From NCBI GenBank assembly GCA_934086955.1, contig CAKOIN010000006.1, forward strand, positions 2,159 through 66,158: a DNA stretch of 64,000 nt, written 5' to 3'. The notes under the pieces were generated by a model. The model did not search any database. It was not told where the DNA came from and worked only from the letters and a program-made list of their open reading frames with translations. Made by a program: the position numbers and the translations under genes. How positions within the stretch are numbered: position 1 is the first letter of the stretch; every line of letters begins with the position of its first letter. Of this stretch, positions 1 through 64,000 are shown piece after piece. The DNA comes from an uncultured Bacilli bacterium. Lineage in GTDB: Bacteria; Bacillota_I; Bacilli_A; RF39; UBA660.

Positions 1-5
1 GAAGC

Positions 6-638
6 TTATTTCAAATCACTAACAGACATAGTATATAAGTTTTCTGGATCTATTGCATTATCCTTATAATATACTTCAAAATGCAATAATGATTTTACAG
101 ATGTATCTGGTTTATAAGAAGTTGTTGTTCCAAATATTTCACCTTGATTAATTTTATATCCAACATTAACAATAACATCTTTAACATTAGAATAAACAGA
201 TTTCAAATTATCATTATGTTTAATAGTAACAATCTTACCATAAATTGCATTATCCTCAATGCTAATAACTTCACCATCTAGTATAGAAACAACTTCAAAA
301 TCTTCATCATAAGTATAATCAACACCATTGTTTTGCATATAAGTGTTCTCATAATATATTAATGAATTAACTTGTTTTTTGGAATCGCTTTCGAAATCAT
401 AGAAATATTTCCATACCTTAACTTTATCATTAGTATATGGCTTAACTATACTATTACTTTCTGTTTTAGAAACAGGCACAGTATCTTTTACAAATACTTT
501 ATCAAGAGTATAGTTATAATTATTTTTTTCATTTAAGAAATTTTTAACTCCAGAAACAACTAGTATAGAACTAACAATCATTACTGCAATTACACCAACA
601 TATATAGATGGCACTATTATTTTTGAATATTTATTCAT
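6..638 (-). CDS. Membrane-anchored M23/LytM-domain peptidase, SpoIIQ-like
   Basis: N-terminal TM segment. C-terminal LytM/M23 signature (GYKINQGEIFG...LHFEV). It lies directly downstream of spoIID, as SpoIIQ does in Clostridioides. Confidence 0.55.
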   Translation of the reverse strand: MNKYSKIIVPSIYVGVIAVMIVSSILVVSGVKNFLNEKNNYNYTLDKVFVKDTVPVSKTESNSIVKPYTNDKVKVWKYFYDFESDSKKQVNSLIYYENTYMQNNGVDYTYDEDFEVVSILDGEVISIEDNAIYGKIVTIKHNDNLKSVYSNVKDVIVNVGYKINQGEIFGTTTSYKPDTSVKSLLHFEVYYKDNAIDPENLYTMSVSDLK

Positions 639-672
639 ATTTCACTCTCCTAATAATAGAGTGAACATTTTT

Positions 673-1602
673 TTATAATTTATTCGTGATTTTTATTCCA
701 GTATAGTAATGTTTTAATATTTCATCATAACTATACCCATCATGTGCCATATAGTTTGCACCATATTGACTCATACCAACACCATGTCCATAACCAACAG
801 TATGAATATAAACAAAATCTTTATCATAAGTAATACTAAAATCAGTAGACCTAAGACCAAGTAAACCTCTAAATTTAGTACCCTTATAATTATTATTATT
901 TATTTTAATATTATTAACTCTATTCGTAGGACTCCTATCAATTTTAATATTACTTATTTTATCATCTTTAAGACTTAATTTTTTTAAAAAGTCAGACACT
1001 TTAATTTTAATATCTTTTTCATTATTATTAGATTTCTTATCCCAAGAAGAATCAACAGAAACTAAATAATCTAATTTTTGACTAAAAACATTTTCTACAT
1101 TTTCAGTTTTACCATTAGAAATAGAAAAATAAAATGCAATAATTACTTTATCATTATATGTCATATACTCACCTTTAGTATCATTTACTGCATTACTTAT
1201 CTTAGTATAATATTTATTATAATTACTTTTCCACTTTGATTTCATTTTATCATTATCAATATAACATTGATCACTAATAGTAGTTTTTACACTTTTACCT
1301 TTAGAAATTTTATATAATGCAAATGTTCTAGCTGCAACAGACATAGCTTTTAATGCTTCACTATTAAAAGAAGCTGGCATTTCACAAGCAACTACCCCTT
1401 TTACATACTCTTCCAAATCTAAATTAACAGTTTTATCATCAATTATTGCATTAACAGTAATAGTACTTTCTTTTTCATCTTCTTCTAAATAATTATTTAA
1501 AACTATATTACTATCTTCATCAACAATAAATTCTTTTTTATTACTATAACTCAACATTAAAAATAAAAACACAATAAAAAATACTATGAATTTTCTCTTC
1601 AT
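673..1602 (-). CDS. spoIID: Stage II sporulation protein D (SpoIID/LytB-domain lytic transglycosylase)
   Basis: Signal/TM N-terminus. Conserved SpoIID core EEYVKGVVACEMPASF..EALKAMSVAARTFAL. Confidence 0.7.
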   Translation of the reverse strand: MKRKFIVFFIVFLFLMLSYSNKKEFIVDEDSNIVLNNYLEEDEKESTITVNAIIDDKTVNLDLEEYVKGVVACEMPASFNSEALKAMSVAARTFALYKISKGKSVKTTISDQCYIDNDKMKSKWKSNYNKYYTKISNAVNDTKGEYMTYNDKVIIAFYFSISNGKTENVENVFSQKLDYLVSVDSSWDKKSNNNEKDIKIKVSDFLKKLSLKDDKISNIKIDRSPTNRVNNIKINNNNYKGTKFRGLLGLRSTDFSITYDKDFVYIHTVGYGHGVGMSQYGANYMAHDGYSYDEILKHYYTGIKITNKL

Positions 1603-1619
1603 AGTATATTATATGATTA

Positions 1620-2027
1620 CTATTTATTTAATATTCTATTTTTTTCATTTTCAAACTCTTCTTTAGTAAGAACTTTTTCATCATATAATCTCTTTAATTT
1701 TTCAAGTTCTTCATACTTATCATCAGTATTCACACTTTTAGTGGTATTAGTAGTACTTTTACCTCTATTCTTATCAAGAGTATCAATATAAAATATTAAT
1801 AATAAAATACCGCTTAATTGATTAAATAATAAGAATACAATAGTCCATACAAGAATAGAATCTTTAGCATCAATAACTTGTTCATCTGTACAATCTGCAT
1901 AAGATTTAATCTTATTACCACCTATAATAAGTGGTATACCTACTATAGCACCTACTATTGTAATACAATATAAAATACCAACAACAATAGCTATAATACC
2001 TGATATTTTTAATAAAGTCTTATCCAT
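1620..2027 (-). CDS. Small membrane protein with C-terminal SHOCT-like motif
   Basis: Two to three TM helices. C-terminal KYEELEKLKRLYDEKVLTKEEFENEK resembles a SHOCT domain. Confidence 0.4.
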   Translation of the reverse strand: MDKTLLKISGIIAIVVGILYCITIVGAIVGIPLIIGGNKIKSYADCTDEQVIDAKDSILVWTIVFLLFNQLSGILLLIFYIDTLDKNRGKSTTNTTKSVNTDDKYEELEKLKRLYDEKVLTKEEFENEKNRILNK

Positions 2028-2463
2028 TTTTACTCCTTTCTATATTCATTACTTTATTTACTCTTCTGATGTGTCTTTCATCAGTTGATTCTTTAGTATT
2101 AATAAAAGCATCAATAATTTCTTCAATATTTTCTGTATATTCAGCTAATGCTATAACATTAGCCATATTATGTTCTCTTGCTAGTTGAGTTTCTTTAGCA
2201 TTAACAACTCTAGCACATCTAATACCATCAATCTTATTAGCCGCAATACTCATACCAATACCTGTACCGCATACTAATATTCCAAGATCAACTTCTTTTC
2301 TTACAACTGCATTTCCAAGCTTAACTGCATAATCAACATAATCACAACTAACTTCTTCATCAGTTCCATAATCTACACACAAAACTCCTTTATCATGTAG
2401 ATAATTCATAATATTTTTTTTAAGATTTACACCTCTATGATCATTAGCTATTCCAATTTTCAT
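2020..2463 (-). CDS. rpiB: Ribose-5-phosphate isomerase B (RpiB/LacAB family)
   Basis: Conserved MKIGIANDHRG N-terminus and the VCGTGIGMSIAANK motif of the RpiB family. Confidence 0.8.
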   Translation of the reverse strand: MKIGIANDHRGVNLKKNIMNYLHDKGVLCVDYGTDEEVSCDYVDYAVKLGNAVVRKEVDLGILVCGTGIGMSIAANKIDGIRCARVVNAKETQLAREHNMANVIALAEYTENIEEIIDAFINTKESTDERHIRRVNKVMNIERSKNG

Positions 2464-2466
2464 AAA

Positions 2467-3198
2467 CTATTCATCCTTCTTTACAGTCTTTTTTACATTA
2501 GATTTCTTTGTTTTTTCACCACTAACTTTAGCTTCTTTAACATTAGCTTTTTTAGGTTCAACAGTTTCTTCTTTTTCTTCACTTACTTCTTTTTGATCAC
2601 TAACAACAACAGTATTCATAAGTAAATCATGAAGACCACAAGCATCAGGTCTAAACATTATAAATCCAAGAGATCCATAAACTATTAACATATCAATAAG
2701 TTCAACAATTCTATTAGCTTGTAAATACATTGATTGACTCATTGTACTTATAAATATTACAAGAATAATAGATGCGATAATTTCATTAATCAATAAACTT
2801 CTAACAAGTATTTGTACAAAACTTGCTCTTTTACCATTTTTAGATTTAACTCTAATTTTCATTAACCTTTTACCTATTGTTTGACCCTTATTAAGATATT
2901 GAAAAACAACAAAATATCCAAAAGTAATAACAATATTTAAAATAGAATTAGGAATTTGTAATTTAGCTAATCTATAACTAAAATTCTTATATTCATCCCC
3001 ACTCATTATATTTTTTAATCCATCACTTGTTGTACTATTCTTTTCAACATAAGTTGTAAATTCATCATAAACCTTATCATATTCTTCCGCATTAGGATTT
3101 AATAATTCTATTTTAGAAAATAACATGAATATAAATGCAACAACAGCTATATCAATAATATATGCACATACTCTTTTAAACACTGGCTTTTCCATCAT
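2467..3198 (-). CDS. RDD-family membrane protein with lysine-rich tail
   Basis: Three TM topology with an R..D..D-like central motif. Family assignment is tentative. Confidence 0.4.
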   Translation of the reverse strand: MMEKPVFKRVCAYIIDIAVVAFIFMLFSKIELLNPNAEEYDKVYDEFTTYVEKNSTTSDGLKNIMSGDEYKNFSYRLAKLQIPNSILNIVITFGYFVVFQYLNKGQTIGKRLMKIRVKSKNGKRASFVQILVRSLLINEIIASIILVIFISTMSQSMYLQANRIVELIDMLIVYGSLGFIMFRPDACGLHDLLMNTVVVSDQKEVSEEKEETVEPKKANVKEAKVSGEKTKKSNVKKTVKKDE

Positions 3199-4648
3199 CT
3201 GCCTCCTTTACTTTCTTAGGTTTCTTATATAAGAATGATAAAAGACCACTCTTCTTCTTAATCAACCCATCTATATTATATTTTGAATTAATATTTTTGT
3301 AAATAGTATTGGCAAGATCATAAACAGTTCCTTCATTTAAAGTATAAGCCGTTTTTATTAAATAGTAATCATCAATAACAAGAGGAACTCTAACAGAAAA
3401 ATTAACTTTTCCAACTTCATGTTTTGAATTATACATTTCCTTCTCGATACCATATAAAGATGATATAAATAATGTAATCTTATTTTCAGAAACTAATTTA
3501 TCAAGTTCACCTATAATAACATCTATCTTTTTAAGTCTTTCAGCAATATCATCAACTAGTTTACAAGTATCAATCTCATAATTAATAATTATTAAATTTT
3601 CATTTGATGAATTTACTATTTGTAATAACTGAGAAGGCTCATAAATAAAACCACTATCAGAAGCCATATATCTTATACTTTCATCCACATTATTTCTAAG
3701 TCCAGTTAAATAATAATTTATATATGGACATTTTTCTTTTAAATCAATTACCAAACATTTAGCTTCAATAGCTTTAAGTGCACCAGCTGCATATGTTGAT
3801 GAAATAGCATAATTATACATAAATGGTACTTGTACATTACATTTAACTGGGAATAATGAATAATAACTCAATTTAGTTGTATCAATAGTTCTATATTTTT
3901 GACTACCAAGTTCAGTCATAAATAAATTGATGTCTATATTATTATAATTAAAGAATAATATTTGATCACCCTCATTAATAGCAAAACCATTATTAACAGA
4001 AAAAGTTCTTGTATGATTAGGTATTGTCTTAGTTTGAGTAAGAACCTCAACCTTTTTAGTTAAATCCTTCCACTTTTCACCAGCTTCAGTAACAAATGTT
4101 TTAATCATATCTCTAAAGCAAAGAATATTAGTTATATAATTTTCTCCAGTAACCATACCAACTTTAATAGTATTACCAAGTTCATAATTAAGTAATGTAA
4201 GACTTCTCTCAACACTCTTATAAACAGATAATGACTTTTGACATAATATTAAATGTACATAAATCATATGATTAGTATTTAAAGCAATCTCTTTTAAAAA
4301 CATTGATAATTGTGAAATAGTTCTATCATTTTCCCAATAACAAAACACATGTAATCTATTTTCATTCTCATTAGTTTTAGTTTCAATATACTTTAATAAT
4401 TGATTATTTTTATAAACATTATTAGAAAAATTATTTTCAATTATACTATATGTTAATGCTTCATTAATACCTATACTAAATTTTCTATAACCATCTTTAT
4501 AATCTAAATCTTTACTAGCAAGAGAAACAAATAATTTTTCCTTAGTAAGTCTATCCATATTTGGCATTAATGCTTCAGAATATACATTAACTGAATCAGG
4601 TTGTTCAACACCAAATCCATTAATTAGTAATAATATGTTCTTCTTCAT
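3176..4648 (-). CDS. Cofactor-independent phosphoglycerate mutase-like protein, apparently catalytically degenerate
   Basis: Colinear with iPGM: LLLINGFG resembles LILDGWG, ALMPNMDRL resembles A.TPNLDRL, and the C-terminal region resembles the ADHGN region. The Ser/His/Asp metal and catalytic positions appear substituted. Confidence 0.35.
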   Translation of the reverse strand: MKKNILLLINGFGVEQPDSVNVYSEALMPNMDRLTKEKLFVSLASKDLDYKDGYRKFSIGINEALTYSIIENNFSNNVYKNNQLLKYIETKTNENENRLHVFCYWENDRTISQLSMFLKEIALNTNHMIYVHLILCQKSLSVYKSVERSLTLLNYELGNTIKVGMVTGENYITNILCFRDMIKTFVTEAGEKWKDLTKKVEVLTQTKTIPNHTRTFSVNNGFAINEGDQILFFNYNNIDINLFMTELGSQKYRTIDTTKLSYYSLFPVKCNVQVPFMYNYAISSTYAAGALKAIEAKCLVIDLKEKCPYINYYLTGLRNNVDESIRYMASDSGFIYEPSQLLQIVNSSNENLIIINYEIDTCKLVDDIAERLKKIDVIIGELDKLVSENKITLFISSLYGIEKEMYNSKHEVGKVNFSVRVPLVIDDYYLIKTAYTLNEGTVYDLANTIYKNINSKYNIDGLIKKKSGLLSFLYKKPKKVKEADDGKASV

Positions 4649-4689
4649 AAATTTCTCCTATCTAATAATATATTATAACACACTGTACA

Positions 4690-7332
4690 CTATTTCTTTT
4701 TTCTTTTTATATATTTATACACTTCCATTACAAAAAGTACAGGTAAAGCCATTATAAATAATGTTAACAAATGTAATGGTGGAACATCATATGTTTGTAA
4801 GAAATTAGAAAGTATAGGAACTTCCATAACTAACATTTGCAACAAAATAGTTCCAACAATAACAATTAATATGAGTGGATTAGTTTTAAAACTGTTATGA
4901 AATACACTCTTACTTTCACTTCTACAATTAAGAACATGTATATTTTGCATGAATACCATTAAAGCAAGAACATAACCACGAGCATGAGCAATCTCAAATC
5001 TTAAAACATCAACTAATAGCCACCATACACCAAATACAATTATTCCGATAAATAAACCAGACAATAATATTTGAATAAGCATTTCTTTTTCAAATAAACT
5101 TTCAGTAGTACTTCTTGGTTTTTCTTTCATAATAGTGTCAGTTTCTCTTTCAAAAGATAAAGCAATATCTTGAAGTCCATCTGTAACCAAATTTAACCAT
5201 AAAAGTTGTATCGCAACTAAAGGAATTGGTAAATTAAATGCAATAGATAATACAAAGAATAATACTTCCGCAAAACCACAAGATAAAAGCATTATAGATA
5301 CTTTTCTAATATTAGAATAAGCATTTCTTCCTTCTTCAATACCAGCTACTATTGATGAAAAATTATCATCAATAATAATCATCTTAGCAGTTTCTTTTGC
5401 AACATCAGTACCACTTCCCATTGCAACACCAATATTAGCAATCTTAATCGCAGGTGCATCATTTACACCATCACCGGTAACCGCAACAAATTCACCTTGT
5501 CTTTGTAAAGATTCAACTATTTTTAATTTTTGAATAGGTGTCACTCTTGCAAAAACAGTTTTATCTTTAACAAAATTATCAAATTTTTCATTATCATCAA
5601 TATAAAAATCTAAATCACTACCAGTACATACTTCATCTTTATTACTTGCAATTTTAAGTTCTTTAGCAATTGCATAAGCAGTAAGAGCATGATCCCCAGT
5701 AATCATAAGAACTTTAATACCTGCATTATGACACTCTGTAACAGAAGCAGCAGCTTCCTTTCTAACTGGATCTATAAATCCAACTAAACCAATAAAATTT
5801 AATTTATTTAAATCTCTTTCATCATACTTTTCTTTTTCTTTTATTTCTTTAGAACATAAAGCAATAACTCTATATCCTTGTGATGCTAATTCATCATTTT
5901 GTTTAAGAATTTTTTCTTTATCAATTTTTTTCTTAACTCCATCAATATAACTATATGAACAAAAATTCAGTATCACTTCAACTGATCCTTTTGCTGTACA
6001 ATACATCTTATCGTCCATTTTAAAGAATACAGCACTATATTTTTTTAAAGATTCATATGGAATAACATCTATTTTTTTAAATTCAGTTTCATTAGTTTTT
6101 AGTTTTCTTGATAAAGCTAAAAATGCAATATCAATAGAATCACCAAACTTTTCCCATTTACCTTTTGATTTTTCAAGCATTGCTTCATTATTAACAAGCC
6201 CTAATATTGATAAATATTTAGCATTTTTAAGTTCAGAACCAGGTTCAGGTATAACTTTACCTACATCATTATATCCATTACCATCTATATTAAATAATTC
6301 CCCATTTGGAAGCATTATTTTTTTAGCAGTTTGTTCATTTACAGTAAGTGTACCAGTTTTATCACTCGCTATAACAGTACAACTTCCTAAACTTTCAACT
6401 GAATTAAGTTTTTTAACAATAACATTCCTTTTACTCATTTTATTAGAAGCTATTGTAAGAGCAAGTGTTAATGATAAAGGTAAACCTTCTGGCATTGCAG
6501 AAACACCAAGAGCTACAACAGATAAAAATATTTCGATTGGTTCATATTGTTTATATATAAGTACAATTGCTATTATTATAGATATAACAACAATCATCAT
6601 AGTAATTTGTTTTGAAAACTTTTCCATTCTAATAGTTAATGGTGATTTACTTTCAGTAGTAGTCGTAACCTTTTCAGCTATCTTACCGACCTCAGTATCA
6701 AGAGCTGTACCACACACAATAGCGAGAGCTCTACCAGTTAAAACAGAAGTGCCAGCATATAACATATTCTTTTTAGAAATATCACCTAAACTTGCTTCAC
6801 CTTCTTCTTTAACTACAGCTATACTTTCACCAGTAAGTATTGATTCATCAACAGTTAAATTATTAGAACTTATTATTCTAGCATCAGCAGATATTTTAGT
6901 GCCAGATTCAAGAACAATAACATCTCCTGGAACAAGAAGCGAAGAATCTATTTCAACATATTCATTATCTCTTATAACTTTAGCTTTAACTTTAATTAAA
7001 TTTTTAAGAGCTTCAGCATTCTTAGTAGCTCTATATTCTTGAATTGTAGACATTACAGCATCAATTAAAATAATAAATATAATAGCCACTGCATCAAGAG
7101 GTTCACCTGCAATAAAAGATAGTATTACTGCTACAATCATAACATAAATAATCGGATCCATAAAAGATTCAATAAACACTTTAAAAATACTTTTCTTCTT
7201 TTCCTTTGGAAGTTCATTATAACCATATTCTTTTAATCTTTTGTTAGCTTCTTTATTAGATAAACCATTTAAAGAAGAATTAAGTTTCTTAATAACCTTC
7301 TTAATATCAATATATTCAAAATCCCTTTTCAC
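4690..7332 (-). CDS. P-type Ca2+-transporting ATPase (P2 type)
   Basis: DKTGTLT phosphorylation motif, TGDGVNDAPA hinge, ten TM segments and a cation-ATPase N-terminus. Confidence 0.8.
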   Translation of the reverse strand: MKRDFEYIDIKKVIKKLNSSLNGLSNKEANKRLKEYGYNELPKEKKKSIFKVFIESFMDPIIYVMIVAVILSFIAGEPLDAVAIIFIILIDAVMSTIQEYRATKNAEALKNLIKVKAKVIRDNEYVEIDSSLLVPGDVIVLESGTKISADARIISSNNLTVDESILTGESIAVVKEEGEASLGDISKKNMLYAGTSVLTGRALAIVCGTALDTEVGKIAEKVTTTTESKSPLTIRMEKFSKQITMMIVVISIIIAIVLIYKQYEPIEIFLSVVALGVSAMPEGLPLSLTLALTIASNKMSKRNVIVKKLNSVESLGSCTVIASDKTGTLTVNEQTAKKIMLPNGELFNIDGNGYNDVGKVIPEPGSELKNAKYLSILGLVNNEAMLEKSKGKWEKFGDSIDIAFLALSRKLKTNETEFKKIDVIPYESLKKYSAVFFKMDDKMYCTAKGSVEVILNFCSYSYIDGVKKKIDKEKILKQNDELASQGYRVIALCSKEIKEKEKYDERDLNKLNFIGLVGFIDPVRKEAAASVTECHNAGIKVLMITGDHALTAYAIAKELKIASNKDEVCTGSDLDFYIDDNEKFDNFVKDKTVFARVTPIQKLKIVESLQRQGEFVAVTGDGVNDAPAIKIANIGVAMGSGTDVAKETAKMIIIDDNFSSIVAGIEEGRNAYSNIRKVSIMLLSCGFAEVLFFVLSIAFNLPIPLVAIQLLWLNLVTDGLQDIALSFERETDTIMKEKPRSTTESLFEKEMLIQILLSGLFIGIIVFGVWWLLVDVLRFEIAHARGYVLALMVFMQNIHVLNCRSESKSVFHNSFKTNPLILIVIVGTILLQMLVMEVPILSNFLQTYDVPPLHLLTLFIMALPVLFVMEVYKYIKRKKK

Positions 7333-7391
7333 ACCTAATCACCTATTCTATATAATATTATAAAAGATTAAAAATTATTTTTCAATAAAAA

Positions 7392-7413
7392 GGAACTAGT
7401 TATTACTAGTTCC
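7392..7413 (-). terminator. Hairpin GGAACTAGT-TATT-ACTAGTTCC overlapping the htrA stop, T-rich tail on the minus strand
   Basis: Perfect 9-bp stem followed on the minus strand by a T-run. Confidence 0.5.
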
Positions 7414-8472
7414 AACTGTAATCTTAAAAGTTTCTTTTTTATCATTTCTATTAACAACTATATCTATTTTATTACCTGGATTATATTTATACAAATAATA
7501 TCTAAGTTCAGCCACTGTTTTAACATCATAATCACCTATTTTAACAATAACATCACCTTTTTTAAGTCCAGTATTATAACATGGTCCATCATCCATTATA
7601 TCAACTATTACAACTCCACTTGTAATATCAGATTTTAAAGTTATATTAGACTTACTAAAATCATATGCAGAAGAAACATTAACCATTTTAATACCCAAGT
7701 ATGATCTTTTTATCTCTTCTTTATTTACTATTTTATTAGCATATAAAACAGCATCTTCAATAGGTATTGCAAACCCCATTCCTTCAACCTGAGACTGTAC
7801 AAGTTTCATTGAATTAATCCCTATAACATCACCATTTGCATTACATAACGGTCCTCCACTATTTCCTGGATTTATAGCTGCATCTGTTTGCATAACATTC
7901 ATAATCCAATCATTAGAAGAATTAACAGAAACATTAACAAGTCTATTTTTACCACTAAGAATGCCTCTTGTAACAGTTCCATAATATTCACTACTAATTG
8001 GTGAACCAATTGTAAAAACTGTATCACCCACATTAATAGCATCTGAGCTACCAAGAGTCGCTACTTTACTTACATATTTCTTATCAATTTTAATTACAGC
8101 AATATCAGCATATTCATCATCACCAATAACACTTGCATCAACAATATCACCACTCATTAAAATAACTTTAATACTAGTAGCTCCCTCAATAACATGAGAA
8201 TTAGTCATGATATATCCTTCTTCATTATAAACAAATCCAGAACCTATACTGTCTACTTTATTTTTTTTATAATTTTGTACAACCACTACAGAATCATAAA
8301 CATTAGAAATACCAGTTGATAAACCAATTTCGCTAACAACAATCTTTTTATTAACAACATCAGTAGTAGTACTTCCAATATTTATTAAAGTTGGATAATA
8401 ATTAATTAAAATAAACATACATAAACATCCAACAAAAAATGTAGCAATAGATATTAGTATAGTCTTTTTCAT
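7396..8472 (-). CDS. htrA: HtrA/DegP-family serine protease with PDZ domain
   Basis: N-terminal TM, trypsin-like fold with GNSGGPL active-site motif, C-terminal PDZ. Confidence 0.8.
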   Translation of the reverse strand: MKKTILISIATFFVGCLCMFILINYYPTLINIGSTTTDVVNKKIVVSEIGLSTGISNVYDSVVVVQNYKKNKVDSIGSGFVYNEEGYIMTNSHVIEGATSIKVILMSGDIVDASVIGDDEYADIAVIKIDKKYVSKVATLGSSDAINVGDTVFTIGSPISSEYYGTVTRGILSGKNRLVNVSVNSSNDWIMNVMQTDAAINPGNSGGPLCNANGDVIGINSMKLVQSQVEGMGFAIPIEDAVLYANKIVNKEEIKRSYLGIKMVNVSSAYDFSKSNITLKSDITSGVVIVDIMDDGPCYNTGLKKGDVIVKIGDYDVKTVAELRYYLYKYNPGNKIDIVVNRNDKKETFKITVGTSNN

Positions 8473-8480
8473 ATACCCTC

Positions 8481-9410
8481 CTATTCTAAATAAGATATTT
8501 GTCTATAATTATCAGGAAATCCCATTCTATATAAAACTTTATTAATATCAATAACTTTAAGTTTAGATGATAACCAATCTATTTCATATTCAAGCTCATT
8601 CATCATCATCTTAAAATCAGTCGCAGTAAGCATTTCCTTTAATATTATTATTAAAGCAAAAATATCATGTTTACCATAAATATATTCATCTTCTACTCTT
8701 GGTATATCTAATGCACTATGAAATCTAGTATCATTTATACTCTTTTGAGTTTCATGATTATATAAAATATCTTCATGAGCACATAAATTTCTATAATTAG
8801 ATAATATAGATAAATAACTTTCAAAACTATCAGCATCAACATTATAATAAGAAGCTATTTCTTCTCTATCTTCTTCTTTAAGAATTGTAAATAACTCACT
8901 CATAAGTCCAAAACTAAGAACCTTTACTCCTACCCACATAGGAATATAACCATAATTATTAATATAGTGACTAGTAGCTTGATGTTGATATCCGTTTATT
9001 CTAATTTGTCTCTTTAATTTTCTAATCAAATCATTTATTTGTCTTGCCTTGTCTTTACTTCTATTAAAATTATTAACATTTAAATAATCTTTTTCTTTAT
9101 AACCATATTTCTTACTTAAAACATAACTATATATAGATTTATAGTTATTTTCTACTATCAAAATATTCTTAAAAACAATATTTCTAAAATATCTATCAAA
9201 AGTAAACAAAGCATATAATTCTTCAAAAGTAGTTCCATCAATAAATCTTTTAGTACCATTTATTAAAAATGGAGAACGATAACCATTAAGAAAAAAATAA
9301 TTTTCTCTTAAAAGTATTTCGCTAGCTTTATCATAATCATTTATTACCAAACCTTTACTTCTTAATATTTCTAACTGTTCATCAATAGTTTTAAATACCT
9401 TAGCAGCCAT
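8481..9410 (-). CDS. Abi_2 family abortive-infection protein (AbiD/AbiF-like)
   Basis: N-terminus KTIDEQLEILRSKGLVINDYDKASEILLRENYFFLNGYRSPF matches the Abi_2 hallmark (EQ..LL...GL.I.D...A...L....YY.L.GY). Length about 300 aa. Confidence 0.6.
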   Translation of the reverse strand: MAAKVFKTIDEQLEILRSKGLVINDYDKASEILLRENYFFLNGYRSPFLINGTKRFIDGTTFEELYALFTFDRYFRNIVFKNILIVENNYKSIYSYVLSKKYGYKEKDYLNVNNFNRSKDKARQINDLIRKLKRQIRINGYQHQATSHYINNYGYIPMWVGVKVLSFGLMSELFTILKEEDREEIASYYNVDADSFESYLSILSNYRNLCAHEDILYNHETQKSINDTRFHSALDIPRVEDEYIYGKHDIFALIIILKEMLTATDFKMMMNELEYEIDWLSSKLKVIDINKVLYRMGFPDNYRQISYLE

Positions 9411-9484
9411 ACAACACTCTCCTATAATAATTATATTATATCACTAATAAATGTTATTTCAATTAATTAAATAATCACTATACA

Positions 9485-9512
9485 AAAAAATACAATGAAC
9501 TAGTCATTGTAT
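9485..9512 (-). terminator. Hairpin ACAATGA-ACTAG-TCATTGT with poly-T on the minus strand
   Basis: Lies downstream of the GNAT acetyltransferase gene. Flanked by A/T runs on both strands, so it may be bidirectional. Confidence 0.5.
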
Positions 9513-9520
9513 TAAAAAAA

Positions 9521-10129
9521 TTATAACCAAGTATCTTGTTTAACAATTTCTTTATGTGGAAACTTTTTATCAAACATTTCTAATTCTTCATTATTTACAT
9601 TAAAACAATCTGGATCACTATAAACAGCATCACTATTTTTAAATTTATTTTTATCAAATATCTTTATCATAAAAAATGGCGACTCTTCACTTTTATCTAA
9701 ACCTTCATAATAAATATTATACTGAAATGCACTTTCAAAACCATACTTCTTATAATAATTTGGATCACCAGTTATAACTATTTCATTAAATCCAAGATTA
9801 TATGCTTTCTCCATTGTATAATTAATTAGTTTTTCTCCATATCCCATATGTTGATAAATGGGGAGAATACTAACCGGGCCAAATGTTAATATATTCTTTT
9901 CTAAACCATTATTATATTTTAATTTACCCAGTGAATAAACTATATGTCCTATAATTTTATTATCAACAATCAAAACATAATCGAGTTCTTTTATAAATGA
10001 TTTATCATTTCTTAAATTATGTACAACAAAATGTTCAAAACATCCTGATCTATATACATTATAAAAAGCTTCCCTTATTAAATTTTCCACTTCAAAATAA
10101 TCTTTTTTAGTTTCTAATCTTATTTCCAT
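9521..10129 (-). CDS. GNAT-family N-acetyltransferase
   Basis: Acetyl-CoA binding fold motif (HQHMGYGEKLINYTMEKAYNLGF). Confidence 0.6.
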   Translation of the reverse strand: MEIRLETKKDYFEVENLIREAFYNVYRSGCFEHFVVHNLRNDKSFIKELDYVLIVDNKIIGHIVYSLGKLKYNNGLEKNILTFGPVSILPIYQHMGYGEKLINYTMEKAYNLGFNEIVITGDPNYYKKYGFESAFQYNIYYEGLDKSEESPFFMIKIFDKNKFKNSDAVYSDPDCFNVNNEELEMFDKKFPHKEIVKQDTWL

Positions 10130-10302
10130 GTTACCTCCTACTTAATATCAATTAGATAATAAATACGAGTTCCATTTCACCTGTAAAAATTTTAATCAAA
10201 CAATTACCTCCATCATTTTTACAAATAAATTTTAACATATAATTAAAATATATCAAAGAAAAAACTCTATAAAATATATAGAGTTTAAACTTGTAGATTT
10301 TA

Positions 10303-10698
10303 CTATCTCTTAGAGAATTGTGGTGCTCTACGAGCTTTCTTAAGACCATATTTCTTTCTTTCTTTAATTCTAGCATCTCTTGTAATCATTCCGTTAGATT
10401 TTAAAGTTGGTCTAGTTTCAGCATTAGCAAGCATTAAAGCTCTTGCAATACCTAATCTGATAGCTCCAGTTTGACCAGAGAAACCTCCACCTTTAACAAC
10501 AACTTCAACATCATACTTTTCAACAGCATCTGCAAGTTGTAATGGTTGGATTAAATCCATAACAAGAGTTTCATAAGGCATATAATCTTTAACATCTTTA
10601 CCATTAACAGTAATATTACCTTTACCTGGCATTAATGTAACCTTAGCAACACTTCTTTTTCTTCTGCCTAATGCAGTAAATTTAGTTTTTTCTGCCAT
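10303..10698 (-). CDS. rpsI: 30S ribosomal protein S9
   Basis: C-terminal ...[11 protein letters not shown] and the full-length S9 pattern. Confidence 0.9.
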
Positions 10699-10699
10699 A

Positions 10700-11131
10700 T
10701 TACTTTACCTCTAATCTTTCTGGTTTTTGAGCTTCATGTTTATGTTCATTACCTGCATATACAAATAATTGTCTATACATATCTCTTCCAAGTCTATTTT
10801 TAGGAAGCATATTTTTAACAGCTCTTTCTACCATTTCTACTGGATATTTTTCTTTCATAGTTCTAGCAGTTCTTTCTCTTAAACCACCTGGATATCCACT
10901 ATGATTATAGTACATTTTTTTGTCTAACTTGTTACCAGTTAAAACAACTTTTTCTGCATTGATAATAATAACATTATCTCCGCAAGCAACATAAGGTGTA
11001 AATGTAGGTTTGTTTTTACCTCTTAATACAGAAGCAGCTAAAGCAGCAACTTTACCTAAAACTTGTCCTTCTGCATCAATTACATACCACTTATGTTCAA
11101 CATCTTCTTTTCTTAACATAAATGTTTTCAT
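10700..11131 (-). CDS. rplM: 50S ribosomal protein L13
   Basis: Canonical L13 sequence. Lies 1 nt upstream of rpsI. Confidence 0.9.
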
Positions 11132-11250
11132 ATTTTAAATTTTTCCCTTCTTTAATTTGAGTGCCATCACATTTGCAACTATGACATTTCTTTCCCACAG
11201 AAACTGCACCCTCTTTAAATGTACCGTGCCTATTATATACTAAAAATACT
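11132..11250 (-). ncRNA. Possible ribosomal-protein L13 leader (structured 5'UTR of rplM-rpsI)
   Basis: A GC-enriched, ORF-free segment of about 120 nt upstream of rplM. L13 leaders are known in Firmicutes. No covariance check was done. Confidence 0.25.
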
Positions 11251-11256
11251 TAATTT

Positions 11257-11305
11257 GTCAATATTTTTTTACCTTGACAATAATATGAATATTATTATAA
11301 AATAA
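11257..11305. promoter_or_regulatory. Divergent promoter region with palindromic -35 (TTGTCAA...TTGACAA)
   Basis: On the plus strand, TTGACA, a 17-nt spacer and TATAAA precede the 11332 CDS. The mirrored TTGACA faces rplM. Confidence 0.4.
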
Positions 11306-11331
11306 ATATGTATAATTAAGGAGAAATTAAA

Positions 11332-12387
11332 ATGAAGAATAAAGGGTTATTAGTCGTATTTATAATACTATTTATATTGTCTGCTTCAGCTGCAGGAATT
11401 GGTTATTATGAACATACCAAAAAAGAACCAGAAGCACCAAATAACAATGATTCAAAAGAAGGAACAATCACATATAAATATTATTTAGAAGATTTAGAAG
11501 TTGAAGAAATGCCTACTAATGAAAAATTATTAGATGACTTAGGAAACGAAACAGATAAATATAAGTATAAATTTTCTAAATTTCAATGTACAGATAGCAC
11601 AATAGCTGGTCAATTCGATGAAGAAACATGGAAATTTATACCAAATGAAGAAAAAGAAGCAACTTGTAACTTATTCTTCGTTAACAGTACATATGAAGTT
11701 ACACTGACTGTAACAAATGGAAAAGCAGATGATAACAATCCTAAATATATAGAAAGAGAAAAAGATGGAGAATTCATAATTATTCCATCAGAAGGATATC
11801 AATTTGAAAGCACACAATGTTCAGATGATAAAACCGCAACATGGAATGAACAAAATAATACATTAACAATTAATGCTATAATGAAAAGTGTAGCATGTAA
11901 AGTTATATTCTCAATTAAAGAATTAAAGATGGATGTAACTGTAGTGAATGGAAAAGGAACAACAACTGAAACAGCTAAATATGGAGAATCTGTTGAAGCA
12001 ATAGTTGAACCAAATGAAGGATATCAAACTCCAACTATAAATTGTACTAATAATCAAAATGCAGAATTCAAAGATAATAAATTAATAATTTCAAAAATAA
12101 CAAATAATACAAAATGTACTTTAACTTTTGAAGCTAAACCAGCAAAAAAATATAACATTAAAATCGATTCTTTACCTGATACAATAACAATTGTAAAAGG
12201 AAGTAAAGAAAACAGTGTTGAAGAAGGAAAAACTGGTTCATTTACTTTAAAAGGGCAAGATGGAATTAAACCAAAACTAGAATGTACTGTTCAACCATCT
12301 AATGAAGATAATGCAAATGGTGAATATACATACACATTCTTAAATGTAACAAAAGATATAACTTGTAAAGTTACAGCAACTGAGTAG
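11332..12387 (+). CDS. Membrane-anchored surface protein with three roughly 80-aa Cys-containing repeats
   Basis: Signal-anchor N-terminus. Three tandem repeats, each ending in C.V.F / C.L.F / C.V.A, with EGYQ motifs, resembling Listeria-Bacteroides-type repeat domains. Confidence 0.4.
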   Translation: MKNKGLLVVFIILFILSASAAGIGYYEHTKKEPEAPNNNDSKEGTITYKYYLEDLEVEEMPTNEKLLDDLGNETDKYKYKFSKFQCTDSTIAGQFDEETWKFIPNEEKEATCNLFFVNSTYEVTLTVTNGKADDNNPKYIEREKDGEFIIIPSEGYQFESTQCSDDKTATWNEQNNTLTINAIMKSVACKVIFSIKELKMDVTVVNGKGTTTETAKYGESVEAIVEPNEGYQTPTINCTNNQNAEFKDNKLIISKITNNTKCTLTFEAKPAKKYNIKIDSLPDTITIVKGSKENSVEEGKTGSFTLKGQDGIKPKLECTVQPSNEDNANGEYTYTFLNVTKDITCKVTATE

Positions 12388-12404
12388 CTATAAGCTACTT
12401 TTTT
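12384..12404 (+). terminator. Hairpin GTAGCT-ATA-AGCTAC followed by TTTTTT, overlapping the stop codon
   Basis: Seen directly in the sequence. Confidence 0.55.
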
Positions 12405-12452
12405 CTTGCAAAAATATTTATAAAATGTTAAATTATCACTGAGGAAAAAAAT

Positions 12453-13469
12453 ATGTGGAAAATAGGAAATGTAGAAATTAAAAATAGAATAGTATTCGCC
12501 CCAATGGCTGGTATATCTAATGAATCATTTAGAAAAATAATTAAATCTATGGATCCAGGACTTATTTATAGTGAAATGATAAGTAACATGGGAATTATAT
12601 ATAATAGTAAAAATACAATAGATATGTTAAAAATAAATAATGAAGAAAGGCCTATTAGCATACAAATATTCGGAAGTGATGAAGAAACATTTATCAAAGC
12701 AGCTAAATATATAGAAGAAAATATACATCCAGATATAATAGATATTAATATGGGATGTCCTGTACCAAAAGTAGCTCTAAAATCACAAGCAGGATCAAAT
12801 CTTTTAAAAAATCCAGATAAAATATATAAAATTGTATCTTCTATAGTAAATACAGTTAATATTCCAGTAACAGTTAAAATTAGAGCTGGTTGGGATAAAA
12901 ACTCAATTAATTGTGTAGAAGTTGCTAAAACAATTGAAAAAGCAGGAGCAAGTGCAATAGCTATACATCCAAGAACAAGAGAACAAGGATACACAGGAAA
13001 TGCTGACTGGACCTTAATTAAAAAAGTTAAAGATGCAGTTAATATTCCTGTTATTGGAAACGGTGATATTAAAACAATTGAAGATGCAAAAAGAATGTTA
13101 GAAGAAACCGGCTGCGATGCAGCTATGATCGGAAGAGCTACAATTGGAAATCCTTGGTTCATAAAAGAATGTGTAGAATATGTTGAAAATGGTAACATTA
13201 TAGATAAACCTACATATAAAGAAAGAATAGATATGTTAGTTAAGCATTATGAAATATTAAAAGAAGACACAAGTCCTAGAAAAGCATTACTTGATATTAA
13301 AACACATGCACTAGCATATCTAAAATATATTCCGAACTCAAAAGAATTAAAACAAGAAATAGCTTGTTCAAAAACAGAAGATGAATTTAATAATTGTATA
13401 AAAAAACTATATAATCACATAAAATGTATAAATTGTGAAAATAATAAAAATACTGACAATTCCTTGTAA
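12453..13469 (+). CDS. dus: tRNA-dihydrouridine synthase (DusB family)
   Basis: [14 protein letters not shown]-terminus and a TIM-barrel FMN-binding pattern. Confidence 0.8.
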
Positions 13470-13511
13470 AGCCAGTATTTTTTGTTATATAATTAAAACA
13501 AGGAGGATTAT

Positions 13512-14933
13512 ATGAAGAAAAGTGGATTATTTAAAATAATCATGTTTATTCTATTTGGAATTGTTATTTTAACTTGGTTCGTATCAGCTGGATATTATAA
13601 TTCAGGCAAATTAGTTGATTTAGGAATGAATCAACTAGGATTCTTTGATTTCTGGCAACTATTATTTGCTTCATTTGGTGGTTCAGATTTTGGATATTTC
13701 GTTCAAATTCTACTATTCTTAATATCAGTTGGAGCTTTATATGGTGTACTTGGCAAAACAGGTAAATATAGAGCAGCAATCGAAAAAATAGCAAACAAAT
13801 TCAAAGGCAATGAACTACATTTCATAGTTATTGTAGCATTCATAATAACAGTACTAACATCAGTATTCAGTTATGAATTATGGTTATTCATTTTCATACC
13901 AGCATTAATAAGTATTATCTTATTACTTGGTTATGATAAAGTAACTGCATGTGTTGCTACATTTGGTGCTATGTTAATTGGTAACATTGGTAGTACTATT
14001 GGTTATAATATAGTAGGTGCTATTCAAGAAAGCTTAGGAATTACTAAACTTTCAAATGGAATCTATTATAGACTTGGAATATTAGCATTTTCATTATTCG
14101 CTTTAATCTTCTATCTTTATAAAGCTAAAAGAACATCTGTTAAAAAAGATGATGTAAAAGCAATTGAAGCAGAAGATTTATTTGCTGGTGAAAGTAAAGC
14201 TAACAAATATTCAGTTGTACCAATAATCGTAATATTCTCAATATTATTTGTATTATTAATATTAGGATGTACTGCTTGGGAATCAACATTCAATGTAAAA
14301 ATATTTACTAAAATGAATGATGCTATTACTAGTTTTGCAATTGGAAAAGATAAATTTACTATATTTGGTAAATTACTTGGAAATGTTAGTGCATTTGGTT
14401 CATGGCATTATGCTGAAATGGCTGTTATGTGTACATTATCAGCATTATTACTTGGTAGATTCTATAGAATGAGTCACAAAGAAACAATAGATAACATGAT
14501 TGATGGAACTAAAAAAATATTAAATTCCGCTGTACTAGTTGTATTAGCTTATACTGTTGTATATTTTGCTTGTAATACAATGACTTATCCAACAATAGCT
14601 GATTTCATACTAAAAGCAACAAGTAAATTTAATATATTCTTTAGTACAATCTGTATGATACTTGGTTCAGTATTACATGTAGATATGTTATATGTAGTTA
14701 ACTATGTTATACCACAAATAGCAGGTCAAAATGTATCAACACTTGTAATGTCATTATTAGCACAAGGTATTTACGGAGTTACAATGTTCGTAGCACCTAC
14801 AAGTGTAGTATTAGTACTAGGACTTAGTTATTTAGGAATTCCTTATAAAGAATGGCTAAAAAGAACTTGGAAACTACTAGTAGCTTTATTAGCAATAGTT
14901 ATGGTAGCAATAATATTAGCTATGTTAATATAA
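13512..14933 (+). CDS. Polytopic membrane transporter, YfcC/DcuC-like family
   Basis: About 12 TM segments. N-terminal region resembles YfcC-family carriers. Confidence 0.35.
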   Translation: MKKSGLFKIIMFILFGIVILTWFVSAGYYNSGKLVDLGMNQLGFFDFWQLLFASFGGSDFGYFVQILLFLISVGALYGVLGKTGKYRAAIEKIANKFKGNELHFIVIVAFIITVLTSVFSYELWLFIFIPALISIILLLGYDKVTACVATFGAMLIGNIGSTIGYNIVGAIQESLGITKLSNGIYYRLGILAFSLFALIFYLYKAKRTSVKKDDVKAIEAEDLFAGESKANKYSVVPIIVIFSILFVLLILGCTAWESTFNVKIFTKMNDAITSFAIGKDKFTIFGKLLGNVSAFGSWHYAEMAVMCTLSALLLGRFYRMSHKETIDNMIDGTKKILNSAVLVVLAYTVVYFACNTMTYPTIADFILKATSKFNIFFSTICMILGSVLHVDMLYVVNYVIPQIAGQNVSTLVMSLLAQGIYGVTMFVAPTSVVLVLGLSYLGIPYKEWLKRTWKLLVALLAIVMVAIILAMLI

Positions 14934-14937
14934 TTAA

Positions 14938-14961
14938 AGAATGAATTTTCATTCTTTTTTT
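14938..14961 (+). terminator. Hairpin AAGAATGAA..TTCATTCTT followed by TTTTT
   Basis: Seen directly after the transporter gene. Confidence 0.55.
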
Positions 14962-14997
14962 ATGCATTAAAAACTAAATAAAACACATAATATTAAT

Positions 14998-16326
14998 ATG
15001 AATAAATATAATGAAACATTAATTAAAATATTAAAAAATAGTGAAAAAGAAGCAAAGAATTTAAATCATCAATATATCGGAACAGAACACTTTATATTAT
15101 CAATATTAAAGATAAATAGTTCTACAAAAGACATATTCAATAATTTAAATATAACATATGAAAAATATTTAAAAGAAATAAATAAAATAATAATAAATTC
15201 AAAACAAACAAATCTAATATCATATACACCTTTATTTAAAAGAATACTAATGTCATTAAACAATAAAAAAGAAATAACAGAAAAAGATGTATTTTTAGAA
15301 ATATTAGAATATGGTGAAGGTATTGGATTATCTATTTTAAGTAATCTAAATATTGACTTAAATAAACTATATAACGAACTATTAAATAATAAACAATATG
15401 AATATGGAATTAATCTTAATGAAATAGTAAACAATAAACAATATGAACCAATAATAGGTAGAAATAAAGAAATAAATGAAATAATTGAAATACTGTTAAG
15501 AAAAAATAAGAATAATCCTTTATTAATTGGTGAACCTGGTATAGGTAAAACAGCACTAGTAGAATCACTCGCATATAAAATAAATAAAAAAGAAGTACCA
15601 AAAGAATTACAAAATAAAAAAATAATATCAATAAATATATCAAAACTAATAAGTGGAACAAGATATAGAGGAGAATTTGAAGAAAAATTTCATAAAATGA
15701 TAGAACATTTCGAACAAAACTCAAATTTAATTATCTTCTTTGATGAAATACATACAATAGTAGGTGCAGGTGGAGCAGAGGGTGCAATAGATGCAGCTAA
15801 TATATTAAAGCCCTATATCGCAAGAAATAAATTAAAAATTATTGGTGCCACAACAACAAAAGAATATTATAAATCAATTTATAATGATGGAGCATTAAAT
15901 AGAAGATTTCAAACAATAATGATTAAAGAACCATCAGAAAAAGAAACTATAAATATATTATTAAATACAAAAAAATATTATGAAAAATTTCATAATGTAC
16001 ATATAACAAATAAACAATTAGAATTAATCGTATCACTATCAACAAAATATATTAAAGATAGATATAATCCAGATAAAAGTTTAGATATGCTAGACAAAAT
16101 ATGTTCAAAAATAAAACTTAAAAACATTATAGATAATGATCAGATTAAAATCAATAAACTTAATAGTCAAAAAATAAACTATATAAAAAATAATGAATTT
16201 AATAAAGCAAAACAAATATCAAATATAATAAATAATTATAAAAAAGATAAATTAAAAATAGATGAATCAACAATTTATGAAGCATTCAACATAACTAAAA
16301 AGAATACCTTTGGTTTTTGTTCATAA
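14998..16326 (+). CDS. ClpC-like ATPase carrying only the Clp_N domain and D1 AAA module (D2 absent)
   Basis: Clp_N repeats, Walker A GEPGIGKT, Walker B IIFFDEIH, ILKPYIARNKLKIIGATT, then a UVR-like tail. The ORF ends at 442 aa with no downstream D2. Confidence 0.55.
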   Translation: MNKYNETLIKILKNSEKEAKNLNHQYIGTEHFILSILKINSSTKDIFNNLNITYEKYLKEINKIIINSKQTNLISYTPLFKRILMSLNNKKEITEKDVFLEILEYGEGIGLSILSNLNIDLNKLYNELLNNKQYEYGINLNEIVNNKQYEPIIGRNKEINEIIEILLRKNKNNPLLIGEPGIGKTALVESLAYKINKKEVPKELQNKKIISINISKLISGTRYRGEFEEKFHKMIEHFEQNSNLIIFFDEIHTIVGAGGAEGAIDAANILKPYIARNKLKIIGATTTKEYYKSIYNDGALNRRFQTIMIKEPSEKETINILLNTKKYYEKFHNVHITNKQLELIVSLSTKYIKDRYNPDKSLDMLDKICSKIKLKNIIDNDQIKINKLNSQKINYIKNNEFNKAKQISNIINNYKKDKLKIDESTIYEAFNITKKNTFGFCS

Positions 16327-16368
16327 ATAATTCACAATTATATGTTATAATTTAATTGGTGATGAGGA

Positions 16369-17049
16369 ATGGATTATTATTATTTAGATGTCATATTAAT
16401 GTTAATAATTATATTATTGCCTTTATATGCTAATATAAAAATAAATATGACTTACAACAAATATTCAAAAAAACAAAATAGCAGAAAACTTACAGGTAAA
16501 GAAGTAGCAGAAAAAATACTAGAAATGAATGGTCTTAGCAATGTAAAAGTTGGTCAAATTGGAGGAAGCTTAACAGATCACTATGATCCTAGAAATAAAA
16601 CAATTAGCTTATCTAGTGATATTTATAGCAACACTTCAATATCAGCTTGTGCAGTAGCAGCACACGAAGTTGGACATGCAATACAAGATAAAGAAAAATA
16701 CAGTATGTTAGTATTTAGAACTAAAATTGTACCACTTGTTAACTTTACATCAAGATTATCAACAGTATTTGTATTCTTAGGTTTCTTCCTAGAATTTATG
16801 AATTTAATTACAATAGGAGCTTTATTATTATCAGTTGGTTTATTCTTTCAATTGATAACTTTACCTGTTGAATTTGATGCTTCAAGAAGAGCAAAAGAAG
16901 AATTACAAAAATGTGGATTAATTGAAAATCAAGATACAAAAGGAGCTAACAAAGTACTAAAAGCAGCAGCATTTACATATGTAGCTGGTTTCCTTGCTTC
17001 TGCACTACAAATAGTAAGGTTACTTCTAATAAGTAGAGATAGAGACTAA
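16369..17049 (+). CDS. Membrane zinc metallopeptidase (Zn_peptidase_2 / YpfJ-like)
   Basis: N-terminal TM, HEVGHAIQ zinc motif, two C-terminal TM segments. Confidence 0.5.
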   Translation: MDYYYLDVILMLIIILLPLYANIKINMTYNKYSKKQNSRKLTGKEVAEKILEMNGLSNVKVGQIGGSLTDHYDPRNKTISLSSDIYSNTSISACAVAAHEVGHAIQDKEKYSMLVFRTKIVPLVNFTSRLSTVFVFLGFFLEFMNLITIGALLLSVGLFFQLITLPVEFDASRRAKEELQKCGLIENQDTKGANKVLKAAAFTYVAGFLASALQIVRLLLISRDRD

Positions 17050-17064
17050 AAAAGTCTCTTTTTT
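17041..17064 (+). terminator. Hairpin AGAGAC-TAAAAAA-GTCTCT followed by TTTTT
   Basis: Overlaps the stop of the metallopeptidase gene. Confidence 0.55.
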
Positions 17065-17069
17065 AATGC

Positions 17070-17096
17070 CAAAAAAAATAGTTTCAAATGAAACTA
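17070..17096 (-). terminator. Hairpin TAGTTTCA..TGAAACTA with T-run on the minus strand (rpsF-ssb-rpsR operon terminator)
   Basis: Seen directly downstream of rpsR. Confidence 0.55.
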
Positions 17097-17306
17097 TTTT
17101 GTATATGGTAATAAAGCCATATATCTTGCAATCTTAATTTGATTAGCAATATGTCTTTGATGTTTAGCACAAGCACCAGTCATTCTTCTAGGTAAGATTT
17201 TTCCTTTTTCATTAATATATTTAGAAACAATCATTACATCTTTATAATCAACTGATTTTCCAGCACACATTTGACATATTTTCTTTCTTCTATAAAATTC
17301 TGCCAT
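17094..17306 (-). CDS. rpsR: 30S ribosomal protein S18
   Basis: [16 protein letters not shown]...ARYMALLPY pattern. Confidence 0.9.
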
Positions 17307-17335
17307 TTTTCCTCCTTAAATTAATAAGTTAATCA

Positions 17336-17815
17336 TTAAAGAAATGGTAAATCATCATCACTTAATGATACATCCTTATCATAATTTTCATATGGATCTG
17401 ACTTAGAAATGTCATACTCTGGCATTACATCAATTGGAGCTTCCGCTGGAGCATCCATATATGTAGTATCTGTATTAACAGTAGGATTAGAACCATCATT
17501 CTTTCCTCCAACAAATTCAGCATTTTCAACTACAACTTCTGTTACATATCTCTTACTTCCATCTTGTGCATCATAACTTCTAGTTTGTACTCTACCTTCT
17601 ACACATATTAAGCTTCCTTTTTTAAAAAACTTTGATACAAATGTAGCAGTATTTCTAAAAGCAACACAAGGTAAAAAGTCAGCATCATAATTTCCATCTT
17701 TATTTTTAAAATTACGATTAACAGCAACAGTAAAACTAGCAGTAGAAAATCCAGCAGTTGTACTTCTAAGTTCAGGATCTCTTGTTAATCTTCCAACTAA
17801 AACAATCTTATTCAT
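17336..17815 (-). CDS. ssb: Single-stranded DNA-binding protein
   Basis: OB-fold N-terminus MNKIVLVGRLTRDPELR and an acidic DDDLPF tail. Confidence 0.9.
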   Translation of the reverse strand: MNKIVLVGRLTRDPELRSTTAGFSTASFTVAVNRNFKNKDGNYDADFLPCVAFRNTATFVSKFFKKGSLICVEGRVQTRSYDAQDGSKRYVTEVVVENAEFVGGKNDGSNPTVNTDTTYMDAPAEAPIDVMPEYDISKSDPYENYDKDVSLSDDDLPFL

Positions 17816-17818
17816 TAA

Positions 17819-18106
17819 CTACTCCTCTTCTCTTATGACAATATGTCTTAAGATGTTTTCATCAATTTTAGCTTTTCTATCAAATTCTTTAACAGCAGCT
17901 ACACTAGCTTCAACATTAAATACATAATAGTTACCTCTTAATTGTTTCTTAATAGGATAAGCTAATTTTTTTTGACCCATATCTTTAGAATTAACAATCT
18001 TTGCTTTCATATCAGTTAATACTTTTTCAAAAGTTTTAACAACTTCTTTTTGAGTTTTTTCATCGATATCAGTCTTAACGATAAACATTATTTCATATTT
18101 ATTCAT
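17819..18106 (-). CDS. rpsF: 30S ribosomal protein S6
   Basis: S6 sequence begins at the internal MNKYEIMFIV, preceded by AAGGAGGTG. The 5' extension in the ORF track is probably not translated. Confidence 0.85.
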   Translation of the reverse strand: MNKYEIMFIVKTDIDEKTQKEVVKTFEKVLTDMKAKIVNSKDMGQKKLAYPIKKQLRGNYYVFNVEASVAAVKEFDRKAKIDENILRHIVIREEE

Positions 18107-18221
18107 TACTACACCTCCTTTTGGTCTCACGGCTTCACTTAAAAATGAAGCAAGGAACTTTCTTCGTTCGAGTGTATTATAGCATACAACTATCAAACTT
18201 ACAACAAAATTAATTAATTTT

Positions 18222-18247
18222 ACAAAAAAAGTATGCATAAAGCATAC
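18222..18247 (-). terminator. Hairpin GTATGC-ATAAA-GCATAC with T7 on the minus strand (argS terminator)
   Basis: Seen directly downstream of the argS stop. Confidence 0.6.
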
Positions 18248-18257
18248 TTATCAATTA

Positions 18258-19979
18258 TTACATCTTTTCAGGAACACCAATTGCTAAAATATTAAGTAAT
18301 TTATATCCAACATTATACATAATATTAAGAAGTCCAATATAACTTTCCTTTTTTAATTCATCAGTTTCATTAAGAACAGATGTTTCACCATAGAATTTAT
18401 TAAATAAACTACATAAATCAAATAAATATTCACATACATAACTAAGTGTTTTTTCATTATATGCTTTATTTAACATCTTAGAAATTTCTAATAACTTAAT
18501 ATAAATACTTTTTTCAGTTTCACTATATACAGAATGAATTGAATATTTATTCATATTAGCTTTATTTAATATAGATTTAATTCTAACCATAGTATATAAA
18601 ACATATGGACCAGTTTTACCTTCAAATGAAGTTATTTTATCAATATCAAATATAAAATCTGTTGTTCTATATGGTAATAAATCAGCAAACTTAATAGTTG
18701 CAACTGTAAGTATATCAGCAATTTTATCTTTTTCACTTTCTTCATACTTATCAAGTTTAGATATTAATTTAGTTTTAACATCATTAATTAATCCATTTAG
18801 TGATGCAACTCCACCATCTCTTGTTTTAAATGGTTTACCATCACTACCATTCATAGTTCCAAACCAATAATGAGCTAATTTAACATCATCTCTAACTAAA
18901 TGAGATTTATATGCTGCTCTAAAAACTTGTTCAAAATATAATGACTGTCTTGCATCAACAACATACCAAATTTCATCTGGATTATATAATTTAACCCTAG
19001 CATATATAGTTGCTAAATCACGAGTTGCATATATAGTAGCTCCATCATTCTTAATTACTATTAATGGTGGAATTTCAAGTTTATCATCATCTTTTTTAAC
19101 ATCGATAACTTTAGCCCCTTCACTTTCATACATATATGGTTCTAAAACCTTAAGAGTATCAGGAACATATTTTAATGAACTAAGTTCACCTTCCCATAAA
19201 TCAAAATTGCAATTTAAATAATCATATGATTTCTTAATTGACTTTTTAGATACTTCAACAATATCCTTCCACATTGAAAAATATGGTTCAACCTCTTTAT
19301 CAACAAGAGCAGTAATTTTTCTTACTTCTTCCATTCTTTCAGGGTTTTCTTTTGCATCATTACTAGCAGCCGGATAATATTCTCCAAGTTCTTCTTCTGT
19401 TATTTCAAGCTTAGGATATTCACCTTTATAATCAGGATCAAAATAACATAAATCTGGTTTTCTCTTTTTAATCTCAGTAATCAACATACCAGATTGTCTT
19501 CCAATATCTCCTAAATGAACATCACCTATTGTTTTCATTCCTAAAGTTTCAGCAAGTCTCTTTAAAGATTCACCAATATTAGCAGGTCTCATATGTCCAA
19601 CATGTAATGCCTTAGCAGCATTAGCTCCTCCATAATCAACCATAATAGTTTTTTCTTCTAACTTATCAATTAAATTATCAAAATTATCAATTGAACTATT
19701 TATTCTATCAAGTAAATACTTTTCATTAATAGTTATATTGATAAACCCAGGGCCAGCTATATTAACATTTAAAAATCTATCATCAAATTTACTAACTATT
19801 TGATCAGCAATTTCCCTTGGATTTTTTCCATATCTTTTAGCTAAAGACATACAAACATTAATTTGAAACTCACCAAGGTCGCGTCTTGAAGAGGACTCCA
19901 AACTAACATTTTCAATATCATATCCACATTCAGCAATAACATCATGTATATACTTCTCTGTTTCTTTTAAAAAACTCAT
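18258..19979 (-). CDS. argS: Arginine--tRNA ligase
   Basis: Class I HVGH (HVGHMR) motif. Full-length ArgRS architecture, including the DALR anticodon-binding region. Confidence 0.9.
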   Translation of the reverse strand: MSFLKETEKYIHDVIAECGYDIENVSLESSSRRDLGEFQINVCMSLAKRYGKNPREIADQIVSKFDDRFLNVNIAGPGFINITINEKYLLDRINSSIDNFDNLIDKLEEKTIMVDYGGANAAKALHVGHMRPANIGESLKRLAETLGMKTIGDVHLGDIGRQSGMLITEIKKRKPDLCYFDPDYKGEYPKLEITEEELGEYYPAASNDAKENPERMEEVRKITALVDKEVEPYFSMWKDIVEVSKKSIKKSYDYLNCNFDLWEGELSSLKYVPDTLKVLEPYMYESEGAKVIDVKKDDDKLEIPPLIVIKNDGATIYATRDLATIYARVKLYNPDEIWYVVDARQSLYFEQVFRAAYKSHLVRDDVKLAHYWFGTMNGSDGKPFKTRDGGVASLNGLINDVKTKLISKLDKYEESEKDKIADILTVATIKFADLLPYRTTDFIFDIDKITSFEGKTGPYVLYTMVRIKSILNKANMNKYSIHSVYSETEKSIYIKLLEISKMLNKAYNEKTLSYVCEYLFDLCSLFNKFYGETSVLNETDELKKESYIGLLNIMYNVGYKLLNILAIGVPEKM

Positions 19980-20084
19980 AACATCCTCTCCTTCTTAAAT
20001 ATGATTATAACATTATTAACATTTTTTTCAAAGCATTATATACTTTTAAATACAAAAATATTATAATATATAATAGGAGACAAT

Positions 20085-20627
20085 ATGAAAAATGTATTAT
20101 ATGCACAACTTATAGGCGCAGCAGCAATGCTTACAATAACTCTTTCTGTACAATGTAGAAAAAAGAAACACATGATGATGGTACAATCAGCTGCTCATAT
20201 GTTATATGCATTTCAATATGCATTATTAGGTGCATTCTCAGCAGCATTTATGGATGCAATCGCAGTACTAAGAAATATGCTCTTCTATAAATATGATAAA
20301 AGTAAAAAACAAGTTCCATTATATTTAACAATTATTGTTTTATTAATAACAGCACTAATAGGTTATTTAAATTATACAAATCCATTATCACTATTGCCAG
20401 TTATAATAGCAATGCTCTACACAATAGGAGCTTCATTTAAAGATCCTAAAGTATATAAATATGTTTTCGGATTTTGTGCAATAGCATGGTTATTCTACAA
20501 TTTAAAATTTAAAGCATATGTCTGTGTCATTGGAAACATAATGGAGATAACTTCAACAACAATAGCTTTAATTAGAGATACTAAAAATTCAAAAAAGAAA
20601 AAAAGAAAAAAGAGTTCATCAAAATAA
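20085..20627 (+). CDS. Small polytopic membrane protein (YgjV-like), poly-Lys C-terminus
   Basis: Five predicted TM helices. No catalytic motif. Confidence 0.3.
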   Translation: MKNVLYAQLIGAAAMLTITLSVQCRKKKHMMMVQSAAHMLYAFQYALLGAFSAAFMDAIAVLRNMLFYKYDKSKKQVPLYLTIIVLLITALIGYLNYTNPLSLLPVIIAMLYTIGASFKDPKVYKYVFGFCAIAWLFYNLKFKAYVCVIGNIMEITSTTIALIRDTKNSKKKKRKKSSSK

Positions 20628-20636
20628 TGAACCTTT

Positions 20637-21824
20637 TTATTTAGTTAATTTAGGACAAAAAGAACTATTTATATTATCCCTATAATTTAATAAAGCAATC
20701 TTAGATACTTCAATTACCCTATTAACATCAATATTTAAAAAATTAGCTATCACATTATCACTAAAATATTGATTATTTACAAATCCAAATTTTAAGATAA
20801 TGATAATTAGTTCTTCAAAAGAAAATCCATCAAACATATTTAGTATTTCTTCTGACTTAGATAATCTTACTGCTTCTTCATAAACCTTAGAAGTAATTAC
20901 ATTCTTTTTTAATAAACTTGAATTTTTCAATAATCTCTTTATTTTCCTAACAATACTATCATGATAATATTTTGTTTGTTCAGGTGTTAACTTACTTACA
21001 TAATTAGAAGAACCATCTCCATATTTAAGAAAGATTATTTCTTTATCATAATCACTTAATTTAAAAACAGCTTCGTCAACTTCTTCTTTTGAATAAGTTG
21101 AAAATGACTCATAAATAGAATTTTTCTCATTTTTCTTTTTCTTTTTCGATAAATTCACTTTTTTATTGCTAATATCAATATAACCCTTTTGACTCAATCT
21201 AACTCCCAAATCACTTACCAATTTAGATATTTTTCTAGATAAATAAGTATGTGTCATTGAAAAAATATTAGCAATTTCAAGTTGTGTATATCTTTCACTA
21301 TCAAAAAACCCAAAATACATTGTTAATATTTTTTTATCATCATCAGGTAACTTTTCAATCTCAGATAATATAGCATCTCTAAGTTCAAAATTAATAAAAC
21401 TTTCTTCCAAATCAAAACCATCAAAAATAATTTCACCTAGTTTAAAATCACTATCAGCACAAATAATTTTATCAAAGCTATCAACACAAAAATGATTTTC
21501 TTCTAATCTCAAAAAGCCTAATATTTCATTATCAATACATTTAGAAAGATATGTAGAAAACTTAATACCACGATTGATATCAAATGTTTCAATAGCATTT
21601 AATAAACCAATATTTCCAACTTGAACTAAATCATTCTTATCAAACTCTAAATTAAAATATTTTTTATTAACATAATAAATAACAAATTTAATATTATATC
21701 TCACAATAATATCTTTAGCCTCAATATCACCATTTTTATATCTTTTAAATAATTCAATAAACTCTTCATCAGATATATACTCAGGAAAATAATAATCATT
21801 CAAAAACAAATCTCTTTTTTTCAT
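20637..21824 (-). CDS. Sigma-70 family sigma factor with long C-terminal extension
   Basis: Region 2 (DLVQVGNIGLLNAIETFD...YLSKCIDNEILGFLR) and region 4 (YTQLEIANIFSMTHTYLSRKISK), plus about 165 extra residues containing a second region-4-like segment. Confidence 0.55.
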   Translation of the reverse strand: MKKRDLFLNDYYFPEYISDEEFIELFKRYKNGDIEAKDIIVRYNIKFVIYYVNKKYFNLEFDKNDLVQVGNIGLLNAIETFDINRGIKFSTYLSKCIDNEILGFLRLEENHFCVDSFDKIICADSDFKLGEIIFDGFDLEESFINFELRDAILSEIEKLPDDDKKILTMYFGFFDSERYTQLEIANIFSMTHTYLSRKISKLVSDLGVRLSQKGYIDISNKKVNLSKKKKKNEKNSIYESFSTYSKEEVDEAVFKLSDYDKEIIFLKYGDGSSNYVSKLTPEQTKYYHDSIVRKIKRLLKNSSLLKKNVITSKVYEEAVRLSKSEEILNMFDGFSFEELIIIILKFGFVNNQYFSDNVIANFLNIDVNRVIEVSKIALLNYRDNINSSFCPKLTK

Positions 21825-21939
21825 ATTTTCAACCCCTTATATGAATAAATTTATTTAAAGTCAAAATATAATACCACATTTTTTTAAAAAGTCAAATCAA
21901 TTAAAAAAGACACTCATTTTACAAAATTCAATGAATATG

Positions 21940-22400
21940 ATATAATGTAGATGTATGGAGCATTATGCTAGTCAAACATACCACTAGAAGATGGGGCTAA
22001 AAATCCATCAATTGTGTAAAAATGATACTTTATATATTTTGCTTCTTTCGCCCAGATTGGGGTGGATATATAATTTTAGATTTAAGGAAAAGATGTAATG
22101 GCATATATCCGAATCCTTATATCAAATCGAAGAACACGAACACACATGTCGTGAGTGAATTATTGGGATAGAAATTGAAAAATAATTTGCAAAAGCGAAT
22201 AAAAGTGATTTATGTTTGTTTGGGAAAACCTCTAGTATGCCTATATTATAAGGATTGAAGTGCGGACTAAGTGGTGATCGAGTGATCATTATGGCAACAA
22301 ATGGTTAATTCTTTTAAAGAGAAATCGCCCTAGGGTAACCGAAGGTAAGAATTAGAGAAATTCAACTCGACCAAAGCCGTAAAATTAATTTATAATATTC
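21940..22400 (+). ncRNA. Candidate large structured ncRNA (OLE-RNA-like)
   Basis: About 450 nt, ORF-free and clearly GC-enriched relative to the flanks. Many local helices (GGATATAT...ATATATCC, CCCTAGGG, GATCgagtGATC). Immediately followed by a roughly 20 kDa 4-TM protein, the arrangement known for ole-oapA. Boundaries are approximate. Confidence 0.3.
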
Positions 22401-22425
22401 CATACACAAAACCAAAGGGAGTTAA

Positions 22426-22950
22426 ATGAAAAAAGATAATTGGATAATAAAGGCATTTTTAATGACTTTTTTTATAGCACTAATTTTCAGTAGTGCTTCA
22501 AATTTTATAATTGCAAAATATAACAATACAATATTACTTATACTACTATGTATTTTATTTATTGGCATAGGAATATTATTTGATATAATTGGAACAGCAG
22601 TATTAACTGCAAATGAAGCATCATTTCATGCTAAAAGTTCTAAAAAAATAAAAGGTTCTAAAGAAGCTGTAAGATTAATAAAAAATTCAAGTACAATTGC
22701 AAGTATATGTAATGATGTTATTGGAGATATATGTGGAATAGTTAGTGGTTCAGTAGGAGCTATGCTTGCTATTAATATATCAGTAAAATTTGATTTATCA
22801 ACAATAATTGTAACATTATTAACAAGTTCAATAATATCTTCACTAACAGTTGGAGGTAAAGCAATTGGTAAAAAATATGCAATTAAAAAAAGCGATACAA
22901 TAATATTTGTAGTAGCAAAAATATTAAATAAATTAAAAATAGAGAAATAA
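22426..22950 (+). CDS. Four-TM small membrane protein, possible OapA (OLE-associated protein A)
   Basis: 174 aa with 4 predicted TM helices. Lies directly downstream of the structured non-coding segment. Confidence 0.3.
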   Translation: MKKDNWIIKAFLMTFFIALIFSSASNFIIAKYNNTILLILLCILFIGIGILFDIIGTAVLTANEASFHAKSSKKIKGSKEAVRLIKNSSTIASICNDVIGDICGIVSGSVGAMLAINISVKFDLSTIIVTLLTSSIISSLTVGGKAIGKKYAIKKSDTIIFVVAKILNKLKIEK

Positions 22951-22957
22951 CTTTTCT

Positions 22958-23209
22958 CTATTTTTTTTGATTTAATCTTTCAGTAAATAAATTACCAACA
23001 GTTTCTAATACTTGAACATTATCAATATCAACTAAGATAATATTACCATTTATATCTTTCTTACCTTCAACAATTATATAATTATTAGTTATGCCTTCTT
23101 TTTCATTATCTACTTGAAGCCCCATAAGATAATTTTTTCCTTCATATGACATTTCATCTAATACATAATATTCAAGGCCATTATCTAATGTTATTACTTT
23201 ATCTATCAC
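22958..23209 (-). CDS. DUF1292-like small acidic protein
   Basis: The pattern ITL.DNG.E..YVLDE...EGKNYL....D.E.EG...VEG..D.NGNIILVD resembles the YrzB/DUF1292 family. Confidence 0.4.
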   Translation of the reverse strand: MIDKVITLDNGLEYYVLDEMSYEGKNYLMGLQVDNEKEGITNNYIIVEGKKDINGNIILVDIDNVQVLETVGNLFTERLNQKK

Positions 23210-24828
23210 AATGTAGGTCCTCCCATTCCACTAACTAATTCACTAGCTGAAATCCAAGCTTGATCTTTTCCTGCTTTATCCATTACAGAAACTGCTACAC
23301 TACTTGGATCTATACCATTTGCAGCACAGAATTCTTCAATTGATAAACCGTTAGTATTTATAACTTGACCTATTGATCCATCTGGATTAACTGCGGCAAA
23401 TCTTCCAAAAATCGAATCACCATTTACATATTGAGATAATAATGGTTTAGTTTCAATTCCCATAACAGCTCTATCAGAACTAATATGACCAACACTTACA
23501 TTATAGTCTCCTACTTCACTACCTATTCTAATACCATCATACTGAGAAACTGGATCTACAGCTGAAGTTGGTTGAGGTGTAGTTACTGTTGGAGTTGGTT
23601 GAGGCGGAGTTACCGTTGGATTTGGATTAGTAATATTAGGTGCAGGTTCTGGATTTGGAGTTGGCTCTACTGCGGCTGGGGTTGCTGCATTATGAGCTTG
23701 AATCAAATTATGAACAGTACTTGCAACAGTAAGAGTTCCACCAGTAATAATCGCAGAATTAATCATCCAAGACATATCTCTTAGACCTTCTTCTGTCCTA
23801 AACTTATTCTTAACCCTATCAACTAAACCTTTTAATCCAGGTCTAGGTTCAACAACAGTATTTATTTTACTTTGCAATCCAAGTCGATTCAACTCAGCTA
23901 TTTCTTTTCTTCTTTTATTAATGAATTTGTTAGCTATACCACCTGCAAGTGACATAACACCTACACCAAGTGGACCAGCTGTAAAGAATACAGCAGCACC
24001 AAGTCCAATACCTGCTGCTACATGTAATATTGTTTTCCATGTAACTTTTGGCTTATTAGACTTAACTTTAGGTCGTTCTGGTTCATCCGGCTCTGGTTCT
24101 TCTGGACCTGGTCCATCTGGACCTTCAGGTGGGATTGGAGGAATTGGATCTCCTATATCTACAGGTCCATTACCGCCTGGACCTCCCGGGCCATCTGGAC
24201 CCTCAGGACCAGGTCCCTCTGGGCCAGGTCCATCAGGGACACCATTCCCAGGACCTTCAGGACCATCATGAGTTGGCTCAACAGGAGTTCTATCCACAGT
24301 CATATTCTTTGGTATACCACCATATTTAAGTTCTCTCATTCTTTGCATTATATGACTTTTTTCAACCATTAAATCATTAAGAGCTAATTCATTCTCTTCA
24401 ATTCTTTTTCTAGCATCTTCTTGTAATTTAGCTAATGATGCTGGCATCTCATGACCTTCAGCCATCTGTACACTAGCAATATTAGTATCCTTTTCAATAG
24501 CTTTTTCTAAATCTTTAATTTGTCTTGATACTTCTATTCTTCTTTTACCAAGTTCTAAATACTCAGCTTCCTTCTTTTCAATAATAACATTAAACTTATT
24601 AGCATTCTCATATGCTATATCAGTTATTCTATCAATTCTAGCTTTTTGTTCACTACTAAGTTCATTATCATTTTCAATTTGAAAAGCTTCATTTTTAACA
24701 TTATCAAAAATCTCAAATCTTTTTCTAAGTTCTTCAAGACCATAATATTCAATATCAAGTTCAGCCAAATCTTCTAATTCAATAGTTTCTTGCAAAACTT
24801 GTTCTAATCTATCCATTCTAACATTCAT
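23206..24828 (-). CDS. Membrane protein with coiled-coil N-domain, collagen-like Pro/Gly-rich linkers and a globular C-domain
   Basis: The GPEGPGNGVPDGPGPEGPGPEGPDGPGGPGG low-complexity tract is visible in the DNA as GGN/CCN repeats. There is one strong TM segment (ILHVAAGIGLGAAVFFTAGPLGVGV) and a second PT-rich linker. Confidence 0.4.
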   Translation of the reverse strand: MNVRMDRLEQVLQETIELEDLAELDIEYYGLEELRKRFEIFDNVKNEAFQIENDNELSSEQKARIDRITDIAYENANKFNVIIEKKEAEYLELGKRRIEVSRQIKDLEKAIEKDTNIASVQMAEGHEMPASLAKLQEDARKRIEENELALNDLMVEKSHIMQRMRELKYGGIPKNMTVDRTPVEPTHDGPEGPGNGVPDGPGPEGPGPEGPDGPGGPGGNGPVDIGDPIPPIPPEGPDGPGPEEPEPDEPERPKVKSNKPKVTWKTILHVAAGIGLGAAVFFTAGPLGVGVMSLAGGIANKFINKRRKEIAELNRLGLQSKINTVVEPRPGLKGLVDRVKNKFRTEEGLRDMSWMINSAIITGGTLTVASTVHNLIQAHNAATPAAVEPTPNPEPAPNITNPNPTVTPPQPTPTVTTPQPTSAVDPVSQYDGIRIGSEVGDYNVSVGHISSDRAVMGIETKPLLSQYVNGDSIFGRFAAVNPDGSIGQVINTNGLSIEEFCAANGIDPSSVAVSVMDKAGKDQAWISASELVSGMGGPTL

Positions 24829-24830
24829 TA

Positions 24831-25106
24831 TTAATCACCTTGCTTCTTTGAATTATTAATGGCTTCTATTTTCTTGTTCATGTTATCACTAAACACTTTT
24901 AAAACAATATCAAGTACCTCTTTATTTTTTTCTTCTACAAAACCAGTACCAACATCTTTAAAAACAACAAATTTATCAGTTGGCTCTTCTCCATCAAGCT
25001 TATTTGTAAAAAAGTAAGTAAGACCATTATACTCAGTTTTATCAATAGTAATATAGTCATTACCAGCTAATTCAAATATATCGTTTAATTTAACACTATA
25101 ATCCAT
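24831..25106 (-). CDS. Small DUF1292-like protein
   Basis: Same size and pattern class as 22958..23209. Lies at the head of the same minus-strand gene string. Confidence 0.3.
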   Translation of the reverse strand: MDYSVKLNDIFELAGNDYITIDKTEYNGLTYFFTNKLDGEEPTDKFVVFKDVGTGFVEEKNKEVLDIVLKVFSDNMNKKIEAINNSKKQGD

Positions 25107-25187
25107 ATCTACTGCTCCTTATTCTATAAAAATAATATCATATAATAAAAAATTAAGCAATTAAAAAAGTAAACATTTCTGTTTACT

Positions 25188-26999
25188 TTATCTATTGCTT
25201 CTATATCTTTCTTTTTCATCAAGAATTTTCTTTCTAAGTCTAATTGCATCAGGAGTAACTTCAACAAGTTCATCACTTTCTATAAATTCAAGAGCTTCTT
25301 CTAATGTAAATGTCTTAGATTTAGGTAATGTTATTGCTTCATCACTACCAGATGATCTTGTATTTGAAAATTCTTTATTTTTACATGGATTAACATTTAA
25401 ATCATTTTCTCTGTTATGAATACCAATAATCATACCAGCATAAACATCAGTAGATGGTTCTATTAACATAGTACCTCTATCAAGTAAGTTATAAAGAGCA
25501 TATCCAAATGACTTTCCACTTTCCATAGAAACAAGAACACCATTTTTTCTTCTAGCAATTTCACCAGCATAAGGTTTATAAGAATCAAAACTTCTAACCA
25601 TAATTCCTTCACCTTTTGTATTAGTTATAAAATTACTTCTATATCCAATTAAACCTCTTGTTGGAACTAAGAATTCAAGTCTAACATAATTATCTTCTGC
25701 AGGTTCCATTAATTCCATATTACCTTTTCTTTCACTTAAATCACTTATTATAGTTCCAGAATAATCATTAGGTACATTAATAACAACTCTTTCAAATGGT
25801 TCACACTTAACACCATCTATTTCATGGAAGATAACCTCTGGTTTAGAAACACTAAGTTCATATCCTTCTCTTCTCATATTTTCAATTAATATAGATAAAT
25901 GTAATTCACCACGACCAGATACTTTAAATCCATCATTTGAAGGTAATTCTTCAACTTCAAGACCAACATTTCTTTCAAGTTCTGCATGTAATCTATCTCT
26001 TAAATGTCTAGATGTTACATATTTACCAACTTTACCAGCAAATGGACTACTATTAACTAAAAAGTTCATTGATAGAGTTGGTTTTTCTATTTCTATTTTT
26101 GGTAATGGATTAACATTATTAACATCACAAATTGTATCTCCAATTGATATTTCAGGACAACCAGCAACAGTAACTATATCACCAAAATATGCCTCTGTTA
26201 CTTCTTTTCTCTTAATTCCTTCATTAACAAACATCTTACTAATTCTCTCTTTTGTTAATGTTCCATCATTCTTAGATATAGCAACAGTTTCTCCAACTTT
26301 AATTTTACCTTTATTAATTCTACCTATACCAAGTCTTCCGATATAATCATCATAATCAAGTGAAGAAATTTGGAATTGAAGCGGATCATCAACATTTCCT
26401 TCAAATGGTTGAGTAGTTTCAATAATAGTATCAAGTAATGGAGTTATATCATTATTACCATCATTTTCTTCATATCTGGCAACTCCTTCTTTTGCTATAC
26501 CATAAATAATTTTAAAATCTAATTGTTCATTAGTTGCACCAAGTTCACAGAATAAGTCAAAAGTCATATTAACAACTTCTTCTGCTCTAGCATCCTTTTT
26601 ATCAATCTTATTAATAAATAGAATTGGTCTAAGTCCATTTTGTAATGCTTCTTTTAATACAAATCTAGTTTGAGGCATAGGTCCTTCTGCAGAATCTACT
26701 AATAATACAACTGTATCAACTGTCTTTATAATTCTTTCTATTTCACTAGAAAAATCAGCATGACCAGGAGTATCAACAATATTCATCTTGTATCCTTTAT
26801 ATCTAATAGAACAGTTTTTAGCTGTAATAGTGATACCTCTTTCTCTTTCTAAATCTCCACTATCCATTACACAATCAACAACTTGTTCATTGTCCCTGAA
26901 TACACCGTTTTGTTTAAGTAATGCATCTACTAATGTACTCTTTCCTGCATCTACATGAGCAACAACAGCAAAATTAATAATTTTATCCATAAATAACAT
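25188..26999 (-). CDS. typA: Translational GTPase TypA/BipA
   Basis: G1 AHVDAGKST, G3 DTPGHADF, and overall colinearity with BipA. Confidence 0.9.
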   Translation of the reverse strand: MLFMDKIINFAVVAHVDAGKSTLVDALLKQNGVFRDNEQVVDCVMDSGDLERERGITITAKNCSIRYKGYKMNIVDTPGHADFSSEIERIIKTVDTVVLLVDSAEGPMPQTRFVLKEALQNGLRPILFINKIDKKDARAEEVVNMTFDLFCELGATNEQLDFKIIYGIAKEGVARYEENDGNNDITPLLDTIIETTQPFEGNVDDPLQFQISSLDYDDYIGRLGIGRINKGKIKVGETVAISKNDGTLTKERISKMFVNEGIKRKEVTEAYFGDIVTVAGCPEISIGDTICDVNNVNPLPKIEIEKPTLSMNFLVNSSPFAGKVGKYVTSRHLRDRLHAELERNVGLEVEELPSNDGFKVSGRGELHLSILIENMRREGYELSVSKPEVIFHEIDGVKCEPFERVVINVPNDYSGTIISDLSERKGNMELMEPAEDNYVRLEFLVPTRGLIGYRSNFITNTKGEGIMVRSFDSYKPYAGEIARRKNGVLVSMESGKSFGYALYNLLDRGTMLIEPSTDVYAGMIIGIHNRENDLNVNPCKNKEFSNTRSSGSDEAITLPKSKTFTLEEALEFIESDELVEVTPDAIRLRKKILDEKERYRSNR

Positions 27000-27152
27000 C
27001 CCCTTTTGGCACCTATAAATAATACACTATTTTTACGATATTTTCAAGAAAAATTTAAATTTTTTTAAATTATCACTGACAATAATAAATTATCATTTAA
27101 AGTAAATGGTTAAAAAAATTAAATAATGGCAAAATATTACTAGGAGATAAAT

Positions 27153-27413
27153 ATGGAAAATGCAAGCATATTTAAAGAAGAAAAAGATCTTTACACTATT
27201 ATTGGAAAAAATATTAGATACTATAGAAAATTATACAGTCTCAATAAAAAAGAGATGACACAAGAAGCACTCGCAGAACTGGCTAATGTTTCTACATCTC
27301 TTATAGGAAACCTTGAAAGCAAAAAAACTACACAAGGTATAAGTATATATAATTTATATAAAATAAGTAAAATATTAAATGTACCTATTGAATATTTTTT
27401 TATTGATCGATAG
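27153..27413 (+). CDS. XRE-family HTH transcriptional regulator (paralog 1)
   Basis: Cro/C1-type HTH: MTQEALAELANVSTSLIGNLE...ISIYNLYKISKILNV. Confidence 0.6.
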   Translation: MENASIFKEEKDLYTIIGKNIRYYRKLYSLNKKEMTQEALAELANVSTSLIGNLESKKTTQGISIYNLYKISKILNVPIEYFFIDR

Positions 27414-27678
27414 TAATCTTTTCAAAGAATTTATCAATTGAAACTCCAAGTACAATAGATATTTTATAAAGTGATAATAAAGACAATCCTTCACTTCCTT
27501 TTGTACTTTCAAATTTTCTAATAAACTCTGGAGATAGACCAATATCAACAGCCAATTGTTCTTGTGTTATACCATTAATTTTTCTATATTTAATTACATT
27601 ATAAGCAATTGTTTCAATAATATTATCATCAAAATCAAAATTTCTTTTAAATTTAGTCATAAAATCACCTAAATACAT
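27400..27678 (-). CDS. XRE-family HTH transcriptional regulator (paralog 2)
   Basis: ITQEQLAVDIGLSPEFIRKFE...LSLLSLYKISIVLGV. Its 3' end overlaps paralog 1 by 14 nt. Confidence 0.6.
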   Translation of the reverse strand: MYLGDFMTKFKRNFDFDDNIIETIAYNVIKYRKINGITQEQLAVDIGLSPEFIRKFESTKGSEGLSLLSLYKISIVLGVSIDKFFEKITIDQ

Positions 27679-27759
27679 TTTATATTATTTAATAAATAAA
27701 TTATGTAATGTTACACTATACAAAATATCTATATTATTCTATAATTAAATTAGGTGAAA

Positions 27760-28004
27760 TTATGAATCAAGATAAGTTAAATAATATAATTGGTAAAAAT
27801 ATAAAAAAATATAGATTAGCTTATAAATATGAAAAAATAACTCAAGAAAAACTAGCAGAATTAATAAATGTTTCAGTTTCACTAATAAGTAGTTTAGAAA
27901 GTAATAAAACAAAGAAAGGAATAAGTATAAATAATTTATATAAAATTTCAATAGTCTTAAATGTTCCAATCAGTAAGTTTTTTGAGGAAGATAATGAAAA
28001 ATAA
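27760..28004 (+). CDS. XRE-family HTH transcriptional regulator (paralog 3)
   Basis: ITQEKLAELINVSVSLISSLE...ISINNLYKISIVLNV. The likely start is MNQDKL, preceded by AGGTGA. The ORF-track 5' extension was discounted. Confidence 0.55.
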
Positions 28005-28527
28005 AAATGAGATATTATTAAATGAATATATAATTAATAGTTCTGATTTATATGAATTAGTAAATAATAAAGATTTTGATCTTAAAACAAAATATCTAGA
28101 TTTAACTAAAAAAATAAATCCAAAAAGTAAACTAATTCATAAGAATAATATAACATTACTTGAACTAATTATATTTAATATAGATAATTATATTTCATTT
28201 TTAAAACAAAATCTAATGATTAATCAACTTGAAATAAGATATATAGCATACTTAACTATATATGAAAATAATTACCTATTTGAAGAAAAATATTATTATG
28301 ACAATATAGAATATTTTAATAACTTGTTTAAAAAAATATTAATGAGTAAATATAATAAAAATGTTAATATCTTGTTAAAATATAAAAATATCAATATATA
28401 TGATTATGATACACTATTAGAAAAAATAAACAAAAATAAAAATAGAGCATATATATATTTTGAAGATATAAATCAAAATAATGCTCTATATTATTTAAAT
28501 ATTTATGAATATAATGATTCTATTTAA
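27994..28527 (+). CDS. Hypothetical Asn/Tyr-rich protein overlapping the XRE paralog 3 stop
   Basis: ATG at about 27994 after GAGGAAG. The overlap with the upstream XRE gene suggests an operon. No recognisable domain. Confidence 0.3.
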   Translation: MKNKNEILLNEYIINSSDLYELVNNKDFDLKTKYLDLTKKINPKSKLIHKNNITLLELIIFNIDNYISFLKQNLMINQLEIRYIAYLTIYENNYLFEEKYYYDNIEYFNNLFKKILMSKYNKNVNILLKYKNINIYDYDTLLEKINKNKNRAYIYFEDINQNNALYYLNIYEYNDSI

Positions 28528-29599
28528 CAAATATATCATTAGCACTCTTATAACAGAAAGTAACTCTATTAGTTCCTTTCTTTTTTTCTTTAATTAAATA
28601 ACCTTTCTCAACTAATTTATTTAATACTTTATTAACAGAATTAATATGTAGATTACAATCATTAACAATATCAGCAGTAGTAAAAACAATTCTTCTAAGA
28701 ATTTCTGGATATACCTTATAAATAGTACTACCACCTATTTCAGTTTTAAATTCTTCTAAATCTCTTTTATATAATTTATTTAACTTTTTAATCTTTTTAA
28801 TATTTAAATTACATTGTTCAATAATACATTGAAGCATAAATTTAACAAAATGCATAACATCATTATCTTCTGTACTAAGCATAGTAAAATATGTATTTCT
28901 TAAATTATCCATACTTTCACTAATAAATAATATTGGAGGTTCATTCTTATAAAATGAATATTGTATTGGAATAATTATTCTACCCATCTTACCATTATTA
29001 GACATATATGGATGTATCTTTTCAAACTGATAATGAGTTAAAATAGTACTAATAAATGATTCATCAGTTTTAGAATTAATATAATCACATAAATTCTTCA
29101 TAAGTGAATTAAGCTCAGTATGAACTGGTGGTATAAACGATACACTAGATCCAGCTATACCTGGTTTTAATAAATAAGTCTGAGTTTTTCTCAAATGCCC
29201 ACTACCCTTAGTAGAATTATCTTTTTTAAGACCAGTTAACAATGTTTTATTGATTTTATTAAATACATCTACTGAAAAACCATTTTTATTACTAGCTGTC
29301 AAACCAACTAATAAACTTTTTTTAATATTAGTATATAAAATAGAAGTATTACTTTTATTCATATATGTCATATAAAACATATCTTCTTTGTTAACTTTAG
29401 CATTATCAATCTTAAATGAATAAAATATATCATTAATAAATGCATTTTCTAAAAAACACTTATAATCATAAGACATATTCTTTAAATACCCTTTATATTC
29501 TCCATAAGCTTCTTTAGCTTCACATAATAAATTTAAAATATCATTTGGTATATTAATTTCATAAGGTAATTTCTTAGCTTTATATGGTTCCATAATCAT
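28520..29599 (-). CDS. Fic/Doc-family protein with divergent Fic motif and C-terminal winged-helix
   Basis: HPYMSNNGKMGR aligns to HPFx[DE]GNGRxxR with His retained. C-terminal segment (LVEKGYLIKEKKKGTNRVTF) resembles a wHTH. Confidence 0.5.
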   Translation of the reverse strand: MIMEPYKAKKLPYEINIPNDILNLLCEAKEAYGEYKGYLKNMSYDYKCFLENAFINDIFYSFKIDNAKVNKEDMFYMTYMNKSNTSILYTNIKKSLLVGLTASNKNGFSVDVFNKINKTLLTGLKKDNSTKGSGHLRKTQTYLLKPGIAGSSVSFIPPVHTELNSLMKNLCDYINSKTDESFISTILTHYQFEKIHPYMSNNGKMGRIIIPIQYSFYKNEPPILFISESMDNLRNTYFTMLSTEDNDVMHFVKFMLQCIIEQCNLNIKKIKKLNKLYKRDLEEFKTEIGGSTIYKVYPEILRRIVFTTADIVNDCNLHINSVNKVLNKLVEKGYLIKEKKKGTNRVTFCYKSANDIFVK

Positions 29600-29670
29600 A
29601 TCCTCCTAACAAAATATTAACACAATTTCAAATAAAAATATACATATTTAATTAAAAATATGTATATTAA

Positions 29671-30048
29671 TTAATAAACTTTAGGAAAATCCATTAAACC
29701 TTCCGTCTTTCCTTCTCTCCAATATATTTTGTTATCTTTAACTTCAAAACTATAAGTTACTTTATATTTATAATCATCATCACTTTTTTGATAATAAAAT
29801 ACTAGTTCAGACATACCATCATTATTACTCTCAAATACAAAAGATGTATCATCATGACTTACTTCTTTTAAACTATCGTTATTTATTTCATAAGTCCAAT
29901 CTTTACTTTCATCAAGTTCTTTATAATCAATAGTGACAGTATCTTCAAATACACTTAATAGTTTATCATCAAGTTTTGGTTCATAAAACATAATACCAAC
30001 AAGTCCTACAATAGTTAAAACAAATATAATTACAAATCTCATTAACAC
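29671..30048 (-). CDS. Small secreted or membrane-anchored hypothetical protein
   Basis: N-terminal signal-anchor. No domain recognised. Confidence 0.3.
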   Translation of the reverse strand: MLMRFVIIFVLTIVGLVGIMFYEPKLDDKLLSVFEDTVTIDYKELDESKDWTYEINNDSLKEVSHDDTSFVFESNNDGMSELVFYYQKSDDDYKYKVTYSFEVKDNKIYWREGKTEGLMDFPKVY

Positions 30049-30570
30049 TCCTTAATAAACAAAAAGCAACCAGTCCTGATAAAACTTGATTGCTTCGAGT
30101 TTCGAAAAAACTAATTATGAATCATTTATTTTATAATAATAATTATAAAATAAATACTTCTAAATATTATCAGTATTTAGCATAATTACTTATCATTTTG
30201 AGTTTTTCTTTCTCAACGATATATCATTTGTCCTTAGTAGATAAGTATTCTATTTCTTAAATTAATAAGACTATTTATTATTTATATATAATAAGTAATA
30301 TTAATTTATAAATAAGATAGATACATAAATTTATAATAAATTAATATTATAAATAAACATATAATTGAAATATAAATTTTAATATACCAAATATAAATAA
30401 TGAAATAAATATAGAATTTTTTCACTAAAATAATTTAGATTATATTTTATTATATAATATATAAATAATTAAATTTAAATACCACTAATAATTTATATAA
30501 CCAATTATCTATTGGACAATATTATTATATGAATATTATTATCAAATGTCAATACTTTTTTAAAAAAAAT

Positions 30571-30598
30571 TAAAAAAATTGCAAAAATGCAATTTTTA
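30571..30598. terminator. Hairpin ATTGCA-AAAA-TGCAAT flanked by A/T runs (hydA terminator, bidirectional)
   Basis: Seen directly downstream of the hydA stop. Confidence 0.5.
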
Positions 30599-32104
30599 TT
30601 ATTTATCATGTAATAAATTACTTTTGTCACTATAAGATGTATGCAATAATTTAAAGCTCTTTTCACTTAAAGGTTTATTTAAAAATTCCTTATATAAAAT
30701 CTTTAATTCTTTATTATCATGAGCACATCTAATAGCTCTATTTGAATCTATTGACTCGATTCCTTTAGATCTTTCTTCTCTTATTTTATCAAGTTTAGGT
30801 ATTGCACAAAGTGGTTGACCACCTCCGCCAATACATCCGCCTTTACAATTCATTACTTCTATAAAATGAAATTTTTTATAATAATCATTTTCAAGTAGTT
30901 TTTCCAAATTTTCCATTTGTTGAACAACTGCAACTCTAAGTCTATACTTGCCTATCATAACAGTAGCTTCTTTTATTCCTTCAAATCCACGAAGTTCGTC
31001 AAAAACAAGTTCATCTTTTTTCATATTATGTTTTGTCATAATTCTATATAGTGTTCTTATGACTGATTCACAAACACCACCAGAATTTCCAAATAAAACT
31101 CCGCCTCCACTACTTTCACCCATCATTTTATCAAATGGAGTATCTGATAAATTAGCTAGATTTATATCATCTTCTTTTAACATTATTCCAAGTTCACTTG
31201 TTGTGATTACATAATCTATATTCGGAGTATATTCTCTTGCTTCCATCTTTTTAGATGTACAAGGTGTTATAGCCACCGTAACTATCTTAGATGGATCAAT
31301 GCCTCTTTTCTCACAAAAATATGATTTTATAATTGCACACTGCATTCCAATTGGACTTTTACAAGTTGATAAGTTAGATAATATTTCAGGATGATACACT
31401 TCAGCATATTTTACCCAAGCAGGACAACAACTAGTAAATTGTGGTATTGGACCTTTATTTGTTAATCTTGCAGCAAACTCAGCAACTTCCTCTAAAATAG
31501 TTAAATCAGCTCCAAATGCTGTATCAAAAACATAATCAAATCCAGATTTCTTTAAAGCTGTAACTATCTTACCTTCTGCATTTACACCAGCTTCCATATT
31601 AAAACATTCACCAATAGCAACTCTAACAGCTGGAGCTATAATTGCTATAACAATTTTATCATTAGAATTAATAATATCTTTTACATCTCTAAATGAATAT
31701 TTTGGTATCATCGCACCAGTTGGACAATTCAAGATACATTGACCGCAACCAATACAAATAGGTTCCCTACACTTATTTAAATCATATCTTAAATTAACAA
31801 TATTTTCACAAGTCTTCTTACATTGACCACAATTAATACATTTTTCAGGTATTCTACCAATTGCATGATTATTAGAACTAACCCTTACTTTTTTATCTTC
31901 TTCTTTATCATTGATTATTTTATCCACTTTAACTTCTAATGCTGCATCAACCACTGAATCAATAATTGCATCTAATGCACTAGAACTAGCAGTTTCATCT
32001 CTTTCTTCAAACTCCCTGGCACCACACATAGGGCAAACATAGTCATCAGATATTTTATCTACCGATACTAAATATCCACATAACTTACAAATATATTTTC
32101 CCAT
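30599..32104 (-). CDS. hydA: [FeFe]-hydrogenase catalytic subunit with N-terminal rubredoxin-like zinc ribbon and 2x[4Fe-4S] ferredoxin domain
   Basis: H-cluster motifs TSCCPAW, ITPCTSKK and MNCKGGCIGGGGQP. Two CxxCxxCxxxCP ferredoxin motifs. N-terminal CKLCGY...CPMCG. Confidence 0.85.
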   Translation of the reverse strand: MGKYICKLCGYLVSVDKISDDYVCPMCGAREFEERDETASSSALDAIIDSVVDAALEVKVDKIINDKEEDKKVRVSSNNHAIGRIPEKCINCGQCKKTCENIVNLRYDLNKCREPICIGCGQCILNCPTGAMIPKYSFRDVKDIINSNDKIVIAIIAPAVRVAIGECFNMEAGVNAEGKIVTALKKSGFDYVFDTAFGADLTILEEVAEFAARLTNKGPIPQFTSCCPAWVKYAEVYHPEILSNLSTCKSPIGMQCAIIKSYFCEKRGIDPSKIVTVAITPCTSKKMEAREYTPNIDYVITTSELGIMLKEDDINLANLSDTPFDKMMGESSGGGVLFGNSGGVCESVIRTLYRIMTKHNMKKDELVFDELRGFEGIKEATVMIGKYRLRVAVVQQMENLEKLLENDYYKKFHFIEVMNCKGGCIGGGGQPLCAIPKLDKIREERSKGIESIDSNRAIRCAHDNKELKILYKEFLNKPLSEKSFKLLHTSYSDKSNLLHDK

Positions 32105-32128
32105 ACTGCCTCCTTTTTAATAAAATAA

Positions 32129-33538
32129 TTATATCATACTTTTAGTATTTTTATTTGTTTTATTAATTTCAAAGTAAAAAGTGGTTCCTTTATTAACTTT
32201 ACTATCAACACCATATTTAAAATTATGACTATCAAGTATAGTTTTTACAATAGATAATCCAAGTCCAGTACCAACAGCATTTCTTTTATGTTTTTTCTCA
32301 TTATGATAGTACTTATTCCAAATATATTTAATATCTTCCTTTTTTATACCTTTTCCAGTATCTCTTATCTTAACAATAACTTTTTTCTTCTCATTAACAA
32401 TATCAATATAAACAGTTTTATCATCACCAGTATAATTAATCGCATTATTAATTAAATTATATATAACTTGTTCAATTCTCTTCTTATCCCCCATTACCAT
32501 AATAGATTCTTCATTTTCATAAACAAATTGATATCCTTCTGAATCTATAAGTATATAATATCTTTTAATAACATCTCTAATTAATTTGTCTAAATCAAAT
32601 TCCTCTATTTTAAGTTCATAAGTATTAGATTGTAGCTTAGATAAATCCAATATATCACTAACAAGTATATTTAATCTATCAGTTTCTTCAATTATTATAT
32701 TTAAATTTTCATTTCTTTTTTGAACTGACATATTTTCAAAATCTTTTATCATTTCAGCATAAGCTTTAATCATTGTAAGCGGTGTTTTTAAATCATGACC
32801 TACATTAGCAAGTAAATCTCTTCTTAATTCATCTGTTTTAGATAATTCATTTTTAGCAAGGTCGAATGTAGAAGCAAGTTCTCTTATCTCTTCTATTTTA
32901 CTATCAGTAGAAAATTTAACATTAAAGTTACCCTCAGCAAGTTTTCTTGCTTGTGAACTTAAATCTACAATTGGTTTTGAAATAAGTCTTGATATAAAAT
33001 AACCTATTATTAATGAAATAGAAAATATAATTATAGATATATATAAGAATTGACTTTTTAAAAGTCTAATTGAAGCATCAAGAGGTTGTATAGATGAATT
33101 TAAAAATATATAAATATCATCATTATATTTTAATGCTTTAACTAATGTTTTATTATTAAATCTTTTATTATTAAATATTGTAGTAGATTCAGTTTTACCA
33201 CTTTCAACAAAAGATTTAACATATTCTGTACCAGTTTTCGAATCTCCAATTAAACAACCTTGATTATACATATTAGAAATTATATTAATATTACCATTAT
33301 GATAAACAGAAATACATATTCCATATTCATAAGCAATATCTTCAAGTTTATAAATATCAAGATCATTAGTCGTTTTTAAATTACTAACCACATCATTTAA
33401 TTGATTAGTTTTATAAATTTCATAAAAATAATTTAAAAGAAGTATCTGCATAAAAAAAAGAAATAGTAAAATAAAGCATGAAAATCCCATAAGAAATGCC
33501 CATACTATATGTCTAATTTTACTATTCTTTAATTTCAA
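32129..33538 (-). CDS. Sensor histidine kinase (HAMP-less; HisKA + HATPase_c)
   Basis: Two TM segments, H-box ANVGHDLKTPLT, N/G boxes (NLINNAINYT, DTGKGI, GTGLGLSIV). Confidence 0.8.
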   Translation of the reverse strand: MKLKNSKIRHIVWAFLMGFSCFILLFLFFMQILLLNYFYEIYKTNQLNDVVSNLKTTNDLDIYKLEDIAYEYGICISVYHNGNINIISNMYNQGCLIGDSKTGTEYVKSFVESGKTESTTIFNNKRFNNKTLVKALKYNDDIYIFLNSSIQPLDASIRLLKSQFLYISIIIFSISLIIGYFISRLISKPIVDLSSQARKLAEGNFNVKFSTDSKIEEIRELASTFDLAKNELSKTDELRRDLLANVGHDLKTPLTMIKAYAEMIKDFENMSVQKRNENLNIIIEETDRLNILVSDILDLSKLQSNTYELKIEEFDLDKLIRDVIKRYYILIDSEGYQFVYENEESIMVMGDKKRIEQVIYNLINNAINYTGDDKTVYIDIVNEKKKVIVKIRDTGKGIKKEDIKYIWNKYYHNEKKHKRNAVGTGLGLSIVKTILDSHNFKYGVDSKVNKGTTFYFEINKTNKNTKSMI

Positions 33539-34187
33539 ATTTATACCCCATTCCTCTAACAGTAGTTATTAAATCTCTATACTCCTTTAAATTATTCCTA
33601 AGCATTTTTATATGTGTATCTATTGTTCTATCATTACCTAGATAATCATAATTCCATACATTATTTAAAAGTTGTTCTCTTGATAAAGCAATACCTTTAT
33701 TACTTATAAAATATACAAGTAAATCATATTCTTTTGGTGTTAACATAAGTTCTTTATCTTTAATATACACAGCATGTCCTAAATAATCTACCTTTAAATC
33801 TTTATAAACAAAAGTATTTTCTTCACCTTTATATCTTTTTAATATTGCATTTATTCTAGCCATTAATTCTTTTGGACTAAATGGTTTAGTCATATAATCA
33901 TCTATTCCTAAATCAAATCCAGCTAATACATCATATTCCTCACTTCTTGCTGATAACATTATAGTTGGAGTATTATATCTTTTCTTAATTTCTTTATAAG
34001 CTGTAAAACCATCCATTTTAGGCATCATTATATCCATTATTATAAAATCAGCATCTCCGGCTTTTTCAAGTGCTTCCACACCATTTTCAGCTTCTATAAC
34101 ATCATATTTATTTTCAAAACAATACTCTTTAATAACATCTCTAATTAATTTTTCATCATCAACTATTAATACTTTCACTACTACCAC
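33522..34187 (-). CDS. OmpR-family response regulator
   Basis: Receiver domain (LIVDDE, DIMMPKMDG) plus winged-helix (TIDTHIKMLR...GMGYKF). Confidence 0.8.
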   Translation of the reverse strand: MVVVKVLIVDDEKLIRDVIKEYCFENKYDVIEAENGVEALEKAGDADFIIMDIMMPKMDGFTAYKEIKKRYNTPTIMLSARSEEYDVLAGFDLGIDDYMTKPFSPKELMARINAILKRYKGEENTFVYKDLKVDYLGHAVYIKDKELMLTPKEYDLLVYFISNKGIALSREQLLNNVWNYDYLGNDRTIDTHIKMLRNNLKEYRDLITTVRGMGYKFEIKE

Positions 34188-34253
34188 CTCATATAAAAAT
34201 ATAATATCATATTGTGAAAAAATAGTGAAAAAAATATGTATTATATATAAAAA

Positions 34254-35018
34254 TTAATAATACATATTACAATTAAACCCATTACATTTAATTTTATACT
34301 TATCTACAATTTTCTTGTTTTTAACAACATATACTATTGGATAGACATCATTAAAATCATTACCAAGTTTACTTAGATTATTATAATCTTTACTATTTAA
34401 TGATGAAGAATCTATATAATAAACATTACTATCAAAATTAATCCATTTTTCAATTATATCTAAACTAAGAGCACATTCAACAGTACTACAAGAGTTCCCC
34501 ATAAATATAATCTTAGAATATTCATCACTATTATATATTTCATTTATTTTATTAGTATTTATCTTTATTAAATTTAATACTGTATTTTTAGACTTTTTAT
34601 ATTCACCAATACTCATATTAAAATACTTATTAAATTCATGATTTATACTATCAAGATTAGATAAATAAAAATAATTATCATTTTTATCAATATTAAGAAT
34701 TATATAATCATCATTAATTTCTTTAACATAAATACTTTTATTACAATTTAATTTAATTTCTTTTTTCTTAGAATTATAATTATATCTAGTACATTTGTCA
34801 AATGAATCACTTTCATTATTATTAGTAGGCATTATATAAGAAAAACTATCACCACTTATATTTATCACATCATAATAACCAGTTCTATAATCATATTTAT
34901 ACCAATTTTTATTAAATATTTTTTCATCTAAAGACCTATCATTAAATATATATAATAATGATATTGATATTAAAACAATAAATAAACCAACAATTACTAT
35001 TATCCTATTATTTTTCAT
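34254..35018 (-). CDS. Membrane-anchored hypothetical Asn-rich protein with multiple Cys
   Basis: N-terminal TM. No recognised domain. Confidence 0.3.
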   Translation of the reverse strand: MKNNRIIVIVGLFIVLISISLLYIFNDRSLDEKIFNKNWYKYDYRTGYYDVINISGDSFSYIMPTNNNESDSFDKCTRYNYNSKKKEIKLNCNKSIYVKEINDDYIILNIDKNDNYFYLSNLDSINHEFNKYFNMSIGEYKKSKNTVLNLIKINTNKINEIYNSDEYSKIIFMGNSCSTVECALSLDIIEKWINFDSNVYYIDSSSLNSKDYNNLSKLGNDFNDVYPIVYVVKNKKIVDKYKIKCNGFNCNMYY

Positions 35019-35053
35019 ACTATAATGATAACAAAAAACAAGTAACTTTTCAA

Positions 35054-35344
35054 TTACTTGTTAGTATTAGCATAATAATTAAACTCACTAATTTCCTTTG
35101 ATACTGCATCTAAATCATCAGCATCACTTTCGTCCTCTAATACTTCATCAATCATAAATACTAATTCATCTATTGATGAACATTTATTAGGATCAATTGA
35201 ATATTTTAATAAAACACTATATTGATAGTCAGAAAGAAATATTCCTTTTTTGATCTCTTTATGCATATATTTTTCATCAAATAAATCATCTATATTTACT
35301 TCATCACCATTTATTTTCATAGTTTCTCCTAAGAAAAAAATCAC
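35054..35344 (-). CDS. Small acidic hypothetical protein
   Basis: ORF directly downstream of rpmE. The likely start is the internal MKINGDE. No domain recognised. Confidence 0.25.
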   Translation of the reverse strand: MIFFLGETMKINGDEVNIDDLFDEKYMHKEIKKGIFLSDYQYSVLLKYSIDPNKCSSIDELVFMIDEVLEDESDADDLDAVSKEISEFNYYANTNK

Positions 35345-35346
35345 TA

Positions 35347-35547
35347 TTAATCAGTGATTCCATATTTGTCTTTGAATTTTTGTACATTTCCAGTCTTAAC
35401 AGTTTTGAATTTTCCTGTATAGAATGAATGGCATTTGTTGCATGATTCTAATTGAATTTCATCTTTTGTTGATTTAACTTCGAATTCATTACCACATGCA
35501 CATTTAACTTTACATACCTTTTGTACTGGATGTATTCCCTTTTTCAT
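35347..35547 (-). CDS. rpmE: 50S ribosomal protein L31 (zinc-ribbon type)
   Basis: MKKGIHP start. CxxC...CxxC zinc ribbon and an SFYTGK motif. Confidence 0.85.
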   Translation of the reverse strand: MKKGIHPVQKVCKVKCACGNEFEVKSTKDEIQLESCNKCHSFYTGKFKTVKTGNVQKFKDKYGITD

Positions 35548-35636
35548 ATCTATCCTCCTCGCCATAACTTATAAACAGTTATAGAAATAACTTCACGATG
35601 TATTATACATAAGTTTAATAAGAAAATCAAGTATAA

Positions 35637-36287
35637 TTAATCATTTTGAAGTAATTTTACAGATTTATATAGATTATAATTACCATCATTTGATAGTTTA
35701 AATGTTTTAAAACTAGAAATATTTTCATTATTTTTTATTAAATCAAACATATTTATATAATTATAATTTTTATATAATTGATTCAAATTATCATTTTCTT
35801 TATTAATACAATAATTACCTATAATAATAATTTTAGCTGTTGATATCTTGTTAATAACATTAATTAAATTATTCAAATCATCATATATTTTTCTATCATA
35901 TTCCTTTAAAATACTATCAGATTTATTACATTTATTAAAATATTCTTCGTTATTAGCATTTAAAATAATAATATTAGACTTTGATATCAATTGATTTAAA
36001 TACAATTTTTTATTTTTAGTAACTATATATTTATTATTTTTTATATCATTGAGAATATCTTTATAATTGTTTTTATCAAAAGTAAATAATTCATTAAAAA
36101 ACACAACATTATCTTTTAAATCATCATATAAATATTTATCATATGTTTTATATTCATTAGTAGTCAAATGATTATCTCCCAGTATTAAAACAGATTTTCT
36201 ATTTGTAAGTGTTACATCATAAATAATAAATGAGAAAATTAAAGCCAAGAAAAAAATAACGAGTATTTTTATTTTCATAAGATTCAC
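35637..36287 (-). CDS. Membrane-anchored hypothetical protein
   Basis: N-terminal TM. Weak GDS-like LILGDN near the N-terminus. Not assignable. Confidence 0.3.
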   Translation of the reverse strand: MNLMKIKILVIFFLALIFSFIIYDVTLTNRKSVLILGDNHLTTNEYKTYDKYLYDDLKDNVVFFNELFTFDKNNYKDILNDIKNNKYIVTKNKKLYLNQLISKSNIIILNANNEEYFNKCNKSDSILKEYDRKIYDDLNNLINVINKISTAKIIIIGNYCINKENDNLNQLYKNYNYINMFDLIKNNENISSFKTFKLSNDGNYNLYKSVKLLQND

Positions 36288-36297
36288 CTATTAAATA

Positions 36298-37560
36298 TTA
36301 CTCAGTTATTTCTATTTTAGCACCAACATTTTTTAATTTGTTAATTAAATCTCCATATCCTCTTAAAATATATTCTGAATTATCTATATTACTTATGCCA
36401 TCTGCAATTAAAGCAGCTATTAATAGTGATGCTCCACCTCTTAAATCTGTAGCTACCACATCAGTCCCTTTTAATTTAACTGGTCCATTTATTTCTAATT
36501 TATGATCAGATAATATTTTAGTATCAGCACCCATTTTATTTAATTCAATTGTATTTTTAAATCTATTTTCATATATTGTTTCTTCTATCATAGATTTACC
36601 ATTTGCTTGTGTTAATAAAGCAGTTATTGGTTGTTGCAAATCAGTTGGAAAACCAGGAAAAGCAAGAGTTTTTATTTTAGCTGGTTTTAACTTATTACAT
36701 TTAGATATTATAAGAGTATCACCTTCGATTTCATAATGAACTCCAATCTCTTTTAATTTTATTAATAAGGCTTCAATATGTTCTTTTATAATACCTTTTA
36801 TTTTAAGATTTTCACCCAAAGCAGCTCCTATTATTATATAAGTTCCACTTTCTATTCTATCTGGAAATACTTCAATTACACCTTCACCAAGAGGACATTT
36901 TCCTTCAATTTCTATTCGCTTAGTACCTGCTCCTCTTATTTTAGCTCCCATATTAATCAAAAATGAAGCTACATTAACTATTTCAGGTTCCATTGCTGCA
37001 TTTTCAATAACAGTTGTACCCTCAGCACCAATAGCAGCAAACATTATATTAATAGTTGCACCAACACTCGGAAAATCAAAATATATTTTTTTACCAACTA
37101 ATTTATCAGCAGTAATAATATATCTATTTTTTATTATTTCTACATTAGCACCTAACTCTTCAAATCCTTTTATATGAATATCAATAGGTCTAGCTCCAAT
37201 ATTACATCCACCAGGGAAAGATATCTCAACTCTACCAAATCTAGCAAGTAAAATACCCATAAAATAATATGAAGCTCTCATTTGTACACTCAAATCTTCT
37301 GGTATTGGTTTGTTCATAACATTAGTAGAATCTATATATAGTGCATCATTTTTATGTTCAACTTTACAGTTTAATAATTCCATTATTTTAATTAAATATT
37401 CTATATCACTAATCTCAGGAACATTATAGATAACAGTTTTACCCTTAGATAATATTGCCATTGGAACAAGTGCAACTGCACTGTTTTTAGCACCACTAAT
37501 TTTAACTTCTCCACTAAGAGGTTTATTACCACTTATAGTTATTCTTGTCATAAAAATCAA
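36298..37560 (-). CDS. murA: UDP-N-acetylglucosamine 1-carboxyvinyltransferase
   Basis: KISGAKNSAVALVPMAILSKG and full-length MurA colinearity. The start is probably the internal MTRITISG. Confidence 0.85.
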   Translation of the reverse strand: MIFMTRITISGNKPLSGEVKISGAKNSAVALVPMAILSKGKTVIYNVPEISDIEYLIKIMELLNCKVEHKNDALYIDSTNVMNKPIPEDLSVQMRASYYFMGILLARFGRVEISFPGGCNIGARPIDIHIKGFEELGANVEIIKNRYIITADKLVGKKIYFDFPSVGATINIMFAAIGAEGTTVIENAAMEPEIVNVASFLINMGAKIRGAGTKRIEIEGKCPLGEGVIEVFPDRIESGTYIIIGAALGENLKIKGIIKEHIEALLIKLKEIGVHYEIEGDTLIISKCNKLKPAKIKTLAFPGFPTDLQQPITALLTQANGKSMIEETIYENRFKNTIELNKMGADTKILSDHKLEINGPVKLKGTDVVATDLRGGASLLIAALIADGISNIDNSEYILRGYGDLINKLKNVGAKIEITE

Positions 37561-37638
37561 TAACCTTTCTAATTAATAATATACTATTAATCAAGGTTTT
37601 AATCAATGAATTGTACATTTTATAAAAAAATATTTACA

Positions 37639-38139
37639 TTAAAATATTTTTTTAAAGAATTCTAATATCTTAAAATCATATTTTATCTCTTCATCAAAAT
37701 TATCATCTATCATACACAAAGGAGGATATAAAATACACCAATAATTATTTCCTTTTGCCTCTCCAATAGTTACTACTAATGATTCATATTCACCATCTTT
37801 ATAAGTAATTCCATTGTATTTTTTAACTGGAAAATAATTCATTCCATAATTAACCTCAAAATTCATATTATAGTTATTATTATTAAAAAGTCTCTCTATT
37901 TCTTCTTCAATATTACTTATATTATTAATAATATTATTTCTAGTAATTTCCTTATCATTATAATCATTAAAAACATATTTAGATATTTTATTAACAACCA
38001 TTTCTTTCATAAGAATATCTTTACTAGAATTACTATTAGAAATAACTCTAAATCTAATCGCATCATCATTACTATAATTTTCAATATTAAAAAGTATTAC
38101 ACCTATAATAAACAATATTATAATTAACAATTTTTTCAT
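37639..38139 (-). CDS. spoIIR: Stage II sporulation protein R-like
   Basis: IRFRVISNSNSSKDILMKEMVVNKI matches the SpoIIR hallmark (RFHVIANSDS..D..LKL.VRD). Syntenic with prmC-prfA, as in Bacillus. Confidence 0.5.
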   Translation of the reverse strand: MKKLLIIILFIIGVILFNIENYSNDDAIRFRVISNSNSSKDILMKEMVVNKISKYVFNDYNDKEITRNNIINNISNIEEEIERLFNNNNYNMNFEVNYGMNYFPVKKYNGITYKDGEYESLVVTIGEAKGNNYWCILYPPLCMIDDNFDEEIKYDFKILEFFKKIF

Positions 38140-38185
38140 TTAAAAACCAACCTTTCAAATACATATTGGTTGGTTTTATTATTTT

Positions 38186-38926
38186 TTATTCATTAATTAT
38201 AAATAAATATCTATCTCTTCCTGTTAAATCTTTTTCAATTTTAATAACTGAATCATTAAAATAGCTCTTAGCTATATCATAAATAAGATTTCCTTGCCAC
38301 CACCCTATTTCAAATGCTATAAGAAATTTATCATTTAAAAACTTTTTAGCATTCTTTATTATTTCTTCATAAAAATATAAACCTTCGTTATCAGCATATA
38401 AAGCAATATTTGGTTCATATTTTTTAACAGAATCCATTATTACTTCATCTCTACTTATATATGGTGGATTACTTACAATAACATCAAATTTATCATTAAT
38501 ATTACTAAAAATATCACTTTTAACATAATTTATATCTAAATTATTCATTTTAGCATTATTTAAAGCCATTTTTAGAGCTTTATCAGATATATCACACCCA
38601 GTAACCATAGAATTAAGTTTATCCTTTAAAACAATTGAAATTGCTCCACTACCAGTACCTATATCTAATATATTAATTTTATTACTAAACATTATATTAC
38701 AAATATTAATTACCTTTTCAACTAAATACTCAGTTTCATATCTAGGAATTAAAGTATCTTTATTAACACTAATTCTATATCCATAAAAATCAACATATCC
38801 AATTAAATATTGTATAGGATAACCATTTTTTAGTAATTCATAATCATGTTCAATATCTTTACTAACAGCTACTAATTCCTCAGCTTCTCTTTTTGATATT
38901 CCAAGAGAAATAATCTTATTTATCAT
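38186..38926 (-). CDS. prmC: Release-factor glutamine N5-methyltransferase PrmC (HemK)
   Basis: SAM-binding DIGTGSG and catalytic NPPY. Confidence 0.85.
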   Translation of the reverse strand: MINKIISLGISKREAEELVAVSKDIEHDYELLKNGYPIQYLIGYVDFYGYRISVNKDTLIPRYETEYLVEKVINICNIMFSNKINILDIGTGSGAISIVLKDKLNSMVTGCDISDKALKMALNNAKMNNLDINYVKSDIFSNINDKFDVIVSNPPYISRDEVIMDSVKKYEPNIALYADNEGLYFYEEIIKNAKKFLNDKFLIAFEIGWWQGNLIYDIAKSYFNDSVIKIEKDLTGRDRYLFIINE

Positions 38927-39980
38927 TACTCTCTTCCATTCTCATTCTTTCATCTTCTGCAATTAAAGCTTCAATTAAATCTTCAAGATCACCTTCCATA
39001 ATCTTATCTAAATGCATAACTGTATAGTTGATTCTATGATCAGTAAGTCTATTTTGAGGATAATTATAAGTTCTTATTTTTTCAGCTCTATCCCCTGTTC
39101 CAATCTTACTTCTTCTTTCATTACCAAGTTTTTCATCTTGTTCTCTTTGTTTTAAATCATAAAGTCTTGTTTTAAGTATTTGTAATGCTTTCTCTTTATT
39201 TTTAATTTGACTTCTTTCAACTTGACAATAAACAACTATATTTGTTGGAATATGAGTAATTCTAACAGCAGAATCAGTTGTGTTAACACATTGTCCTCCT
39301 GCACCACTACTTCTTGTAATATCTACTCTAATATCACTATCTTTTATTTCAACATCAATTTCTTCTACTTCTGGCATAACAAGAACAGTAGCAGTTGATG
39401 TATGAACTCTACCAGCACTTTCAGTCTCAGGAACTCTTTGTACTCTATGAGCACCACTTTCATATTTTAGTTTAGAATAAACACTCTCTCCACTAAGCAT
39501 AAATTCTATTTGAGAGTATCCACCACTTTCACCAGGCACTTCATGAGTTACATCTAATTTCCATCCTTGCTTTTCAGCATATTTAGAATACATTCTAAAT
39601 AAATCACCAGCAAATATATTAGCTTCATCACCACCAGCAGCTCCTCTAATTTCCATAACAACATTCTTTTCATCATTAGGATCCTTTGGTAAAAGTAATA
39701 CTTTCAATTTCTTCTCATATTCTTCTTTTTCACTATGTAAATTTTCTAATTCTTCATTAGCAAAATCTTTCATATCTGGATCATGAGCCATTTCCTTAGC
39801 TGCTTCTATATCATCTAATATAGTATTATATTTTTTATATGCATTAACTATTGGTTCAATTGAATTCTTTTCTTTTGAAACAACTTGCATCTTTTTATAA
39901 TCTTCATATATTTCTGGTTTTAATAATTCATTACATAAATAATCATATCTTTCTTGTATAATTTCTAATCTTTCTCTCAT
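38916..39980 (-). CDS. prfA: Peptide chain release factor 1
   Basis: GGQ motif (SGAGGQCVNTTDSAVRITHIPT), RF-1 domain order. Confidence 0.9.
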   Translation of the reverse strand: MRERLEIIQERYDYLCNELLKPEIYEDYKKMQVVSKEKNSIEPIVNAYKKYNTILDDIEAAKEMAHDPDMKDFANEELENLHSEKEEYEKKLKVLLLPKDPNDEKNVVMEIRGAAGGDEANIFAGDLFRMYSKYAEKQGWKLDVTHEVPGESGGYSQIEFMLSGESVYSKLKYESGAHRVQRVPETESAGRVHTSTATVLVMPEVEEIDVEIKDSDIRVDITRSSGAGGQCVNTTDSAVRITHIPTNIVVYCQVERSQIKNKEKALQILKTRLYDLKQREQDEKLGNERRSKIGTGDRAEKIRTYNYPQNRLTDHRINYTVMHLDKIMEGDLEDLIEALIAEDERMRMEESNDK

Positions 39981-40019
39981 ATTTCCATCCTTTCAAATAT
40001 TAATATTTAAGAAAACCAG

Positions 40020-40463
40020 CTACAAGTCAGATTCGTCTTCATATCCTTCATCAACAATAACTAAATCTTTAAGATCATCATCACTATCATCATCTTCCAT
40101 ATCATCGATAGTATCATAATAATCTCCTTCTTCTGTATTATTATCTTCTTCTGGACTTTCTACTTCAATATCATCATCCATATCATCTTCTAAATCTTGA
40201 ATATTTATTTCAGATGTATGATTTTCTCTTAAATCCCAATATCCTTTTTCTAATTGTATAAATCTTTTTTCAGTAGCAAGTAAAGTAAAAAAGTCACCAA
40301 TTTGATTTTCATATTCTTTATCTGTCATACCTAATGCATCACATATAGTTCTGAAAATATCAGTGATTTTCATTTTCTTACCTTTCTCTTTTAATATTAT
40401 ATAAGCAATATCATCAAATTGCATTGTTTCTAATGTATCTTTATCTATTGATTTTAATTTCAT
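40020..40463 (-). CDS. rpoE: RNA polymerase delta subunit (HARE-HTH N-domain plus poly-acidic tail)
   Basis: The N-terminal 90 aa align to the Bacillus delta subunit (IA..IL.E..K.....I.....LG....E....IG.FFT.L....RF..L..G.WDLR), followed by a D/E-rich tail. Confidence 0.6.
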   Translation of the reverse strand: MKLKSIDKDTLETMQFDDIAYIILKEKGKKMKITDIFRTICDALGMTDKEYENQIGDFFTLLATEKRFIQLEKGYWDLRENHTSEINIQDLEDDMDDDIEVESPEEDNNTEEGDYYDTIDDMEDDDSDDDLKDLVIVDEGYEDESDL

Positions 40464-40581
40464 TATAATTAAGCCTCCTTTAAGCCTTTCTTTCTTTCCA
40501 TTAAAATTATACTTATTTTTTATAATAAATCAAGTATTTTTTTATTCATTTTATTACATAATAAATATTAAGGAAATATAT

Positions 40582-42498
40582 ATGAAAAAAATAACATTAA
40601 TTATCAAAATATTTATATTTTTATTCTTCACTTGTATTATAGTAAATATGAGCTTTTATGCTTATGCTTTTATCACACCAAAATTTCAAATTAATACTAG
40701 TAAAAACATAACTTATTATGACTCTAAAAACAATGATATACTTAAAGATAGTGTAGAAAACGACTTTGTAGAACTCAAAAAAATAAATAAATATGTCACA
40801 ACTGCTATAGTATCAATTGAAGATAAAAATTTTTATTCCCATAAGGGATTTGATTATTTAAGAATTCTTAAAGCAATGTTAGTTAATATTAAAAGTGGAA
40901 AAATAAAACAAGGTGCATCTACTATATCTCAACAATATGTTAAAAATCTTTACCTAACATTTGATAAAACTTGGAATAGAAAAATAGAAGAAGCACTTTT
41001 AACCCTTGAATTAGAAACTCATTATAACAAAGATGAAATATTAGAAGGATATCTTAACACAATAGATTTTGGAGCTGGAAATTATGGTATAAAAGAAGCA
41101 AGTAAATATTATTTTAATAAAGAACCAAAAGATTTAACACTCGAAGAAGCAACAATATTAGTCGGAATACCTAGAAATCCAAGCTACTATAATCCAATTA
41201 ACAATTATGATGCGGCTAAAAAAAGACAAAAAGAAGTTTTAAATAGTATGGTAAGAAATAAATATATAACTAAAAAAGAAATGAAAGAAGCTTATAATAA
41301 AAAATTAAATTTCTATGGAAAAAATGATAAAGTTGAATTATCTAGTATTTATTATTATAAAGATGCTATTTTAAGTGAATTAAAAAATATAAAAGGACTT
41401 CCAAGTTCACTTTTAGATATGGATGGTTTAAAAATATATACTAATTTAGATGTAGATATACAAAAAGAATTAGAACACAATATAGATAATGAAATGAAAG
41501 ATACAACATTACAAGTAGCATCAATTGTAATAGAACCAAATACAGGTAAAATAGTTGCTCTTATTGGTGGTAAAGATTATTCTAAATCACAATTTAATAG
41601 AGTAACATCATCAAAAAGACAAGTTGGATCAACAATTAAACCATTACTATATTACTCTGCTCTTGAAAATGGGTTTACACCGTCCAGTACATTTCTAAGT
41701 GAAAGAACAACATTTAATTTGGGAAATACAACATATTCTCCTAAAAATGCTAACAATATTTATGCTAATAAAAATATATCAATGTTAACAGCACTATCAT
41801 ACTCAGATAATATTTATGCTATGAAAACTCACTTATTTCTAGGCATGGATAATCTTAGTAAAATGGGTAAAAGATTAAAAATCAGTACACCAATTAAAGA
41901 AAATGCATCATCAGCTCTTGGAACAACAGAAATAAATATGATTGATTATAGTAATGCATTTATAACATTAGCAAATGAAGGTGAACACACAACACCTCAC
42001 ATAATAGAAAAAATAACTGATAATAATGATAGAGTTTTATATGAATTTAAATATCAAAATGAAAAAGTATTAAATAAAAAATATGTTTATATATTAAACA
42101 ACCTATTAACAGAAACATACGATTATAGAATGATTGGATACACATCTCCAACATTACTTAGCATTTCAAATGAACTTGATAGTAAATATGCAGTTAAAAG
42201 TGGAAGTACCGAAACAGACTATTGGACTATAGGATACAATAAAAACTATTTAATAATGGTTTGGACAGGTAATGACAACAATGATAAAGTTATTGGAAAA
42301 GATTCAAAAATAACCAAAAAAATATGGTCAAAAACAATTACAAATATTAAAACTAATAAAAAAGAATGGTATGAAATTCCAAAAGGAATAACAGCTAGTA
42401 CTATAAATCCACTTACTGGTGAATACAAAGATAATGGAATAGTTTGTTTTTATGAAAAAGGTACAGAACCAAATTATATAGAAAAAATTGCAAATTAA
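40582..42498 (+). CDS. Class A penicillin-binding protein (glycosyltransferase plus transpeptidase)
   Basis: GT51 motifs (EDKNFYSHKGFD, STISQQ). TPase STIKP (SxxK), SDN, KSGS. Confidence 0.8.
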   Translation: MKKITLIIKIFIFLFFTCIIVNMSFYAYAFITPKFQINTSKNITYYDSKNNDILKDSVENDFVELKKINKYVTTAIVSIEDKNFYSHKGFDYLRILKAMLVNIKSGKIKQGASTISQQYVKNLYLTFDKTWNRKIEEALLTLELETHYNKDEILEGYLNTIDFGAGNYGIKEASKYYFNKEPKDLTLEEATILVGIPRNPSYYNPINNYDAAKKRQKEVLNSMVRNKYITKKEMKEAYNKKLNFYGKNDKVELSSIYYYKDAILSELKNIKGLPSSLLDMDGLKIYTNLDVDIQKELEHNIDNEMKDTTLQVASIVIEPNTGKIVALIGGKDYSKSQFNRVTSSKRQVGSTIKPLLYYSALENGFTPSSTFLSERTTFNLGNTTYSPKNANNIYANKNISMLTALSYSDNIYAMKTHLFLGMDNLSKMGKRLKISTPIKENASSALGTTEINMIDYSNAFITLANEGEHTTPHIIEKITDNNDRVLYEFKYQNEKVLNKKYVYILNNLLTETYDYRMIGYTSPTLLSISNELDSKYAVKSGSTETDYWTIGYNKNYLIMVWTGNDNNDKVIGKDSKITKKIWSKTITNIKTNKKEWYEIPKGITASTINPLTGEYKDNGIVCFYEKGTEPNYIEKIAN

Positions 42499-42500
42499 AA

Positions 42501-42530
42501 ATAGTAGAAATTAATCTACTATTTTTTTGT
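42501..42530. terminator. Hairpin ATAGTAGA-aattaa-TCTACTAT followed by T7 (bidirectional, between PBP and SPFH genes)
   Basis: Seen directly in the sequence. Confidence 0.55.
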
Positions 42531-42532
42531 TA

Positions 42533-43678
42533 TTATTCTTCTATTTTTTCTCCACAATTACTGCAGAATTTTCCAGTTACAGGAGTTCCGCATTTAGGAC
42601 AAACTTTTTCTTCTTTCTTTTCTTCTTTTTTAGCAAAGATTGTGCCCATCTCTGGTTGATTAGTTTCTGGTTTATAACCTTCAACATCAGAACCTTGATT
42701 TGCAGCATTCATCATAGAACCAGCTGCTCCACTTGCCATATTCATTCCCATGAATCCCATCATAGATCCATTTTCATTACTAGCAGCACTTCTAAGAGCA
42801 TCAGCTGAAGCAGAAGCCATTAATCCAGATTGTAAATTCTTATTAGAGAATATTGTAGCCTCATCTATCTTATTTACTTTAACCATTGATTCATCAGTTA
42901 AGTTAATATCACTTAAAGCAACATCAGTAACTTCTAAACCATAATTTTTTCTCCAAGATTCATCTAAACATACATTCATTTCATCTGAAATATCAGAATT
43001 ATATAATCCCATATCACCAAATGAAACTTTATTTTTTCTCATAACAACAGAAATTGCTTGAGTTAATTTTTCTACAAACTTACTTTGTAATTGACTACCA
43101 ACTACTTCTTCATAAGTAACAGTATCAGATGGATTAGCACCAATAACACTATTTACTAAAAGAATTGGATCAACTACTTTAAAAGCATATTCACCAAAGA
43201 ATGTTACTTCTAACATACCATATTTTTCATCAGTAATTTTCTTTGGTTGTGGTGAACCAAACTTATTACCAGGAATATTTAATAAATTTACATAGTAAAC
43301 TCTTTGATCCTTAGCTGTTTGACCTCCATAAGTAAATCTCTTACCAATAGTCTTAAATGTATCAATAATGCCTTTTCCAAGACCACCAGTAAATATACTT
43401 GGTTCACTACTAGTATCAAAATAGAAAGTACCAGCATCTGCAGTAAATTCCTTTATTTCTCCATTTTCAATAATCATCATTGCCATTCCTTGTGGAACTA
43501 CAATTGTACTACCATTAGTAATAATTCCTTCAGAAGGATTTTTATTACCTTTTCCATGATTAACAATTCCTCTTTGTATTAAAACATTTTTAGAAATTGT
43601 AGGACATGTCACAAACTCCTTAAATTGATCACCTAAGGCAGTAGTTGTTGCCTCAGATAAAGCTTTAATAAGACCCAT
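42533..43678 (-). CDS. SPFH/band-7-like protein with C-terminal CxxC...CxxC zinc ribbon (YdjI-like)
   Basis: N-terminal SPFH-like domain. C-terminal CPKCGTPVTGKFCSNCGE. Confidence 0.5.
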   Translation of the reverse strand: MGLIKALSEATTTALGDQFKEFVTCPTISKNVLIQRGIVNHGKGNKNPSEGIITNGSTIVVPQGMAMMIIENGEIKEFTADAGTFYFDTSSEPSIFTGGLGKGIIDTFKTIGKRFTYGGQTAKDQRVYYVNLLNIPGNKFGSPQPKKITDEKYGMLEVTFFGEYAFKVVDPILLVNSVIGANPSDTVTYEEVVGSQLQSKFVEKLTQAISVVMRKNKVSFGDMGLYNSDISDEMNVCLDESWRKNYGLEVTDVALSDINLTDESMVKVNKIDEATIFSNKNLQSGLMASASADALRSAASNENGSMMGFMGMNMASGAAGSMMNAANQGSDVEGYKPETNQPEMGTIFAKKEEKKEEKVCPKCGTPVTGKFCSNCGEKIEE

Positions 43679-43766
43679 AATTATTACCTCTCTTCTCTTA
43701 ATCTAATTCAATTATAACATCTTTATAAATAAATAAAATATTTTTTTCATTTTAGTGTAAAGTAAA

Positions 43767-43788
43767 AAGAACTCTAATTAGAGTTCTT
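43767..43788 (-). terminator. Perfect 22-nt palindrome AAGAACTCTAA|TTAGAGTTCTT overlapping the stop of the ParB/Noc gene
   Basis: Followed on the minus strand by a T-run. Confidence 0.5.
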
Positions 43789-44973
43789 ATCAATTTCAAT
43801 TATTATTTGATATGAATCAGTTAAATCCAATTCAGTTGTAGTAATTAAATTACTAACTTCATCTAAACTAGAAATAAAATCTCTTACTTTATTAATTACA
43901 TTAGGCAAGTTAACTGAACCATCTTCTTCAAGTAATGAATCTTTATCTAGATATTCTTCTTCACTAGGAACTACTGGTTCTTCATAACTAACAGGTACCG
44001 TTTCAGTAACTGTACTTGATGGTACAACCGGATTTTCAGGTAAAACTTCAGTAGTTTTTGCAACTATAGGAGTTAATTCTTGTGAATTATCTATTGCATT
44101 AGCATAAGATTCCTTATCAAAACTTGTTTGTGTAATATTAGGGGTAGAAGCTGTTTGAAATGGATTTATAATTTCAGATTCATCAACATACTCAGTCATT
44201 GCTGCTTTTGCTTCAGGTTCAATTTTAACAACTTCTGGCACTCTTATATCTAAATATTCTTCAACTTGTTTATTTCCTAACATTTGTTCTTTTGATTCAA
44301 CTTTTGGTTCAATTTTTAAAAATCTTTTAATATCATCAGGTAATTCTTCTTGTTCTTTATTTCTATTTAATATTGCACTTATTTCTTCTTCTGTTTGCTT
44401 TACAGTAAGTTTTTCAGTAATAATTTTATTTAATAAATTCTTTTGCATATCAGCATCTGGAAGTGATAATAAACTTCTAGCATGTCTTTCTGATATTCTA
44501 TTATACAAAAGAGCATTTTGTACTTCTTTTGGTAAATTTAATAGTCTCATCTTATTAGCAATAGACGATTGACTTACACCTAATTTAGAAGCAATATCTT
44601 CTTGTGTGAATCCTCTATCCATTAACTTTTTATATGATTGTGCTTCCTCAATAACAGATAAATTCTTTCTTTGTAAATTTTCTAATAATGCTATCTCAGC
44701 ACTTGTATTATCATCTGTATTATTAATAATCGCAGGAATCTTTTTAAGACCAGCTAAACAAGAAGCCTTATATCTTCTTTCACCAGCAATAATCTCATAC
44801 TTATCCCCGATATTTCTAAGTACAATAGGTTGAATAACACCATATTTTATAATAGAATTAGCAAGCTCATTTAACTCTCTTTCATCAAAAGCTAACCTTG
44901 GTTGAAATCTATTCGGAATAATATCCTCAATAGGTATATAATAAATTTTTTCTTTTTCTTTGTTTTCTTCCAT
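43774..44973 (-). CDS. noc: ParB/Noc-family protein, more Noc-like than Spo0J-like, with a roughly 150-aa low-complexity C-terminal extension
   Basis: Noc-type motifs are IPNRFQPR, GVIQPIVLR, GERRYKAS, an HTH helix ending QSSIANKMRLL (Noc QSTIANKLRLL, Spo0J RPHIANHLRLL) and ISERHARSL. Sits immediately downstream of rsmG, the noc position in Bacillus. No soj/spo0J follows. Confidence 0.5.
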   Translation of the reverse strand: MEENKEKEKIYYIPIEDIIPNRFQPRLAFDERELNELANSIIKYGVIQPIVLRNIGDKYEIIAGERRYKASCLAGLKKIPAIINNTDDNTSAEIALLENLQRKNLSVIEEAQSYKKLMDRGFTQEDIASKLGVSQSSIANKMRLLNLPKEVQNALLYNRISERHARSLLSLPDADMQKNLLNKIITEKLTVKQTEEEISAILNRNKEQEELPDDIKRFLKIEPKVESKEQMLGNKQVEEYLDIRVPEVVKIEPEAKAAMTEYVDESEIINPFQTASTPNITQTSFDKESYANAIDNSQELTPIVAKTTEVLPENPVVPSSTVTETVPVSYEEPVVPSEEEYLDKDSLLEEDGSVNLPNVINKVRDFISSLDEVSNLITTTELDLTDSYQIIIEIDKNSN

Positions 44974-45051
44974 AATATTATCCTTTTTCCCTACTATATA
45001 TTTATTTTAAAGCATTTTAAAGTTTTTATCAAGTTAATAACAAGATATTTA

Positions 45052-45762
45052 CTATTTATTTTTATATGTTTTTAAAATAGCACTATAACTTCTAGGATAC
45101 TTTTTATCAGTTATCTTATTTTTTTTGTATATTGGTATGCATCTATATGCATTTGTAATAGGTAATTCATATTCTATTCTATTTTCATGGGATAAGTTAA
45201 ATTTATTAATTATTTGATTAGCAACCTTTATTTCCTCATCAATATTTGATTTTAAAGGCATTAATAAACCATCAACTTTTAATAATGAAGTAGATAATTC
45301 AATAATAATTGGTAAAGCTGTAACAGCTCTACAAGTAACTATATCAAAGATTTCTCTATTTTTAACTGCATATTCTTCAACTCTACCATTTACTATACTA
45401 ACATTATCTAAATTTAATTCTTGTTTAATTAAATTAAGAAACAAACATTTTTTAGCATTTGACTCAATTAATGTAACATCAATATTATTAAAAACTATCG
45501 CTATTACCATACCTGGGAAACCAGCACCAGTTCCAAAATCTAATAATGTCTTTTTATCGTTTAAATAACCAGTTTTATTTAAACACAATGAATCATAAAA
45601 ATGTAATAGAAATACATCTTCATAAGAAGTGATAGTTGTCATATTAAATTTTTTATTATATTCAACTAATAACTCATAATATTTGTATAGTTTATCATAT
45701 AATTCATCAGTTATTTCAATATTAATATTTTTACAATATTCTTTAAATTTTTCTTTATTCAT
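45052..45762 (-). CDS. rsmG: 16S rRNA (guanine527-N7)-methyltransferase
   Basis: GidB family, SAM motif LDFGTGAGFPG. Confidence 0.85.
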   Translation of the reverse strand: MNKEKFKEYCKNINIEITDELYDKLYKYYELLVEYNKKFNMTTITSYEDVFLLHFYDSLCLNKTGYLNDKKTLLDFGTGAGFPGMVIAIVFNNIDVTLIESNAKKCLFLNLIKQELNLDNVSIVNGRVEEYAVKNREIFDIVTCRAVTALPIIIELSTSLLKVDGLLMPLKSNIDEEIKVANQIINKFNLSHENRIEYELPITNAYRCIPIYKKNKITDKKYPRSYSAILKTYKNK

Positions 45763-47617
45763 TGTTATATTCCTTTTTTAAATATACAAGTAACATCGTT
45801 ATATCAGATGGATTAACACCACTTATTCTTGATGCTTGACCTATTGTAATTGGTCTTACTTTATCAAATTTTTGTCTTGCTTCTGTAGCTATATTAGGTA
45901 CTTTATTATAATCAATATCAGTAGGTATTTGCTTATCTTCAAGTTTTAACATCTTATTAACCTCAGCTCTTGTTTTATCAATGTATCCTTTATATTTAAT
46001 TTCGGTTTCAACCATCAATGCAACATTTTCATCATACTCTTTATTCATATAATTTAATAAATCATATATTGATATTTCAGGTCTTTTAACTAAATCTTTT
46101 AATGATATTCTTCCATAAATATTAGAAGAATTTAATGAACTTAAAAATTCATTCACCTCTTTTTTAGGAGTTAAATATGTTACCTCTAAATATTTTTCTA
46201 AATCCTTCATGTCATTTAAAGTTTTCTTATATATATCATATTTTTCATCATTTATTAAACCTAAATTTCTTCCATATTCAGTTAATCTTATCATAGAATT
46301 ATCATGTCTTAATAATAATCTAAACTCAGCTCTTGAAGTTAATAATCTATATGGTTCTGTAATTCCTTTATTAATTAAATCATCTATTAACACACCAATA
46401 TATGCTTCATTTCTTTTTAAAATAAATGGTTCTTTCCCTTGAATTTTAAGTACTGCATTTATACCAGCTATTAAACCTTGTGCTGCTGCTTCTTCATATC
46501 CACTAGTTCCATTAATTTGTCCAGCAGTATATAAATTTTCTAATACTTTATTTTCTAATGTTAATTTTAATTGCAATGGATCAATTGCATCATATTCAAT
46601 AGCATAACCATATTTAGTTATAACAACATTATGAAGACCATCCATAGTTTTTAATAATTTTTCTTGTATATCATGAGGCATAGTAGTAGAAAATCCACCT
46701 ACATAATATTCAATATCATCACTTCTTTCAGGTTCTAAAAATATTTGATGTCTATCTTTATCATTAAATTTAACAACTTTATCCTCAATTGAAGGACAAT
46801 ATCTAGGACCAATCCCCTTTATCATTCCACTATATAAAGCACATTTATCAAGGCTATCCATAATTATTTTATGAGTTTCTTTATTTGTATAAGTCAAATA
46901 ACAAGGTCTTTGATTATTGATATCATAACTTGCTTTATAAAAATTACTAAATGTAAGTGGTATTTTATCTCCTTCTTCAACTTGTACTTCATCAAAATTA
47001 ATACTACTTTTTAGTATTCTAGGAGGTGTTCCAGTTTTAAGTCTGATAAGTTTAATTCCATTTCTAGCTAATGAATCACTTAAAAACATAGAATTTTTCT
47101 CACCGTGTGGGCCACCTTTATGTTTTTCATGACCACACATTATATCAGAATTTAAATATGTACCAGTTGTTAATATAACAGCTTTACTTATAATTTTTTC
47201 ATTATCCTCTGTTAATACTCCATACACTTTATTATCTTTAACTAATAATTCTTTAACAATAGCTTCTTTTAATTCTAAATTTTTAGTTTCTTTTAATGTT
47301 TTTAACATCTCTTTTGGATAGTTAACTTTGCATCCTTGACATCTAAGAGATCTAACCCCTGGTCCTTTTTTAACATTTAACATTTTTATTTGTAAATGTG
47401 TTTTATCAGCACAATAACCCATTTCACCACCAAGTGCATCTATCTCTCTTACAACTATTCCTTTTGCACTACCACCTATTGATGGATTACAAGGCATATC
47501 AGCTATATTTTTAAAATTTATTGTAATAAGAAGAGTTTTTTCACCCATACGAGCAGAAGCAAGTGCAGCCTCACATCCAGCATGACCCCCTCCAACAACA
47601 ATTACATCATATTCCAT
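45755..47617 (-). CDS. mnmG: tRNA uridine-5-carboxymethylaminomethyl modification enzyme MnmG (GidA)
   Basis: FAD-binding VIVVGGGHAGCEAA, full-length GidA. Confidence 0.9.
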   Translation of the reverse strand: MEYDVIVVGGGHAGCEAALASARMGEKTLLITINFKNIADMPCNPSIGGSAKGIVVREIDALGGEMGYCADKTHLQIKMLNVKKGPGVRSLRCQGCKVNYPKEMLKTLKETKNLELKEAIVKELLVKDNKVYGVLTEDNEKIISKAVILTTGTYLNSDIMCGHEKHKGGPHGEKNSMFLSDSLARNGIKLIRLKTGTPPRILKSSINFDEVQVEEGDKIPLTFSNFYKASYDINNQRPCYLTYTNKETHKIIMDSLDKCALYSGMIKGIGPRYCPSIEDKVVKFNDKDRHQIFLEPERSDDIEYYVGGFSTTMPHDIQEKLLKTMDGLHNVVITKYGYAIEYDAIDPLQLKLTLENKVLENLYTAGQINGTSGYEEAAAQGLIAGINAVLKIQGKEPFILKRNEAYIGVLIDDLINKGITEPYRLLTSRAEFRLLLRHDNSMIRLTEYGRNLGLINDEKYDIYKKTLNDMKDLEKYLEVTYLTPKKEVNEFLSSLNSSNIYGRISLKDLVKRPEISIYDLLNYMNKEYDENVALMVETEIKYKGYIDKTRAEVNKMLKLEDKQIPTDIDYNKVPNIATEARQKFDKVRPITIGQASRISGVNPSDITMLLVYLKKEYNNE

Positions 47618-47626
47618 TTATATCAT

Positions 47627-49000
47627 CTACTTTCCAAGACAAAATTTACTAAAAATTTCATCTAATAAATCATCACTACTTACTTCACCAGTGATTTCAC
47701 TTAATGTTTCCCACAATTTTTTAACATCTATTTCAATCATATCTACAAGTTCATTATTTTTAACTGAATTATCTATATCACTAATAATATCAATACAATT
47801 ATTCAAAAGTGCTATTTGCCTTGCATTTGAAATATACATATAATTTGATTCGGCAATACTTTTTAAATCAAATATCTTTGCTATTTCATCTTTTAACTTA
47901 GAAATCATATCACTATCAAATGTAGATATATTTATACTTTCATAATCTTTTAATTTATCATTTTTATAGTTTTTAACTACATCATTTTTATTATATACAA
48001 CAAGTACTTCTTTATCTTTTATATGCTCTAATACTTCTGCATCTTCATCAGTAAATCCATCAACACTATCTACAACAAATAATACTAAATCTGCTTCATC
48101 TATTGCATCTACACTTCTTTTAACACCGATAGATTCAACAACATCATCAGTCTCTCGTATACCAGCAGTATCTAATATATCTATTTTAACACCTTCAATA
48201 ACTAAAACACCTGTAACTATATCTCTTGTAGTACCTTTAATGTTTGTTACAATTGCTTTATTTTCATCCAAAAGTGCATTTAAAATACTACTTTTACCTA
48301 CATTTGGTTTACCAACAATAACAATTTTAAGTCCGTTTTTTATCAATAATCCCTTTTTACTATTTTTAAGTAATTTATTTATTTCTTCTTTTACTTCATT
48401 AATTGTTTTAATTATTAAATCATTAGTAACAACAACAGCATCTTCATATTCAGGATAATCAATATTAACTTCTATATTAGCAATTAAAGCAAGAACTTTT
48501 TCTTTTAATTCATTAATTGTTTTAAATATGGTTTTATCAACACCCTTTAAAGCCATTTTTCTAGAACTTTCAGTTTGAGAACTTATTAAATCACCAACTG
48601 CTTCTGCTTGTGTTAAATCTATTCTTCCATTTAAGAAAGCTCGTTTCAAAAATTCTCCGGGTTCAGCCAATCTAGCACCATTAGATAAAATAAGTTCCAT
48701 AACTTTATTAACAGAAGAATTACCGCCATGAACACTTATTTCAACAATATCTTCTGTTGTAAATGTTTTAGGAGATTTAAAAACAGACAATAAAACTTCA
48801 TCAACTTTCTCACCATTTTCCATAATAAAACCATAATGTACAGTATGACTTAAGACATTACTTATATCTTTTGAAAATATTTTATTTGCAACAGATATTG
48901 AATCCTTACCACTAATTCTTATAACATTGATAGAACTTTCTCCAACAGTAGTTGCAACAGCTGCAATTGTATCTTCCATAATAATCTCCTTTTTCTTCAC
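47627..49000 (-). CDS. mnmE: tRNA modification GTPase MnmE (TrmE)
   Basis: G-domain GKPNVGKSS and C-terminal C(L)GK. Confidence 0.9.
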   Translation of the reverse strand: MKKKEIIMEDTIAAVATTVGESSINVIRISGKDSISVANKIFSKDISNVLSHTVHYGFIMENGEKVDEVLLSVFKSPKTFTTEDIVEISVHGGNSSVNKVMELILSNGARLAEPGEFLKRAFLNGRIDLTQAEAVGDLISSQTESSRKMALKGVDKTIFKTINELKEKVLALIANIEVNIDYPEYEDAVVVTNDLIIKTINEVKEEINKLLKNSKKGLLIKNGLKIVIVGKPNVGKSSILNALLDENKAIVTNIKGTTRDIVTGVLVIEGVKIDILDTAGIRETDDVVESIGVKRSVDAIDEADLVLFVVDSVDGFTDEDAEVLEHIKDKEVLVVYNKNDVVKNYKNDKLKDYESINISTFDSDMISKLKDEIAKIFDLKSIAESNYMYISNARQIALLNNCIDIISDIDNSVKNNELVDMIEIDVKKLWETLSEITGEVSSDDLLDEIFSKFCLGK

Positions 49001-49050
49001 GCTAGATTATAGCACAAACAAATAAATAAGTCCATTAAAAAAGAGTATTT

Positions 49051-49668
49051 CTACTCTTCAGTTTCACTATATTTTATTACAACACATCTATTAGGATCCT
49101 CTCCTTCACTTTCAGTTATAATAAATTTAAAATTTTGTAATGCTTCATGAACAATTTTTCTTTCATAAGAATTCATTGGATCAAGTTTAACATCAACTTT
49201 TGTTTTTAATACATCTTTTGCTATTTTCTTAACTTTTTTCTCTAAGAAATAGTTTTGTTTTTCTTTATATCCTTCAACATCAACTGATACATTAATATAT
49301 ATATCTACTGCTGTAAAAATAGCTTGTCTTACATAAGTTTGGATTGAGTCTAATATGTGACCATTTTTTCCTATTAATAATGAATTATTTTTAGAATGTA
49401 ATTGATATTTAATCTTACCATCTCTAATCATAGTTTCAATATTAGCATTAATATCAAGTGATGATAACAATTCCTTCAAAACATCCTTTCCAACTTCAGC
49501 AATATCACTAAGTTTAACAACTTCTAATGTATATTTTTTACCACTGAAAAGTCCACCTTTTTCTTCATATGTTTTTGTTATAACATCTTCTTCTTTAACA
49601 TTTAATTCATTTAATGCTTTTTCTAATAACCCATCTTCACTCTTTGCTTGAAACTTATACTTTTCCAT
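49051..49668 (-). CDS. jag: Jag/KhpB RNA-binding protein (KH + R3H)
   Basis: Jag_N, KH and R3H arrangement. Downstream of yidC, as in the spoIIIJ-jag operon. Confidence 0.75.
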   Translation of the reverse strand: MEKYKFQAKSEDGLLEKALNELNVKEEDVITKTYEEKGGLFSGKKYTLEVVKLSDIAEVGKDVLKELLSSLDINANIETMIRDGKIKYQLHSKNNSLLIGKNGHILDSIQTYVRQAIFTAVDIYINVSVDVEGYKEKQNYFLEKKVKKIAKDVLKTKVDVKLDPMNSYERKIVHEALQNFKFIITESEGEDPNRCVVIKYSETEE

Positions 49669-49671
49669 TTT

Positions 49672-50589
49672 TTACTTACCTCTCTTTAATATAATATTTT
49701 GAACGATTGTAAATGCATTTGATACAATCCAATATAATGCAATTGATGTTGGTAAACTAAATGAAATTATAGATATAAATACAACCATAAAAGTACTCAT
49801 CATTTTCATTTGTTTTGCTTGCATGTCATCGCCAGTATTCATATTCATATTTTTAAATGAAATATATGTTGTTCCAATTATTAATACTATCAATATAATA
49901 TACCAATAATTTTGTGCCATTAAACCTTCTAACGGTGTTGTTCCTAAATTATATACTAAGAACTTTTTCTCAAAAAATACTGGAACTCTATAAATAGCTT
50001 CTAATAATGCAAAAAATATTGGTAATTGAATAAATGCAAATAAACAGCTAGACATAGGGTTTATATCATATTTTCTATAAATCATTAACATTTCTTGACT
50101 TTTAGCCATTAATGCATCTTTATCATCGCCTTTATTAGCATACTTCTTTTCAAGAGCATTTAACTCTTTTTGAGCTTTTTGCATTGATGCATTCATATTA
50201 TTTGATTTCTTAGTTATTGGCATCATTAATGCTCTAACTATAACACCAATAATCATTATAGATAAACCATAACTCTTAACTAATAATCCTAATTTAACAA
50301 TTATCCAAGCTAATGGTTTAACAAAAAATGATGTCCATAATCCCTCATAACCACCTGAAGTTATTTTCAATTCTTCACAAGCAGGTAATTTATCATAATC
50401 AACTAGTAAATCATCTTTATGTTCTTTATAAATATTTATATTGCTTTCCTCTTCTGGCTTACAAATAATATTTGATACATAAGATTTTGTAGTTTTTTTA
50501 TCCCCATCTGTTGCTTCGACATTAAATCTTTTAGTACAACCACATAAAGTTAAAAGTAATAAAAGAATTAAAGCTATCTTCTTTTTCAT
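49672..50589 (-). CDS. yidC: Membrane protein insertase YidC/SpoIIIJ (lipoprotein type)
   Basis: Lipobox LTLCGC. Five TM 60-kDa inner membrane protein core. Confidence 0.8.
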   Translation of the reverse strand: MKKKIALILLLLLTLCGCTKRFNVEATDGDKKTTKSYVSNIICKPEEESNINIYKEHKDDLLVDYDKLPACEELKITSGGYEGLWTSFFVKPLAWIIVKLGLLVKSYGLSIMIIGVIVRALMMPITKKSNNMNASMQKAQKELNALEKKYANKGDDKDALMAKSQEMLMIYRKYDINPMSSCLFAFIQLPIFFALLEAIYRVPVFFEKKFLVYNLGTTPLEGLMAQNYWYIILIVLIIGTTYISFKNMNMNTGDDMQAKQMKMMSTFMVVFISIISFSLPTSIALYWIVSNAFTIVQNIILKRGK

Positions 50590-50909
50590 TATTTTTCTCC
50601 CTTCAATACCTTAATAAGTTCAATATTTAACTTATCATAAGGAACGCCTATAATAGCAGTCCTTAATATTATAACATAATCATATGAAGAATTAATATTA
50701 TTTTTCATAAGAATATCCTTAATTCTTCTCTTATATAAATTTCTTGTATGTGCTTTACCTATTTTTTTCCCAACACTTATACAAAATCTATTATAATTTA
50801 AGTTGTTTTCTACATAATATATTACAAAATACTTACTAATAATCTTTTTATTACTCTTTATAATTTCTTGTATTTCTTCATTTTTTCTTACAATAAATTT
50901 CTTATTCAT
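50589..50909 (-). CDS. rnpA: Ribonuclease P protein component
   Basis: Basic 106-aa protein with an RNR-like motif (KAHTRNLYKRR). Downstream of rpmH. Confidence 0.8.
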   Translation of the reverse strand: MNKKFIVRKNEEIQEIIKSNKKIISKYFVIYYVENNLNYNRFCISVGKKIGKAHTRNLYKRRIKDILMKNNINSSYDYVIILRTAIIGVPYDKLNIELIKVLKGEK

Positions 50910-50965
50910 ATAACTCCTCTAAGAAATATTATAATAAAAAAATTACTTATTTAAAAGTAATTTAG

Positions 50966-51088
50966 TTATTTTGCTAATTCTTTTCTTCCTTTTGCTCTTC
51001 TAGATTTTAATACATTAGTTCCTTTTCTTGCTAAAAATCCAGATGTTTTACTTTTCTTTCTATTATTAGGTTGAAACGTTCTTTTCAT
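50966..51088 (-). CDS. rpmH: 50S ribosomal protein L34
   Basis: Hand-translated minus-strand [43 protein letters not shown]. It is not in the ORF track because it is below 60 aa. Coordinates are accurate to about 1 nt. Confidence 0.85.
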
Positions 51089-51150
51089 AATTTAATCCTC
51101 CATTCCTTCTTTGCTTAATAGATTATAAACTATTGATAATAAAAAGTCAA

Positions 51151-52623
51151 TCATTTGTATTCTATTAAATTTACCAATGAATTTCTAAGTTCTACAAAAT
51201 TTTGATATTTATTTATATATTTATATATATCTTTTAAAAATTCTTCTCCACTTACAATTCTTCCATCTTTTAAATAAACTATAGAATCAATAGAAATTGA
51301 ATCTAATACATTATTTTCTTTAAAATATTCTTTAACAGTAGTTTTTTTGCCATCAAAAGTATCAACAACTTTATTTCCATATTCAATATTTAAAGGAAAC
51401 ATAAATACTTCTTTTTTTGAAAAATCTTCTTCCTCTTTGATATTTAATTCTACTTTATAGTTATTTTTAATAGCAAATTTTAATATTTTATTTACTTCAT
51501 CTAATGGAAATCCCATTTTTTTATAAGCGAAGAATCCACTTGAAAATAATAACATTAATTGATATATATGATCATTATTCATATTTAAAAAATTTAAGTT
51601 TTGAGCAACATTTTTATAGTTATCAGATAAAATCTTACTATATATACTATAAAAATAACTATAATACTTACTACTTTCTTCTTTTTTTATGACATTTTCA
51701 TAAAATTTTGAATATATAGCATTTAAATAATCTTCACTACCAAATGAAATAATCCTTTTATCATCTTTATGTTCAAAATATATCATCTTATCTTCATCTA
51801 ATTTAAGATTAAACTCACTCATTTCAAAACTTCCTATATCTAAAGATGAGTTATAATCAAAAAGCTCAAATACATCTTTATTATTAATAATAATATCTAA
51901 TGTTTTATATATTATTAAAAGCATCCTTTTTTTATTTAATTTTCTTTCTATTTTATACTTATTTAATATATATTCATAATAATCTTTTAATATAGAAAAA
52001 TTTTCAATTTCAAAATTTTCTTTCTTAAAATCACTAAAATATTCGTATAAAAGCAACATATAAAAATTTTTAAAATTATAAGGTCTATATTCAGAAGAAA
52101 TTCCTAACAAATTAGTTTGTGGTATGAAAGGAATTATTCTTGATTTAACTTCATTTTCGATATCATTATCACTTTTAAAGAAATTAATTATCTTTCTTGC
52201 ATTATTTACATTATCCACTCTTATTTGTAAAAGAGGATTTTTAACTACCTTCATTAACTTAATTTTAGAATTTATTTTATTTTCTATTAAAAAATTCAAA
52301 ATTTTTATTGTTATTTTTTCATAATTATTTTCAAAAACTGGTACATCAATTATGATATCAGGTATTGAAACATTCTGTAAATTATATTCTAGGTTTATTT
52401 TATAAGAATATTTAAATTCTTTATATGAGAATTTTGCCTTACTTTCGGGCAAAATTGACAATATCTGTTCAAATATTTTTTTGGTTATTTGAATTATATT
52501 TTTATTTAAATCACCTATTTTTACATTAAAACTTAAACATGTATTTATAAATTCTTCAAAATTTTTTTGTTCATAAATTGTATATAACTTTTTAAAATAA
52601 TCTTCTATCTGCATTCTATCCAT
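51151..52623 (-). CDS. Hypothetical 490-aa protein inserted between rpmH and dnaA
   Basis: Long uninterrupted ORF with no motif recognisable by eye. Its position interrupts the normally adjacent rpmH-oriC-dnaA arrangement. Confidence 0.35.
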   Translation of the reverse strand: MDRMQIEDYFKKLYTIYEQKNFEEFINTCLSFNVKIGDLNKNIIQITKKIFEQILSILPESKAKFSYKEFKYSYKINLEYNLQNVSIPDIIIDVPVFENNYEKITIKILNFLIENKINSKIKLMKVVKNPLLQIRVDNVNNARKIINFFKSDNDIENEVKSRIIPFIPQTNLLGISSEYRPYNFKNFYMLLLYEYFSDFKKENFEIENFSILKDYYEYILNKYKIERKLNKKRMLLIIYKTLDIIINNKDVFELFDYNSSLDIGSFEMSEFNLKLDEDKMIYFEHKDDKRIISFGSEDYLNAIYSKFYENVIKKEESSKYYSYFYSIYSKILSDNYKNVAQNLNFLNMNNDHIYQLMLLFSSGFFAYKKMGFPLDEVNKILKFAIKNNYKVELNIKEEEDFSKKEVFMFPLNIEYGNKVVDTFDGKKTTVKEYFKENNVLDSISIDSIVYLKDGRIVSGEEFLKDIYKYINKYQNFVELRNSLVNLIEYK

Positions 52624-52659
52624 ATTTATCTTCTCTCCTACACCATTTTATCATAAAAA

Positions 52660-52850
52660 AAATATTATGTTAACTTATTTTTGAATTTATTATGTTAACT
52701 TTATCAACAATGTATCAACATTTTATGTTAACTTATCAACAAGTTATTAACAATTCAAGTTTACATAATAATTTTAAATTGTTGATATTGTTGATAACTA
52801 TAAAAAATAATCTAAATTAAAGGAAAAAAATGTTTACAAAATGTGGATAT
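52660..52850. promoter_or_regulatory. oriC DnaA-box cluster upstream of dnaA
   Basis: TTATCAACA at about 52701 and 52733, GTATCAACA at about 52712, the complement TGTTGATAA at about 52789, TGTGGATAT at about 52841, and TATGTTAAC repeated three times. Confidence 0.6.
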
Positions 52851-52950
52851 CTTGTTAATATAAGTGTTAATAAATTTTTTTGTTTTGACATTAAAAAAAG
52901 TTGATTTATAATTTATCTTAGAAAGACAAAAAGAAAGGAAGTAAATATAT

Positions 52951-54342
52951 ATGGATATTGAAGATATATGGGTAAAATTCTTATCAAAAATAAAGTCAAA
53001 AGTATCTTTGATGTCATATAATTACATATTCAAAGATCTTAGAATTCATTCTTATGACGATAGTAAAATAGTTATAATAGTACCAAACAATGAATTATTA
53101 CTACAAAATATAACTAAAAACTATGTAACATTAATTGAAGATACATTGAATGATATAACAAATGATACATGTACTATTGAATATATCTTTCAAAAAGATG
53201 TTGATAAATTGTCAAAAAAGAAAGAAAAACCAAGAATTATTGAAGAAAATATAGAGGAAGACTTTAATGATTTAAAAAATTATAAATATTCAAGTAATTT
53301 TAATCCAAAACATACTTTTGATACTTTTATAGTTGGAGACTCAAATAAATTAGCATATGGCACAGCAATGGCAGTAGCACAAAATCCAGGAAAACTATAT
53401 AATCCATACTTTATTTATGCTAAAAGTGGACTTGGTAAGACACATTTAATGCATGCAATAGGTAATTACATTGTTCTTCATTCAGATAAGAGAGTCCTAT
53501 ATATTAAAGCAGAAGAATTCGCAAATGATTACAGAGCTATAATAAATACTAAAAATAAATATGGTAACAATATAACTTATTTAGAAGCATTTAGAGAAAA
53601 ATATAGAGATGTAGATGTATTAATGATAGATGATATTCAATTTTTAGATAATAAAGTAAAATCACAAATGGAATTCACTAATACATTTAATAGTTTATAT
53701 GAAAATGAAAAACAAATAGTAATAGCTTCAGATAGATCAATAAATGATTACGAATTATTAGAAGAAAGGCTTAAAACAAGATTTAGATGGGGCTTAACTT
53801 CATCCATTAATCCACCAGATATAGACTTAAAGAAAAATATTATAAAAAATAAAATAATGGTATATAACTTTGATTTAGATATTAAAGATGAGGTGGTTGA
53901 ATATATAGCAAGTAATTGTGGAAGTAGTGTAAGAGATTTAGAAGGAGCCATAACAAGAGTGGTTGCCTATAAAGCAACATTCAATATATCAGAAGTAACA
54001 TTAGATATAGCAAGAGAAGCTCTACAAGAATTTGTTTCAAAAACAGTATACAGAACAAATTCAGTAAGTAAAATAATAGATATAGTTGCTAAATATTTTG
54101 GCTTAGAACCTGCGATGTTAAAAGGTAAAATGAAGAAAAAGAATGTAACTGATGCAAGAGCAATTGCAATGTATTTAAGTCGAATAATGACTGATGAAAG
54201 CCTGCAAAGAATAGGATTAGAATTTGGAGGAAGAGATCATTCAACTGTTATATATTCACATGAAAAAATTTCTAACGAATTAAAAACAAATACAACACTT
54301 CAAGAAGAAATTAAAACATTAAAAGAAAAAATTTGTGAATAA
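52951..54342 (+). CDS. dnaA: Chromosomal replication initiator DnaA
   Basis: AAA+ Walker A GLGKTHL. C-terminal DnaA-box-binding domain (RAIAMYLSR...GGRDHSTV). Confidence 0.95.
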   Translation: MDIEDIWVKFLSKIKSKVSLMSYNYIFKDLRIHSYDDSKIVIIVPNNELLLQNITKNYVTLIEDTLNDITNDTCTIEYIFQKDVDKLSKKKEKPRIIEENIEEDFNDLKNYKYSSNFNPKHTFDTFIVGDSNKLAYGTAMAVAQNPGKLYNPYFIYAKSGLGKTHLMHAIGNYIVLHSDKRVLYIKAEEFANDYRAIINTKNKYGNNITYLEAFREKYRDVDVLMIDDIQFLDNKVKSQMEFTNTFNSLYENEKQIVIASDRSINDYELLEERLKTRFRWGLTSSINPPDIDLKKNIIKNKIMVYNFDLDIKDEVVEYIASNCGSSVRDLEGAITRVVAYKATFNISEVTLDIAREALQEFVSKTVYRTNSVSKIIDIVAKYFGLEPAMLKGKMKKKNVTDARAIAMYLSRIMTDESLQRIGLEFGGRDHSTVIYSHEKISNELKTNTTLQEEIKTLKEKICE

Positions 54343-54480
54343 ATTAACAAGTTACTAACATCTTAACAACGATAAGTTTACATAAAAATGTAGTATTTAT
54401 CGTATTATAAATGAGTTATCAACAATATTAACACTCTATAATAATAATAAATATATATAATAATAAGGAGGAAGAAAATT
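54343..54480. promoter_or_regulatory. dnaA-dnaN intergenic DnaA box(es) plus AT-rich unwinding element
   Basis: GAGTTATCAACAATATT box followed by ATAATAATAAATATATATAATAATAA. Confidence 0.45.
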
Positions 54481-55599
54481 ATGAAAATGTTAATAGAAAA
54501 AAATATTTTAATGGAAGGACTAAATTGTGTAAGTAAAGCTTTATCAACAAGAAATATAATTCCAGTATTAAATGGTATTAAATTTGAACTTACAAAAGAA
54601 GGATTATACTTAACTGCAACAGATAATGATATTACTATACAAACATTTATTGATAAAAAAGATATTAAAAGTATAGATGAAGTTGGATGTACAATCATTT
54701 ATGGAAAAACTTTATTAAATACTATTAGTAAATTACAAAATACAAATATACTAGTAGAAAATTTTGAAAATAATGAAGTATCATTTAAAACAGAAAGTGG
54801 TGGAATTTACGACTTCCCTTGTTTTAATCAAGAAGACTTTCCTAATATTAAATTAGAAGAAGTTAAACATCCTATCAAATTAGATAGTCAAAAATTTAAA
54901 GAAATAATTAGTAAAACATCATTTGCTTGTTCACTTCAAGAAAGTAGACCATTATTAACTGGTGTTAATATAAAGTTAATAGGTGATATATTTGAATGTG
55001 TTGCTACTGATTCTTATAGATTATCAAAAGTAACTATTAAATTAGATTCAATGTATAGTGAAAATATTAATATGGTAATACCTGCTAGAAATATAAATGA
55101 ACTTGTTAAAACAATCGGTAGTGAATCTGAATTAGAAATACATGTATTTCCAAATAAAGCACTATTTAAATTTGATAATATAATATTTCAAACATCATTA
55201 TTAAATGGAACTTATCCTAATACAGATAATTCAATACCAAAAGAATTTAAATATAAAATAAAAGCTAATTTAAAAGATTTATATAGCTTATTAGATACAG
55301 CTTCTTCATTAACTCAATCAAAAGATAAGAATATAGTTGATATGGAAATTAATGGTAGTGATCTAATAATAAGAGCTGCAAGTACAGAAGGAAAAGGAAA
55401 AGATAAAATTAACATCACTAATGAAACAGAAAATAATATTAAAATATCTTTCAGTGTTAAATATATGATGGAAGCATTAAAAGTATTTACACAAGAAGAA
55501 ATATATATATTATTAAATGGAGAAATTAATCCAATAATATTAAAAGAAACAGAAAATGAAGAATTAATTGAATTAATTTTACCAATGAAGACATACTAA
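54481..55599 (+). CDS. dnaN: DNA polymerase III beta sliding clamp
   Basis: Three-domain beta-clamp colinearity. Confidence 0.9.
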   Translation: MKMLIEKNILMEGLNCVSKALSTRNIIPVLNGIKFELTKEGLYLTATDNDITIQTFIDKKDIKSIDEVGCTIIYGKTLLNTISKLQNTNILVENFENNEVSFKTESGGIYDFPCFNQEDFPNIKLEEVKHPIKLDSQKFKEIISKTSFACSLQESRPLLTGVNIKLIGDIFECVATDSYRLSKVTIKLDSMYSENINMVIPARNINELVKTIGSESELEIHVFPNKALFKFDNIIFQTSLLNGTYPNTDNSIPKEFKYKIKANLKDLYSLLDTASSLTQSKDKNIVDMEINGSDLIIRAASTEGKGKDKINITNETENNIKISFSVKYMMEALKVFTQEEIYILLNGEINPIILKETENEELIELILPMKTY

Positions 55600-55622
55600 A
55601 AACGAAGAAATTCGTTTTTTTT
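55600..55622 (+). terminator. Hairpin AACGAA-GAAA-TTCGTT followed by TTTTTT after dnaN
   Basis: Seen directly in the sequence. Confidence 0.6.
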
Positions 55623-55650
55623 ATTTCAAAAAAATAATTTTTTTACTTTT

Positions 55651-55677
55651 TTCGACATATTTCGACAAAATTCGACA
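55651..55677. promoter_or_regulatory. Three direct TTCGACA heptamers at exact 10-bp phasing (reverse complement of the Spo0A 0A-box TGTCGAA)
   Basis: ttcgacatatttcgacaaaattcgaca, just upstream of the comK-like ORF and downstream of dnaN. Confidence 0.45.
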
Positions 55678-55726
55678 AATAGTGTGTGCTATTATAGTGG
55701 CCATTAAAAAGAAAGGGGGAAAAATA

Positions 55727-56182
55727 ATGAATTATGAAATTACTTATGATACACAAGTAATAGCACCTATTGATAAGAACACAGCAAAAGTAATAGAAAC
55801 TGATGCAGAATATATAATAGAAACTCCCGTGTTAAATATTCTTGAACATAGTTGTGAATATTTTGGAAGTTCTTATGAAGGAAGAAAAGAAGGTACTAAG
55901 AAGTTGTTAGGCATAACACATAAATCTCCAATAATAGTTGAAGAAAGCAGAAAAATAATATTTTTTCCAACTTCATCAGCCGAAAATGAAGATTGTATAT
56001 GGATTAATTTAGAAAAGATAGATAAATATTTCAAATTAGGTCCAAAAAAATCAGCAATAAGATTTCAAAATGGTGATTTTATAGAATTTGATGTATCATA
56101 TGGATCACTTTCTAATCAAATTTTAAGAGCTACTAGATTAAAATTTATACTTGAAGAAAGAATATTAAAAAAAGATAATTAA
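55727..56182 (+). CDS. comK: ComK-family competence transcription factor homolog
   Basis: LEHSCEYFGSSYEGRKEGTKKLLGITHKSPIIVEESRKIIFFPTSS, DCIWINL and VSYGSLSNQILRATRLK align to B. subtilis ComK (VDRSCRFFGSSYAGRKAGT...HKPPIMVDPSNQIFLFPTLS...CGWI...ISYNSFENQVYRTAWLR). Start taken at ATG 55727 after AAAGGGGGA. The track ORF begins at an upstream GTG. Confidence 0.6.
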   Translation: MNYEITYDTQVIAPIDKNTAKVIETDAEYIIETPVLNILEHSCEYFGSSYEGRKEGTKKLLGITHKSPIIVEESRKIIFFPTSSAENEDCIWINLEKIDKYFKLGPKKSAIRFQNGDFIEFDVSYGSLSNQILRATRLKFILEERILKKDN

Positions 56183-56292
56183 ATATAAAATTATCTTTTT
56201 TTATATATCATTTTATGTTATAATTATATTGTCGTGTAGGTGTATCTATAATACATAAAAATTAAAAAAGGGGGGTTAAATGAAGTTTAAAA

Positions 56293-57375
56293 ATGAATAT
56301 AACAAAAATTGAACTAATGAATTTTAGAAATTATACTAAAAAGACCTTTGATAATTTTTCAAACTTAAACATCATTATTGGTAAAAATGGAATAGGTAAA
56401 ACAAGTATTATAGAATCCATTTATTTAGGAAGTTTAGCAAAATCTTTTAAAACAAATAATGAACTATCTATAATTAAAGAAGGAAAGGACTTTTTTAGAA
56501 TAAAAGTTTATTATTTTGATTATGGTCCAAAGAAGAATTTAGAATTATTTTTAGATAAAAATGGTAAGAAAACAAAAATTAATTCTAAACTACAACGAAA
56601 ATTAAGCGATTTTATATCACAATATAGAATAATTATGTTATCACCAGATGAACTAAAACTTATAAAATCTTCGCCAAATACTAGGAGAAACTATTTAAAT
56701 ATTCAATTATCACAATTACACAAAGAATATATTCATTATTTAAATAATTATACAATTTTAATAAAAAATAAAAATGATTATTTAAAAAAATTAATGCTAA
56801 ATAGCAATCTCGACACTAGATACTTAGATATATTAGATGAAAAGATTGTAGAAAATGGCATGAAAATATATGAATATAGAAAAAAATATATAGATTTGAT
56901 TAATAGTAATATTAATAATATATTTAAAAATTATACTAAAAATCAAAAAATTGAAATTAAATATGAATCTGACTATTCATTAGAAGATAAAGAAAAATTA
57001 ATAAACTTTTTAAAGAAAAATAGAACAAAAGAAATAAACTTAGGCATGACAAATCATGGTGTACACCGAGATGATTTTACTTTTTATCAAAATGGTAATA
57101 ATTCAAAAGAATATAGTTCACAAGGAATACAAAAATTAATCGTTTTAGCAATGAAATTATCCGAGGTAAAAATATTCATAGAAAACTATGATATAAAGCC
57201 AATATTATTGTTAGATGACTTATTTAGTGAACTAGACGAAGCTAACAGAAATAACATATTTAAATCATTAGATAAAAGTATACAGATATTTATAACAACT
57301 ACTGACTTAAAGAATATTAATAAGAAAATAGTTGATAGAGCAAAAATATATAATTTAGACAAGAAGGAGAATTAG
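56293..57375 (+). CDS. recF: DNA replication and repair protein RecF
   Basis: Walker A GKNGIGKTS. SMC-like signature and Walker B (LLLDDLFSELD). Confidence 0.9.
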   Translation: MNITKIELMNFRNYTKKTFDNFSNLNIIIGKNGIGKTSIIESIYLGSLAKSFKTNNELSIIKEGKDFFRIKVYYFDYGPKKNLELFLDKNGKKTKINSKLQRKLSDFISQYRIIMLSPDELKLIKSSPNTRRNYLNIQLSQLHKEYIHYLNNYTILIKNKNDYLKKLMLNSNLDTRYLDILDEKIVENGMKIYEYRKKYIDLINSNINNIFKNYTKNQKIEIKYESDYSLEDKEKLINFLKKNRTKEINLGMTNHGVHRDDFTFYQNGNNSKEYSSQGIQKLIVLAMKLSEVKIFIENYDIKPILLLDDLFSELDEANRNNIFKSLDKSIQIFITTTDLKNINKKIVDRAKIYNLDKKEN

Positions 57376-59286
57376 ATGAAAGAAGAGTACGGAGTTAATG
57401 ATATTCAAGTATTAGAAGGCTTAGAAGCCGTTCGTAAAAGACCTGGTATGTACATTGGAACAACAGGAGAAAGAGGTCTTCATCACTTAGTATGGGAAAT
57501 AGTTGATAACTCAGTTGATGAAGCATTAGCTGGATACTGTGATGATATTGAAATAATTATTCATGAAGATAACAGTGTTAGTGTAAGAGATGACGGAAGA
57601 GGAATGCCAACAGGTGTTCACCCAAAAACAGGAGTATCAACGGTAGAAACAATATTTACAGTATTACATGCAGGTGGTAAATTTGGTGGCGGAGGCTACA
57701 AAGTATCTGGTGGATTACATGGAGTTGGTGCCTCAGTTGTTAATGCACTATCAGAATGGTTAGAAGTAAAAGTGTATAGAGATGGAAAAATTTATCATCA
57801 AAGATTTGAAAAAGGTGGACACCCAGTAATGTCACTAGAAGTAATAGGTGATTGTGACCCTAATAGAACAGGTACAACTGTTACTTTTAAACCAGATCCA
57901 CAAATATTCGAAGAAACAACAGTATTTAATTATGAAATACTAAAGAGTAGAACAAGAGAACTTGCTTTCTTAAATAAAGGATTAAGAATAATACTTAGTG
58001 ATTTAAGAACTGGTGCAAAAGATGAATTCTTATATAATGGTGGTTTAATTGAGTATGTTAAATTATTAAATACAAATAAGAAAACTGTTCATGATGATAT
58101 AGTTTATGTAGAAGGTGCAGAAGATAATATTAGTATAGAAGTTGCTATGCAATATAATGATGGTTATTCAAGTAATATTTATTCTTTTACAAACAATATC
58201 CATACAGTAGAAGGTGGAACTCATGAAGATGGAGTTAGATTAGCATTATCAAGAGTAATCAACAATTATGCTAGAAATAATGGAATACTAAAAGAAAAAG
58301 ACGATTCACTTACTCAAGATGATGTAAAAGAGGGAATAACATTAGTTATTTCTTGTAAACATCCAAATCCACAATTTGAAGGACAAACAAAAACAAAATT
58401 AGGAAATGTAGAAGTAAGAAAAATAGCAAGTAATGTATTTGGGGCTGGATTAGAAAAATTCTTATTAGAAAACCCAGATCAAGCAAAAGCTATAATAGAA
58501 AAAGTAATGTTAGCTTCAAGAGCAAGAGTTGCTGCTAAAAAGGCAAGAGAATTAACAAGAAGAAAAGGAGACCTAGAAATAACAAATTTCTATGGAAAAT
58601 TAACAGATTGTAAAAGCAAAGATCCTAGTGAATCAGAAATATTCCTAGTCGAGGGAGATTCTGCCGGTGGTTCTGCTAAAAAAGGTAGAGATTATATGAC
58701 TCAGGCAATTTTACCTTTAAGAGGAAAAATACTAAATGTAGAAAAGGCTAGATTAGATAGAGCTCTAAGTAACGAAGAAATAAGAACAATAGTTACTGCA
58801 TTTGGAACAGGAATAGGTGAAGAATTTGATTTATCTAAACTAAGATATCACAAAATTATAATAATGACCGATGCCGATGTTGATGGTTCTCATATTAGAA
58901 TATTACTATTAACATTATTTTATAGATTCTTTAAACCAGTTGTTGAGCATGGATATGTATATGCAGCTAATCCACCTCTTTATAAGATTGTTTATGGAAA
59001 AAATATTAAATATGTATTATCAGATGAGGAAAAAGATGAATATGTTAAAACTTTACCTGAAAATGCTAAATATATAATTACTCGTATGAAAGGTCTTGGT
59101 GAAATGGATGCAGATGAGTTAAGAGATACAACAATGTCAAAAGCAGATAGAATCCTAAGACAAATAACAGTAGATGATGTAATGGCAGCTGATGAAATAT
59201 TTACAACATTAATGGGAGAAGAAGTAGAACCAAGAAAGAAATTTATAGAAGAAAATGCACTAGATGTAGGAAATCTAGATATATAA
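57376..59286 (+). CDS. gyrB: DNA gyrase subunit B
   Basis: GHKL ATPase, TOPRIM EGDSAGG, C-terminal GyrB tail. Confidence 0.95.
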
Positions 59287-59298
59287 TAGGAGGAAATA

Positions 59299-61731
59299 AT
59301 GGATAGAATAGTACAAAATAATATAGTTAAAGAAGTCAAAGATTCATTTCTAGATTATTCCATGAGTGTTATAGTTGCAAGAGCTATACCTGATCTAAGA
59401 GACGGTTTAAAGCCTGTTCACAGAAGAATTTTATACTCAATGTATGAATCAGGTTATACCCCAGATAAACAACACAGAAAATGTGCTAGAATCGTCGGAG
59501 ATGTAATGGGAAAATACCATCCACATGGAGACTCATCAATATATGAAGCAATGGTTAGAATGGCACAAGATTTTAGTTATAGATATATGCTTGTGGATGG
59601 ACACGGAAACTTTGGTAACATGGATGGTGATGGCGCAGCAGCAATGCGTTACACAGAAGCAAGATTATCAAAAGTAAGTTTAGAATTGTTAAGAGATATA
59701 AATAAAAATACAGTAGATTTTATACCAAACTTTGATGAAACAGAAAAAGAACCAGTAGTAATTCCAAGTAGATTTCCAAACATTTTAGTAAATGGAACTA
59801 TGGGAATTGCAGTAGGTATGGCAACAAATATTCCACCACATAACTTAGGAGAAGTAATTGATGGTTGTATTGCATATATAGATAATCCACAAATAACTAC
59901 TGATGAAATGATGCAATATATAAAAGGTCCTGATTTTCCAACAGGAGCAATAATACTTGGAAATAGTGGAATAAAAAAAGCCTATGAAACAGGAAGAGGA
60001 ACAATTACTATTAGATGTAAAGCTGAAATAGAAGAATCTAATAATAGAAATAGAATAATAATTACAGAAATTCCTTACGGAGTTAATACATTAGAATTAA
60101 AAAATAGAATAGCTGAACTAGTTAGAGATAAAGTTTTAGAAGGAATTGCTGATTACCATGAAGAAACAAATATTGAAAATGGTGTTAAAATAGTAATTAC
60201 ATTAAAAAAAGAAGCAAATGCAAATGTTGTATTAAATAATTTATATAAACACACTCAATTACAATCAACATTCGGAATAATATTCTTAATGTTAGATCAA
60301 GGTCAACCAAGAACATTGGGAATTGTTGATATTATTTCTAAATATATAGATTATCAAAGAGAAATAATAGTTAGAAGAACAAGATTTGATTTAGCAAAAG
60401 CAGAAGCAAGGGCACATATTTTAGAAGGATATAAAATCGCATTAGACCATATAGATGATATTATTAAAATAATCAAAGAAAGTCAAAGCGATGTACTTGC
60501 AAAACAAAGATTAATAGAAAAATATAGATTTAGCGAGATTCAAGCTGATGCAATACTAGAGTTAAAATTAAGAAGATTAACTGGATTAGAAAGAGAAAAA
60601 ATAGAAGAAGAATTAGCTAATTTATTAAAATTAATTGAAGAATATAAATCAATACTAGCAAACGAACAAAAAGTATTAGATATAATTAAGAAAGAAATGC
60701 TTGAGATTAAAGAAAAATTCGGAGATGAAAGAAGAACAAAAATTGATAATACAGCAATAGAATATATTGAAGATGAATCTTTAATACCACAAGAAGATAT
60801 AATAATAACTTTAACAAATAAAAATTATATAAAAAGAATTCCAAAAGATACATACAAAGTACAAAATAGAGGCGGAGTTGGTATAAAAGGAATGACTACA
60901 ACTGAAGAAGACTTCGTAGAACAGTTAATTTCACTAAATACACATGACTACTTATTATTCTTCACAAATAAAGGAAAAGTATATAGACTAAAAGGATACA
61001 AAATTCCAGAATTTTCAAGAACAGCAAAAGGTTTACCTATCGTTAATATATTATCACTAGAAAAAGATGAAAAAATCAACACAATGATAACAATAAGTGA
61101 AAAAGATACATACAAATGTTTGCTTTTTAGTACTAAAAACGGATTAATTAAGAGAACTTTAATAAGCGAATTTGATAATATTAGACAAAGCGGAAAAATT
61201 GCAATTACTTTAAAAGATAATGACGAGTTAATATCAGTAAAGAAAACAACAGGTAATGATCAAATATTTATGTGTTCATCAAACGGAAGAATGGCAAGAT
61301 TCAATGAAGAAGAAATAAGAATAATGGGAAGAACAGCTTCAGGAGTTAGAGGAATTAATTTATCAAATGACATATGTGTTGGTACTGAAGTGTCTGAACC
61401 AGGAAAAATGTTATTAGTAGTTACTGAAAATGGTTACGGTAAGAAAACTTCTATGGACGAATATAGAGAAACAAAAAGAGGAAGTAAAGGTGTAAAGACA
61501 TTAAATATTACTGATAAAAACGGCAAAATAGTAGGATTTAAATCAACTGATAATGAAAAAGATCTAATGATTATAACTGAAAATGGAGTAATAATTAGAA
61601 TGGATGTTAATTCAATATCACAAATGGGCAGAGTAACAAAAGGTGTAAGACTAATAAATCTTAAAGAGGATAATAAGGTTGCTTCAATATCAATTTTAGA
61701 AAAAGAAAATGAAATTGAAGAATCAGAATAA
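59299..61731 (+). CDS. gyrA: DNA gyrase subunit A
   Basis: Active-site Tyr region [14 protein letters not shown]-like HPHGDSS, C-terminal beta-pinwheel. Confidence 0.95.
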
Positions 61732-61743
61732 ACAAAAATAAAA

Positions 61744-62605
61744 AATGTTCCATGTGGAACATTTTTTATTATTAAAAAAATTATTTCCCGGGAAATAATT
61801 TTAAATTAATATAGAATATCAAAAAAAAGTTATTAACAATGTTCCACGTGAAACATAGTATATCTATTAGCATAAAATTTTGATTTTGATTTTTAAATAT
61901 ATTATTTTGGATGTTAACCAATCAAAACAATTAATAATGTTCCACGTGGAACATTATTAACAATTAAACTATTTAAAAAATATTTATTTTTTGTTTTAAT
62001 AATTTAAATAATAGGATTATTTATGATAGAGTAAAAAAATATTTTTTTATAATGTTTCACGTGAAACATTATTAACACTATAATATAAAATATTTATATT
62101 GCTTAATTATCTATTTCTAAAATTGATTTATAAAGTTTTATAATAAAAATATAAGATATAAATATATATGCATTAAAAGAATAGTTTTCACTCAAAATTA
62201 TATAATGTTCCATGTGGAACATTATTAACAGAAAAAAAATAATTATAGAGAATACTTAACTAAAAAACAATTTAATATTAACTAACGATTAACATATAAT
62301 ATAAATTAATTAAAAAAGAATAAAATTTATAATACACATTTAAACTAAAATTAAATAATGTTCCACATGGAACATTATAAATGAAATATTTTAAATTAGG
62401 ACTAAAGCAACTAAAAAATTATAATAACTTTGCTAGAAATGGGTAAACCTATTATTTTTAACAATACAACATTAATATTACATATGGAATACTAATATGA
62501 ATATAAAAATAATAAAAAATATTAACAAGATATTTAATATAACATAATAAGATTTATAATTGATAACATTTAAAAAGTTATTAACAATGTTCCACGTGGA
62601 ACATA
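61744..62605. repeat. parS: Array of seven parS-type 16-bp palindromes (TGTTNCACGTGNAACA) in non-coding DNA
   Basis: Cores at about 61746-61761 (TGTTCCATGTGGAACA), 61840-61855 (TGTTCCACGTGAAACA), 61938-61953 (TGTTCCACGTGGAACA), 62053-62068 (TGTTTCACGTGAAACA), 62206-62221 (TGTTCCATGTGGAACA), 62359-62374 (TGTTCCACATGGAACA) and 62588-62603 (TGTTCCACGTGGAACA). Most are embedded in a longer unit TTATTAACAATG...CATTATTAACA. Confidence 0.7.
61781..61798. promoter_or_regulatory. Perfect Noc-binding-site-type palindrome TTATTTCCCGGGAAATAA (NBS consensus ATTTCCCGGGAAAT)
   Basis: Exact 14-bp NBS core within an 18-bp perfect palindrome, 20 bp after the first parS. Confidence 0.5.
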
Positions 62606-62695
62606 CAATAAATAACAAAAATAACACAGATAAAAATTCTTAACAAAAAAATAAAATTATTATTGTAAAAGAATATAACTTATGATAATATATAC

Positions 62696-62776
62696 ATGTG
62701 CAACAAGGTTTAGTGAACCAGGTCAGAGTTGGAAGACAGCAGCCTTAAGCTTTTAATCTTGTGTGCACATTTTATT
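62696..62776 (+). ncRNA. ffs: Small-type SRP RNA (4.5S/scRNA)
   Basis: ACCAGGUCAGAGUUGGAAGACAGCAGCC matches the domain IV consensus ACCAGGUCAGGUCCGGAAGGAAGCAGCC, including the GGAA tetraloop. Closed by an ATGTGCA..CAAGG / CTTG..TGCACAT stem and followed by a T-run. Located next to tadA/dnaX as in Bacillus. Confidence 0.55.
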
Positions 62777-62799
62777 TATATTAAAATACGAAAAGGTGT

Positions 62800-63213
62800 T
62801 TGTATATGAAAACGGAAATAATAGAAAAATTAGTTAAGTTAAATAAAAAAGCACTTAAAAATGAAGAGGTGCCTGTTTCATGTATAATAACAAAAAATAA
62901 TAAAATAATATCAAAAGCATATAATAGTAAAATAAAAAAACATGATCCAACAGCACATGCAGAAATATTAGCTATTAAAAAGGCGGCAAAAAGACTTAAA
63001 ACCTGGAATTTAAACGATTGTGAACTATATGTTACATTATATCCTTGCCAAATGTGTATTGATGTTATAAATGAAGCAAGAATAAAAAAAGTTTATTATA
63101 TATTGAATGCAAACAAGGAATCAAAAGTAACAATAAAATTCAATAAAATTGTATGTAAAGAATATAACGAATTTTATAATGAACTAACGGAATTCTTTAA
63201 ATACAAAAGATAG
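62800..63213 (+). CDS. tadA: tRNA-specific adenosine deaminase
   Basis: CDA fold HAEILAI...PCQMCIDVI. Confidence 0.8.
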   Translation: MYMKTEIIEKLVKLNKKALKNEEVPVSCIITKNNKIISKAYNSKIKKHDPTAHAEILAIKKAAKRLKTWNLNDCELYVTLYPCQMCIDVINEARIKKVYYILNANKESKVTIKFNKIVCKEYNEFYNELTEFFKYKR

Positions 63214-63255
63214 TATAATATATAAAAATTTGATATAATTAAAGGGGAGGAAAAT

Positions 63256-64000
63256 ATGGAATATATATCTTTGTATCGTAAATATAGACCAAAAACATTT
63301 AGCGATGTTGTAGGCCAAGAAGTAGTAGTAAAAATACTAAAAAACAGCATTATAAATGAAAAAGTTAGTCATGCATATATATTTAGTGGTCCAAGAGGCA
63401 CAGGAAAAACAAGTATTGCAAAAATATTTTCAAAAGCTGTAAACTGCCTTGAAACTAAGGACGGAGATTTATGCAATCATTGTAATAATTGTTTAACAAA
63501 TATTGATGAGGAAATAGATATAATAGAAATAGATGCAGCTAGCAATAACGGTGTAGATGAAATTAGAGAAATAAGAAATAATGTTAAATTAATGCCTGTG
63601 CATTTAAAATATAAAGTATATATTATAGATGAAGTACATATGCTTTCGACAAGTGCATTCAATGCACTCTTAAAAACATTAGAGGAACCTCCAAAACATG
63701 TTATTTTTATTTTGGCAACAACAGAATTTAATAAAATTCCTTCAACAGTTATATCAAGATGTCAAAAATTTGATTTCAAGAAGATTACAAACACTCAAAT
63801 AGAAAACAGATTAAAATATATTCTTCAACAGGAAAATAAAAATTTAAGTGAGGATGTAATAAAACTAATTGCAAAACTAAGTGATGGAGGACTAAGAGAT
63901 GCAATAAATATGTTAGATCAGGCAATCTCACTTGAAAAAGATAATATATCAATTGATGATATTTATAACCTAATTGGAGATATTAGTGAGGAAAAAGAAT
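63256..64000 (+). CDS. dnaX: DNA polymerase III subunit gamma/tau (5' partial, runs off the window end)
   Basis: MEYISLYRKYRPKTFSDVVGQE, Walker A GPRGTGKTS, DEVHML, and an RBS GGGGAGG. Not in the ORF track because no stop codon falls inside the window. Confidence 0.8.
   Translation, partial: MEYISLYRKYRPKTFSDVVGQEVVVKILKNSIINEKVSHAYIFSGPRGTGKTSIAKIFSKAVNCLETKDGDLCNHCNNCLTNIDEEIDIIEIDAASNNGVDEIREIRNNVKLMPVHLKYKVYIIDEVHMLSTSAFNALLKTLEEPPKHVIFILATTEFNKIPSTVISRCQKFDFKKITNTQIENRLKYILQQENKNLSEDVIKLIAKLSDGGLRDAINMLDQAISLEKDNISIDDIYNLIGDISEEKE

What the first reader, a model, noticed from the sequence alone, without database searches (positions are those of the whole stretch)
21940..22950. Candidate OLE-like large structured ncRNA followed by an OapA-like 4-TM protein
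Between a sigma-factor gene and a 174-aa four-TM protein lies a roughly 450-nt ORF-free segment that is conspicuously GC-richer than its surroundings and full of local palindromes and stems. A large structured RNA immediately upstream of a roughly 20 kDa four-TM protein is the hallmark arrangement of ole-oapA in anaerobic Firmicutes. RNase P RNA, tmRNA and T-box signatures were looked for and not seen. If it is not OLE it is still an unexplained large non-coding element.
Basis: inference. Interest (0 to 1): 0.7.

Follow-up and report, generated by a model that had tools for sequence, protein, structure and literature searches.

The report
Compact OLE RNA with its OapA partner
The non-coding stretch is a real but unusually small copy of the known bacterial OLE RNA, followed by the gene for its membrane partner OapA; this is a known type of system, seen here in stripped-down form in an uncultured gut bacterium.

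The parts
21918..21946 (+). Promoter of the ole-oapA unit: TTTACA, 17-nt spacer, TG-extended TATAAT
   Evidence: Matches 11 of 12 consensus positions with TG before the -10. The same -35/-10 arrangement, ending 6 nt before the first base of P1, is found in all 10 compact-clade loci. The transcription start near G21953 is inferred.
21953..22405 (+). OLE RNA, compact form, about 453 nt from the 5' strand of P1 to the 3' strand of P1 (the Rfam match spans 21939-22419)
   Evidence: RF01071, 219.4 bits, E 1.9e-60, full model; structure recovered independently, with 39 of 127 pairs changed on both sides; z = -3.4. The true 3' end is not determined.
21953..21985 (+). 5' strands of the long-range helices: P1 (21953-21959), P2 (21964-21971, holds CUAG), P3 (21973-21979) and P3.1 (21982-21985). 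Partners: 22399-22405, 22232-22239, 22212-22218 and 22204-22207
   Evidence: RNAalifold on 9 relatives, coordinates, and 100%, 100%, 91.9% and 100% of cells paired with double changes in each helix. The Rfam model does not annotate these helices. P3 plus P3.1 gives 11 bp, against the published 'typically 12 bp' (PMC12265935). The stem names are my mapping onto the published scheme.
21990..22009 (+). P4 hairpin with the invariant A-rich loop GCUAAAAA (a published RNA-RNA dimer contact)
   Evidence: helix 5. The role of the loop is taken from PMC12265935.
22013..22017 (+). J4/5 segment UGUGU pairing with ACACA at 22142-22146 (after P6). This resembles the published 'k-turn 1b' pairing of J4a/5 with J6/7
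   Evidence: helix 6: 100% paired, 2 of 5 pairs with double changes. Equating it with k-turn 1b is an inference from PMC12054373.
22030..22073 (+). P5/P5.1 long hairpin with loop GCCCA (kissing-loop partner of the P6.1 loop in the published dimer)
   Evidence: helix 7. CGCCCAG is constant in 8 of the 9 aligned sequences and the GCCCA core in all 9.
22084..22118 (+). P6/P6.1 hairpin: AAGGA/UCCUU base (resembles a Shine-Dalgarno/anti-Shine-Dalgarno pair) and loop AAUGGCAU
   Evidence: helices 8 and 9. P6 is the published bS21 site (PMC12054373). Whether bS21 binds here is not tested.
22119..22148 (+). Short linker where full-length OLE carries P7 and P8 (about 80 model positions reduced to about 20 nt)
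   Evidence: model inserts [44] reduced to 8 and [36] reduced to 12; the P6.1 loop to P9 distance is 47 nt here against 85-230 nt in most OLEs.
22149..22198 (+). Truncated P9. The conserved base (GUGAGUG ... UGCAAAAG) and internal loop (GGGAU / UGAAA) are kept. The distal arm is replaced by a variable 3-8-nt cap (GAAA here)
   Evidence: [50] reduced to 4; cap sequence not conserved; helices 10 and 11; P9 span 28-36 nt against 69-90 nt, and no GGCC palindrome.
22222..22230 (+). P10 mini-hairpin GGGAAAACC. The small hairpin that follows it in the Rfam model (positions 424-434, probably P11) is absent
22243..22398 (+). 3' domain (P12 to P15), essentially complete. It includes the invariant core AGUGCGGACUAAGUGGUGAUCGAGU, the P13 hairpin (22285-22305, loop GGCAAC) and GACCAAAGCCGUAAAAUU
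   Evidence: helices 13-21. P12.2/P13 is the published OapB site (PMC7936274, PMC12265935).
22415..22421 (+). Ribosome-binding site AAGGGAG, 4 nt before the ATG
   Evidence: Read from the sequence. An equivalent AAGGAG or AAGGGAG is present in relatives. No terminator lies between the RNA and the gene.
22426..22950 (+). oapA: a 174-aa membrane protein with four hydrophobic segments and a CNNM-like fold
22940..22968 (+). Terminator: 8-bp AT-rich hairpin (UAGAGAAA / UUUCUCUA) followed by 8 U. It overlaps the stop codon, is preceded by an A-run and is shared with the convergent gene
   Evidence: Read from the sequence. It falls below the scan's requirement of 3 G-C pairs. A hairpin plus T-run follows oapA in most clade loci.

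Best explanation
This is a two-gene ole-oapA operon. A conserved sigma-70-type promoter drives a compact OLE RNA of about 453 nt and, on the same transcript, the gene for OapA, a small CNNM-like membrane protein with four transmembrane segments.

By analogy with Halalkalibacterium halodurans and the Clostridium cryo-EM structures, OapA should tether the RNA to the cell membrane. The RNA should dimerise through its P4 loop and its P5.1/P6.1 loops. The particle should help the cell cope with stresses such as excess Mg2+, alcohols, cold or poor carbon sources. One published idea is that the RNA plays the regulatory role that CBS and CorC domains play in the all-protein relatives MpfA/CorB/CorC.

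Shown here: identity of the RNA, its fold and covariation, the promoter and operon layout, and OapA homology and fold. Inferred from the family: membrane association, dimerisation, and the stress or Mg2+ role. Unknown for the whole family: the biochemical activity.

This copy is a natural minimal version. It lacks P7, P8, the distal P9 arm with its kissing loop, the small hairpin after P10, and the J4/5 palindrome.
For: - RNA identity: Rfam OLE scores 219.4 bits against a gathering score of 50, E 1.9e-60, over model positions 1-616. No competing family appears.
- Relatives: their gaps also score 202-223 bits as OLE.
- Structure: an independent consensus fold recovers P1-P6, P9, P10 and P12-P15. 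98.5% of cells pair, against 35-43% when partners are slid. 39 pairs change on both sides, against 2-4 when slid and 11 +/- 2.3 when shuffled, with 0 of 500 shuffles reaching the observed value.
- Operon layout: the promoter is conserved in position in 10 of 10 clade loci, there is no internal terminator, and a terminator follows oapA.
- Dimer-contact loops: those of P4, P5.1 and P6.1 are essentially constant in the clade.
Against: - Nothing here shows expression, RNA processing, membrane localisation, dimerisation or any phenotype.
- The fourth published dimer contact (the P9 loop) and the J4/5 palindrome, which I take to be the P4a OapA site, are missing. The assembly may therefore differ from the cryo-EM models.
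- The partner proteins OapB and OapC were not found among the size-matched candidates scanned in the window, and the literature reports them largely absent from RF39-type genomes. The complex is probably simpler here.
- The Pfam CNNM hit is below threshold (24.7 bits against 28.4).
Confidence: 0.95

Rival explanations
1. The structured region works mainly in cis, as a long regulatory 5' leader (a riboswitch-like or protein-binding element) that controls translation or stability of the oapA mRNA, and not as a stable, separately acting RNA.
For: In this clade the RNA starts at the promoter and runs into oapA. Only 14-30 nt and a ribosome-binding site lie in between, with no terminator. So it is physically the 5' UTR of oapA.
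Against: It is homologous to OLE over the full model. In other species OLE sits inside long operons and accumulates as a discrete, abundant RNA that OapA binds at the membrane (PMC12265935, PMC9723947). P1 pairs the 5' and 3' ends into a closed domain that stops 20 nt before the start codon and does not sequester the ribosome-binding site. In L058 a spacer of about 100 nt with its own promoter-like site separates the two. No Rfam cis-regulatory family matches.
Confidence: 0.04
2. It is a decaying, non-functional remnant of OLE in a genome undergoing reduction, and the deletions are steps towards loss.
For: About 130 nt of the usual RNA are missing, the bit score is less than half that of classical OLEs (219 against about 500), and the host lineage appears to have a small genome.
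Against: The same compact architecture is kept across species whose OapA proteins differ by up to 47%. Compensatory changes keep 98.5% of cells paired. The conserved core sequences are invariant. The promoter and an intact oapA are always retained. Drift would not preserve these features.
Confidence: 0.01
3. The region is a decayed or unannotated protein-coding gene, and the 49-aa + ORF or the 55-aa - ORF is real.
For: Two short ORFs exist. The first ~40 codons of the minus-strand ORF (about two-thirds of its length) look conserved in relatives.
Against: The + ORF has stops in every relative. The - ORF is conserved only where it overlaps invariant OLE bases. Its C-terminal half carries stops and frameshifts, and variable columns show no third-position excess (12, 20 and 15 for positions 1, 2 and 3). 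Variation follows the base-pairing pattern instead.
Confidence: 0.005

Closest known systems
Full-length OLE RNA (Rfam RF01071; H. halodurans, C. acetobutylicum, C. botulinum)
   Same: The conserved sequence blocks and helices are the same: P1-P6, the base of P9, P10 and P12-P15. The P4 A-rich loop and the GCCCA / UGGC loops are kept. oapA lies immediately downstream on the same strand.
   Different: This copy is about 453 nt instead of 577-620. It has no P7, no P8, no distal P9 arm or palindromic GGCC loop, no small hairpin after P10, and no CAUCGAUG palindrome in J4/5. It sits in a stand-alone two-gene operon with its own promoter, not inside a long multi-gene operon (operon context from PMC12265935). 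The host is a mesophilic gut anaerobe.
OLE 'variant 2' of Fernando and Breaker 2024 (common in the RF39 clade; entirely lacks P7 and P8)
   Same: P7 and P8 are absent. The host is an uncultured gut lineage with a probably reduced genome, labelled Bacilli, Tenericutes or Mycoplasmatota. OapB and OapC are reported as largely absent from that clade.
   Different: A sampled RNA that fits the published description (L032, 531 nt, 277 bits) still has the full P9 arm with a UUGGCCAA loop. The window's clade has lost that as well and scores lower, 202-223 bits. Their lower cut-off for variant 2 was 235 bits, but with a different covariance model, so the scores are not directly comparable.
OLE 'variant 1' (common in the TANB77 clade; shortened P7, P8 and P9, and the OapB site at the tip of P13 often lost)
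   Same: P9 is shortened.
   Different: Here P7 and P8 are absent, not just shortened, and the P13 hairpin with its GGYRAC loop is intact.
MpfA / CorB / CorC (CNNM-family Mg2+ transporters)
   Different: The protein has 174 aa with an extra N-terminal helix and no CBS pair or CorC_HlyC domain. It clusters by sequence with OapA, not MpfA. It is always paired with the RNA.

Membership tests
OLE RNA (Rfam RF01071) | Covariance-model score above the curated gathering score, matching the whole model | tested here: met
   219.4 bits against 50, E 1.9e-60, model positions 1-616, not truncated. It is the only significant family in a permissive scan.
OLE RNA (Rfam RF01071) | Signature conserved sequence blocks: CUAGUCA, CUAAAAAUCC, GCCCA, AAUGGCAU, GUGAGUG...UGCAAAAG, GGAAAAC, AGUGCGGACUAAGUGGU and GACCnAAGCCGnAAAAUU | tested here: met
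   All are present in the window and constant or nearly so in the nine-sequence clade alignment.
OLE RNA (Rfam RF01071) | Multi-helix secondary structure maintained by compensatory change | tested here: met
   127 pairs, 98.5% of cells paired, 39 pairs with double changes against 2-4 in slid controls, and 0 of 500 shuffles as high. Caveat: the tested structure was predicted from the same alignment, although it agrees with the independent Rfam consensus.
OLE RNA (Rfam RF01071) | oapA gene immediately downstream on the same strand | tested here: met
   The 174-aa OapA orthologue starts 21 nt after P1.
OLE RNA (Rfam RF01071) | Host in Bacillota, typically an anaerobe or extremophile | tested here: met
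   The closest genomes are MAGs labelled Bacilli, Mycoplasmatota, Tenericutes or Erysipelotrichaceae, from gut and digester samples. The window encodes an Fe-only hydrogenase. The exact GTDB order was not determined.
OLE RNA (Rfam RF01071) | Full-length architecture: P7, P8, a long P9 with a palindromic loop, and the small hairpin after P10 | tested here: not met
   Model inserts are reduced from 44 to 8, 36 to 12 and 50 to 4, and model positions 424-434 are deleted. The spacing measures agree. This places the RNA among the reduced variants. It does not exclude it from the family.
OLE RNA (Rfam RF01071) | Stable abundant transcript, membrane localisation through OapA, RNA homodimer | not testable with these tools
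   This needs RNA-seq or Northern blots, fractionation or imaging, and SEC-MALS or cryo-EM.
OLE variant 2 (Fernando and Breaker 2024) | Entire absence of P7 and P8 | tested here: met
OLE variant 2 (Fernando and Breaker 2024) | Bit score of 235-310 with the authors' covariance model | tested here: inconclusive
   The score is 219 bits with the Rfam model, which is a different model.
OLE variant 2 (Fernando and Breaker 2024) | Host in the RF39 order (GTDB) | not testable with these tools
   Only NCBI-style labels are available ('uncultured Bacilli bacterium' and similar). They are compatible with RF39 but do not prove it.
OapA | Small membrane protein (about 20 kDa) with four transmembrane helices | tested here: met
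   174 aa with four hydrophobic segments. The AF2 model is all-helical with long helices 5-32, 35-61, 88-122 and 126-154.
OapA | Sequence orthology to the gene that follows ole in established OLE hosts | tested here: met
   30-48% identity over the full length to the ole-adjacent gene in Lederbergia, Alkaliphilus, Caloramator, Alicyclobacillus, Thermincola, Pontibacillus and Virgibacillus, with shared invariant blocks. A direct comparison with H. halodurans WP_010898928.1 was not possible because that sequence was not held.
OapA | CNNM/DUF21-like transmembrane fold without CBS or CorC domains | tested here: met
OapA | Conserved cluster of basic residues on the face proposed to bind the RNA | tested here: met
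   The loop at residues 61-92 has 7 K/R, including the conserved K--G-K and R/K-N positions, and the C-terminal tail has 8 K/R. The cytoplasmic orientation is inferred.
OapA | Binds OLE RNA cooperatively and brings it to the membrane | not testable with these tools
   This needs a biochemical or imaging assay.
MpfA/CorB/CorC Mg2+ transporters | [quoted passage not shown] | tested here: not met
   Only a sub-threshold CNNM match was found, and the 174-aa protein has no CBS or CorC_HlyC domain. It is therefore not a member, although the membrane fold is shared.

The most novel reading that the evidence does not exclude
The window's clade may represent a distinct, previously unclassified 'minimal OLE' of about 450 nt. 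It would have lost P7, P8, the entire distal P9 arch with its kissing loop, the small hairpin after P10 and the J4/5 palindrome. It keeps P1-P6, the base of P9 and the whole 3' domain, and is expressed with OapA alone from a dedicated promoter.

If that is so, the P9-P9 dimer contact and the proposed P4a OapA site are dispensable. The functional core of this enigmatic RNA would be narrowed to what remains. That would give a smaller and simpler target for structural and reconstitution work.
Probability: 0.3. Interest if true: 0.45.

Novelty: new member of a known kind. Interest (0 to 1): 0.3.

Why it matters
OLE is among the largest and best-conserved bacterial non-coding RNAs whose biochemical function is still unknown. 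Recent cryo-EM work suggests it may even span the membrane. This locus adds nothing categorically new, because Rfam recognises it and shortened OLE variants in reduced-genome gut bacteria are already published.

Its value is comparative. A lineage that keeps the RNA and OapA under selection, while discarding P7, P8, the P9 arch, a small hairpin and the J4/5 palindrome, shows which parts are dispensable. In this window OapB and OapC were also not found. What remains is a compact two-component system that would be easier to reconstitute or solve than the 600-nt versions. It also shows that OLE is not restricted to extremophiles.

Tried and rejected
- Other RNA families: a permissive scan of 21825-22430 against all Rfam families found only OLE, plus one chance snoRNA hit at E 0.13.
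- Coding potential of the two short ORFs inside the gap: rejected.
- Solved structures by sequence: none at E <= 1. NCBIfam: no family for the protein.
- OapB, OapC (L7Ae-type) and MpfA among size-matched ORFs of the window: none found. The hits were DcuC, a Clp-type AAA protein, a histidine kinase, an EPSP-synthase/MurA-family enzyme, MnmE, DnaA, RnpA, HTH proteins, Fic, hydrogenase, SSB and S6. A 64-kb window cannot show that these genes are absent from the genome.
- Sigma factor as a functional neighbour: rejected, because it is an insertion specific to this species.
- Short AT-rich palindromes (CAAUUG / AUUAAU) at the 3' edge of P4 as a substitute OapA site: they sit in different registers in different relatives, and in AT-rich sequence they may be chance. 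I did not pursue this further.
- Supplement of Fernando and Breaker 2024: only figure legends are held, so I could not see whether their variant 2 consensus also truncates P9.
- The regex classification of P7/P8 and P9 status is approximate. A few loci (L019, L043, L050, L067, L087) are probably misplaced by secondary motif matches.
- Two paper look-ups failed because the search terms were too short.

Full report
**1. The observation**

The gap between the minus-strand sigma-factor gene (20637-21824) and the plus-strand 174-aa ORF (22426-22950) is 601 nt long. It holds only two short ORFs. The sigma gene carries Pfam Sigma70_r2 and resembles SigK/SigE in NCBIfam.

The central 453 nt (21953-22405) are 33.3% G+C. 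The window as a whole is 25.4% and the flanking genes are 22-23%. Only 3% of equal-sized windows are as GC-rich. This segment folds 18 kcal/mol below the mean of its dinucleotide shuffles, with z = -3.4 and 0 of 100 shuffles as stable.

**2. Identity of the RNA**

A scan of the whole window against Rfam gives OLE (RF01071) at 21939-22419 on the plus strand. The score is 219.4 bits against a gathering score of 50, E = 1.9e-60, and model positions 1-616 are all covered. A permissive scan of just this region against all 4227 families finds nothing else of note. The first 14 aligned bases are in fact the -10 region of the promoter.

The RNA proper is delimited by a 7-bp helix, GUAUGGA (21953-21959) with UCCAUAC (22399-22405). 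I equate this helix with the published P1.

**3. Transcription unit**

A strong promoter (TTTACA, 17 nt, TG-n-TATAAT; 21918-21946) ends 6 nt before P1. The same arrangement is found at the same distance in all ten loci of the clade. No terminator lies between the RNA and the ORF. A ribosome-binding site (AAGGGAG, 22415-22421) precedes the ATG. An AT-rich hairpin with eight U (22940-22968) follows the stop codon.

The unit is therefore promoter, ole, oapA, terminator. The transcription start and the 3' end of the mature RNA are inferred, not shown.

**4. The protein**

- Homologues: the 174-aa protein has thousands of them. The closest come from gut metagenomes and from MAGs labelled Bacilli, Tenericutes or Mycoplasmatota.
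- Position: I scanned reference genomes for the OLE core motif AGTGNGNACTNAGTGGT and obtained 120 loci. The window protein matches the gene directly downstream of the motif in about 90 of them. Identity is 30-48% over the full length in classical hosts such as Lederbergia, Alkaliphilus, Caloramator, Alicyclobacillus, Thermincola, Pontibacillus and Virgibacillus.
- Motifs: it keeps every conserved block of that alignment, namely GI-FD-IG, E--FHA, K--G-K, N-------CNDVIGDICGIVSG and LTVGGKAIGK.
- Topology: it has four hydrophobic segments, a basic loop (7 K/R in residues 61-92) and a basic tail.

The protein is an OapA orthologue. It is not an MpfA/CorB/CorC transporter, because it has no CBS or CorC_HlyC domains.

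**5. Relatives and covariation**

Contigs carrying the identical protein come from gut metagenomes and share the gene order. Relatives with 74-84% identical OapA show the order argS, ygjV, a gap of about 550 nt, oapA, bipA. Their gaps score 202-216 bits as OLE.

Nine RNAs of the clade align at 83% column identity. RNAalifold, which knows nothing of the Rfam model, recovers P4, P5/5.1, P6/6.1, P9, P10 and the 3' domain. It also finds long-range helices that the Rfam model does not annotate:

- P1.
- P2 (UAUGCUAG / CUAGUAUG).
- P3 (CAAACAU / AUGUUUG) and P3.1 (CACU / AGUG).
- A helix joining J4/5 (UGUGU) to the segment after P6 (ACACA), which resembles the published 'k-turn 1b' pairing (PMC12054373).

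On this structure 98.5% of cells pair, against 35-43% when partners are slid by 1-3 columns. 39 of 127 pairs show changes on both sides, against 2-4 when slid and 11.0 +/- 2.3 when shuffled, and 0 of 500 shuffles reach the observed values. The structure was derived from the same alignment, which inflates the contrast somewhat. It does, however, coincide with the independent Rfam consensus.

The short ORFs in the gap are not conserved as coding.

**6. How this copy differs from typical OLE RNAs**

Measured between conserved anchors, the clade's RNAs span 421-425 nt. L058 spans 438 nt, L038 spans 486 nt, and all other sampled OLEs span 514-616 nt.

| Group | Rfam score (bits) |
|---|---|
| Classical hosts | about 500 |
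| L036, L043, L066, L019 | 360-393 |
| L038, L032, L121 | 260-306 |
| Window clade and L058 | 202-223 |

The model-anchored alignments show what is missing:

- L036 lacks only the small hairpin at model positions 424-434.
- L032 lacks P7 and P8 but keeps the full P9 arm with a UUGGCCAA loop. That matches the published description of 'variant 2'.
- The window clade lacks P7, P8, that small hairpin, and also the distal P9 arm. In the window 50 model positions are replaced by a 4-nt GAAA cap, and the cap sequence varies freely among relatives.

A rough classification of the sampled loci finds all four combinations of P7/P8 and distal-P9 presence. The double loss is found only in the window's clade. 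The CAUCGAUG palindrome of J4/5, or its AUCGAU core, is present in most OLEs but absent from the whole clade. I take that palindrome to be the 'P4a' OapA site of the literature, and that step is an inference.

Retained features are:

- the P4 A-rich loop;
- the GCCCA loop of P5.1 and the AAUGGCAU loop of P6.1, so three of the four published dimer contacts remain (PMC12265935);
- an 11-bp P3 plus P3.1;
- the SD/anti-SD-like P6, the published bS21 site;
- the base and internal loop of P9;
- P13 with its GGYRAC loop, the published OapB site;
- the invariant 3' core.

**7. Comparison with the literature**

Fernando and Breaker (2024, PMC11332333) searched GTDB and defined three classes with their own covariance model: full-length OLE (>= 390 bits), variant 1 (310-390 bits; shorter P7-P9; common in TANB77) and variant 2 (235-310 bits; no P7 or P8; common in RF39). 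They noted that these reduced-genome gut lineages largely lack OapB and OapC.

The window's RNA fits this picture and lies at its small extreme. I could not decide whether its exact architecture is included in their variant 2. Their figure and alignments were not available, and bit scores from different models are not comparable. No other paper in the library links OLE to these lineages.

**8. Host and context**

The window is chromosomal and close to the replication origin. It carries dnaA, dnaN, gyrB, gyrA, rnpA, mnmE and mnmG. It is very AT-rich and encodes an Fe-only hydrogenase.

The closest reference genome (89% OapA identity) is a Hadza-gut MAG labelled 'uncultured Bacilli bacterium'. 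Close relatives have contigs of about 1.4 Mb, which is consistent with small genomes.

The sigma-factor gene next to ole is found only in this species. The DUF1292, 540-aa and 91-aa genes after oapA are shared only with the closest relative. Neither is part of the conserved system.

**9. Mechanism**

- Shown here: a conserved, covarying OLE-family RNA, co-transcribed with an OapA orthologue that has a CNNM-like fold.
- Inferred from work on H. halodurans and Clostridium: OapA anchors the RNA at the membrane. The RNA dimerises. The particle supports tolerance to Mg2+, alcohols, cold and poor carbon sources. The RNA may substitute for the regulatory domains of MpfA-type transporters (PMC12265935, PMC11332333, PMC10898510).
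- Unknown for the whole family: the biochemical activity of OLE.

**10. Verdict**

This is a new member of a known kind, of modest interest as a natural minimal OLE. Interest is 0.3. The most novel reading that the evidence does not exclude is a distinct, unclassified minimal architecture that narrows the functional core. I give it a probability of about 0.3 and an interest of about 0.45 if true.

Noticed in passing
window 30160-30252 (-): A PGK RNA motif (Rfam RF03040, 82 bits) lies between the Fe-only hydrogenase gene (30599-32104) and a 125-aa ORF with no Pfam match (29671-30048). The same motif is present in relative L105 at 6528-6619.
   Followed up: no
window 62687-62783 (+): Bacterial small SRP RNA (Rfam RF00169, 61 bits).
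   Followed up: no
window 20637-21824 (-): A 395-aa sigma-70-family protein. Its first ~205 residues resemble the sporulation sigma factors SigK/SigE, and an extension of about 190 aa has no match. The gene is inserted between ygjV and ole in this species only. It is absent from L091 and all other clade loci.
   Followed up: partly
window 22958-25106 (-): A block of three genes lies between oapA and bipA: DUF1292 (83 aa), a 540-aa protein with a GC-rich Pro/Gly-rich repeat region (up to 56% G+C in a 25% genome) and two or more hydrophobic stretches, and a 91-aa gene. It is shared only with the closest relative L091. The large protein is 538 or 540 aa in different metagenome contigs.
   Followed up: partly
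window 45000-62000: This is the replication-origin neighbourhood (mnmG, mnmE, rnpA, dnaA, dnaN, gyrB, gyrA). The ole-oapA unit lies about 30 kb from dnaA.
   Followed up: no
window 22122-22289 (-): A 55-aa ORF antisense to OLE keeps about 40 'conserved' codons across relatives, purely because it overlaps invariant RNA bases. This is a possible trap for gene callers.
   Followed up: yes
window 27153-29599: Three small HTH_3 genes in alternating orientation, followed by a Fic-domain gene. Similar HTH genes sit beside bipA in relatives L005, L007 and L009.
   Followed up: no
L043, L092, L104, L087, L125: Complete OLE plus oapA pairs occur on contigs of MAGs labelled Muribaculaceae, Actinomycetota and Deltaproteobacteria. 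They are probably binning errors, as Fernando and Breaker suggested for their 24 non-Bacillota hits.
   Followed up: no
L058:930-1045: In this more distant compact OLE, a spacer of about 100 nt with its own promoter-like TTGACC...TATAAT separates the RNA from oapA. In the rest of the clade the two are tightly coupled.
   Followed up: no

Follow-up and report, generated by a model that had tools for sequence, protein, structure and literature searches.

The locus analyzed here raises the question of why a Fic-family protein with a rewritten catalytic signature is encoded beside three paralogous XRE regulators and an orphan reading frame in an uncultured gut Bacilli bacterium, and whether these genes form an accessory, toxin-like module or a settled part of the chromosome. 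The window studied was a stretch of 64,000 nucleotides (contig CAKOIN010000006.1, assembly GCA_934086955.1). All five genes of the initial annotation (three XRE genes, ORF4 and Fic) were present at the places it gave, with small corrections, as ORF4 encodes 177 rather than 178 residues and Fic 357 rather than 359. Gene starts were corrected on the basis of ribosome-binding sites, the starts of orthologs and gene calls made independently for the same species. HTH2 begins at MTKFKR behind an AGGTGA ribosome-binding site, the longer 92-residue reading frame not being the gene, and Fic begins at MEPYK. The genes, including one upstream of Fic (p123), are as follows.

27153–27413, plus strand: HTH1, XRE (Cro/C1-type) regulator, 86 aa; Pfam HTH_3 39.3 bits
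27400–27660, minus strand: HTH2, XRE regulator, 86 aa; Pfam HTH_3 33.9 bits
27762–28004, plus strand: HTH3, XRE regulator, 80 aa; Pfam HTH_3 40.6 bits
27994–28527, plus strand: ORF4, 177-aa all-helical orphan with a GAGGA ribosome-binding site
28520–29593, minus strand: Fic, SoFic-type class II Fic protein with a C-terminal winged HTH and a non-canonical active site, 357 aa
29671–30042, minus strand: p123, 123-aa membrane-anchored, beta-rich protein, first gene of a p123-Fic unit

Neighboring genes overlap by 14 nt at the 3' ends of HTH1 and HTH2, by 11 nt between HTH3 and ORF4, and by 8 nt at the 3' ends of ORF4 and Fic. The region described initially stopped just short of the p123 gene, a PGK-motif leader RNA and a palindrome upstream of Fic.

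These genes had been regarded as an accessory island. That reading fails: about 30 species-level genomes of uncultured AT-rich gut Bacilli, and further metagenome contigs, share the gene order hydrogenase-p123-Fic-ORF4-HTH3-HTH2-HTH1-typA, and low dN/dS speaks against an accessory island as well. The order was identical on contigs with Fic 88%, 70% and 65% identical, and the locus recurred across several samples of the same species and was found in all strains and species sampled, with ortholog identity going as low as 58% for Fic and 30% for p123. Values of dN/dS were between 0.05 and 0.22 over the eight genes compared (HTH1 0.09, Fic 0.10, p123 0.20, ORF4 0.22), indicating purifying selection on all of them. 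The records of the relatives are labelled as “Bacilli”, “Tenericutes” or “Clostridium sp. CAG:524” MAGs, and spoIIR is nearby. The remark that no integrase or phage structural gene lies nearby held: none was found near the locus, and the window is ordinary chromosome with housekeeping neighbors. A prophage immunity region was likewise rejected based on those neighbors and the presence of the locus in all sampled strains and species. The interval between typA and the hydrogenase, which had been proposed for comparison, proved to be core-conserved in the lineage and yet carries no annotation of a housekeeping kind. Variation between species was confined to the XRE/ORF4 segment, with zero, one, two or three XRE genes and ORF4 present or absent, and this variation is gain and loss in place rather than a mobile island. 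The locus is vertically inherited and core to a lineage of uncultured, very AT-rich gut Bacilli. As a whole it is best explained, with confidence somewhat better than even, as a vertically inherited locus made up of an autoregulating altered Fic, a leader RNA and a self-regulating XRE set.

All three XRE proteins passed the Pfam HTH_3 cut-off (PF01381, 23 bits). They are paralogs, as had been claimed, although their identities are not uniformly the 40–45% first given (HTH1/HTH2 42%, HTH1/HTH3 61%, HTH2/HTH3 51%). Orthologs of HTH1 are 67–88% identical and those of HTH2 77–94%, near the 81–96% of TypA, making HTH2 the most conserved of the three, and HTH2 is the sole XRE gene retained in one relative (L003). 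The reported overlap between the third XRE gene and the ORF of unknown function was confirmed and recurs in relatives; HTH3 is translationally coupled to ORF4. Homologs of ORF4 numbered 46, all in this lineage, and its AF2 model was all helical (pLDDT 92.7, pTM 0.89). The profile search suggested for ORF4 gave no match in Pfam, NCBIfam, PADLOC or PHROG, nor was there a fold match in PDB or BFVD. By tblastn, ORF4 had no match in three relatives that keep XRE genes (L013, L086 and L096) or in two without them (L058 and L108). Three regions flank or separate the XRE genes.

27019–27047, minus strand: typA promoter TTGAAA-17-TATTAT, from a promoter scan; context only
27070–27097, no strand: operator-like repeats TTATCAC...TTATCAT in the typA-HTH1 spacer, conserved in 16 HTH1-carrying species
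27661–27761, no strand: putative divergent HTH2/HTH3 control region, from a 17-species alignment and promoter scan

The typA promoter (consensus CTTGAAAA-N17-TGTATTAT) is conserved in all relatives, whether XRE genes are present or absent. The spacer repeats beside it form a true palindrome, TATCACT-N-AGTGATA, in several species and are absent from species without HTH1, and we infer that HTH1 may bind them. Within the divergent region an invariant ACTATACA (27715–27722) reads on the minus strand as the HTH2 −10 element TATAGT and also contains the HTH3 −35 element TATACA, followed by an invariant HTH3 −10 element TATAAT at 27740–27745. A conserved inverted repeat, TTACAT-N17-ATGTAA, also occurs there, with its left arm degenerate in the window. 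We propose that the XRE/ORF4 segment, between Fic and typA, is a unit of self-regulating Cro/C1-like repressors born by duplication, in which HTH2 would be the old, highly constrained member and HTH1 and HTH3 the pair closest to one another. This unit would be governed by overlapping divergent promoters and two types of operator-like repeat, with ORF4 as its sole non-regulatory output. The likeness to a phage immunity switch drawn by the initial annotation is fair as a structural analogy, given the overlapping divergent promoters and inverted repeats that are conserved here; the locus has no phage context. It shares with lambda-type CI/Cro and other XRE switches its small HTH proteins of the Cro/C1 type, divergent promoters placed so that one −10 overlaps the opposite −35, conserved inverted repeats, and TATCAC-type half-sites in the HTH1 spacer. 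The locus differs from them in having three paralogs instead of two dissimilar repressors, and in its vertical inheritance and high conservation (as in HTH2) without a prophage.

Profile searches bore out the assignment of the largest protein to the Fic family. It scored 40.6 bits against Pfam Fic (PF02661, cut-off 24; E 4.8e-10) and matched the PADLOC SoFic model PDLC03963 at E 5.9e-58, with residues 4–351 aligned to model positions 7–353 of 361. In the PDB, SoFic chains (3eqx/3zcn) were matched at E 1.6e-8 and Fic chains overall at E 4e-10 to 1e-6. The C-terminal winged helix gave sub-threshold TrmB and HTH matches and falls within the full-length SoFic match. With SoFic/MloA of Shewanella oneidensis and with EcSofic the protein shares its length and architecture (N-terminal dimerization helix, Fic core, C-terminal wHTH) and the catalytic His, GNG and last Arg, although canonical SoFic-type members are only 23–30% identical to the Fic proteins of this clade. 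Two of its segments are central to what follows.

28979–29014, minus strand: Fic motif HPYMSNNGKMGR, residues 196–207 of the 359-aa reading frame
28610–28654, minus strand: wHTH recognition-helix block NLHINSVNKVLNKLV, the lowest-entropy 15-aa block in the protein family (0.25 bits)

The alteration of the Fic motif noted initially is real. As HPYMSNNGKMGR, it departs from the signature HPFx[D/E]GNGRxxR, with its acid and both Arg, that marks a canonical AMPylating Fic enzyme, and the class II inhibitory motif [S/T]xxxE[G/N] is also lacking, the window reading SFKIDN in the column where canonical relatives have SxxIEGT. Among 112 homologs below 80% identity the clade consensus was HPY[VIL][ST]GNGK[ILM]GR: the His was present in 110, Ser or Thr at the acid position in 109, the Gly in 91, and Lys at the first-Arg position in 102, with Arg there in only 2 and Leu, Val or Ile in 8. 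The equivalent of the inhibitory helix read SFKID[GN] (Asp in 111 of the 112), and that of SoFic Y241 was Phe in 108. Measured against SoFic, the clade has HPY[VI]SGNGK[IL]GR where SoFic has HPFIDGNGRTGR, SFKID[GN] where it has SxxIEG, and Phe for Y241. Relatives at 25–30% identity carried SxxIEGT together with HPFxDGNGRxGR, and in the nearest other clusters, at 31–41% identity, the motif was degenerate too (HPYMIGNGIVGR, QPYNNGNGRMGR).

Canonical AMPylation by the Fic proteins of this clade is unlikely because HPFxDGNGRxGR and SxxIEG are replaced throughout it by HPYxSGNGKxGR and SFKID[GN]. The earlier suggestion of a changed or lost AMPylation chemistry seems reasonable from the sequences, and is strengthened by clade-wide changes that are paired with loss of the inhibitory Glu. 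The residues for Mg-dependent AMPylation appear to have been lost, with the motif acid becoming Ser, the first Arg Lys, the ATP-contacting Tyr Phe and the inhibitory Glu Asp. Since this apparent loss accompanies retention of the His, the GNG anion hole, the last Arg and the target-binding flap (residues 136–160), the Fic domain probably works as a module that binds a ligand or partner, or else as a strongly altered enzyme, and not as a canonical AMPylase toxin. The conserved His, Ser/Thr, GNG, last Arg and flap would fit retained altered catalysis equally as well as a pseudo-enzyme; Ser and Thr are able to ligate Mg2+ in other nucleotide-binding folds. Other Fic-fold proteins have likewise kept the fold and changed the signature (Doc, with HxFxDANKR, AnkX and the degenerate FIC domains of Bartonella Bep proteins), and in the known cases AMPylation is changed or lost. 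We found no description, in the literature searched, of a Ser/Lys motif combined with a Glu-to-Asp inhibitory helix in a SoFic-type wHTH protein.

Upstream of Fic, two elements point to control of the gene by its own product.

29639–29666, no strand: 28-bp palindrome TATACAT-N14-ATGTATA followed by a sense-strand T-run, candidate Fic operator and/or p123 terminator
29614–29624, minus strand: TGTGTTAATAT (consensus TGTGATAAT), putative extended −10 promoter of Fic, conserved in position across about 20 species

About 45 nt separate the palindrome from the Fic start codon downstream of it. A search of 1.04 Mb of related loci gave 32 occurrences of TATACAT-N14-ATGTATA, 31 of them directly upstream of Fic genes, including the one in L058, where the adjacent XRE genes are absent. 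Its arms are near-invariant among species with Fic proteins 58–70% identical, the loops vary and the spacing is always N14. Fic homologs at 37–41% identity, with different upstream genes, have AATACAC-N14/18-GTGTATT or GTATAC repeats 40–44 nt before the ATG, and the half-site changes where the recognition helix changes. At a canonical Fic-wHTH gene (L135) the palindrome is interleaved with TTGACA and TATAAT and there is no T-run.

Two features expected of an autoregulatory Fic-wHTH protein, the C-terminal winged HTH and a palindrome in its own promoter region, are present. The CccR dimer of Yersinia pseudotuberculosis, also a Fic-wHTH protein, represses its own promoter via palindromes at −35/−10, with its DNA-binding helices 70 Å apart (PMC9755527), and a SoFic dimer binds within the 100 bp upstream of its own ATG (bioRxiv 10.64898/2026.07.09.737422). 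Here, the palindrome is likewise within 100 bp of the ATG, its half-site centers are 21 bp (about 71 Å) apart, and it would overlap the −35 region of the putative extended −10 promoter. Autoregulation by Fic appears to be the best-supported mechanism because this geometry fits the CccR and SoFic dimers, which bind their own promoters, and a Fic dimer of the SoFic/CccR type most likely binds the 28-bp palindrome and so regulates its own gene. The comparison with CccR has its limits, as 26 bp separate the CccR binding boxes versus 14 bp between the 7-bp arms here, and CccR itself is a T6SS-secreted canonical AMPylase that targets FtsZ, in contrast to the degenerate motif and the lack of a secretion context at this locus. 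The XRE proteins might bind the palindrome instead of Fic, given that TACAT-core half-sites are also present in the HTH2/HTH3 spacer.

The palindrome could also be a plain terminator of the upstream gene, because a sense-strand T-run follows it. In its full form this explanation makes it merely a Rho-independent terminator, gives Fic no role at its own promoter and reduces the locus to unrelated syntenic neighbors. The hairpin and T-run are found in most species, two of three arm variants are compensatory, and the entire hydrogenase-typA region is syntenic; symmetric changes in the arms agree with an RNA hairpin no less than with a dimer operator. We nevertheless consider this explanation very improbable, as almost invariant arms with variable loops and a spacing of exactly N14 are unlike ordinary terminators, the half-site recurs before remote Fic homologs with unrelated upstream genes, the canonical homolog has its palindrome within the promoter and without a T-run, and CccR and SoFic provide experimental precedents. 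Quite unlikely, in our view, is a SoFic-type abortive-infection or toxin-antitoxin module, the toxin-like module of the initial annotation. Fic and/or ORF4 would then be toxins, and the role of antitoxin, or of a regulator that phage attack releases, would fall to the XRE proteins or to ORF4. The full-length PADLOC match fits such a module, as do the description of SoFic as a single-gene defense system (Millman et al. 2022) and of EcSofic with a small downstream antitoxin (PMC12249575), the overlapping HTH3-ORF4 bicistron (an XRE gene overlapping a downstream ORF being the layout typical of an XRE-antitoxin/toxin pair and of XRE-led type II operons), the lack of ORF4 matches in several XRE-keeping species, and weak matches of the XRE proteins to PADLOC control-protein and CapH models. 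Yet the position of the locus is fixed between housekeeping genes in about 30 species with no defense or mobile genes flanking it, unlike the patchy, defense-island distribution of SoFic, and HTH2 is nearly as conserved as TypA, which is unusual among antitoxins. No toxin or phage protein family or fold partner was found for ORF4 in Pfam, NCBIfam, PADLOC, PHROGs, PDB or BFVD, and Fic has no close phage or mobile relatives, its phage MloA matches being only 23–29% identical. In EcSofic, the H194A mutant has neither catalytic activity nor toxicity, and R202A or Y237A strongly reduces toxicity (PMC12249575), whereas in the clade Fic only the His is kept, with Arg replaced by Lys and Tyr by Phe.

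It is possible, if rather unlikely, that Fic is still an enzyme with altered chemistry, using another nucleotide or metal, carrying out Doc-like phosphotransfer or only removing modifications, with a translational GTPase (EF-Tu or the neighboring TypA/BipA) as its target and with DNA binding merely autoregulating a potentially toxic activity. The near-universal catalytic His, the highly conserved flap, GNG and last Arg, an acid position that is consistently Ser/Thr and not random, and the low dN/dS of Fic would agree with this, as would the AMPylation of EF-Tu switch I by SoFic (bioRxiv 10.64898/2026.07.09.737422). In L058 and L108 typA directly follows Fic on the same strand, and a 41%-identical homolog has the same placement in L128 despite a wholly different upstream context. 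This adjacency may be inherited synteny, however, because three other related clusters do not adjoin typA, and typA has its own conserved promoter. In addition, four ATP/Mg-contacting positions are changed, even the motif Lys gives way to aliphatic residues in some homologs, and the inhibitory Glu, which the bifunctional Fic enzyme FICD requires for de-AMPylation (PMC6408439), is Asp here.

To our knowledge, no Fic class is larger than that of the class II Fic-wHTH proteins, and a role is known for few of them. That enzymatic and DNA-binding functions are combined in SoFic and CccR has been shown only recently. In the clade described here the DNA-binding half has hardly changed, whereas the catalytic and auto-inhibitory residues have been consistently rewritten, a natural separation-of-function experiment that points to the role of the scaffold once AMPylation is removed, and the locus supplies a concrete, testable candidate operator in TATACAT-N14-ATGTATA. 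Our findings also call for caution, as some of the genes in gut MAGs that are automatically labelled “SoFic defence system” belong to the core genome and probably do not encode AMPylases.

The region upstream of Fic contains three further elements.

30061–30095, minus strand: intrinsic terminator hairpin and U-run directly before the p123 ribosome-binding site, with compensatory stem changes across species
30160–30252, minus strand: PGK-motif RNA (Rfam RF03040), cis-regulatory, 82.1 bits versus a gathering score of 50.8, full model 1–92 matched
30524–30552, minus strand: sigma-70 promoter TTGACA-17-TATAAT, 12/12 consensus, upstream of the leader

The PGK-motif RNA was at the same place in L001 and L003, and L006 had a second copy directly upstream of Fic, a duplication before Fic seen in six species. 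In keeping with RF03040, a cis-regulatory candidate, the full-length match precedes a gene and has a terminator behind it (a hairpin of this kind came after 89 of 121 PGK RNAs). The difference is that the RNA here precedes p123 or Fic, as it does in 33 related instances, and not phosphoglycerate kinase; in our scan pgk was 12 of the 105 downstream genes. The P3 loop of the RNA is complementary to the loop of its own terminator, which suggests a possible kissing-loop attenuator. Transcription of the p123-Fic unit would probably start at the consensus promoter and pass through the leader, with read-through into p123 decided at the terminator, a regulation by the PGK-motif RNA that we infer from these elements. 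Should the putative Fic promoter that follows the palindrome prove genuine, control of Fic by the RNA would be limited to read-through. The genes linked with this orphan motif are widened to p123, Fic, murG and ltaS-like genes, which may aid in finding what the RNA senses.

Based on these features we put forward, as a speculation unlikely to hold in all its parts, that a SoFic-type defense or toxin enzyme was domesticated lineage-wide into a fixed chromosomal regulator. Its remodeled pocket (the Ser and Lys motif and the Asp inhibitory helix) would sense a phosphate-containing ligand or perform new chemistry on a translational GTPase, typA being the conserved neighbor, and two controls would act on the gene, its own palindromic operator and the orphan PGK-motif RNA as a kissing-loop attenuator.

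The true start of p123 is the ATG at 30042, behind an AAGGAG ribosome-binding site. By tblastn its orthologs were upstream of Fic or on loci ending short of Fic, and p123 was undetectable at a few Fic loci. The AF2 model (pLDDT 76) had one transmembrane helix and eight strands. Chagasin was not found by the p123 family profile among PDB sequences, and Pfam gave sub-threshold matches to the chagasin-type peptidase inhibitor family I42 in 8 of 15 homologs (best E 0.065). In Foldseek, EhICP2 was among the top matches by probability (0.87–0.89), but with E 0.5–0.8 and a TM score of about 0.4.

The genes that the initial annotation had placed at 27153-29599 were all recovered. Ribosome-binding sites, the N-termini of orthologs and gene calls made independently on conspecific contigs refined their coordinates slightly, as follows:

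27153-27413, plus strand: HTH1, small XRE (Cro/C1-type) regulator of 86 aa, passed Pfam HTH_3
27400-27660, minus strand: HTH2, XRE regulator of 86 aa, start MTKFKR behind AGGTGA, passed Pfam HTH_3
27762-28004, plus strand: HTH3, XRE regulator of 80 aa, passed Pfam HTH_3
27994-28527, plus strand: ORF4, orphan ORF of 177 aa with a GAGGA ribosome-binding site inside HTH3
28520-29593, minus strand: Fic, SoFic-type Fic-wHTH protein of 357 aa

Based on the HTH2 start, the divergent HTH2/HTH3 spacer is 27661-27761. The three regulators had pairwise identities of 42%, 61% (HTH1/HTH3) and 51%, and HTH3 and ORF4 overlapped by 11 nt. When the 359-aa Fic ORF was looked up by exact sequence, no match was returned, as gene callers take the second ATG, which yields 357 aa. 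The convergent pairs HTH1/HTH2 and ORF4/Fic overlapped at their 3' ends by 14 nt (27400-27413) and 8 nt (28520-28527), respectively, an arrangement kept in relatives; since these overlaps leave terminators no room, convergent transcription may interfere.

The Fic assignment was upheld in every profile test, with a Pfam Fic match of 40.6 bits (cut-off 24), matches to the PDB SoFic and other Fic chains (E 4e-10 to 1e-6) and a match of residues 4-351 to the PADLOC SoFic model (E 5.9e-58). The altered active-site motif was also as claimed, HPYMSNNGKMGR. Relatives were collected by a search over 1.84 billion cluster representatives and then aligned. Those 25-30% identical were canonical SoFic-like proteins, with an S/TxxIEGT inhibitory helix and an HPFxDGNGRxGR motif; the query clade had SFKID[GN] and HPYxSGNGKxGR, and the nearest outside clusters (31-41% identity) were likewise degenerate (HPYMIGNGIVGR, HPYDKGNGRIAR and QPYNNGNGRMGR). 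Over 112 clade members below 80% identity, the motif Pro, Tyr, Asn, Gly and last Arg were invariant, while the His, and likewise the Gly preceding the last Arg, was retained in 110. The acid was replaced by Ser in 97 and by Thr in 12, and the next position was Gly in 91 and Asn or Glu in 8 each, the change to Asn being particular to the nearest relatives of the window. Lys occupied the first Arg position in 102 members (Leu, Val or Ile in 8, Arg in 2), Asp replaced the inhibitory Glu in 111 of the 112, and the equivalent of SoFic Y241 was Phe in 108.

In the studied Fic-wHTH protein EcSofic, H194A is catalytically dead and non-toxic, and either R202A or Y237A sharply lowers toxicity (PMC12249575). 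Together, the residue counts and these mutants indicated that the altered motif is a selected state of the whole clade and no local accident, and canonical Mg-dependent AMPylation by these proteins would be unlikely. Other Fic chemistry may remain, as the His, the GNG, the last Arg and the flap at residues 136-160 were well conserved. Of all 15-residue blocks in the family, NLHINSVNKVLNKLV was the best conserved (entropy 0.25 vs 0.72 for the motif block); it corresponds to the recognition helix of the C-terminal winged helix.

The initial annotation had interpreted the genes as an accessory island and a compact regulatory or toxin-like module. However, the order [FeFe]-hydrogenase, 122-126-aa gene, Fic, ORF4, XRE gene(s) and typA was the same around Fic homologs 88%, 70% and 65% identical, and it recurred in approximately 30 species-level MAGs (tblastn mapping after a scan, one genome per species) from the guts of humans, rabbits, goats, cattle and chickens; these MAGs are named as Bacilli, Tenericutes, Mollicutes, Erysipelotrichaceae or Clostridium sp. 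CAG:524. At least 14 of them had the full XRE trio in identical orientations, and within the window's own species the organisation was identical in four contigs from different samples. This synteny across species and strains, with no close phage relatives, ruled out an accessory or mobile island; the locus is essentially core-conserved in relatives, but carries no housekeeping annotation. Decay of Fic into a pseudogene was ruled out by a dN/dS of 0.10 against the 88% relative and by an intact ORF in all relatives. In the same comparison dN/dS was 0.06-0.10 for HTH1-3, 0.22 for ORF4, 0.20 for p123 (the 123-aa gene upstream of Fic), 0.07 for the hydrogenase and 0.05 for TypA. The observation behind the initial annotation was therefore confirmed and its interpretation partly supported, in that the Fic assignment and altered motif hold and the island fails.

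The genomic context speaks against a toxin module. The locus is best explained by a lineage-fixed, autoregulated Fic-wHTH protein of the SoFic/CccR type with a remodelled pocket that is probably non-AMPylating. Such a protein would represent a clean natural separation of DNA-binding and catalytic functions.

Autoregulation was suggested by a palindrome in the 71 nt that separate Fic from the upstream gene:

29639-29666: TATACAT-N14-ATGTATA, candidate operator

A T-run follows the palindrome on the sense strand and precedes TGTGTTAATAT (consensus TGTGATAAT), which resembles an extended -10 element. Across the window and 1.04 Mb of retrieved loci, the pattern TA[TC]ACAT-N8-16-ATGT[AG]TA occurred 32 times, and 31 of these occurrences were directly upstream of Fic, all with N14, including a locus (L058) without neighbouring XRE genes. 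The arms were nearly invariant and the centre variable, and two of the three arm variants were symmetric. Remote homologs (37-41% identity) with unrelated upstream genes had related palindromes 40-44 nt before the ATG, namely AATACAC-N14-GTGTATT in L128, AATACAC-N18-GTGTATT in L130 and L132, and three GTATAC repeats in L135, where the recognition helix of the protein was also different (HHNSILVTLNKL).

Precedents exist in two studied Fic-wHTH proteins. CccR of Yersinia pseudotuberculosis, whose DNA-binding helices are 70 A apart, auto-represses via palindromes near -35/-10, and this regulation and its toxicity are independent of each other (PMC9755527). The SoFic dimer of Shewanella oneidensis specifically recognises DNA in the 100 bp preceding its own start codon (bioRxiv 10.64898/2026.07.09.737422). 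The half-site centres of the window palindrome are 21 bp apart, i.e., approximately 71 A or two helical turns. Based on this geometry and these precedents, we infer that the Fic-wHTH dimer would bind the palindrome at 29639-29666 and autoregulate, which makes a concrete operator prediction for Fic. The palindrome may in addition act as a transcription terminator for the upstream gene, and the roles of operator and terminator are compatible.

Two Fic-wHTH genes separated by 760 nt are present on contig L135 (6186-7238 and 8001-9068), one canonical (HPFADGNGRISR, SNKIEG) and the other without the catalytic His (QPYNNGNGRMGR), and their upstream palindromes differ. That of the canonical gene, TGATACAT-N11-ATGTATCA, is interleaved with TTGACA and TATAAT and has no T-run.

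Upstream of Fic we identified the following features:

29671-30042, minus strand: p123, true ATG at 30042 behind AAGGAG
30061-30095, minus strand: GC-containing hairpin and U-run just before the p123 ribosome-binding site, with compensatory stem changes between species
30160-30252, minus strand: PGK-motif RNA (Rfam RF03040, cis-regulatory candidate), full-length, 82 bits vs a gathering score of 50.8
30524-30552: consensus promoter (12/12) upstream of the PGK leader

In the p123 model, a membrane helix at the N-terminus precedes a beta domain of eight strands (AF2 pLDDT 76). A weak resemblance to chagasin-type (I42) peptidase inhibitors was not confirmed. L001 and L003 had the PGK RNA at the corresponding position; L006 had it twice, before p123 and again immediately before Fic. 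A pattern scan of the species genomes, in which the P3 loop sequence was required, found at least 119 loci. Among the matches listed, the 105 downstream genes included p123 homologs (at least 27), an unknown family of approximately 120 aa (at least 14), MurG (at least 13), phosphoglycerate kinase (at least 12), Cys/His-rich proteins of approximately 90 aa (at least 7) and Fic (at least 6), with LtaS-like and 348-aa membrane proteins (at least 4 each) and dCMP deaminase, LepA and HU (at least 2 each) being rarer. These results extend the PGK-RNA gene set, whose envelope, glycolysis and possibly spore-related members argue for a global signal and not a pathway-specific one. A discussion of the PGK motif was not found in the text of the motif's source paper.

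A terminator-like hairpin followed the PGK RNA in 89 of 121 distinct instances among the matches listed. A hairpin loop with UUAUCAG, exactly complementary to the P3 loop CUGAUAA that the scan pattern had preset, was present in 99 of the 121 listed (L009-L127) vs 1.6 expected by chance, and the terminator stems covaried, which suggests a kissing-loop or alternative-pairing attenuator reaching beyond the 92-nt Rfam model. From the PGK RNA and terminator before p123, we infer that a PGK-motif transcription-attenuation leader would control the p123-Fic unit. No PGK RNA was found in the remote Fic loci, and the RNA-Fic link is thus specific to the window's lineage. The Fic-wHTH gene would then lie behind a PGK-motif attenuator and beside a variable XRE/ORF4 regulatory cassette.

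The interval between Fic and typA varied by species: it was empty in L058 and L108, where Fic directly precedes typA, and contained ORF4 and HTH2 only in L003 and ORF4, HTH3 and HTH2 in L006. The XRE genes are old, vertically inherited and tightly constrained, with HTH2 orthologs 77-94% identical across species, close to the 81-96% of TypA. HTH2 appears to be ancestral, and HTH1 and HTH3 later duplicates. ORF4 is the sole visible non-regulatory output of the trio. It had 46 lineage-restricted homologs with invariant His, Asp, Tyr and Lys positions and an all-helical AF2 model (pLDDT 92.7), and sequence and structure searches detected no relative and no fold match. ORF4 was not detectable by tblastn in L013, L086 and L096, all with three XRE genes. 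In L003, four genes (ATP-grasp, MurT, GatD-like amidotransferase and aminotransferase; 4707-8963) separate the hydrogenase from the PGK RNA/p126 gene, making the hydrogenase side the more plastic locus boundary.

The proposed likeness of the trio to a phage immunity switch is a fair structural analogy. In an alignment of the HTH2/HTH3 spacer from 17 species, ACTATACA was invariant and is predicted to supply the HTH2 -10 (TATAGT, minus strand) and the HTH3 -35 (TATACA, plus strand); a TATAAT for HTH3 was also invariant. The HTH2 leader contained a conserved inverted repeat, TTACAT-N17-ATGTAA. One operator shared by all sites was not supported, since the TACAT-core half-sites in the spacer are separated by N17 vs N14 upstream of Fic; a window-wide search for TACAT-N8-20-ATGTA gave 8 occurrences vs 3.6 expected, barely above chance. 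In the typA-HTH1 spacer (27070-27097), conserved TTATCAC...TTATCAT repeats became a true palindrome, TATCACT-N-AGTGATA, in several species. Regulation of typA by the XRE proteins was set aside because these repeats occurred only where HTH1 was present, whereas the typA promoter, CTTGAAAA-N17-TGTATTAT, was kept in all species regardless of whether they had XRE genes.

TypA/BipA is a translational GTPase paralogous to EF-Tu. Switch I of EF-Tu is the AMPylation site of SoFic (bioRxiv 10.64898/2026.07.09.737422). A degenerate SoFic-type Fic gene immediately preceded typA/bipA on the same strand, approximately 70-95 nt away, in L128 (3589-6530), L058 (3954-6903) and L108 (6194-8000). The L128 homolog is 41% identical and its upstream genes are entirely different, yet it adjoins typA; three other related Fic clusters were not beside typA. 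We consider this adjacency a lead towards a functional Fic-TypA connection and not evidence of one.

Elsewhere in the window, an OLE (ornate large extremophilic) RNA (RF01071) was identified at 21939-22419 (plus strand, 219 bits), and was at the syntenic site in L001, L003 and L006 beside a gene for a YgjV-like membrane protein. No tRNA genes were found in the whole 64-kb window, and a bacterial small SRP RNA was present at 62687-62783 (plus strand, 61 bits). Directly downstream of typA, a 540-aa ORF (23206-24828, minus strand) without a convincing Pfam match encodes a Pro/Gly/Glu-rich repeat (PGPEGPGPEGPDGPGGPGG...) with a local GC of 43% vs approximately 25% for the genome, and L001 has a 565-aa gene at the matching position.

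Follow-up and report, generated by a model that had tools for sequence, protein, structure and literature searches.

The gene considered here lies at positions 43774–44973 on the reverse strand of the window, by which we mean the whole 64,000-nucleotide stretch analysed, and its ORF encodes a ParB-family protein of 399 aa followed by a stop codon. Directly upstream on the same strand is rsmG, recognized by Pfam (PF02527) among the window ORFs, which confirms the gidB-adjacent noc position that an earlier, sequence-only reading of this DNA had assigned to the gene. The same rsmG-adjacent position is held by the noc-like gene in 25 related genomes and in the locus L040. Downstream are an SPFH/Band_7_1 protein carrying a zinc ribbon (42533–43678, reverse strand) and then a class A PBP (40582–42498, forward strand); both neighbors had been named in that reading, and both are recovered by Pfam. 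A consensus scan found a promoter-like site, TTGATA-17-TAAAAT, in the gap between rsmG and the noc-like gene (45004–45032, reverse strand; 10 of 12 positions matching, as a pattern only), as well as a terminator-like hairpin that covers the stop codon in the gap before the SPFH gene (43767–43788, reverse strand). Since the hairpin separates the noc-like and SPFH genes, it suggests that the two are not co-transcribed.

In the AlphaFold model of the protein, the N-terminal domain (NTD), the DNA-binding domain (DBD), and the C-terminal domain (CTD) are folded, and the linker ahead of the CTD is disordered. The N-terminal CTP-binding domain (aa 8–101; 44671–44952, reverse strand) was delineated by Pfam (ParB_N, PF02195, E = 5.6e-33) and by alignment, and is modelled with a pLDDT of ~90. 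Its CTP-binding motifs PNRFQPR, GERR, and ENxQR are invariant columns in a 50-sequence family alignment, where residues G64, E65, R66, R67, E98, N99, Q101, and R102 never vary, as is expected of the ParB_N domain of a Noc, which needs these boxes to spread and to form a clamp. The helix-turn-helix (HTH) DNA-binding domain that follows (aa 103–204; 44362–44667, reverse strand; HTH_ParB at aa 103–201 in Pfam, with the remainder from the alignment) contains the specificity residues Q135, K141, N146, and R163. All three motifs that had been picked out by eye are present in the protein: IIPNRFQPR at aa 18–26, SQSSIANKMRLL at aa 134–145, and ISERHARSL at aa 160–168. Beyond the HTH domain, pLDDT and composition define an acidic, intrinsically disordered linker (aa 205–345; 43939–44361, reverse strand), and the protein ends in a Noc-type C-terminal dimerization domain (aa 346–399; 43777–43938, reverse strand), predicted as a helix and two strands with a pLDDT of 84–91 and aligning in sequence with the Noc CTD. 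The sequence-only reading had taken the Pro/Val/Glu-rich region for a long low-complexity C-terminal tail of roughly 150 aa. Its composition was described correctly (24 E, 15 V, and 13 P in the 140 residues of aa 206–345), but its placement was not: a conserved and confidently folded Noc-type CTD (aa 346–396) comes after it, and the region is therefore an expanded inter-domain linker.

By sequence profile and structural model, the rsmG-adjacent gene encodes a predicted ParB-family DNA clamp of the Noc type, not of the Spo0J type. The pairing of ParB_N with HTH_ParB is common to Noc and Spo0J and cannot tell the two apart. In NCBIfam, TIGR04285 (nucleoid_noc) scores highest with 278.7 bits, compared with 171.8 bits for the generic parB_part profile, and a linker-deleted construct spans TIGR04285 from end to end (profile positions 2–255 of 255) at 289.5 bits. 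However, neither score reaches the curated cutoff of 315 bits, which counts against a Noc assignment. Among PDB sequences, the Noc entries 7nfu, 7ng0, and 7ol9 score 207.7, 201.1, and 185.5 bits, while Spo0J/ParB entries stay at or below 160 bits; Noc structures are also top-ranked in a PDB fold search. The HTH domain superposes on the Noc DBD–NBS complex 6y93 with a TM score of 0.89–0.92, and on the ParB DBD–parS complex 6s6h with only 0.60–0.74. Over ParB_N and HTH, the protein is 48–52% identical, when aligned structurally, to the Nocs of B. subtilis and Geobacillus thermoleovorans (7ol9, 7nfu, 7ng0, 6y93). The full-profile alignment and the confident fold of the CTD both support dimerization through a Noc-type domain, and in the distant homologue L025 the CTD alone matches only TIGR04285 in NCBIfam (positions 212–255, E = 3e-5). 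The isolated CTD of the window protein drew no NCBIfam match, an effect of the HMMER filters. The likeness of the protein to Spo0J/ParB (6sdk, 1vz0, 6t1f) extends to the superfamily fold, the motifs of the CTP switch, a gene close to the origin, and a neighboring parS array; its sequence and fold scores against them are below those against Noc. The Noc-like character proposed by the sequence-only reading thus stands on HMM, PDB sequence and fold matches, and specificity residues. The reference sequences of Noc, Spo0J, Soj, and Caulobacter ParB served only as probes and alignment anchors, and the specificity columns were anchored on motifs; the conclusions are based on the HMM, PDB, and published evidence.

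Read together, the four specificity residues are QKNR, as compared with QKKR in Noc and RTAG (more broadly R-T/H-A/T-G) in Spo0J/ParB. Comparing the HTH residues with the ParB/Noc specificity-switch positions had been suggested as a check, and the outcome falls on the Noc side: three of the four are identical to Noc at ParB positions 173, 179, 184, and 201, including K179, the permissive lysine. The N instead of K at position 184 is unlike Noc and counts against that assignment; it is a family-wide departure, with QKNR found in 107 of 150 diverse family representatives. Q occupies the first position in all but one of these 150 (the exception is a fragment lacking the region), and R the last position in all of them. 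A deep mutational scan showed that parS-specific variants always keep R173, while NBS-specific variants have Q, R, and at least one K/R; at the site itself, Q173 selects A at position 1 and R201 a C at position 6, and a single Lys at 179 or 184 suffices (PMC7383237). The parS-type residues, an invariant R173 and a small residue at 201, are absent here, with Q135 and R163 in their places. Given the QKNR residues and a perfect Noc-binding site (NBS) in the window, the protein is predicted to bind the NBS and not the seven parS sites. The choice between the two, which had been called an open question, is thus largely answerable from the sequence, the answer being a prediction.

The NBS itself, which the sequence-only reading had missed, is a perfect canonical 16-bp site, TATTTCCCGGGAAATA, found by sequence scan at 61782–61797 (unstranded); it is the predicted cognate loading site and forms, with its flanks, a 22-bp palindrome. 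Base composition predicts 1.3e-5 such sites per window. The hexamer CCCGGG occurs just five times in 537 kb of lineage DNA, and two of the five are perfect NBSs. One of them, ~280 bp upstream of the L025 homologue, lies inside rsmG, where it is spelled with the rare codons TCC and CGG. The NBS in the window is conserved in six other contigs of the same species, and it sits within an array of parS sites in the gap between gyrA and the SRP RNA gene (61746–62603, unstranded), with the first parS 20 bp before it and the second 42 bp after. The seven sites of this array, predicted to be non-cognate, had been noticed in the sequence-only reading, and a scan together with the repeat structure verifies them, against 0.17 expected; the array is conserved within the species and in the related species L036. 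The ~100 kb surveyed gave a single NBS, placed inside the parS array, which speaks against our main explanation insofar as the sites of a Noc would be scattered over the chromosome and missing from the terminus region. A scan of metagenomes with the extended parS hit this centromere locus again, in this species and in one relative, and otherwise only two unrelated genomes; it yielded no extra parS locus and no parB.

Firmicutes normally carry soj and spo0J near oriC; in S. aureus, spo0J presumably lies away from the noc/rsmG locus. The absence of both genes from the present locus, as read from the sequence, was borne out by tblastn and Pfam: the 64-kb window has no further ParA or ParB coding potential (tblastn; Pfam on scanned ORFs of at least 100 aa), and neither soj nor spo0J was found in this species from ~63 kb left of oriC to 40 kb right of it. 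No ParA, ParB, parS, or NBS was seen to the left of the window (10 kb, plus ~20 kb more in relatives) or in ~30 kb to its right on cluster-linked contigs, and no soj or spo0J lies within 10 kb on either side of the noc-like gene in the 25 relatives and L040. The gene had been called a lone ParB homologue; that description covers only these ~63 kb and 40 kb on the two sides of oriC, with ~20 kb more in relatives. With no ParA in the ~100 kb around oriC, the protein is also without the adjacent ParA/Soj partner of a chromosomal ParB. A soj–parB pair in L025 and L026 was considered as the missing chromosomal parAB and rejected as mobile-element cargo, since the two copies are ~99% identical while their surroundings are unrelated, and their ParB, at 317 aa, is of the “HPF” type. 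L026 was itself retrieved only through a chance peptide match.

It could be argued from these absences, at the very place where Firmicutes usually keep soj and spo0J, that the noc-like protein is the sole ParB-family protein of these ~1.1–1.3 Mb genomes and their centromere protein, taking over the origin-organizing and SMC-loading role of Spo0J. It would then load on parS as well as on the NBS, or at the single NBS and spread from there over the parS array. The only NBS found is indeed embedded between parS sites in an arrangement conserved in the species, no soj or spo0J stands near the gene in any of the relatives examined, and the genomes are reduced (1.14 Mb for a complete one). We nevertheless regard this explanation as decidedly unlikely: by the rules of the deep mutational scan, a protein whose first specificity residue is Q could not bind parS specifically, and an array of seven conserved, near-perfect parS sites implies that they have a dedicated binder of the R173 type. 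Furthermore, the absence of a canonical ParB covers only ~100 kb around oriC, and S. aureus sets a precedent among Firmicutes, since it has both Spo0J and Noc while lacking the ParA Soj (PMC7142367). The Noc of S. aureus differs from the present protein in belonging to the canonical family, in which every member examined carries the N-terminal helix (PMC4331003), and no canonical ParB was located here within the ~100 kb surveyed. Judging from the sites and from this comparison, a canonical ParB encoded elsewhere would be the more likely situation. Against our main explanation, it must be said that this ParB is inferred solely from the parS sites, none having been found in the ~100 kb surveyed.

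It is at the N-terminus that the protein parts company with Noc. An in-frame stop lies 11 codons before the ATG with no start codon in between, which leaves no room for an amphipathic helix. Residue 1 aligns to approximately residue 21 of B. subtilis Noc, 19 aa precede PNRFQPR as compared with 39 in Noc, and the N-terminal hydrophobic moment is low at 0.16. By alignment and hydrophobic moment, both the 10-aa membrane-targeting amphipathic helix of Noc (aa 1–10) and its helix alpha2 are missing, in agreement with the sequence-only reading, which had seen no obvious membrane helix. The same is true of the family: at most 19 aa precede the motif in 144 of 150 representatives, and the few longer N-termini examined have no Noc-like helix. 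This N-terminal helix is essential to Noc function and is present in every Noc homologue examined (PMC4331003), so nucleoid occlusion as it is known cannot be assumed here. There is also no ParA-stimulating peptide of the LG(R/K)GL type, as found at the N-terminus of Spo0J/ParB; in the family alignment, the N-terminus is 16–19 aa long and acidic.

In place of the short basic DBD–CTD connector of Noc, the protein has a disordered, acidic linker of ~140 aa, with a pLDDT below 50 across most of aa 226–345. Linkers are net-negative in all 144 family members compared, with a median net charge per residue of −0.13. Three motifs stand out within it. The amphipathic helix motif PDDIKRFLKIE (aa 212–222; 44308–44340, reverse strand) was found through hydrophobic moment, AlphaFold, and alignment; the hydrophobic moment of residues 210–220, at 0.83, is the maximum of the protein, and AlphaFold predicts a helix at aa 213–219. 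DDIKRFL is conserved in the close clade only, the pattern I.[KR][FYW][LIVM] occurring in 6 of 144 diverse family members. Clade alignment brings out the motif VPEVVKIEPE (aa 245–254; 44212–44241, reverse strand), conserved as (K/R)(V/I)P(D/E)VVxI in clade members down to ~50% identity, with related P[DENS][IVF][IV] patterns in 39 of 144 family linkers. The same alignment gives INPFQ (aa 269–273; 44155–44169, reverse strand), which is kept in nearly all clade members and recurs in the family down to ~41% identity. NPF is found in 37 of 144 family linkers; among the first 60 linkers listed, at least 12 have INPFQ in its exact form, compared with ~0.06 expected from composition.

The predicted helix invites the thought that the protein is a conventional nucleoid-occlusion Noc after all, with its membrane contact relocated to DDIKRFL or supplied in trans by the SPFH/Band-7 neighbor. 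The strong hydrophobic moment would suit the former, and the latter would fit with the conserved place of the SPFH gene beside the noc-like gene in most of the close clade; moreover, the helix of Noc itself binds membranes only weakly and needs multimerization (PMC4331003). We find this rather unlikely. The DDIKRFL segment (aa 213–219) was the best candidate for a relocated membrane helix, but it is short and close-clade specific, with about three hydrophobic residues between acidic flanks. The SPFH protein was rejected as a membrane adaptor, since its adjacency is limited to a subclade (the gene is not beside the homologue in L018, L019, L025, and L040) and the terminator-like hairpin stands between the two genes; its sequence, too, has no obvious membrane segment.

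The noc-like protein is one of a large and unstudied family from uncultured low-GC gut bacteria; at least 150 clusters, formed at 50% identity from proteins of uncultured bacteria, have the same architecture. The member names of clusters with diverse representatives go no further in taxonomy than a “Clostridium sp.” MAG. Homologues range from 227 to 744 aa in total length, the middle region being variable. This variability, together with the low-complexity middle itself, might be taken as the mark of a decaying or mis-assembled ParB paralogue whose linker is functionless junk. Such a view is hardly credible, and conservation already contradicts it: hundreds of independent assemblies carry the full-length ORF intact, conservation of the NTD, DBD, and CTD is strong, with the catalytic and DNA-reading residues invariant, and the linkers of the family are uniformly acidic and bear short conserved motifs.

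We think it fairly probable that the protein is the Noc orthologue of this lineage in a derived form, an NBS-loading clamp that has lost the membrane helix and gained an acidic linker. The CTP-dependent clamp would load at TATTTCCCGGGAAATA and spread from there, dimerizing through its Noc-type CTD. Loss of the N-terminal membrane-targeting helix and helix alpha2 would mean that the protein by itself does not tether DNA to the membrane. The long disordered linker that it would have gained, with INPFQ, VPEVVxI, and, in this clade, DDIKRFL, probably recruits a partner through these motifs, and this output would stand in for direct membrane binding. A second, canonical ParB, with its gene beyond the ~100 kb surveyed, would serve the seven parS sites and do so without a ParA, as in S. 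aureus.

A bolder and rather doubtful reading would place the protein in a large unrecognized branch of the Noc/ParB CTP switches, in which membrane binding has been abandoned and the linker motifs recruit a partner to clamps loaded at a centromere-embedded NBS. As part of this, it might perhaps be the sole ParB-family protein in these 1.1–1.3 Mb genomes of spore formers, and might couple the origin or centromere to division, replication, or SMC loading in a manner unlike that of Noc or Spo0J. As it stands, the noc-like protein is a known protein in a notable variant form and does not amount to a new kind of system. The 150 best clusters of the family keep the DNA-reading residues, the CTP motifs, and the CTD, and the helix is uniformly missing. 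If these proteins are functional, as their conservation implies, Noc-type clamps would have a second, membrane-independent output. In many uncultured low-GC gut Bacilli, the “ParB” genes beside rsmG are, by their sequence, predicted to be of the NBS type and not of the parS type, which bears both on how such genes are annotated and on what is inferred about chromosome segregation from them.

The Noc-like gene (43774-44973, minus strand; an ORF of 399 aa) comes after rnpA, yidC, jag, mnmE, mnmG and rsmG on the minus strand, with rsmG (45052-45762, minus strand; PF02527) 78 bp upstream, and by its sequence probably has its own promoter and terminator. The plus-strand gene dnaA begins at 52951, where the GC skew also changes sign. 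Pfam places a ParB_N domain at aa 8-101 and an HTH_ParB domain at aa 103-201, and all the ParB-family and Noc-type motifs quoted in the sequence-only reading are found in the protein. Pfam on the ORFs of the window likewise bears out the SPFH protein and the PBP said to follow: just 3' of the gene is one for an SPFH/Band_7_1 protein whose C-terminus bears a zinc ribbon (42533-43678, minus strand), and a class A PBP on the opposite strand and the RNA polymerase delta subunit lie downstream.

Several other features were seen in the window. The dnaA-dnaN-recF-gyrB-gyrA block is canonical apart from a ComK-family gene (55682-56182) between dnaN and recF, an insertion kept in the species and in the further relative L040. 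Three minus-strand ORFs have no significant Pfam family: one of 490 aa (51151-52623) directly beside oriC, between rnpA and dnaA; one of 540 aa (23206-24828) in a GC-richer local patch (0.31 vs. 0.25); and another of 490 aa (3176-4648). An OLE (ornate large extremophilic) RNA (21939-22419; 219 bits) is immediately followed by an ORF for a CNNM-like membrane protein (22426-22950). A PGK RNA motif (30160-30252, minus strand; 82 bits) is flanked by an [FeFe]-hydrogenase gene (30599-32104) and a 125-aa ORF without a family match (29671-30048).

All available tests favor the Noc side over Spo0J. Among the NCBIfam models, TIGR04285 (nucleoid_noc) scores 278.7 bits, below its curated cutoff of 315, vs. 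171.8 for the generic parB_part. The best PDB sequence matches are Noc entries (7nfu, 208 bits; 7ng0, 201; 7ol9, 186), with every Spo0J/ParB at 160 or less, and Noc structures, at 52% identity, also top the PDB fold matches of the AlphaFold model. The modelled DNA-binding domain (DBD) superimposes on the Noc-NBS complex 6y93 with a TM of 0.89-0.92, vs. 0.60-0.74 for the ParB-parS complex 6s6h. The CTP-switch motifs are present. At the specificity-switch positions of the HTH, a comparison that the sequence-only reading had proposed, the protein reads Q135, K141, N146 and R163. Jalal et al. found that the four positions are RTAG in ParB and QKKR in Noc, that Q173 picks A at site position 1 and R201 picks C at position 6, that one lysine, at 179 or 184, is enough for function, and that R173 is kept invariably among parS-specific variants (PMC7383237). 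By these rules the protein is predicted to bind the NBS and not parS. The Noc-like identity proposed earlier is thus supported by HMM, PDB sequence, PDB fold and specificity residues, and the choice between NBS and parS, which had been left open, is largely answered by those residues, as a prediction, for the NBS.

What the protein lacks is the membrane helix. Adams et al. reported that amino acids 1-15 of Noc are extremely conserved, that an amphipathic helix is predicted for every homologue examined, and that NocNΔ10 loses function (PMC4331003); Jalal et al. (2021) showed this N-terminal helix to be a CTP-regulated membrane switch (PMC8429893). In alignment, the Noc-like protein begins only at about residue 21 of B. 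subtilis Noc. No start codon separates its ATG from an in-frame stop 11 codons further 5', and its N-terminal residues are acidic (hydrophobic moment 0.16). The helix is therefore absent, as had been suspected, and with it a defining functional feature of Noc. The protein was tested for this helix and against the curated HMM cutoff; having no such helix and scoring below that cutoff, it should not be classified as a true Noc. Membrane contact might be rescued by a DDIKRFL helix at the start of the linker or through the SPFH neighbor. Both ideas are weakly supported, however: the DDIKRFL helix and the SPFH adjacency are each confined to a subclade. Most close-clade members have the SPFH gene next to the Noc-like gene, and it is not found there in the related loci L018, L019, L025 and L040.

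Another departure from Noc lies between the DBD and the C-terminal dimerization domain (CTD), a connector that is short and basic in Noc and is here 140 aa long and strongly acidic (32 D+E vs. about 13 K+R). The last ~40 residues (…INKVRDFISSLDEVSNLITTTELDLTDSYQIIIEIDK) match the Noc CTD in an alignment of clade members with a Noc reference; this reference was an approximate sequence, and the homology was hence tested in three independent ways. A construct without aa 217-344 matches the Noc model over its full length (profile 2-255 of 255; 289.5 bits). The CTD of the 605-aa homologue in L025, scanned alone, has TIGR04285 as its sole match (positions 212-255, E = 3e-5). The AlphaFold model, built with a 50-sequence alignment, has a folded N-terminal domain and DBD (aa 10-204, pLDDT about 90), a short helix at aa 213-219, disorder across ~226-345 (pLDDT about 45-54) and, at aa 346-396, a helix-strand-strand domain predicted with confidence (pLDDT 84-91). 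Taken together, these make the Pro/Val/Glu-rich stretch an expanded DBD-CTD connector. The sequence-only reading, largely right in what it observed, had mis-described this stretch as a low-complexity C-terminal tail; by HMM and AlphaFold it is a linker before a conserved Noc-type CTD. Three short linker motifs, DDIKRFL, VPEVVxI and INPFQ, are kept within the close clade. INPFQ is seen again in homologues down to about 41% identity; at least 12 exact matches occur in the first 60 listed representatives, where about 0.06 would be expected, and this excess and recurrence show it to be a genuine short linear motif.

A phmmer search of 1.84 billion cluster representatives gave a view of the family, and its best 150 matches all have the same design. 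Among them, about 16 residues precede PNRFQPR (39 in Noc, 32 in Spo0J), the signature is Q-K-x-R (QKNR in 107 of 150), and the proteins are 227 to 744 aa long (median 443). The linker is net negative in all 144 members in which it could be scored, 108 of which have the Noc-type CTD end (…YQIIIKIxK). Source annotation says only "ParB/RepB/Spo0J family partition protein". The hosts are uncultured gut or rumen bacteria of about 22-29% GC, labelled Bacilli, Tenericutes, Mycoplasmatota or "Clostridium sp. CAG:524", with one complete genome of the lineage (CP091728.1, 1.14 Mb). This is unusually small for a putative spore-former; sporulation genes include SpoIID and SpoIIR in the window (673-1602, 37639-38139) and BofA, SpoVT, SpoVG, YabP and a YabG-like peptidase in the right flank (L031/L041).

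The predicted binding site occurs in this DNA. A perfect 16-bp NBS, TATTTCCCGGGAAATA, at 61782-61797 (a 22-bp palindrome counting its flanks) has an expectation of 1.3e-5 per window from base composition. It lies 20 bp past the first and 42 bp ahead of the second of seven parS-like palindromes (61746-62603, between gyrA and the SRP RNA; 0.17 expected), the number claimed earlier. The NBS and all seven parS are kept in six other contigs of the species, and the array, with near-perfect consensus sites, is also kept in a second species, L036. Lineage DNA totalling 537 kb contains just five CCCGGG hexamers, two being perfect NBSs. The second perfect NBS is at L025 3114-3129, inside rsmG and about 280 bp upstream of the 605-aa Noc-like gene, where it is read through the RsmG frame (N-I-S-R-E-I) using the rare codons TCC and CGG, a choice that points to selection at the DNA level. 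This scarcity pattern and the L025 codons are good evidence for selection on the canonical NBS in genomes carrying the family. The added flanks hold no further NBS or parS, leaving one NBS in about 100 kb in total; the figure for B. subtilis is about one per 60 kb.

The parS array itself is compact and centromere-like; its sites are spaced 94, 98, 115, 153, 153 and 229 bp apart within a non-coding gap of ~950 bp. The first parS, right after the gyrA stop codon in an A6-palindrome-T6 setting, looks like a terminator. The element TTATTAACA abuts five of the seven parS in one constant orientation (61830, 61954, 62069, 62222, 62578) and recurs at 52744 and 52865 (22 in the window vs. 5.1 expected). 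A single base distinguishes it from the TTATCAACA boxes that form a cluster 5' of dnaA (52701-52797), and DnaA-box-like elements may hence sit beside the parS sites.

Is this the sole ParB-family protein of the genome? No other ParA or ParB was found in the 64 kb (tblastn with Soj, Spo0J and Noc probes; Pfam on the submitted ORFs of at least 100 aa). The synteny mnmG, rsmG, Noc-like, (SPFH), PBP1, rpoE holds in 25 related genomes and L040, and in none of them do the 10 kb to each side of the Noc-like gene contain soj or spo0J. Contig look-ups covered oriC flanks of about 63 kb on the left and 40 kb on the right in the species and about 20 kb more in relatives, again with no ParA or ParB; the right side carries dnaX, ybaB, recR, bofA, holB, yaaT, pth, mfd, spoVT, tatD, ksgA, veg, spoVG, yabP, divIC, tilS, ftsH and tsaBD, and the left a LytTR response regulator and histidine kinase with agrB, a cold-shock protein, a ribosome hibernation factor, secA and variable genes. 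The earlier claim that soj and spo0J are missing from the locus is thus borne out across the window and the oriC flanks surveyed. A sole ParB-family protein with a new output is the most exciting reading, as yet unproven, and we consider it improbable that this is truly the only one. Near-perfect parS sites are conserved, and recognition of such sites by a Q173 protein is not expected; a canonical ParB encoded elsewhere, with ParA absent, would therefore be the most economical account. A similar arrangement is known in S. aureus, which has Spo0J and Noc and no Soj (PMC7142367). A soj-like ParA with a 317-aa "HPF"-type ParB (L025 10636-12370; L026 9139-10873) was considered as the chromosomal parAB and rejected: the copies are about 99% identical in two unrelated contexts, and together with the downstream secreted protein they are probably a module of a mobile, conjugative or integrative, element.

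The Noc-like protein is not a new system, and we infer from its sequence that it works like a Noc-type NBS clamp. It would load at the NBS as a CTP-gated clamp and then spread locally, and in this genome its known loading site would place it in the centromere region, some 9 kb from dnaA. Direct membrane tethering would not be its output; more likely it would recruit a partner via the linker, or the linker itself would act sterically or electrostatically. The protein contradicts the assumption that Noc homologues always tether DNA to the membrane, and it defines a tractable question.

Follow-up and report, generated by a model that had tools for sequence, protein, structure and literature searches.

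A lineage-specific gene with a predicted phospho-lyase-type fold between rpmH and dnaA in uncultured gut Bacilli

The bipartite oriC of the Bacillus subtilis type is ordered as rpmH, DnaA boxes, dnaA, a second set of boxes with the DUE, and dnaN. The locus studied here belongs to an uncultured Bacilli bacterium (GenBank GCA_934086955.1, contig CAKOIN010000006.1); the window, that is, the whole stretch of DNA that was analysed, comprises 64,000 nucleotides (positions 2,159 to 66,158 of the contig). The locus resembles the B. subtilis type in its box clusters on both sides of dnaA, in the AT-rich stretch before dnaN and in a GC skew that switches sign at ~52-53 kb, as is expected at an origin. 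It differs by a 1.47-kb gene lodged between rpmH and the upstream box cluster, by an extra repeat, TTATGTTAACTT, beside the boxes, and by comK in the position between dnaN and recF where another small gene is usual. The product of the additional gene is predicted to share part of its fold with the phospho-Ser/Thr lyases of the HopA1/LanY/LanKC/OspF type, and the roles of the catalytic residues of such lyases have been described (PMC9486802, PMC10604976). A lysine acts as catalytic base (SpvC K136, ThurKC K94, CaoY K219), another basic residue activates the carbonyl or contacts the phosphate and is essential in mutagenesis (SpvC K104, CaoY R187; ThurKC K65), and a histidine is the catalytic acid (SpvC H106, ThurKC H67) (PMC9486802, PMC10604976). 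The LanY enzymes have no equivalent of the histidine SpvC H106 (PMC9486802).

The first-pass annotation of this DNA had reported a minus-strand ORF of 490 amino acids between rpmH and dnaA, and the ORF listing bears this out (Table 1). The flank of the ORF on the rpmH side consists of rnpA, yidC, jag and mnmE, and that on the dnaA side of dnaN, comK and recF; translation follows genetic code 11. The ORF represents a real gene under purifying selection. Homologous clusters of equal length number 57, and the full-length members of its family keep 480-493 amino acids across 31-93% identity. The dN/dS ratios against its orthologues are 0.078 (L004), ~0.20 (L005/L014) and 0.33 (L006). The GC content (18.5%; GC3 11%) lies within the range of the neighbouring genes, the codon composition is native, and the divergence rate is ~3 times that of dnaA. 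The very low GC content and the absence of an annotated family might suggest that the ORF is spurious or decaying and yields no protein. Nevertheless, 490 codons are very improbably kept open by chance in DNA of 19% GC, and the constant length of the family, the dN/dS ratios far below 1 and the confidently predicted structure have already effectively refuted this explanation, which has practically no chance of being correct.

Table 1. Positions of the features of the rpmH-dnaA-dnaN region within the window
Feature	Position	Strand	Details and basis
rpmH (ribosomal protein L34)	50966..51088	-	
rpmH promoter, separate, near-consensus	51122..51150	-	TTGACT, 17 bp, TATAAT; promoter scan; in the 62-bp ORF-rpmH spacer
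490-aa ORF, clade-specific protein	51151..52623	-	ATG start; stop TGA at 51151-51153; ORF listing, homologues, dN/dS
C-terminal small alpha/beta domain, aa 407-490 (predicted)	51154..51405	-	structure models; missing in 382-aa natural variants
Middle domain, aa 259-395 (predicted)	51439..51849	-	beta-hairpin then four-helix bundle; fold unrecognised; separate model pLDDT 87.5
N-terminal domain, aa 1-258 (predicted)	51850..52623	-	HopA1/LanY/OspF-type phospho-Ser/Thr-lyase fold
Candidate ORF promoter	52645..52673	-	TTAACA, 17 bp, TG-n-TAAAAT; promoter scan; alignment A5; clade-wide
Origin-specific repeat TTATGTTAACTT	52665..52768	.	exact at 52665, 52690, 52723; inverted with 1 mismatch at 52757
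Upstream oriC DnaA-box cluster	52701..52873	.	boxes at 52701, 52712, 52733, 52744, 52780, 52789, 52842, 52865
dnaA promoter	52885..52912	+	TTGACA, 16 bp, TATAAT; 12/12 matches; promoter scan; kept in alignment A5
dnaA	52951..54342	+	
dnaA-dnaN spacer, second oriC half	54343..54480	.	AAGTTTACATAA motif at 54374-54385; DnaA box at 54416, then ATATTAACA

The family of the ORF is small, with 43 representatives among 1.84 billion proteins. Its full-length members come from MAGs of uncultured low-GC gut "Bacilli/Mollicutes-like" bacteria; the ORF-bearing clade includes Clostridium sp. CAG:524 and 'Mycoplasmatota bacterium SUG767', and no paper was found in the literature under the clade name CAG-524. 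All full-length homologues, at identities of 31-93%, hold the same slot between rpmH and dnaA, and recF-comK-dnaN-dnaA on one side and ORF-rpmH-rnpA-yidC on the other follow in the same order in all of the at least 21 loci. The synteny that the first-pass annotation had proposed to check is thus conserved across the clade, with the exception of the loci L039 and L040, whose DnaA is 76% identical and where rpmH lies directly beside dnaA without the ORF. No remnant of the ORF was found by tblastn in the 554-bp rpmH-dnaA spacer of L039. L037 and L038 have a shortened version of 382 amino acids from which the last ~100 residues are missing, their proteins and that of P0059 stopping at about residue 389. 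In a neighbor-joining tree of DnaA and DnaN (795 columns, E. coli as outgroup), L039, which lacks the ORF, is placed within a group supported at 90%, and the ORF-bearing L015/L017, L030 and L028 branch outside it. The ORF was ancestral to the clade and was later lost in one nested lineage and truncated in another. Since the loss in the former is clean and the latter keeps a truncated version, the ORF can be dispensed with and does not belong to the core of the origin. It is an old, fixed, vertically inherited and dispensable insertion, that is to say, a lineage-specific accessory gene.

It had been suggested that the ORF marks an insertion at a conserved junction. The insertion stands, but it is ancient, fixed and vertical (same slot, native codons) rather than recent or mobile. 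Nothing identifies it as a mobile-element or defence-island insertion: tblastn found no phage or plasmid homologues, neither PADLOC nor PHROG (defence and phage families) gave a match, the GC3 is native and inheritance is vertical at a single site. Homologues at this position with a known housekeeping function would have spoken against the reading proposed at first; homologues do occupy the position throughout the clade, and no known housekeeping function goes with them. The insertion took place in the ancestor of this clade of small-genome low-GC gut Bacilli and separated rpmH from the upstream half of the DnaA boxes; these boxes, together with the promoter of dnaA, remained next to dnaA in a spacer of ~300-370 bp that has been conserved. 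The rpmH-dnaA junction is not inviolable, as an extra gene has been carried there through deep divergence (orthologues down to 31% identical). It tolerates insertion, truncation and clean loss, and the DnaA-box architecture is undisturbed.

DnaA boxes were counted as TTATCCACA with at most one mismatch. The ORF-dnaA spacer (327 bp) has four of them, 12.2 per kb as against 0.5 per kb across the window, and four further boxes at two mismatches; the rpmH-ORF spacer (62 bp) has none at up to one mismatch and the dnaA-dnaN spacer has one. The cluster is confined to the ORF-dnaA spacer, as had been claimed, with the qualification that a smaller second origin element lies in the dnaA-dnaN spacer. Within the ORF itself, where further boxes might have been expected, there is a single one-mismatch site (0.7 per kb), which corresponds to chance level. 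The upstream cluster is kept in 17 of 19 related loci and is also seen in the spacer alignment A5. Several TTATGTTAACTT copies adjoin a DnaA box. The possibility that this repeat is a binding site for the ORF product is weakened on two counts: L039 has the repeat but lacks the ORF, and L028 has the ORF but lacks the repeat. An Rfam scan of the spacers gave no match. An AT-rich AAT/TAA run in the dnaA-dnaN spacer (~54433-54465) looks, by eye, like an unwinding element.

The first-pass annotation had seen no recognisable motif in the protein, and this holds for sequence searches. No significant Pfam, NCBIfam, PADLOC or PHROG family was found, the HopA1/LanY HMM PF17914 did not match the protein even at E<=10, nor did it match distant relatives, and the profile of the ORF family had no match in the PDB. 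A second database search seeded with distant paralogs gave no new relatives and none that was Pfam-tagged, and hhalign gave the N-domain profile a probability of 0.05 against SpvC. Pfam ARM_TT21_2nd scored 24.4 bits over aa 305-386 (E 2.4e-5), short of the 27-bit cut-off, and was dismissed as helical/low-complexity similarity; phmmer matches to eL22 in the PDB (E 0.02-0.15) were put down to chance. Structure prediction, however, shows a recognisable fold. The protein is predicted to be cytoplasmic and to have three parts; in the AF2 model (pLDDT 85.9, built from only 23 sequences), residues 1-258 would form a compact alpha/beta domain with the HopA1/LanY/LanKC/OspF phospho-Ser/Thr-lyase fold. 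In a Foldseek search of the PDB, ranks 1 to 22 are all proteins of this fold (probability 0.85-1.0), with E-values that are weak (0.04-0.4), though the matches agree with one another. The lyase domains of LanKC/ThurKC are the top matches (131-160 columns at 3.0-4.0 A) and share the order of elements strand(K-x-H/Y), helix, strand(K), basic loop and strand. The predicted domain also resembles HopA1 (PDB 4RSW; TM 0.56 over 264 columns) and LxmY (9DK1; 145-155 columns at 3.3-4.5 A). OspF/SpvC (2Z8P, 2Q8Y, 3I0U) belong to the same fold superfamily and appear at ranks 10-20, but their sequence similarity to the window protein is undetectable and global superposition is poor (RMSD ~14 A).

The most conserved motifs of the family, YSKFYENVIKK and SSxFFAYKK, sit in the middle domain, and an acidic linker modelled with low confidence (aa 396-406) leads to the C-terminal domain. 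The C-terminal half (aa 259-490) has no Foldseek match in the PDB (best E 1.3) and no kinase or cyclase according to Pfam or Foldseek; the whole model has no Foldseek match in a viral library. Contrary to HopA1 and LanY (PF17914), the window protein has an additional C-terminal region of 230 residues and a fixed site beside oriC, and it lacks a LanK kinase partner, a RiPP cluster and a type III secretion context. It differs from the class III/IV LanKC/LanL enzymes by the absence of the central Ser/Thr-kinase, of the C-terminal LanC-like cyclase and of a precursor gene, from the class V LanK-LanY pairs by the absence of an adjacent APH-like kinase or precursor peptide genes, and from OspF/SpvC in that it is not a secreted effector. 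For now, the ORF product remains a conserved hypothetical protein for which modelling offers a lead at the level of the fold; the family would add an uncharacterised branch to the HopA1/OspF/LanY fold, outside the type III effectors and the RiPP dehydratases.

Residues of the putative site were matched by motif spacing and by the order of secondary-structure elements, not by superposition. The candidates in the N-terminal domain are I91, D93, K122, K128, R135 and E178. Distant paralogs located elsewhere in Firmicute chromosomes keep a K-x-Y...K...R...D pattern, which parallels K104-x-H106...K136...R148...D201 of SpvC; the catalytic-like motif that they retain has been remodelled in the origin-linked branch. 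Position 91 is Lys in all seven paralogs that align there (out of eight) and in 4/69 origin-linked proteins, 55 of the 69 having Ile. Position 93 is Tyr in 6/7 paralogs and Asp in 59/69 origin-linked proteins. By spacing, the essential basic residue at the SpvC K104 position (Arg or Lys in the first motif of HopA1/LanY, K65 in ThurKC) is replaced by Ile91 in the window protein, and the position of the catalytic-acid His (ThurKC H67) by Asp93. OspF/SpvC thus differ from the window protein at both sites, and LanY/CaoY resemble it in having no equivalent of SpvC H106. The candidate catalytic lysine, K122, lies ~31 residues past the first strand motif, as in HopA1/LanY; it is present in 62/71 origin-linked proteins and 7/8 paralogs, with R (3), S (2), Y (1) or I (1) in several members. 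Position 178 is acidic in all origin-linked proteins and paralogs. The origin-linked family also has new invariant polar residues: K125, N129, S161, R162, K185, N230 and R233. Given the changes from Lys to Ile and from Tyr to Asp and the fixation of these new invariants, we consider the origin-linked family a probable neofunctionalised derivative.

Several scenarios may account for these observations. The one that we consider on balance probable is that of an old accessory gene whose product, with a predicted lyase fold, became a neofunctionalised phospho-ligand-binding or non-canonical lyase-type protein; it would most likely not be a canonical lyase but would bind a phosphorylated protein or peptide or perform a non-canonical elimination on it. 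Alternatively, it could be an active phospho-Ser/Thr lyase that works with an unlinked Ser/Thr kinase and dehydrates a protein or peptide substrate in the manner of LanK/LanY. The inclusion of LxmY and the LanKC lyase domains among the fold matches is consistent with this, as are the retained candidate base K122, the basic residues 128 and 135 and the acidic residue 178, and LanY enzymes likewise dispense with the histidine. Yet the equivalent of the essential SpvC K104 or CaoY R187 is Ile in most of the origin-linked family, K122 is itself replaced in some members, kinase, precursor peptide and RiPP genes are all missing from the flanking genes examined, and no kinase fold is seen in the C-terminal half; an active lyase of this kind is unlikely. 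Another possibility is that the ORF is the domesticated remnant of a two-gene cassette (conflict, toxin-antitoxin-like or enzyme-inhibitor) made up of a tiny acidic protein and a lyase-fold protein, whose partner and activity were lost and which would have had a minor function or none since landing at the origin. In 3/4 distant paralog loci, an acidic ORF of 49-58 amino acids abuts the paralog upstream; no such partner was found upstream of the window ORF or in the origin-linked family, which has also lost the K-x-Y motif. The fast evolution of the ORF, its sporadic loss and truncation and the capacity of the junction to take other insertions, such as the 139-aa ORF that L037 also carries there, would fit a remnant. 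Nevertheless, the low dN/dS ratios and the newly fixed invariant residues suggest that a function has been maintained, PADLOC and PHROG show no match and the paralog cassette is itself only a putative toxin system, so that this origin appears decidedly improbable.

The remaining alternatives tie the protein to replication. The first-pass annotation had proposed an origin-associated factor. Such a protein would bind DnaA, the DnaA-box region or TTATGTTAACTT and modulate initiation, and its retention beside oriC would thereby be explained. In favour of this, the slot next to the DnaA boxes has not changed across deep divergence, the candidate promoters adjoin the box array or fall inside it, the clade-specific repeat is restricted to the two oriC spacers, the N-domain is basic (pI 9.0), and the distant paralogs are located immediately downstream of topA, rarA/mgsA or rmuC; dispensability in one lineage would be compatible with a modulatory role in others. 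Position alone is, however, weak evidence, since oriC synteny is conserved anyway. L039 and L040 keep the DnaA-box cluster, three TTATGTTAAC copies, the comK arrangement and the gene order without the ORF, L037/L038 have it truncated, the two related DnaA lineages found on the largest number of contigs are ones in which it was lost or truncated, and L028/L029 carry it without the TTATGTTAACTT repeat. Moreover, the protein has no DNA-binding fold, its overall pI is 7.5, and Pfam, NCBIfam, PDB and Foldseek searches show no similarity of sequence or fold to regulators of the YabA, SirA, Soj, DnaD, HobA/DiaA or SeqA type. An origin factor is not supported by these data and seems unlikely. A more specific variant, in which a neofunctionalised phospho-lyase-fold protein binds or irreversibly modifies DnaA or a phosphorylated initiation or cell-cycle protein, its level being set directly by DnaA through the neighbouring boxes, is very improbable. 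If the initiation-modulator reading were true, the protein would represent a new lineage-specific class of modulators, and the lineages that lost the ORF would have rewired their control. In the event that it touches phospho-signalling or replication control, it could be a useful entry point to these abundant uncultured small-genome gut bacteria.

In addition to the candidate ORF promoter listed in Table 1, the promoter scan found a second one at 52718-52689, overlapping DnaA boxes. Because these candidates adjoin the DnaA-box array or fall inside it, and because this locus is the earliest to be replicated, expression of the ORF would be tied to the occupancy of the boxes by DnaA and to gene dosage at the origin; we infer both the promoters and this coupling at the level of consensus matches. 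On the other side of the ORF, rpmH would be driven from its own near-consensus promoter in a spacer of 62-69 bp. This promoter begins directly after the stop codon of the ORF, and L038 and L039 have the same element.

The long minus-strand reading frame between rpmH and dnaA is borne out by the ORF listing (table below), and since TGA serves as a stop codon the organism uses genetic code 11. The sign of the GC skew flips at about 52-53 kb, which locates the origin here. DnaA boxes were counted as matches to TTATCCACA with at most one mismatch. The 327-bp spacer between the ORF and dnaA contains four of them (12.2 per kb, for a window mean of 0.5 per kb) and four further boxes at two mismatches, the 62-bp rpmH-ORF spacer contains none, and the ORF contains a single one, which corresponds to chance density. 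The first-pass annotation was therefore right to confine the cluster to the ORF-dnaA spacer. A smaller second element in the dnaA-dnaN spacer, with one box, has to be added; it indicates a bipartite oriC of the Bacillus type (reviewed in PMC4285127), from which this locus differs by the extra gene on the rpmH side. A near-consensus promoter of rpmH's own (TTGACT-17-TATAAT) begins directly after the ORF stop codon. The spacer alignment shows strong conservation of the dnaA promoter and the DnaA-box array, of a repeated TTATGTTAAC element and of a promoter-like TTAACA-17-TGnTAAAAT facing the ORF. The 12-mer TTATGTTAACTT (AAGTTWACATAA on the opposite strand) has five of its six window matches in the two oriC spacers, and all its matches in 19 related loci (from L001-L032) also lie within oriC spacers. 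It often adjoins a DnaA box with 10-bp phasing; it may serve as a low-affinity DnaA site, as a -35-like element or as the site of another factor.

Coordinates of the features (window positions unless a locus is named; aa, residues of the window protein)
Feature	Position	Strand	Remarks
rpmH	50966..51088	-	rnpA, yidC, jag, mnmE beyond
ORF	51151..52623	-	490 codons, ATG to TGA, unbroken
dnaA	52951..54342	+	dnaN, ComK-family gene, recF beyond
12-mer	52665-52676, 52690-52701, 52723-52734	+	ORF-dnaA spacer
12-mer	52757-52768, 54374-54385	-	oriC spacers
Second origin element	54416 (DnaA box)		dnaA-dnaN spacer; AT-rich AAT/TAA run follows
Hairpin and four-helix domain (model)			C-terminal half; most conserved motifs
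Acidic linker (model)			C-terminal half; low confidence
Small alpha/beta domain (model)	aa 407-490		the part missing from truncated natural variants
Acidic small ORFs preceding paralogs	L023:4929-5105, L022:5821-5970, L035:4517-4678
139-aa ORF	L037:2797-3216	-	unrelated to the ORF; no Pfam match
ysdD, E. coli K-12 (L041)	NC_000913 3884026-3884106		26 aa, between dnaA and rpmH
ComK-family gene	55682/55724-56182	+	PF06338, E 2.6e-45; between dnaN and recF
OLE (ornate large extremophilic) RNA	21939-22419	+	RF01071, 219 bits, E 1.9e-60
PGK RNA motif	30160-30252	-	RF03040, 82 bits
Small SRP RNA	62687-62783	+	RF00169, 61 bits
Five ORFs, 226-473 aa	11000-17000	+	positive GC skew

The ORF is a gene. 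A search of 5.8 billion proteins returned 57 homologous clusters (39-93% identity, nearly all 487-490 aa), none with a Pfam tag or name. With 43 relatives in all among 1.84 billion representatives searched exhaustively, the family is small. Compared with its orthologues, the ORF has a dN/dS of 0.078 (L004), about 0.20 (L005, L014) and 0.33 (L006), and dnaA in the same genome pairs one of 0.00-0.13; the ORF is under purifying selection and evolves about three times faster than dnaA. Its GC3 (11%) lies in the range of its neighbours and thus gives no sign of a recent foreign origin; phages and plasmids (tblastn), PADLOC and PHROGs yielded no match. All genome matches are uncultured low-GC gut MAGs, including Mycoplasmatota bacterium SUG767 (ORF 93% and DnaA 100% identical to the window's), Clostridium sp. 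CAG:524 (ORF identity 76%) and others labelled 'Bacilli bacterium' and 'Mollicutes bacterium'. Wherever a full-length homologue occurs, at identities as low as 31%, it sits in the same slot, in the order recF-comK-dnaN-dnaA <-> ORF-rpmH-rnpA-yidC. The ORF-dnaA spacer is nearly constant in length (300-373 bp) and carries 1-6 DnaA boxes in 17 of 19 loci, and the ORF-rpmH spacer (62-69 bp in most loci) has no box at any locus compared. The ORF-dnaA spacer of L028/L029 (4701-5000) contains no box within one mismatch of TTATCCACA, and these two loci have no copy of the 12-mer; in this lineage (protein P0064, ORF 35% identical) TTATTAACA-like boxes seem to be used instead.

A DnaA search led to two related DnaA lineages, present on very many contigs, which were examined. 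In L039/L040 (DnaA 76% identical), rpmH and dnaA are separated by a 554-bp non-coding spacer from which the ORF is absent and in which tblastn found no remnant of it; the DnaA-box cluster is the same in these loci, TTATGTTAAC is present in three copies, and comK again separates dnaN from recF; L039 also has the 12-mer. L037/L038 (DnaA 74%) encode a 382-aa version which ends at about residue 389, without the last domain. An NJ tree of DnaA+DnaN (795 ungapped columns, E. coli outgroup, 200 bootstraps) places the ORF-less L039 within a 90%-supported group alongside ORF-bearing lineages, and the ORF-bearing L015/L017, L030 and L028 outside it; the method is plainly distance-based, the outgroup is very remote and the nodes near L039/L037 are supported at just 42-50%, and the argument draws only on the 90% split. 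Parsimony favours a single ancestral gain, with one later loss and one truncation or more. This makes the gene old, fixed, vertically inherited and dispensable: an ancestral, clade-specific insertion that separates rpmH from the upstream DnaA-box cluster. Neither the cluster nor the dnaA promoter differs between loci that have the gene and loci that do not, and the origin architecture is independent of it. Between the two original proposals, an insertion at the conserved junction or an origin-associated factor, it is the insertion that stands, as a tolerated and long-lived one; L039/L040, which keep the origin architecture without the ORF, speak against the factor.

Pfam, NCBIfam and PDB phmmer found no family for the window protein, and neither a profile against the PDB nor hhalign against SpvC gave a match. 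The initial description of a protein without recognisable motif thus holds for sequence methods and fails for predicted structure. [quoted passage not shown] The E-values are weak (0.04-0.4), the probabilities are 0.85-1.0, and the aligned cores (131-160 residues, 3.0-4.5 A) are comparable with the similarity among accepted fold members (PMC10604976). It is likely, though not proven, that residues 1-258 form a HopA1/OspF-type lyase fold, of which they would be a new branch. The C-terminal half, modelled on its own (pLDDT 87.5), had no Foldseek match (best E 1.3), and its domains are predicted to be novel.

In the known lyases, the base is a lysine (SpvC K136, ThurKC K94, CaoY K219), a second residue (SpvC K104, ThurKC K65, CaoY R187) is essential as an enolate or phosphate contact, and the acid (SpvC H106, ThurKC H67) is missing from LanY; R148-type basic residues and D201 contribute too (PMC9486802, PMC10604976). 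The layout of SpvC, a strand (D-K104-F-H106-I-S-V), a helix, a strand (W-K136-V) and a basic loop, has the same order and spacing in the ORF family, and the distant paralogs have I-K-L-Y-V-P, a helix, S-K-L, R, ...V-R-V and later a universal acidic residue. Residues were counted across 82 family proteins and matched to the known lyases by the spacing of motifs and by predicted secondary structure, not by superposition. Position 91 is Lys in all seven paralogs that align here (of eight) and in 4 of 69 origin-linked proteins (Ile in 55); position 93 is Tyr in 6 of 7 and Asp in 59 of 69, respectively. Lys predominates at position 122 in both (7/8 and 62/71), positions 128 and 135 are mostly basic in both, and position 178 is always Asp in the paralogs and Glu/Asp in the origin-linked proteins. 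K125, N129, S161, R162, K185, N230 and R233 are near-invariant and the origin-linked branch's own. On these counts, lyase-type activity is plausible for the paralogs, and the site of the origin-linked branch can be read as remodelled. As K104A- and R187A-type mutants are inactive, canonical lyase activity of the window protein is unlikely; phospho-ligand binding or altered chemistry seems more likely. It would work, at most, like a HopA1/LanY/OspF-fold protein and is not a demonstrable member of those families, from which it differs in having no HMM match, in missing two defining catalytic residues and in a context that offers no kinase, cyclase or precursor peptide and no link to secretion. 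Nothing points to a new mechanism.

Distant paralogs are few (23-27% identity across the N-domain); they belong to spore-forming Firmicutes and lie off the origin. P0097 is flanked by topA, just upstream of it, and by a release-factor gene; P0090, whose gene is interrupted, lies just downstream of rarA/mgsA, P0098 just downstream of rmuC, and P0094 near cdaA and just downstream of a NUDIX gene. These DNA-metabolism neighbours are suggestive and are given no weight, being too few and too unsystematic. An abutting, strongly acidic 49-58-aa ORF lies upstream of three of the four and may form a two-gene cassette with the paralog; a small acidic ORF was looked for before the window gene and is absent.

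Several scenarios may explain these data. We lean slightly towards one that combines the insertion history with the lyase fold, its historical part being far more secure than the biochemical one. The origin-linked protein would be a member of the fold that has been neofunctionalised and is probably non-canonical, with a phosphorylated protein or peptide as its target or ligand, and expression of its gene would follow DnaA occupancy and the dosage of the origin via the promoter beside the boxes. A genuinely active lyase served by an unlinked kinase would suit the fold and the retained Lys122, and is unlikely given the rarity of Lys at position 91. The constant position beside the box cluster would agree with a modulator of initiation, a rather improbable role considering the intact origin of the ORF-less lineage. 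Still less credit is due to a domesticated remnant of a two-gene cassette, for which the paralogs would offer the model and the window gene lacks the acidic partner. That the ORF is spurious, despite purifying selection on a frame carrying no family name, is practically inconceivable.

Some further observations concern the junction and the window. In L037 the 139-aa ORF and about 300 bp are inserted between the 382-aa gene and rpmH; L038, whose DnaA protein is identical, lacks this insert, which makes this same junction polymorphic for an insertion. The presence of ysdD means that the dnaA-rpmH junction is not strictly gene-free even in E. coli K-12. Firmicutes usually have a small yaaA/rlbA gene between dnaN and recF; comK occupies this place at every related locus, the ORF-less lineage included. 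The OLE RNA is unexpected for a small-genome gut bacterium and coincides with a local GC-skew reversal. The 11000-17000 block, in a left replichore otherwise of minus-strand genes and negative skew, may consist of inverted or head-on genes.
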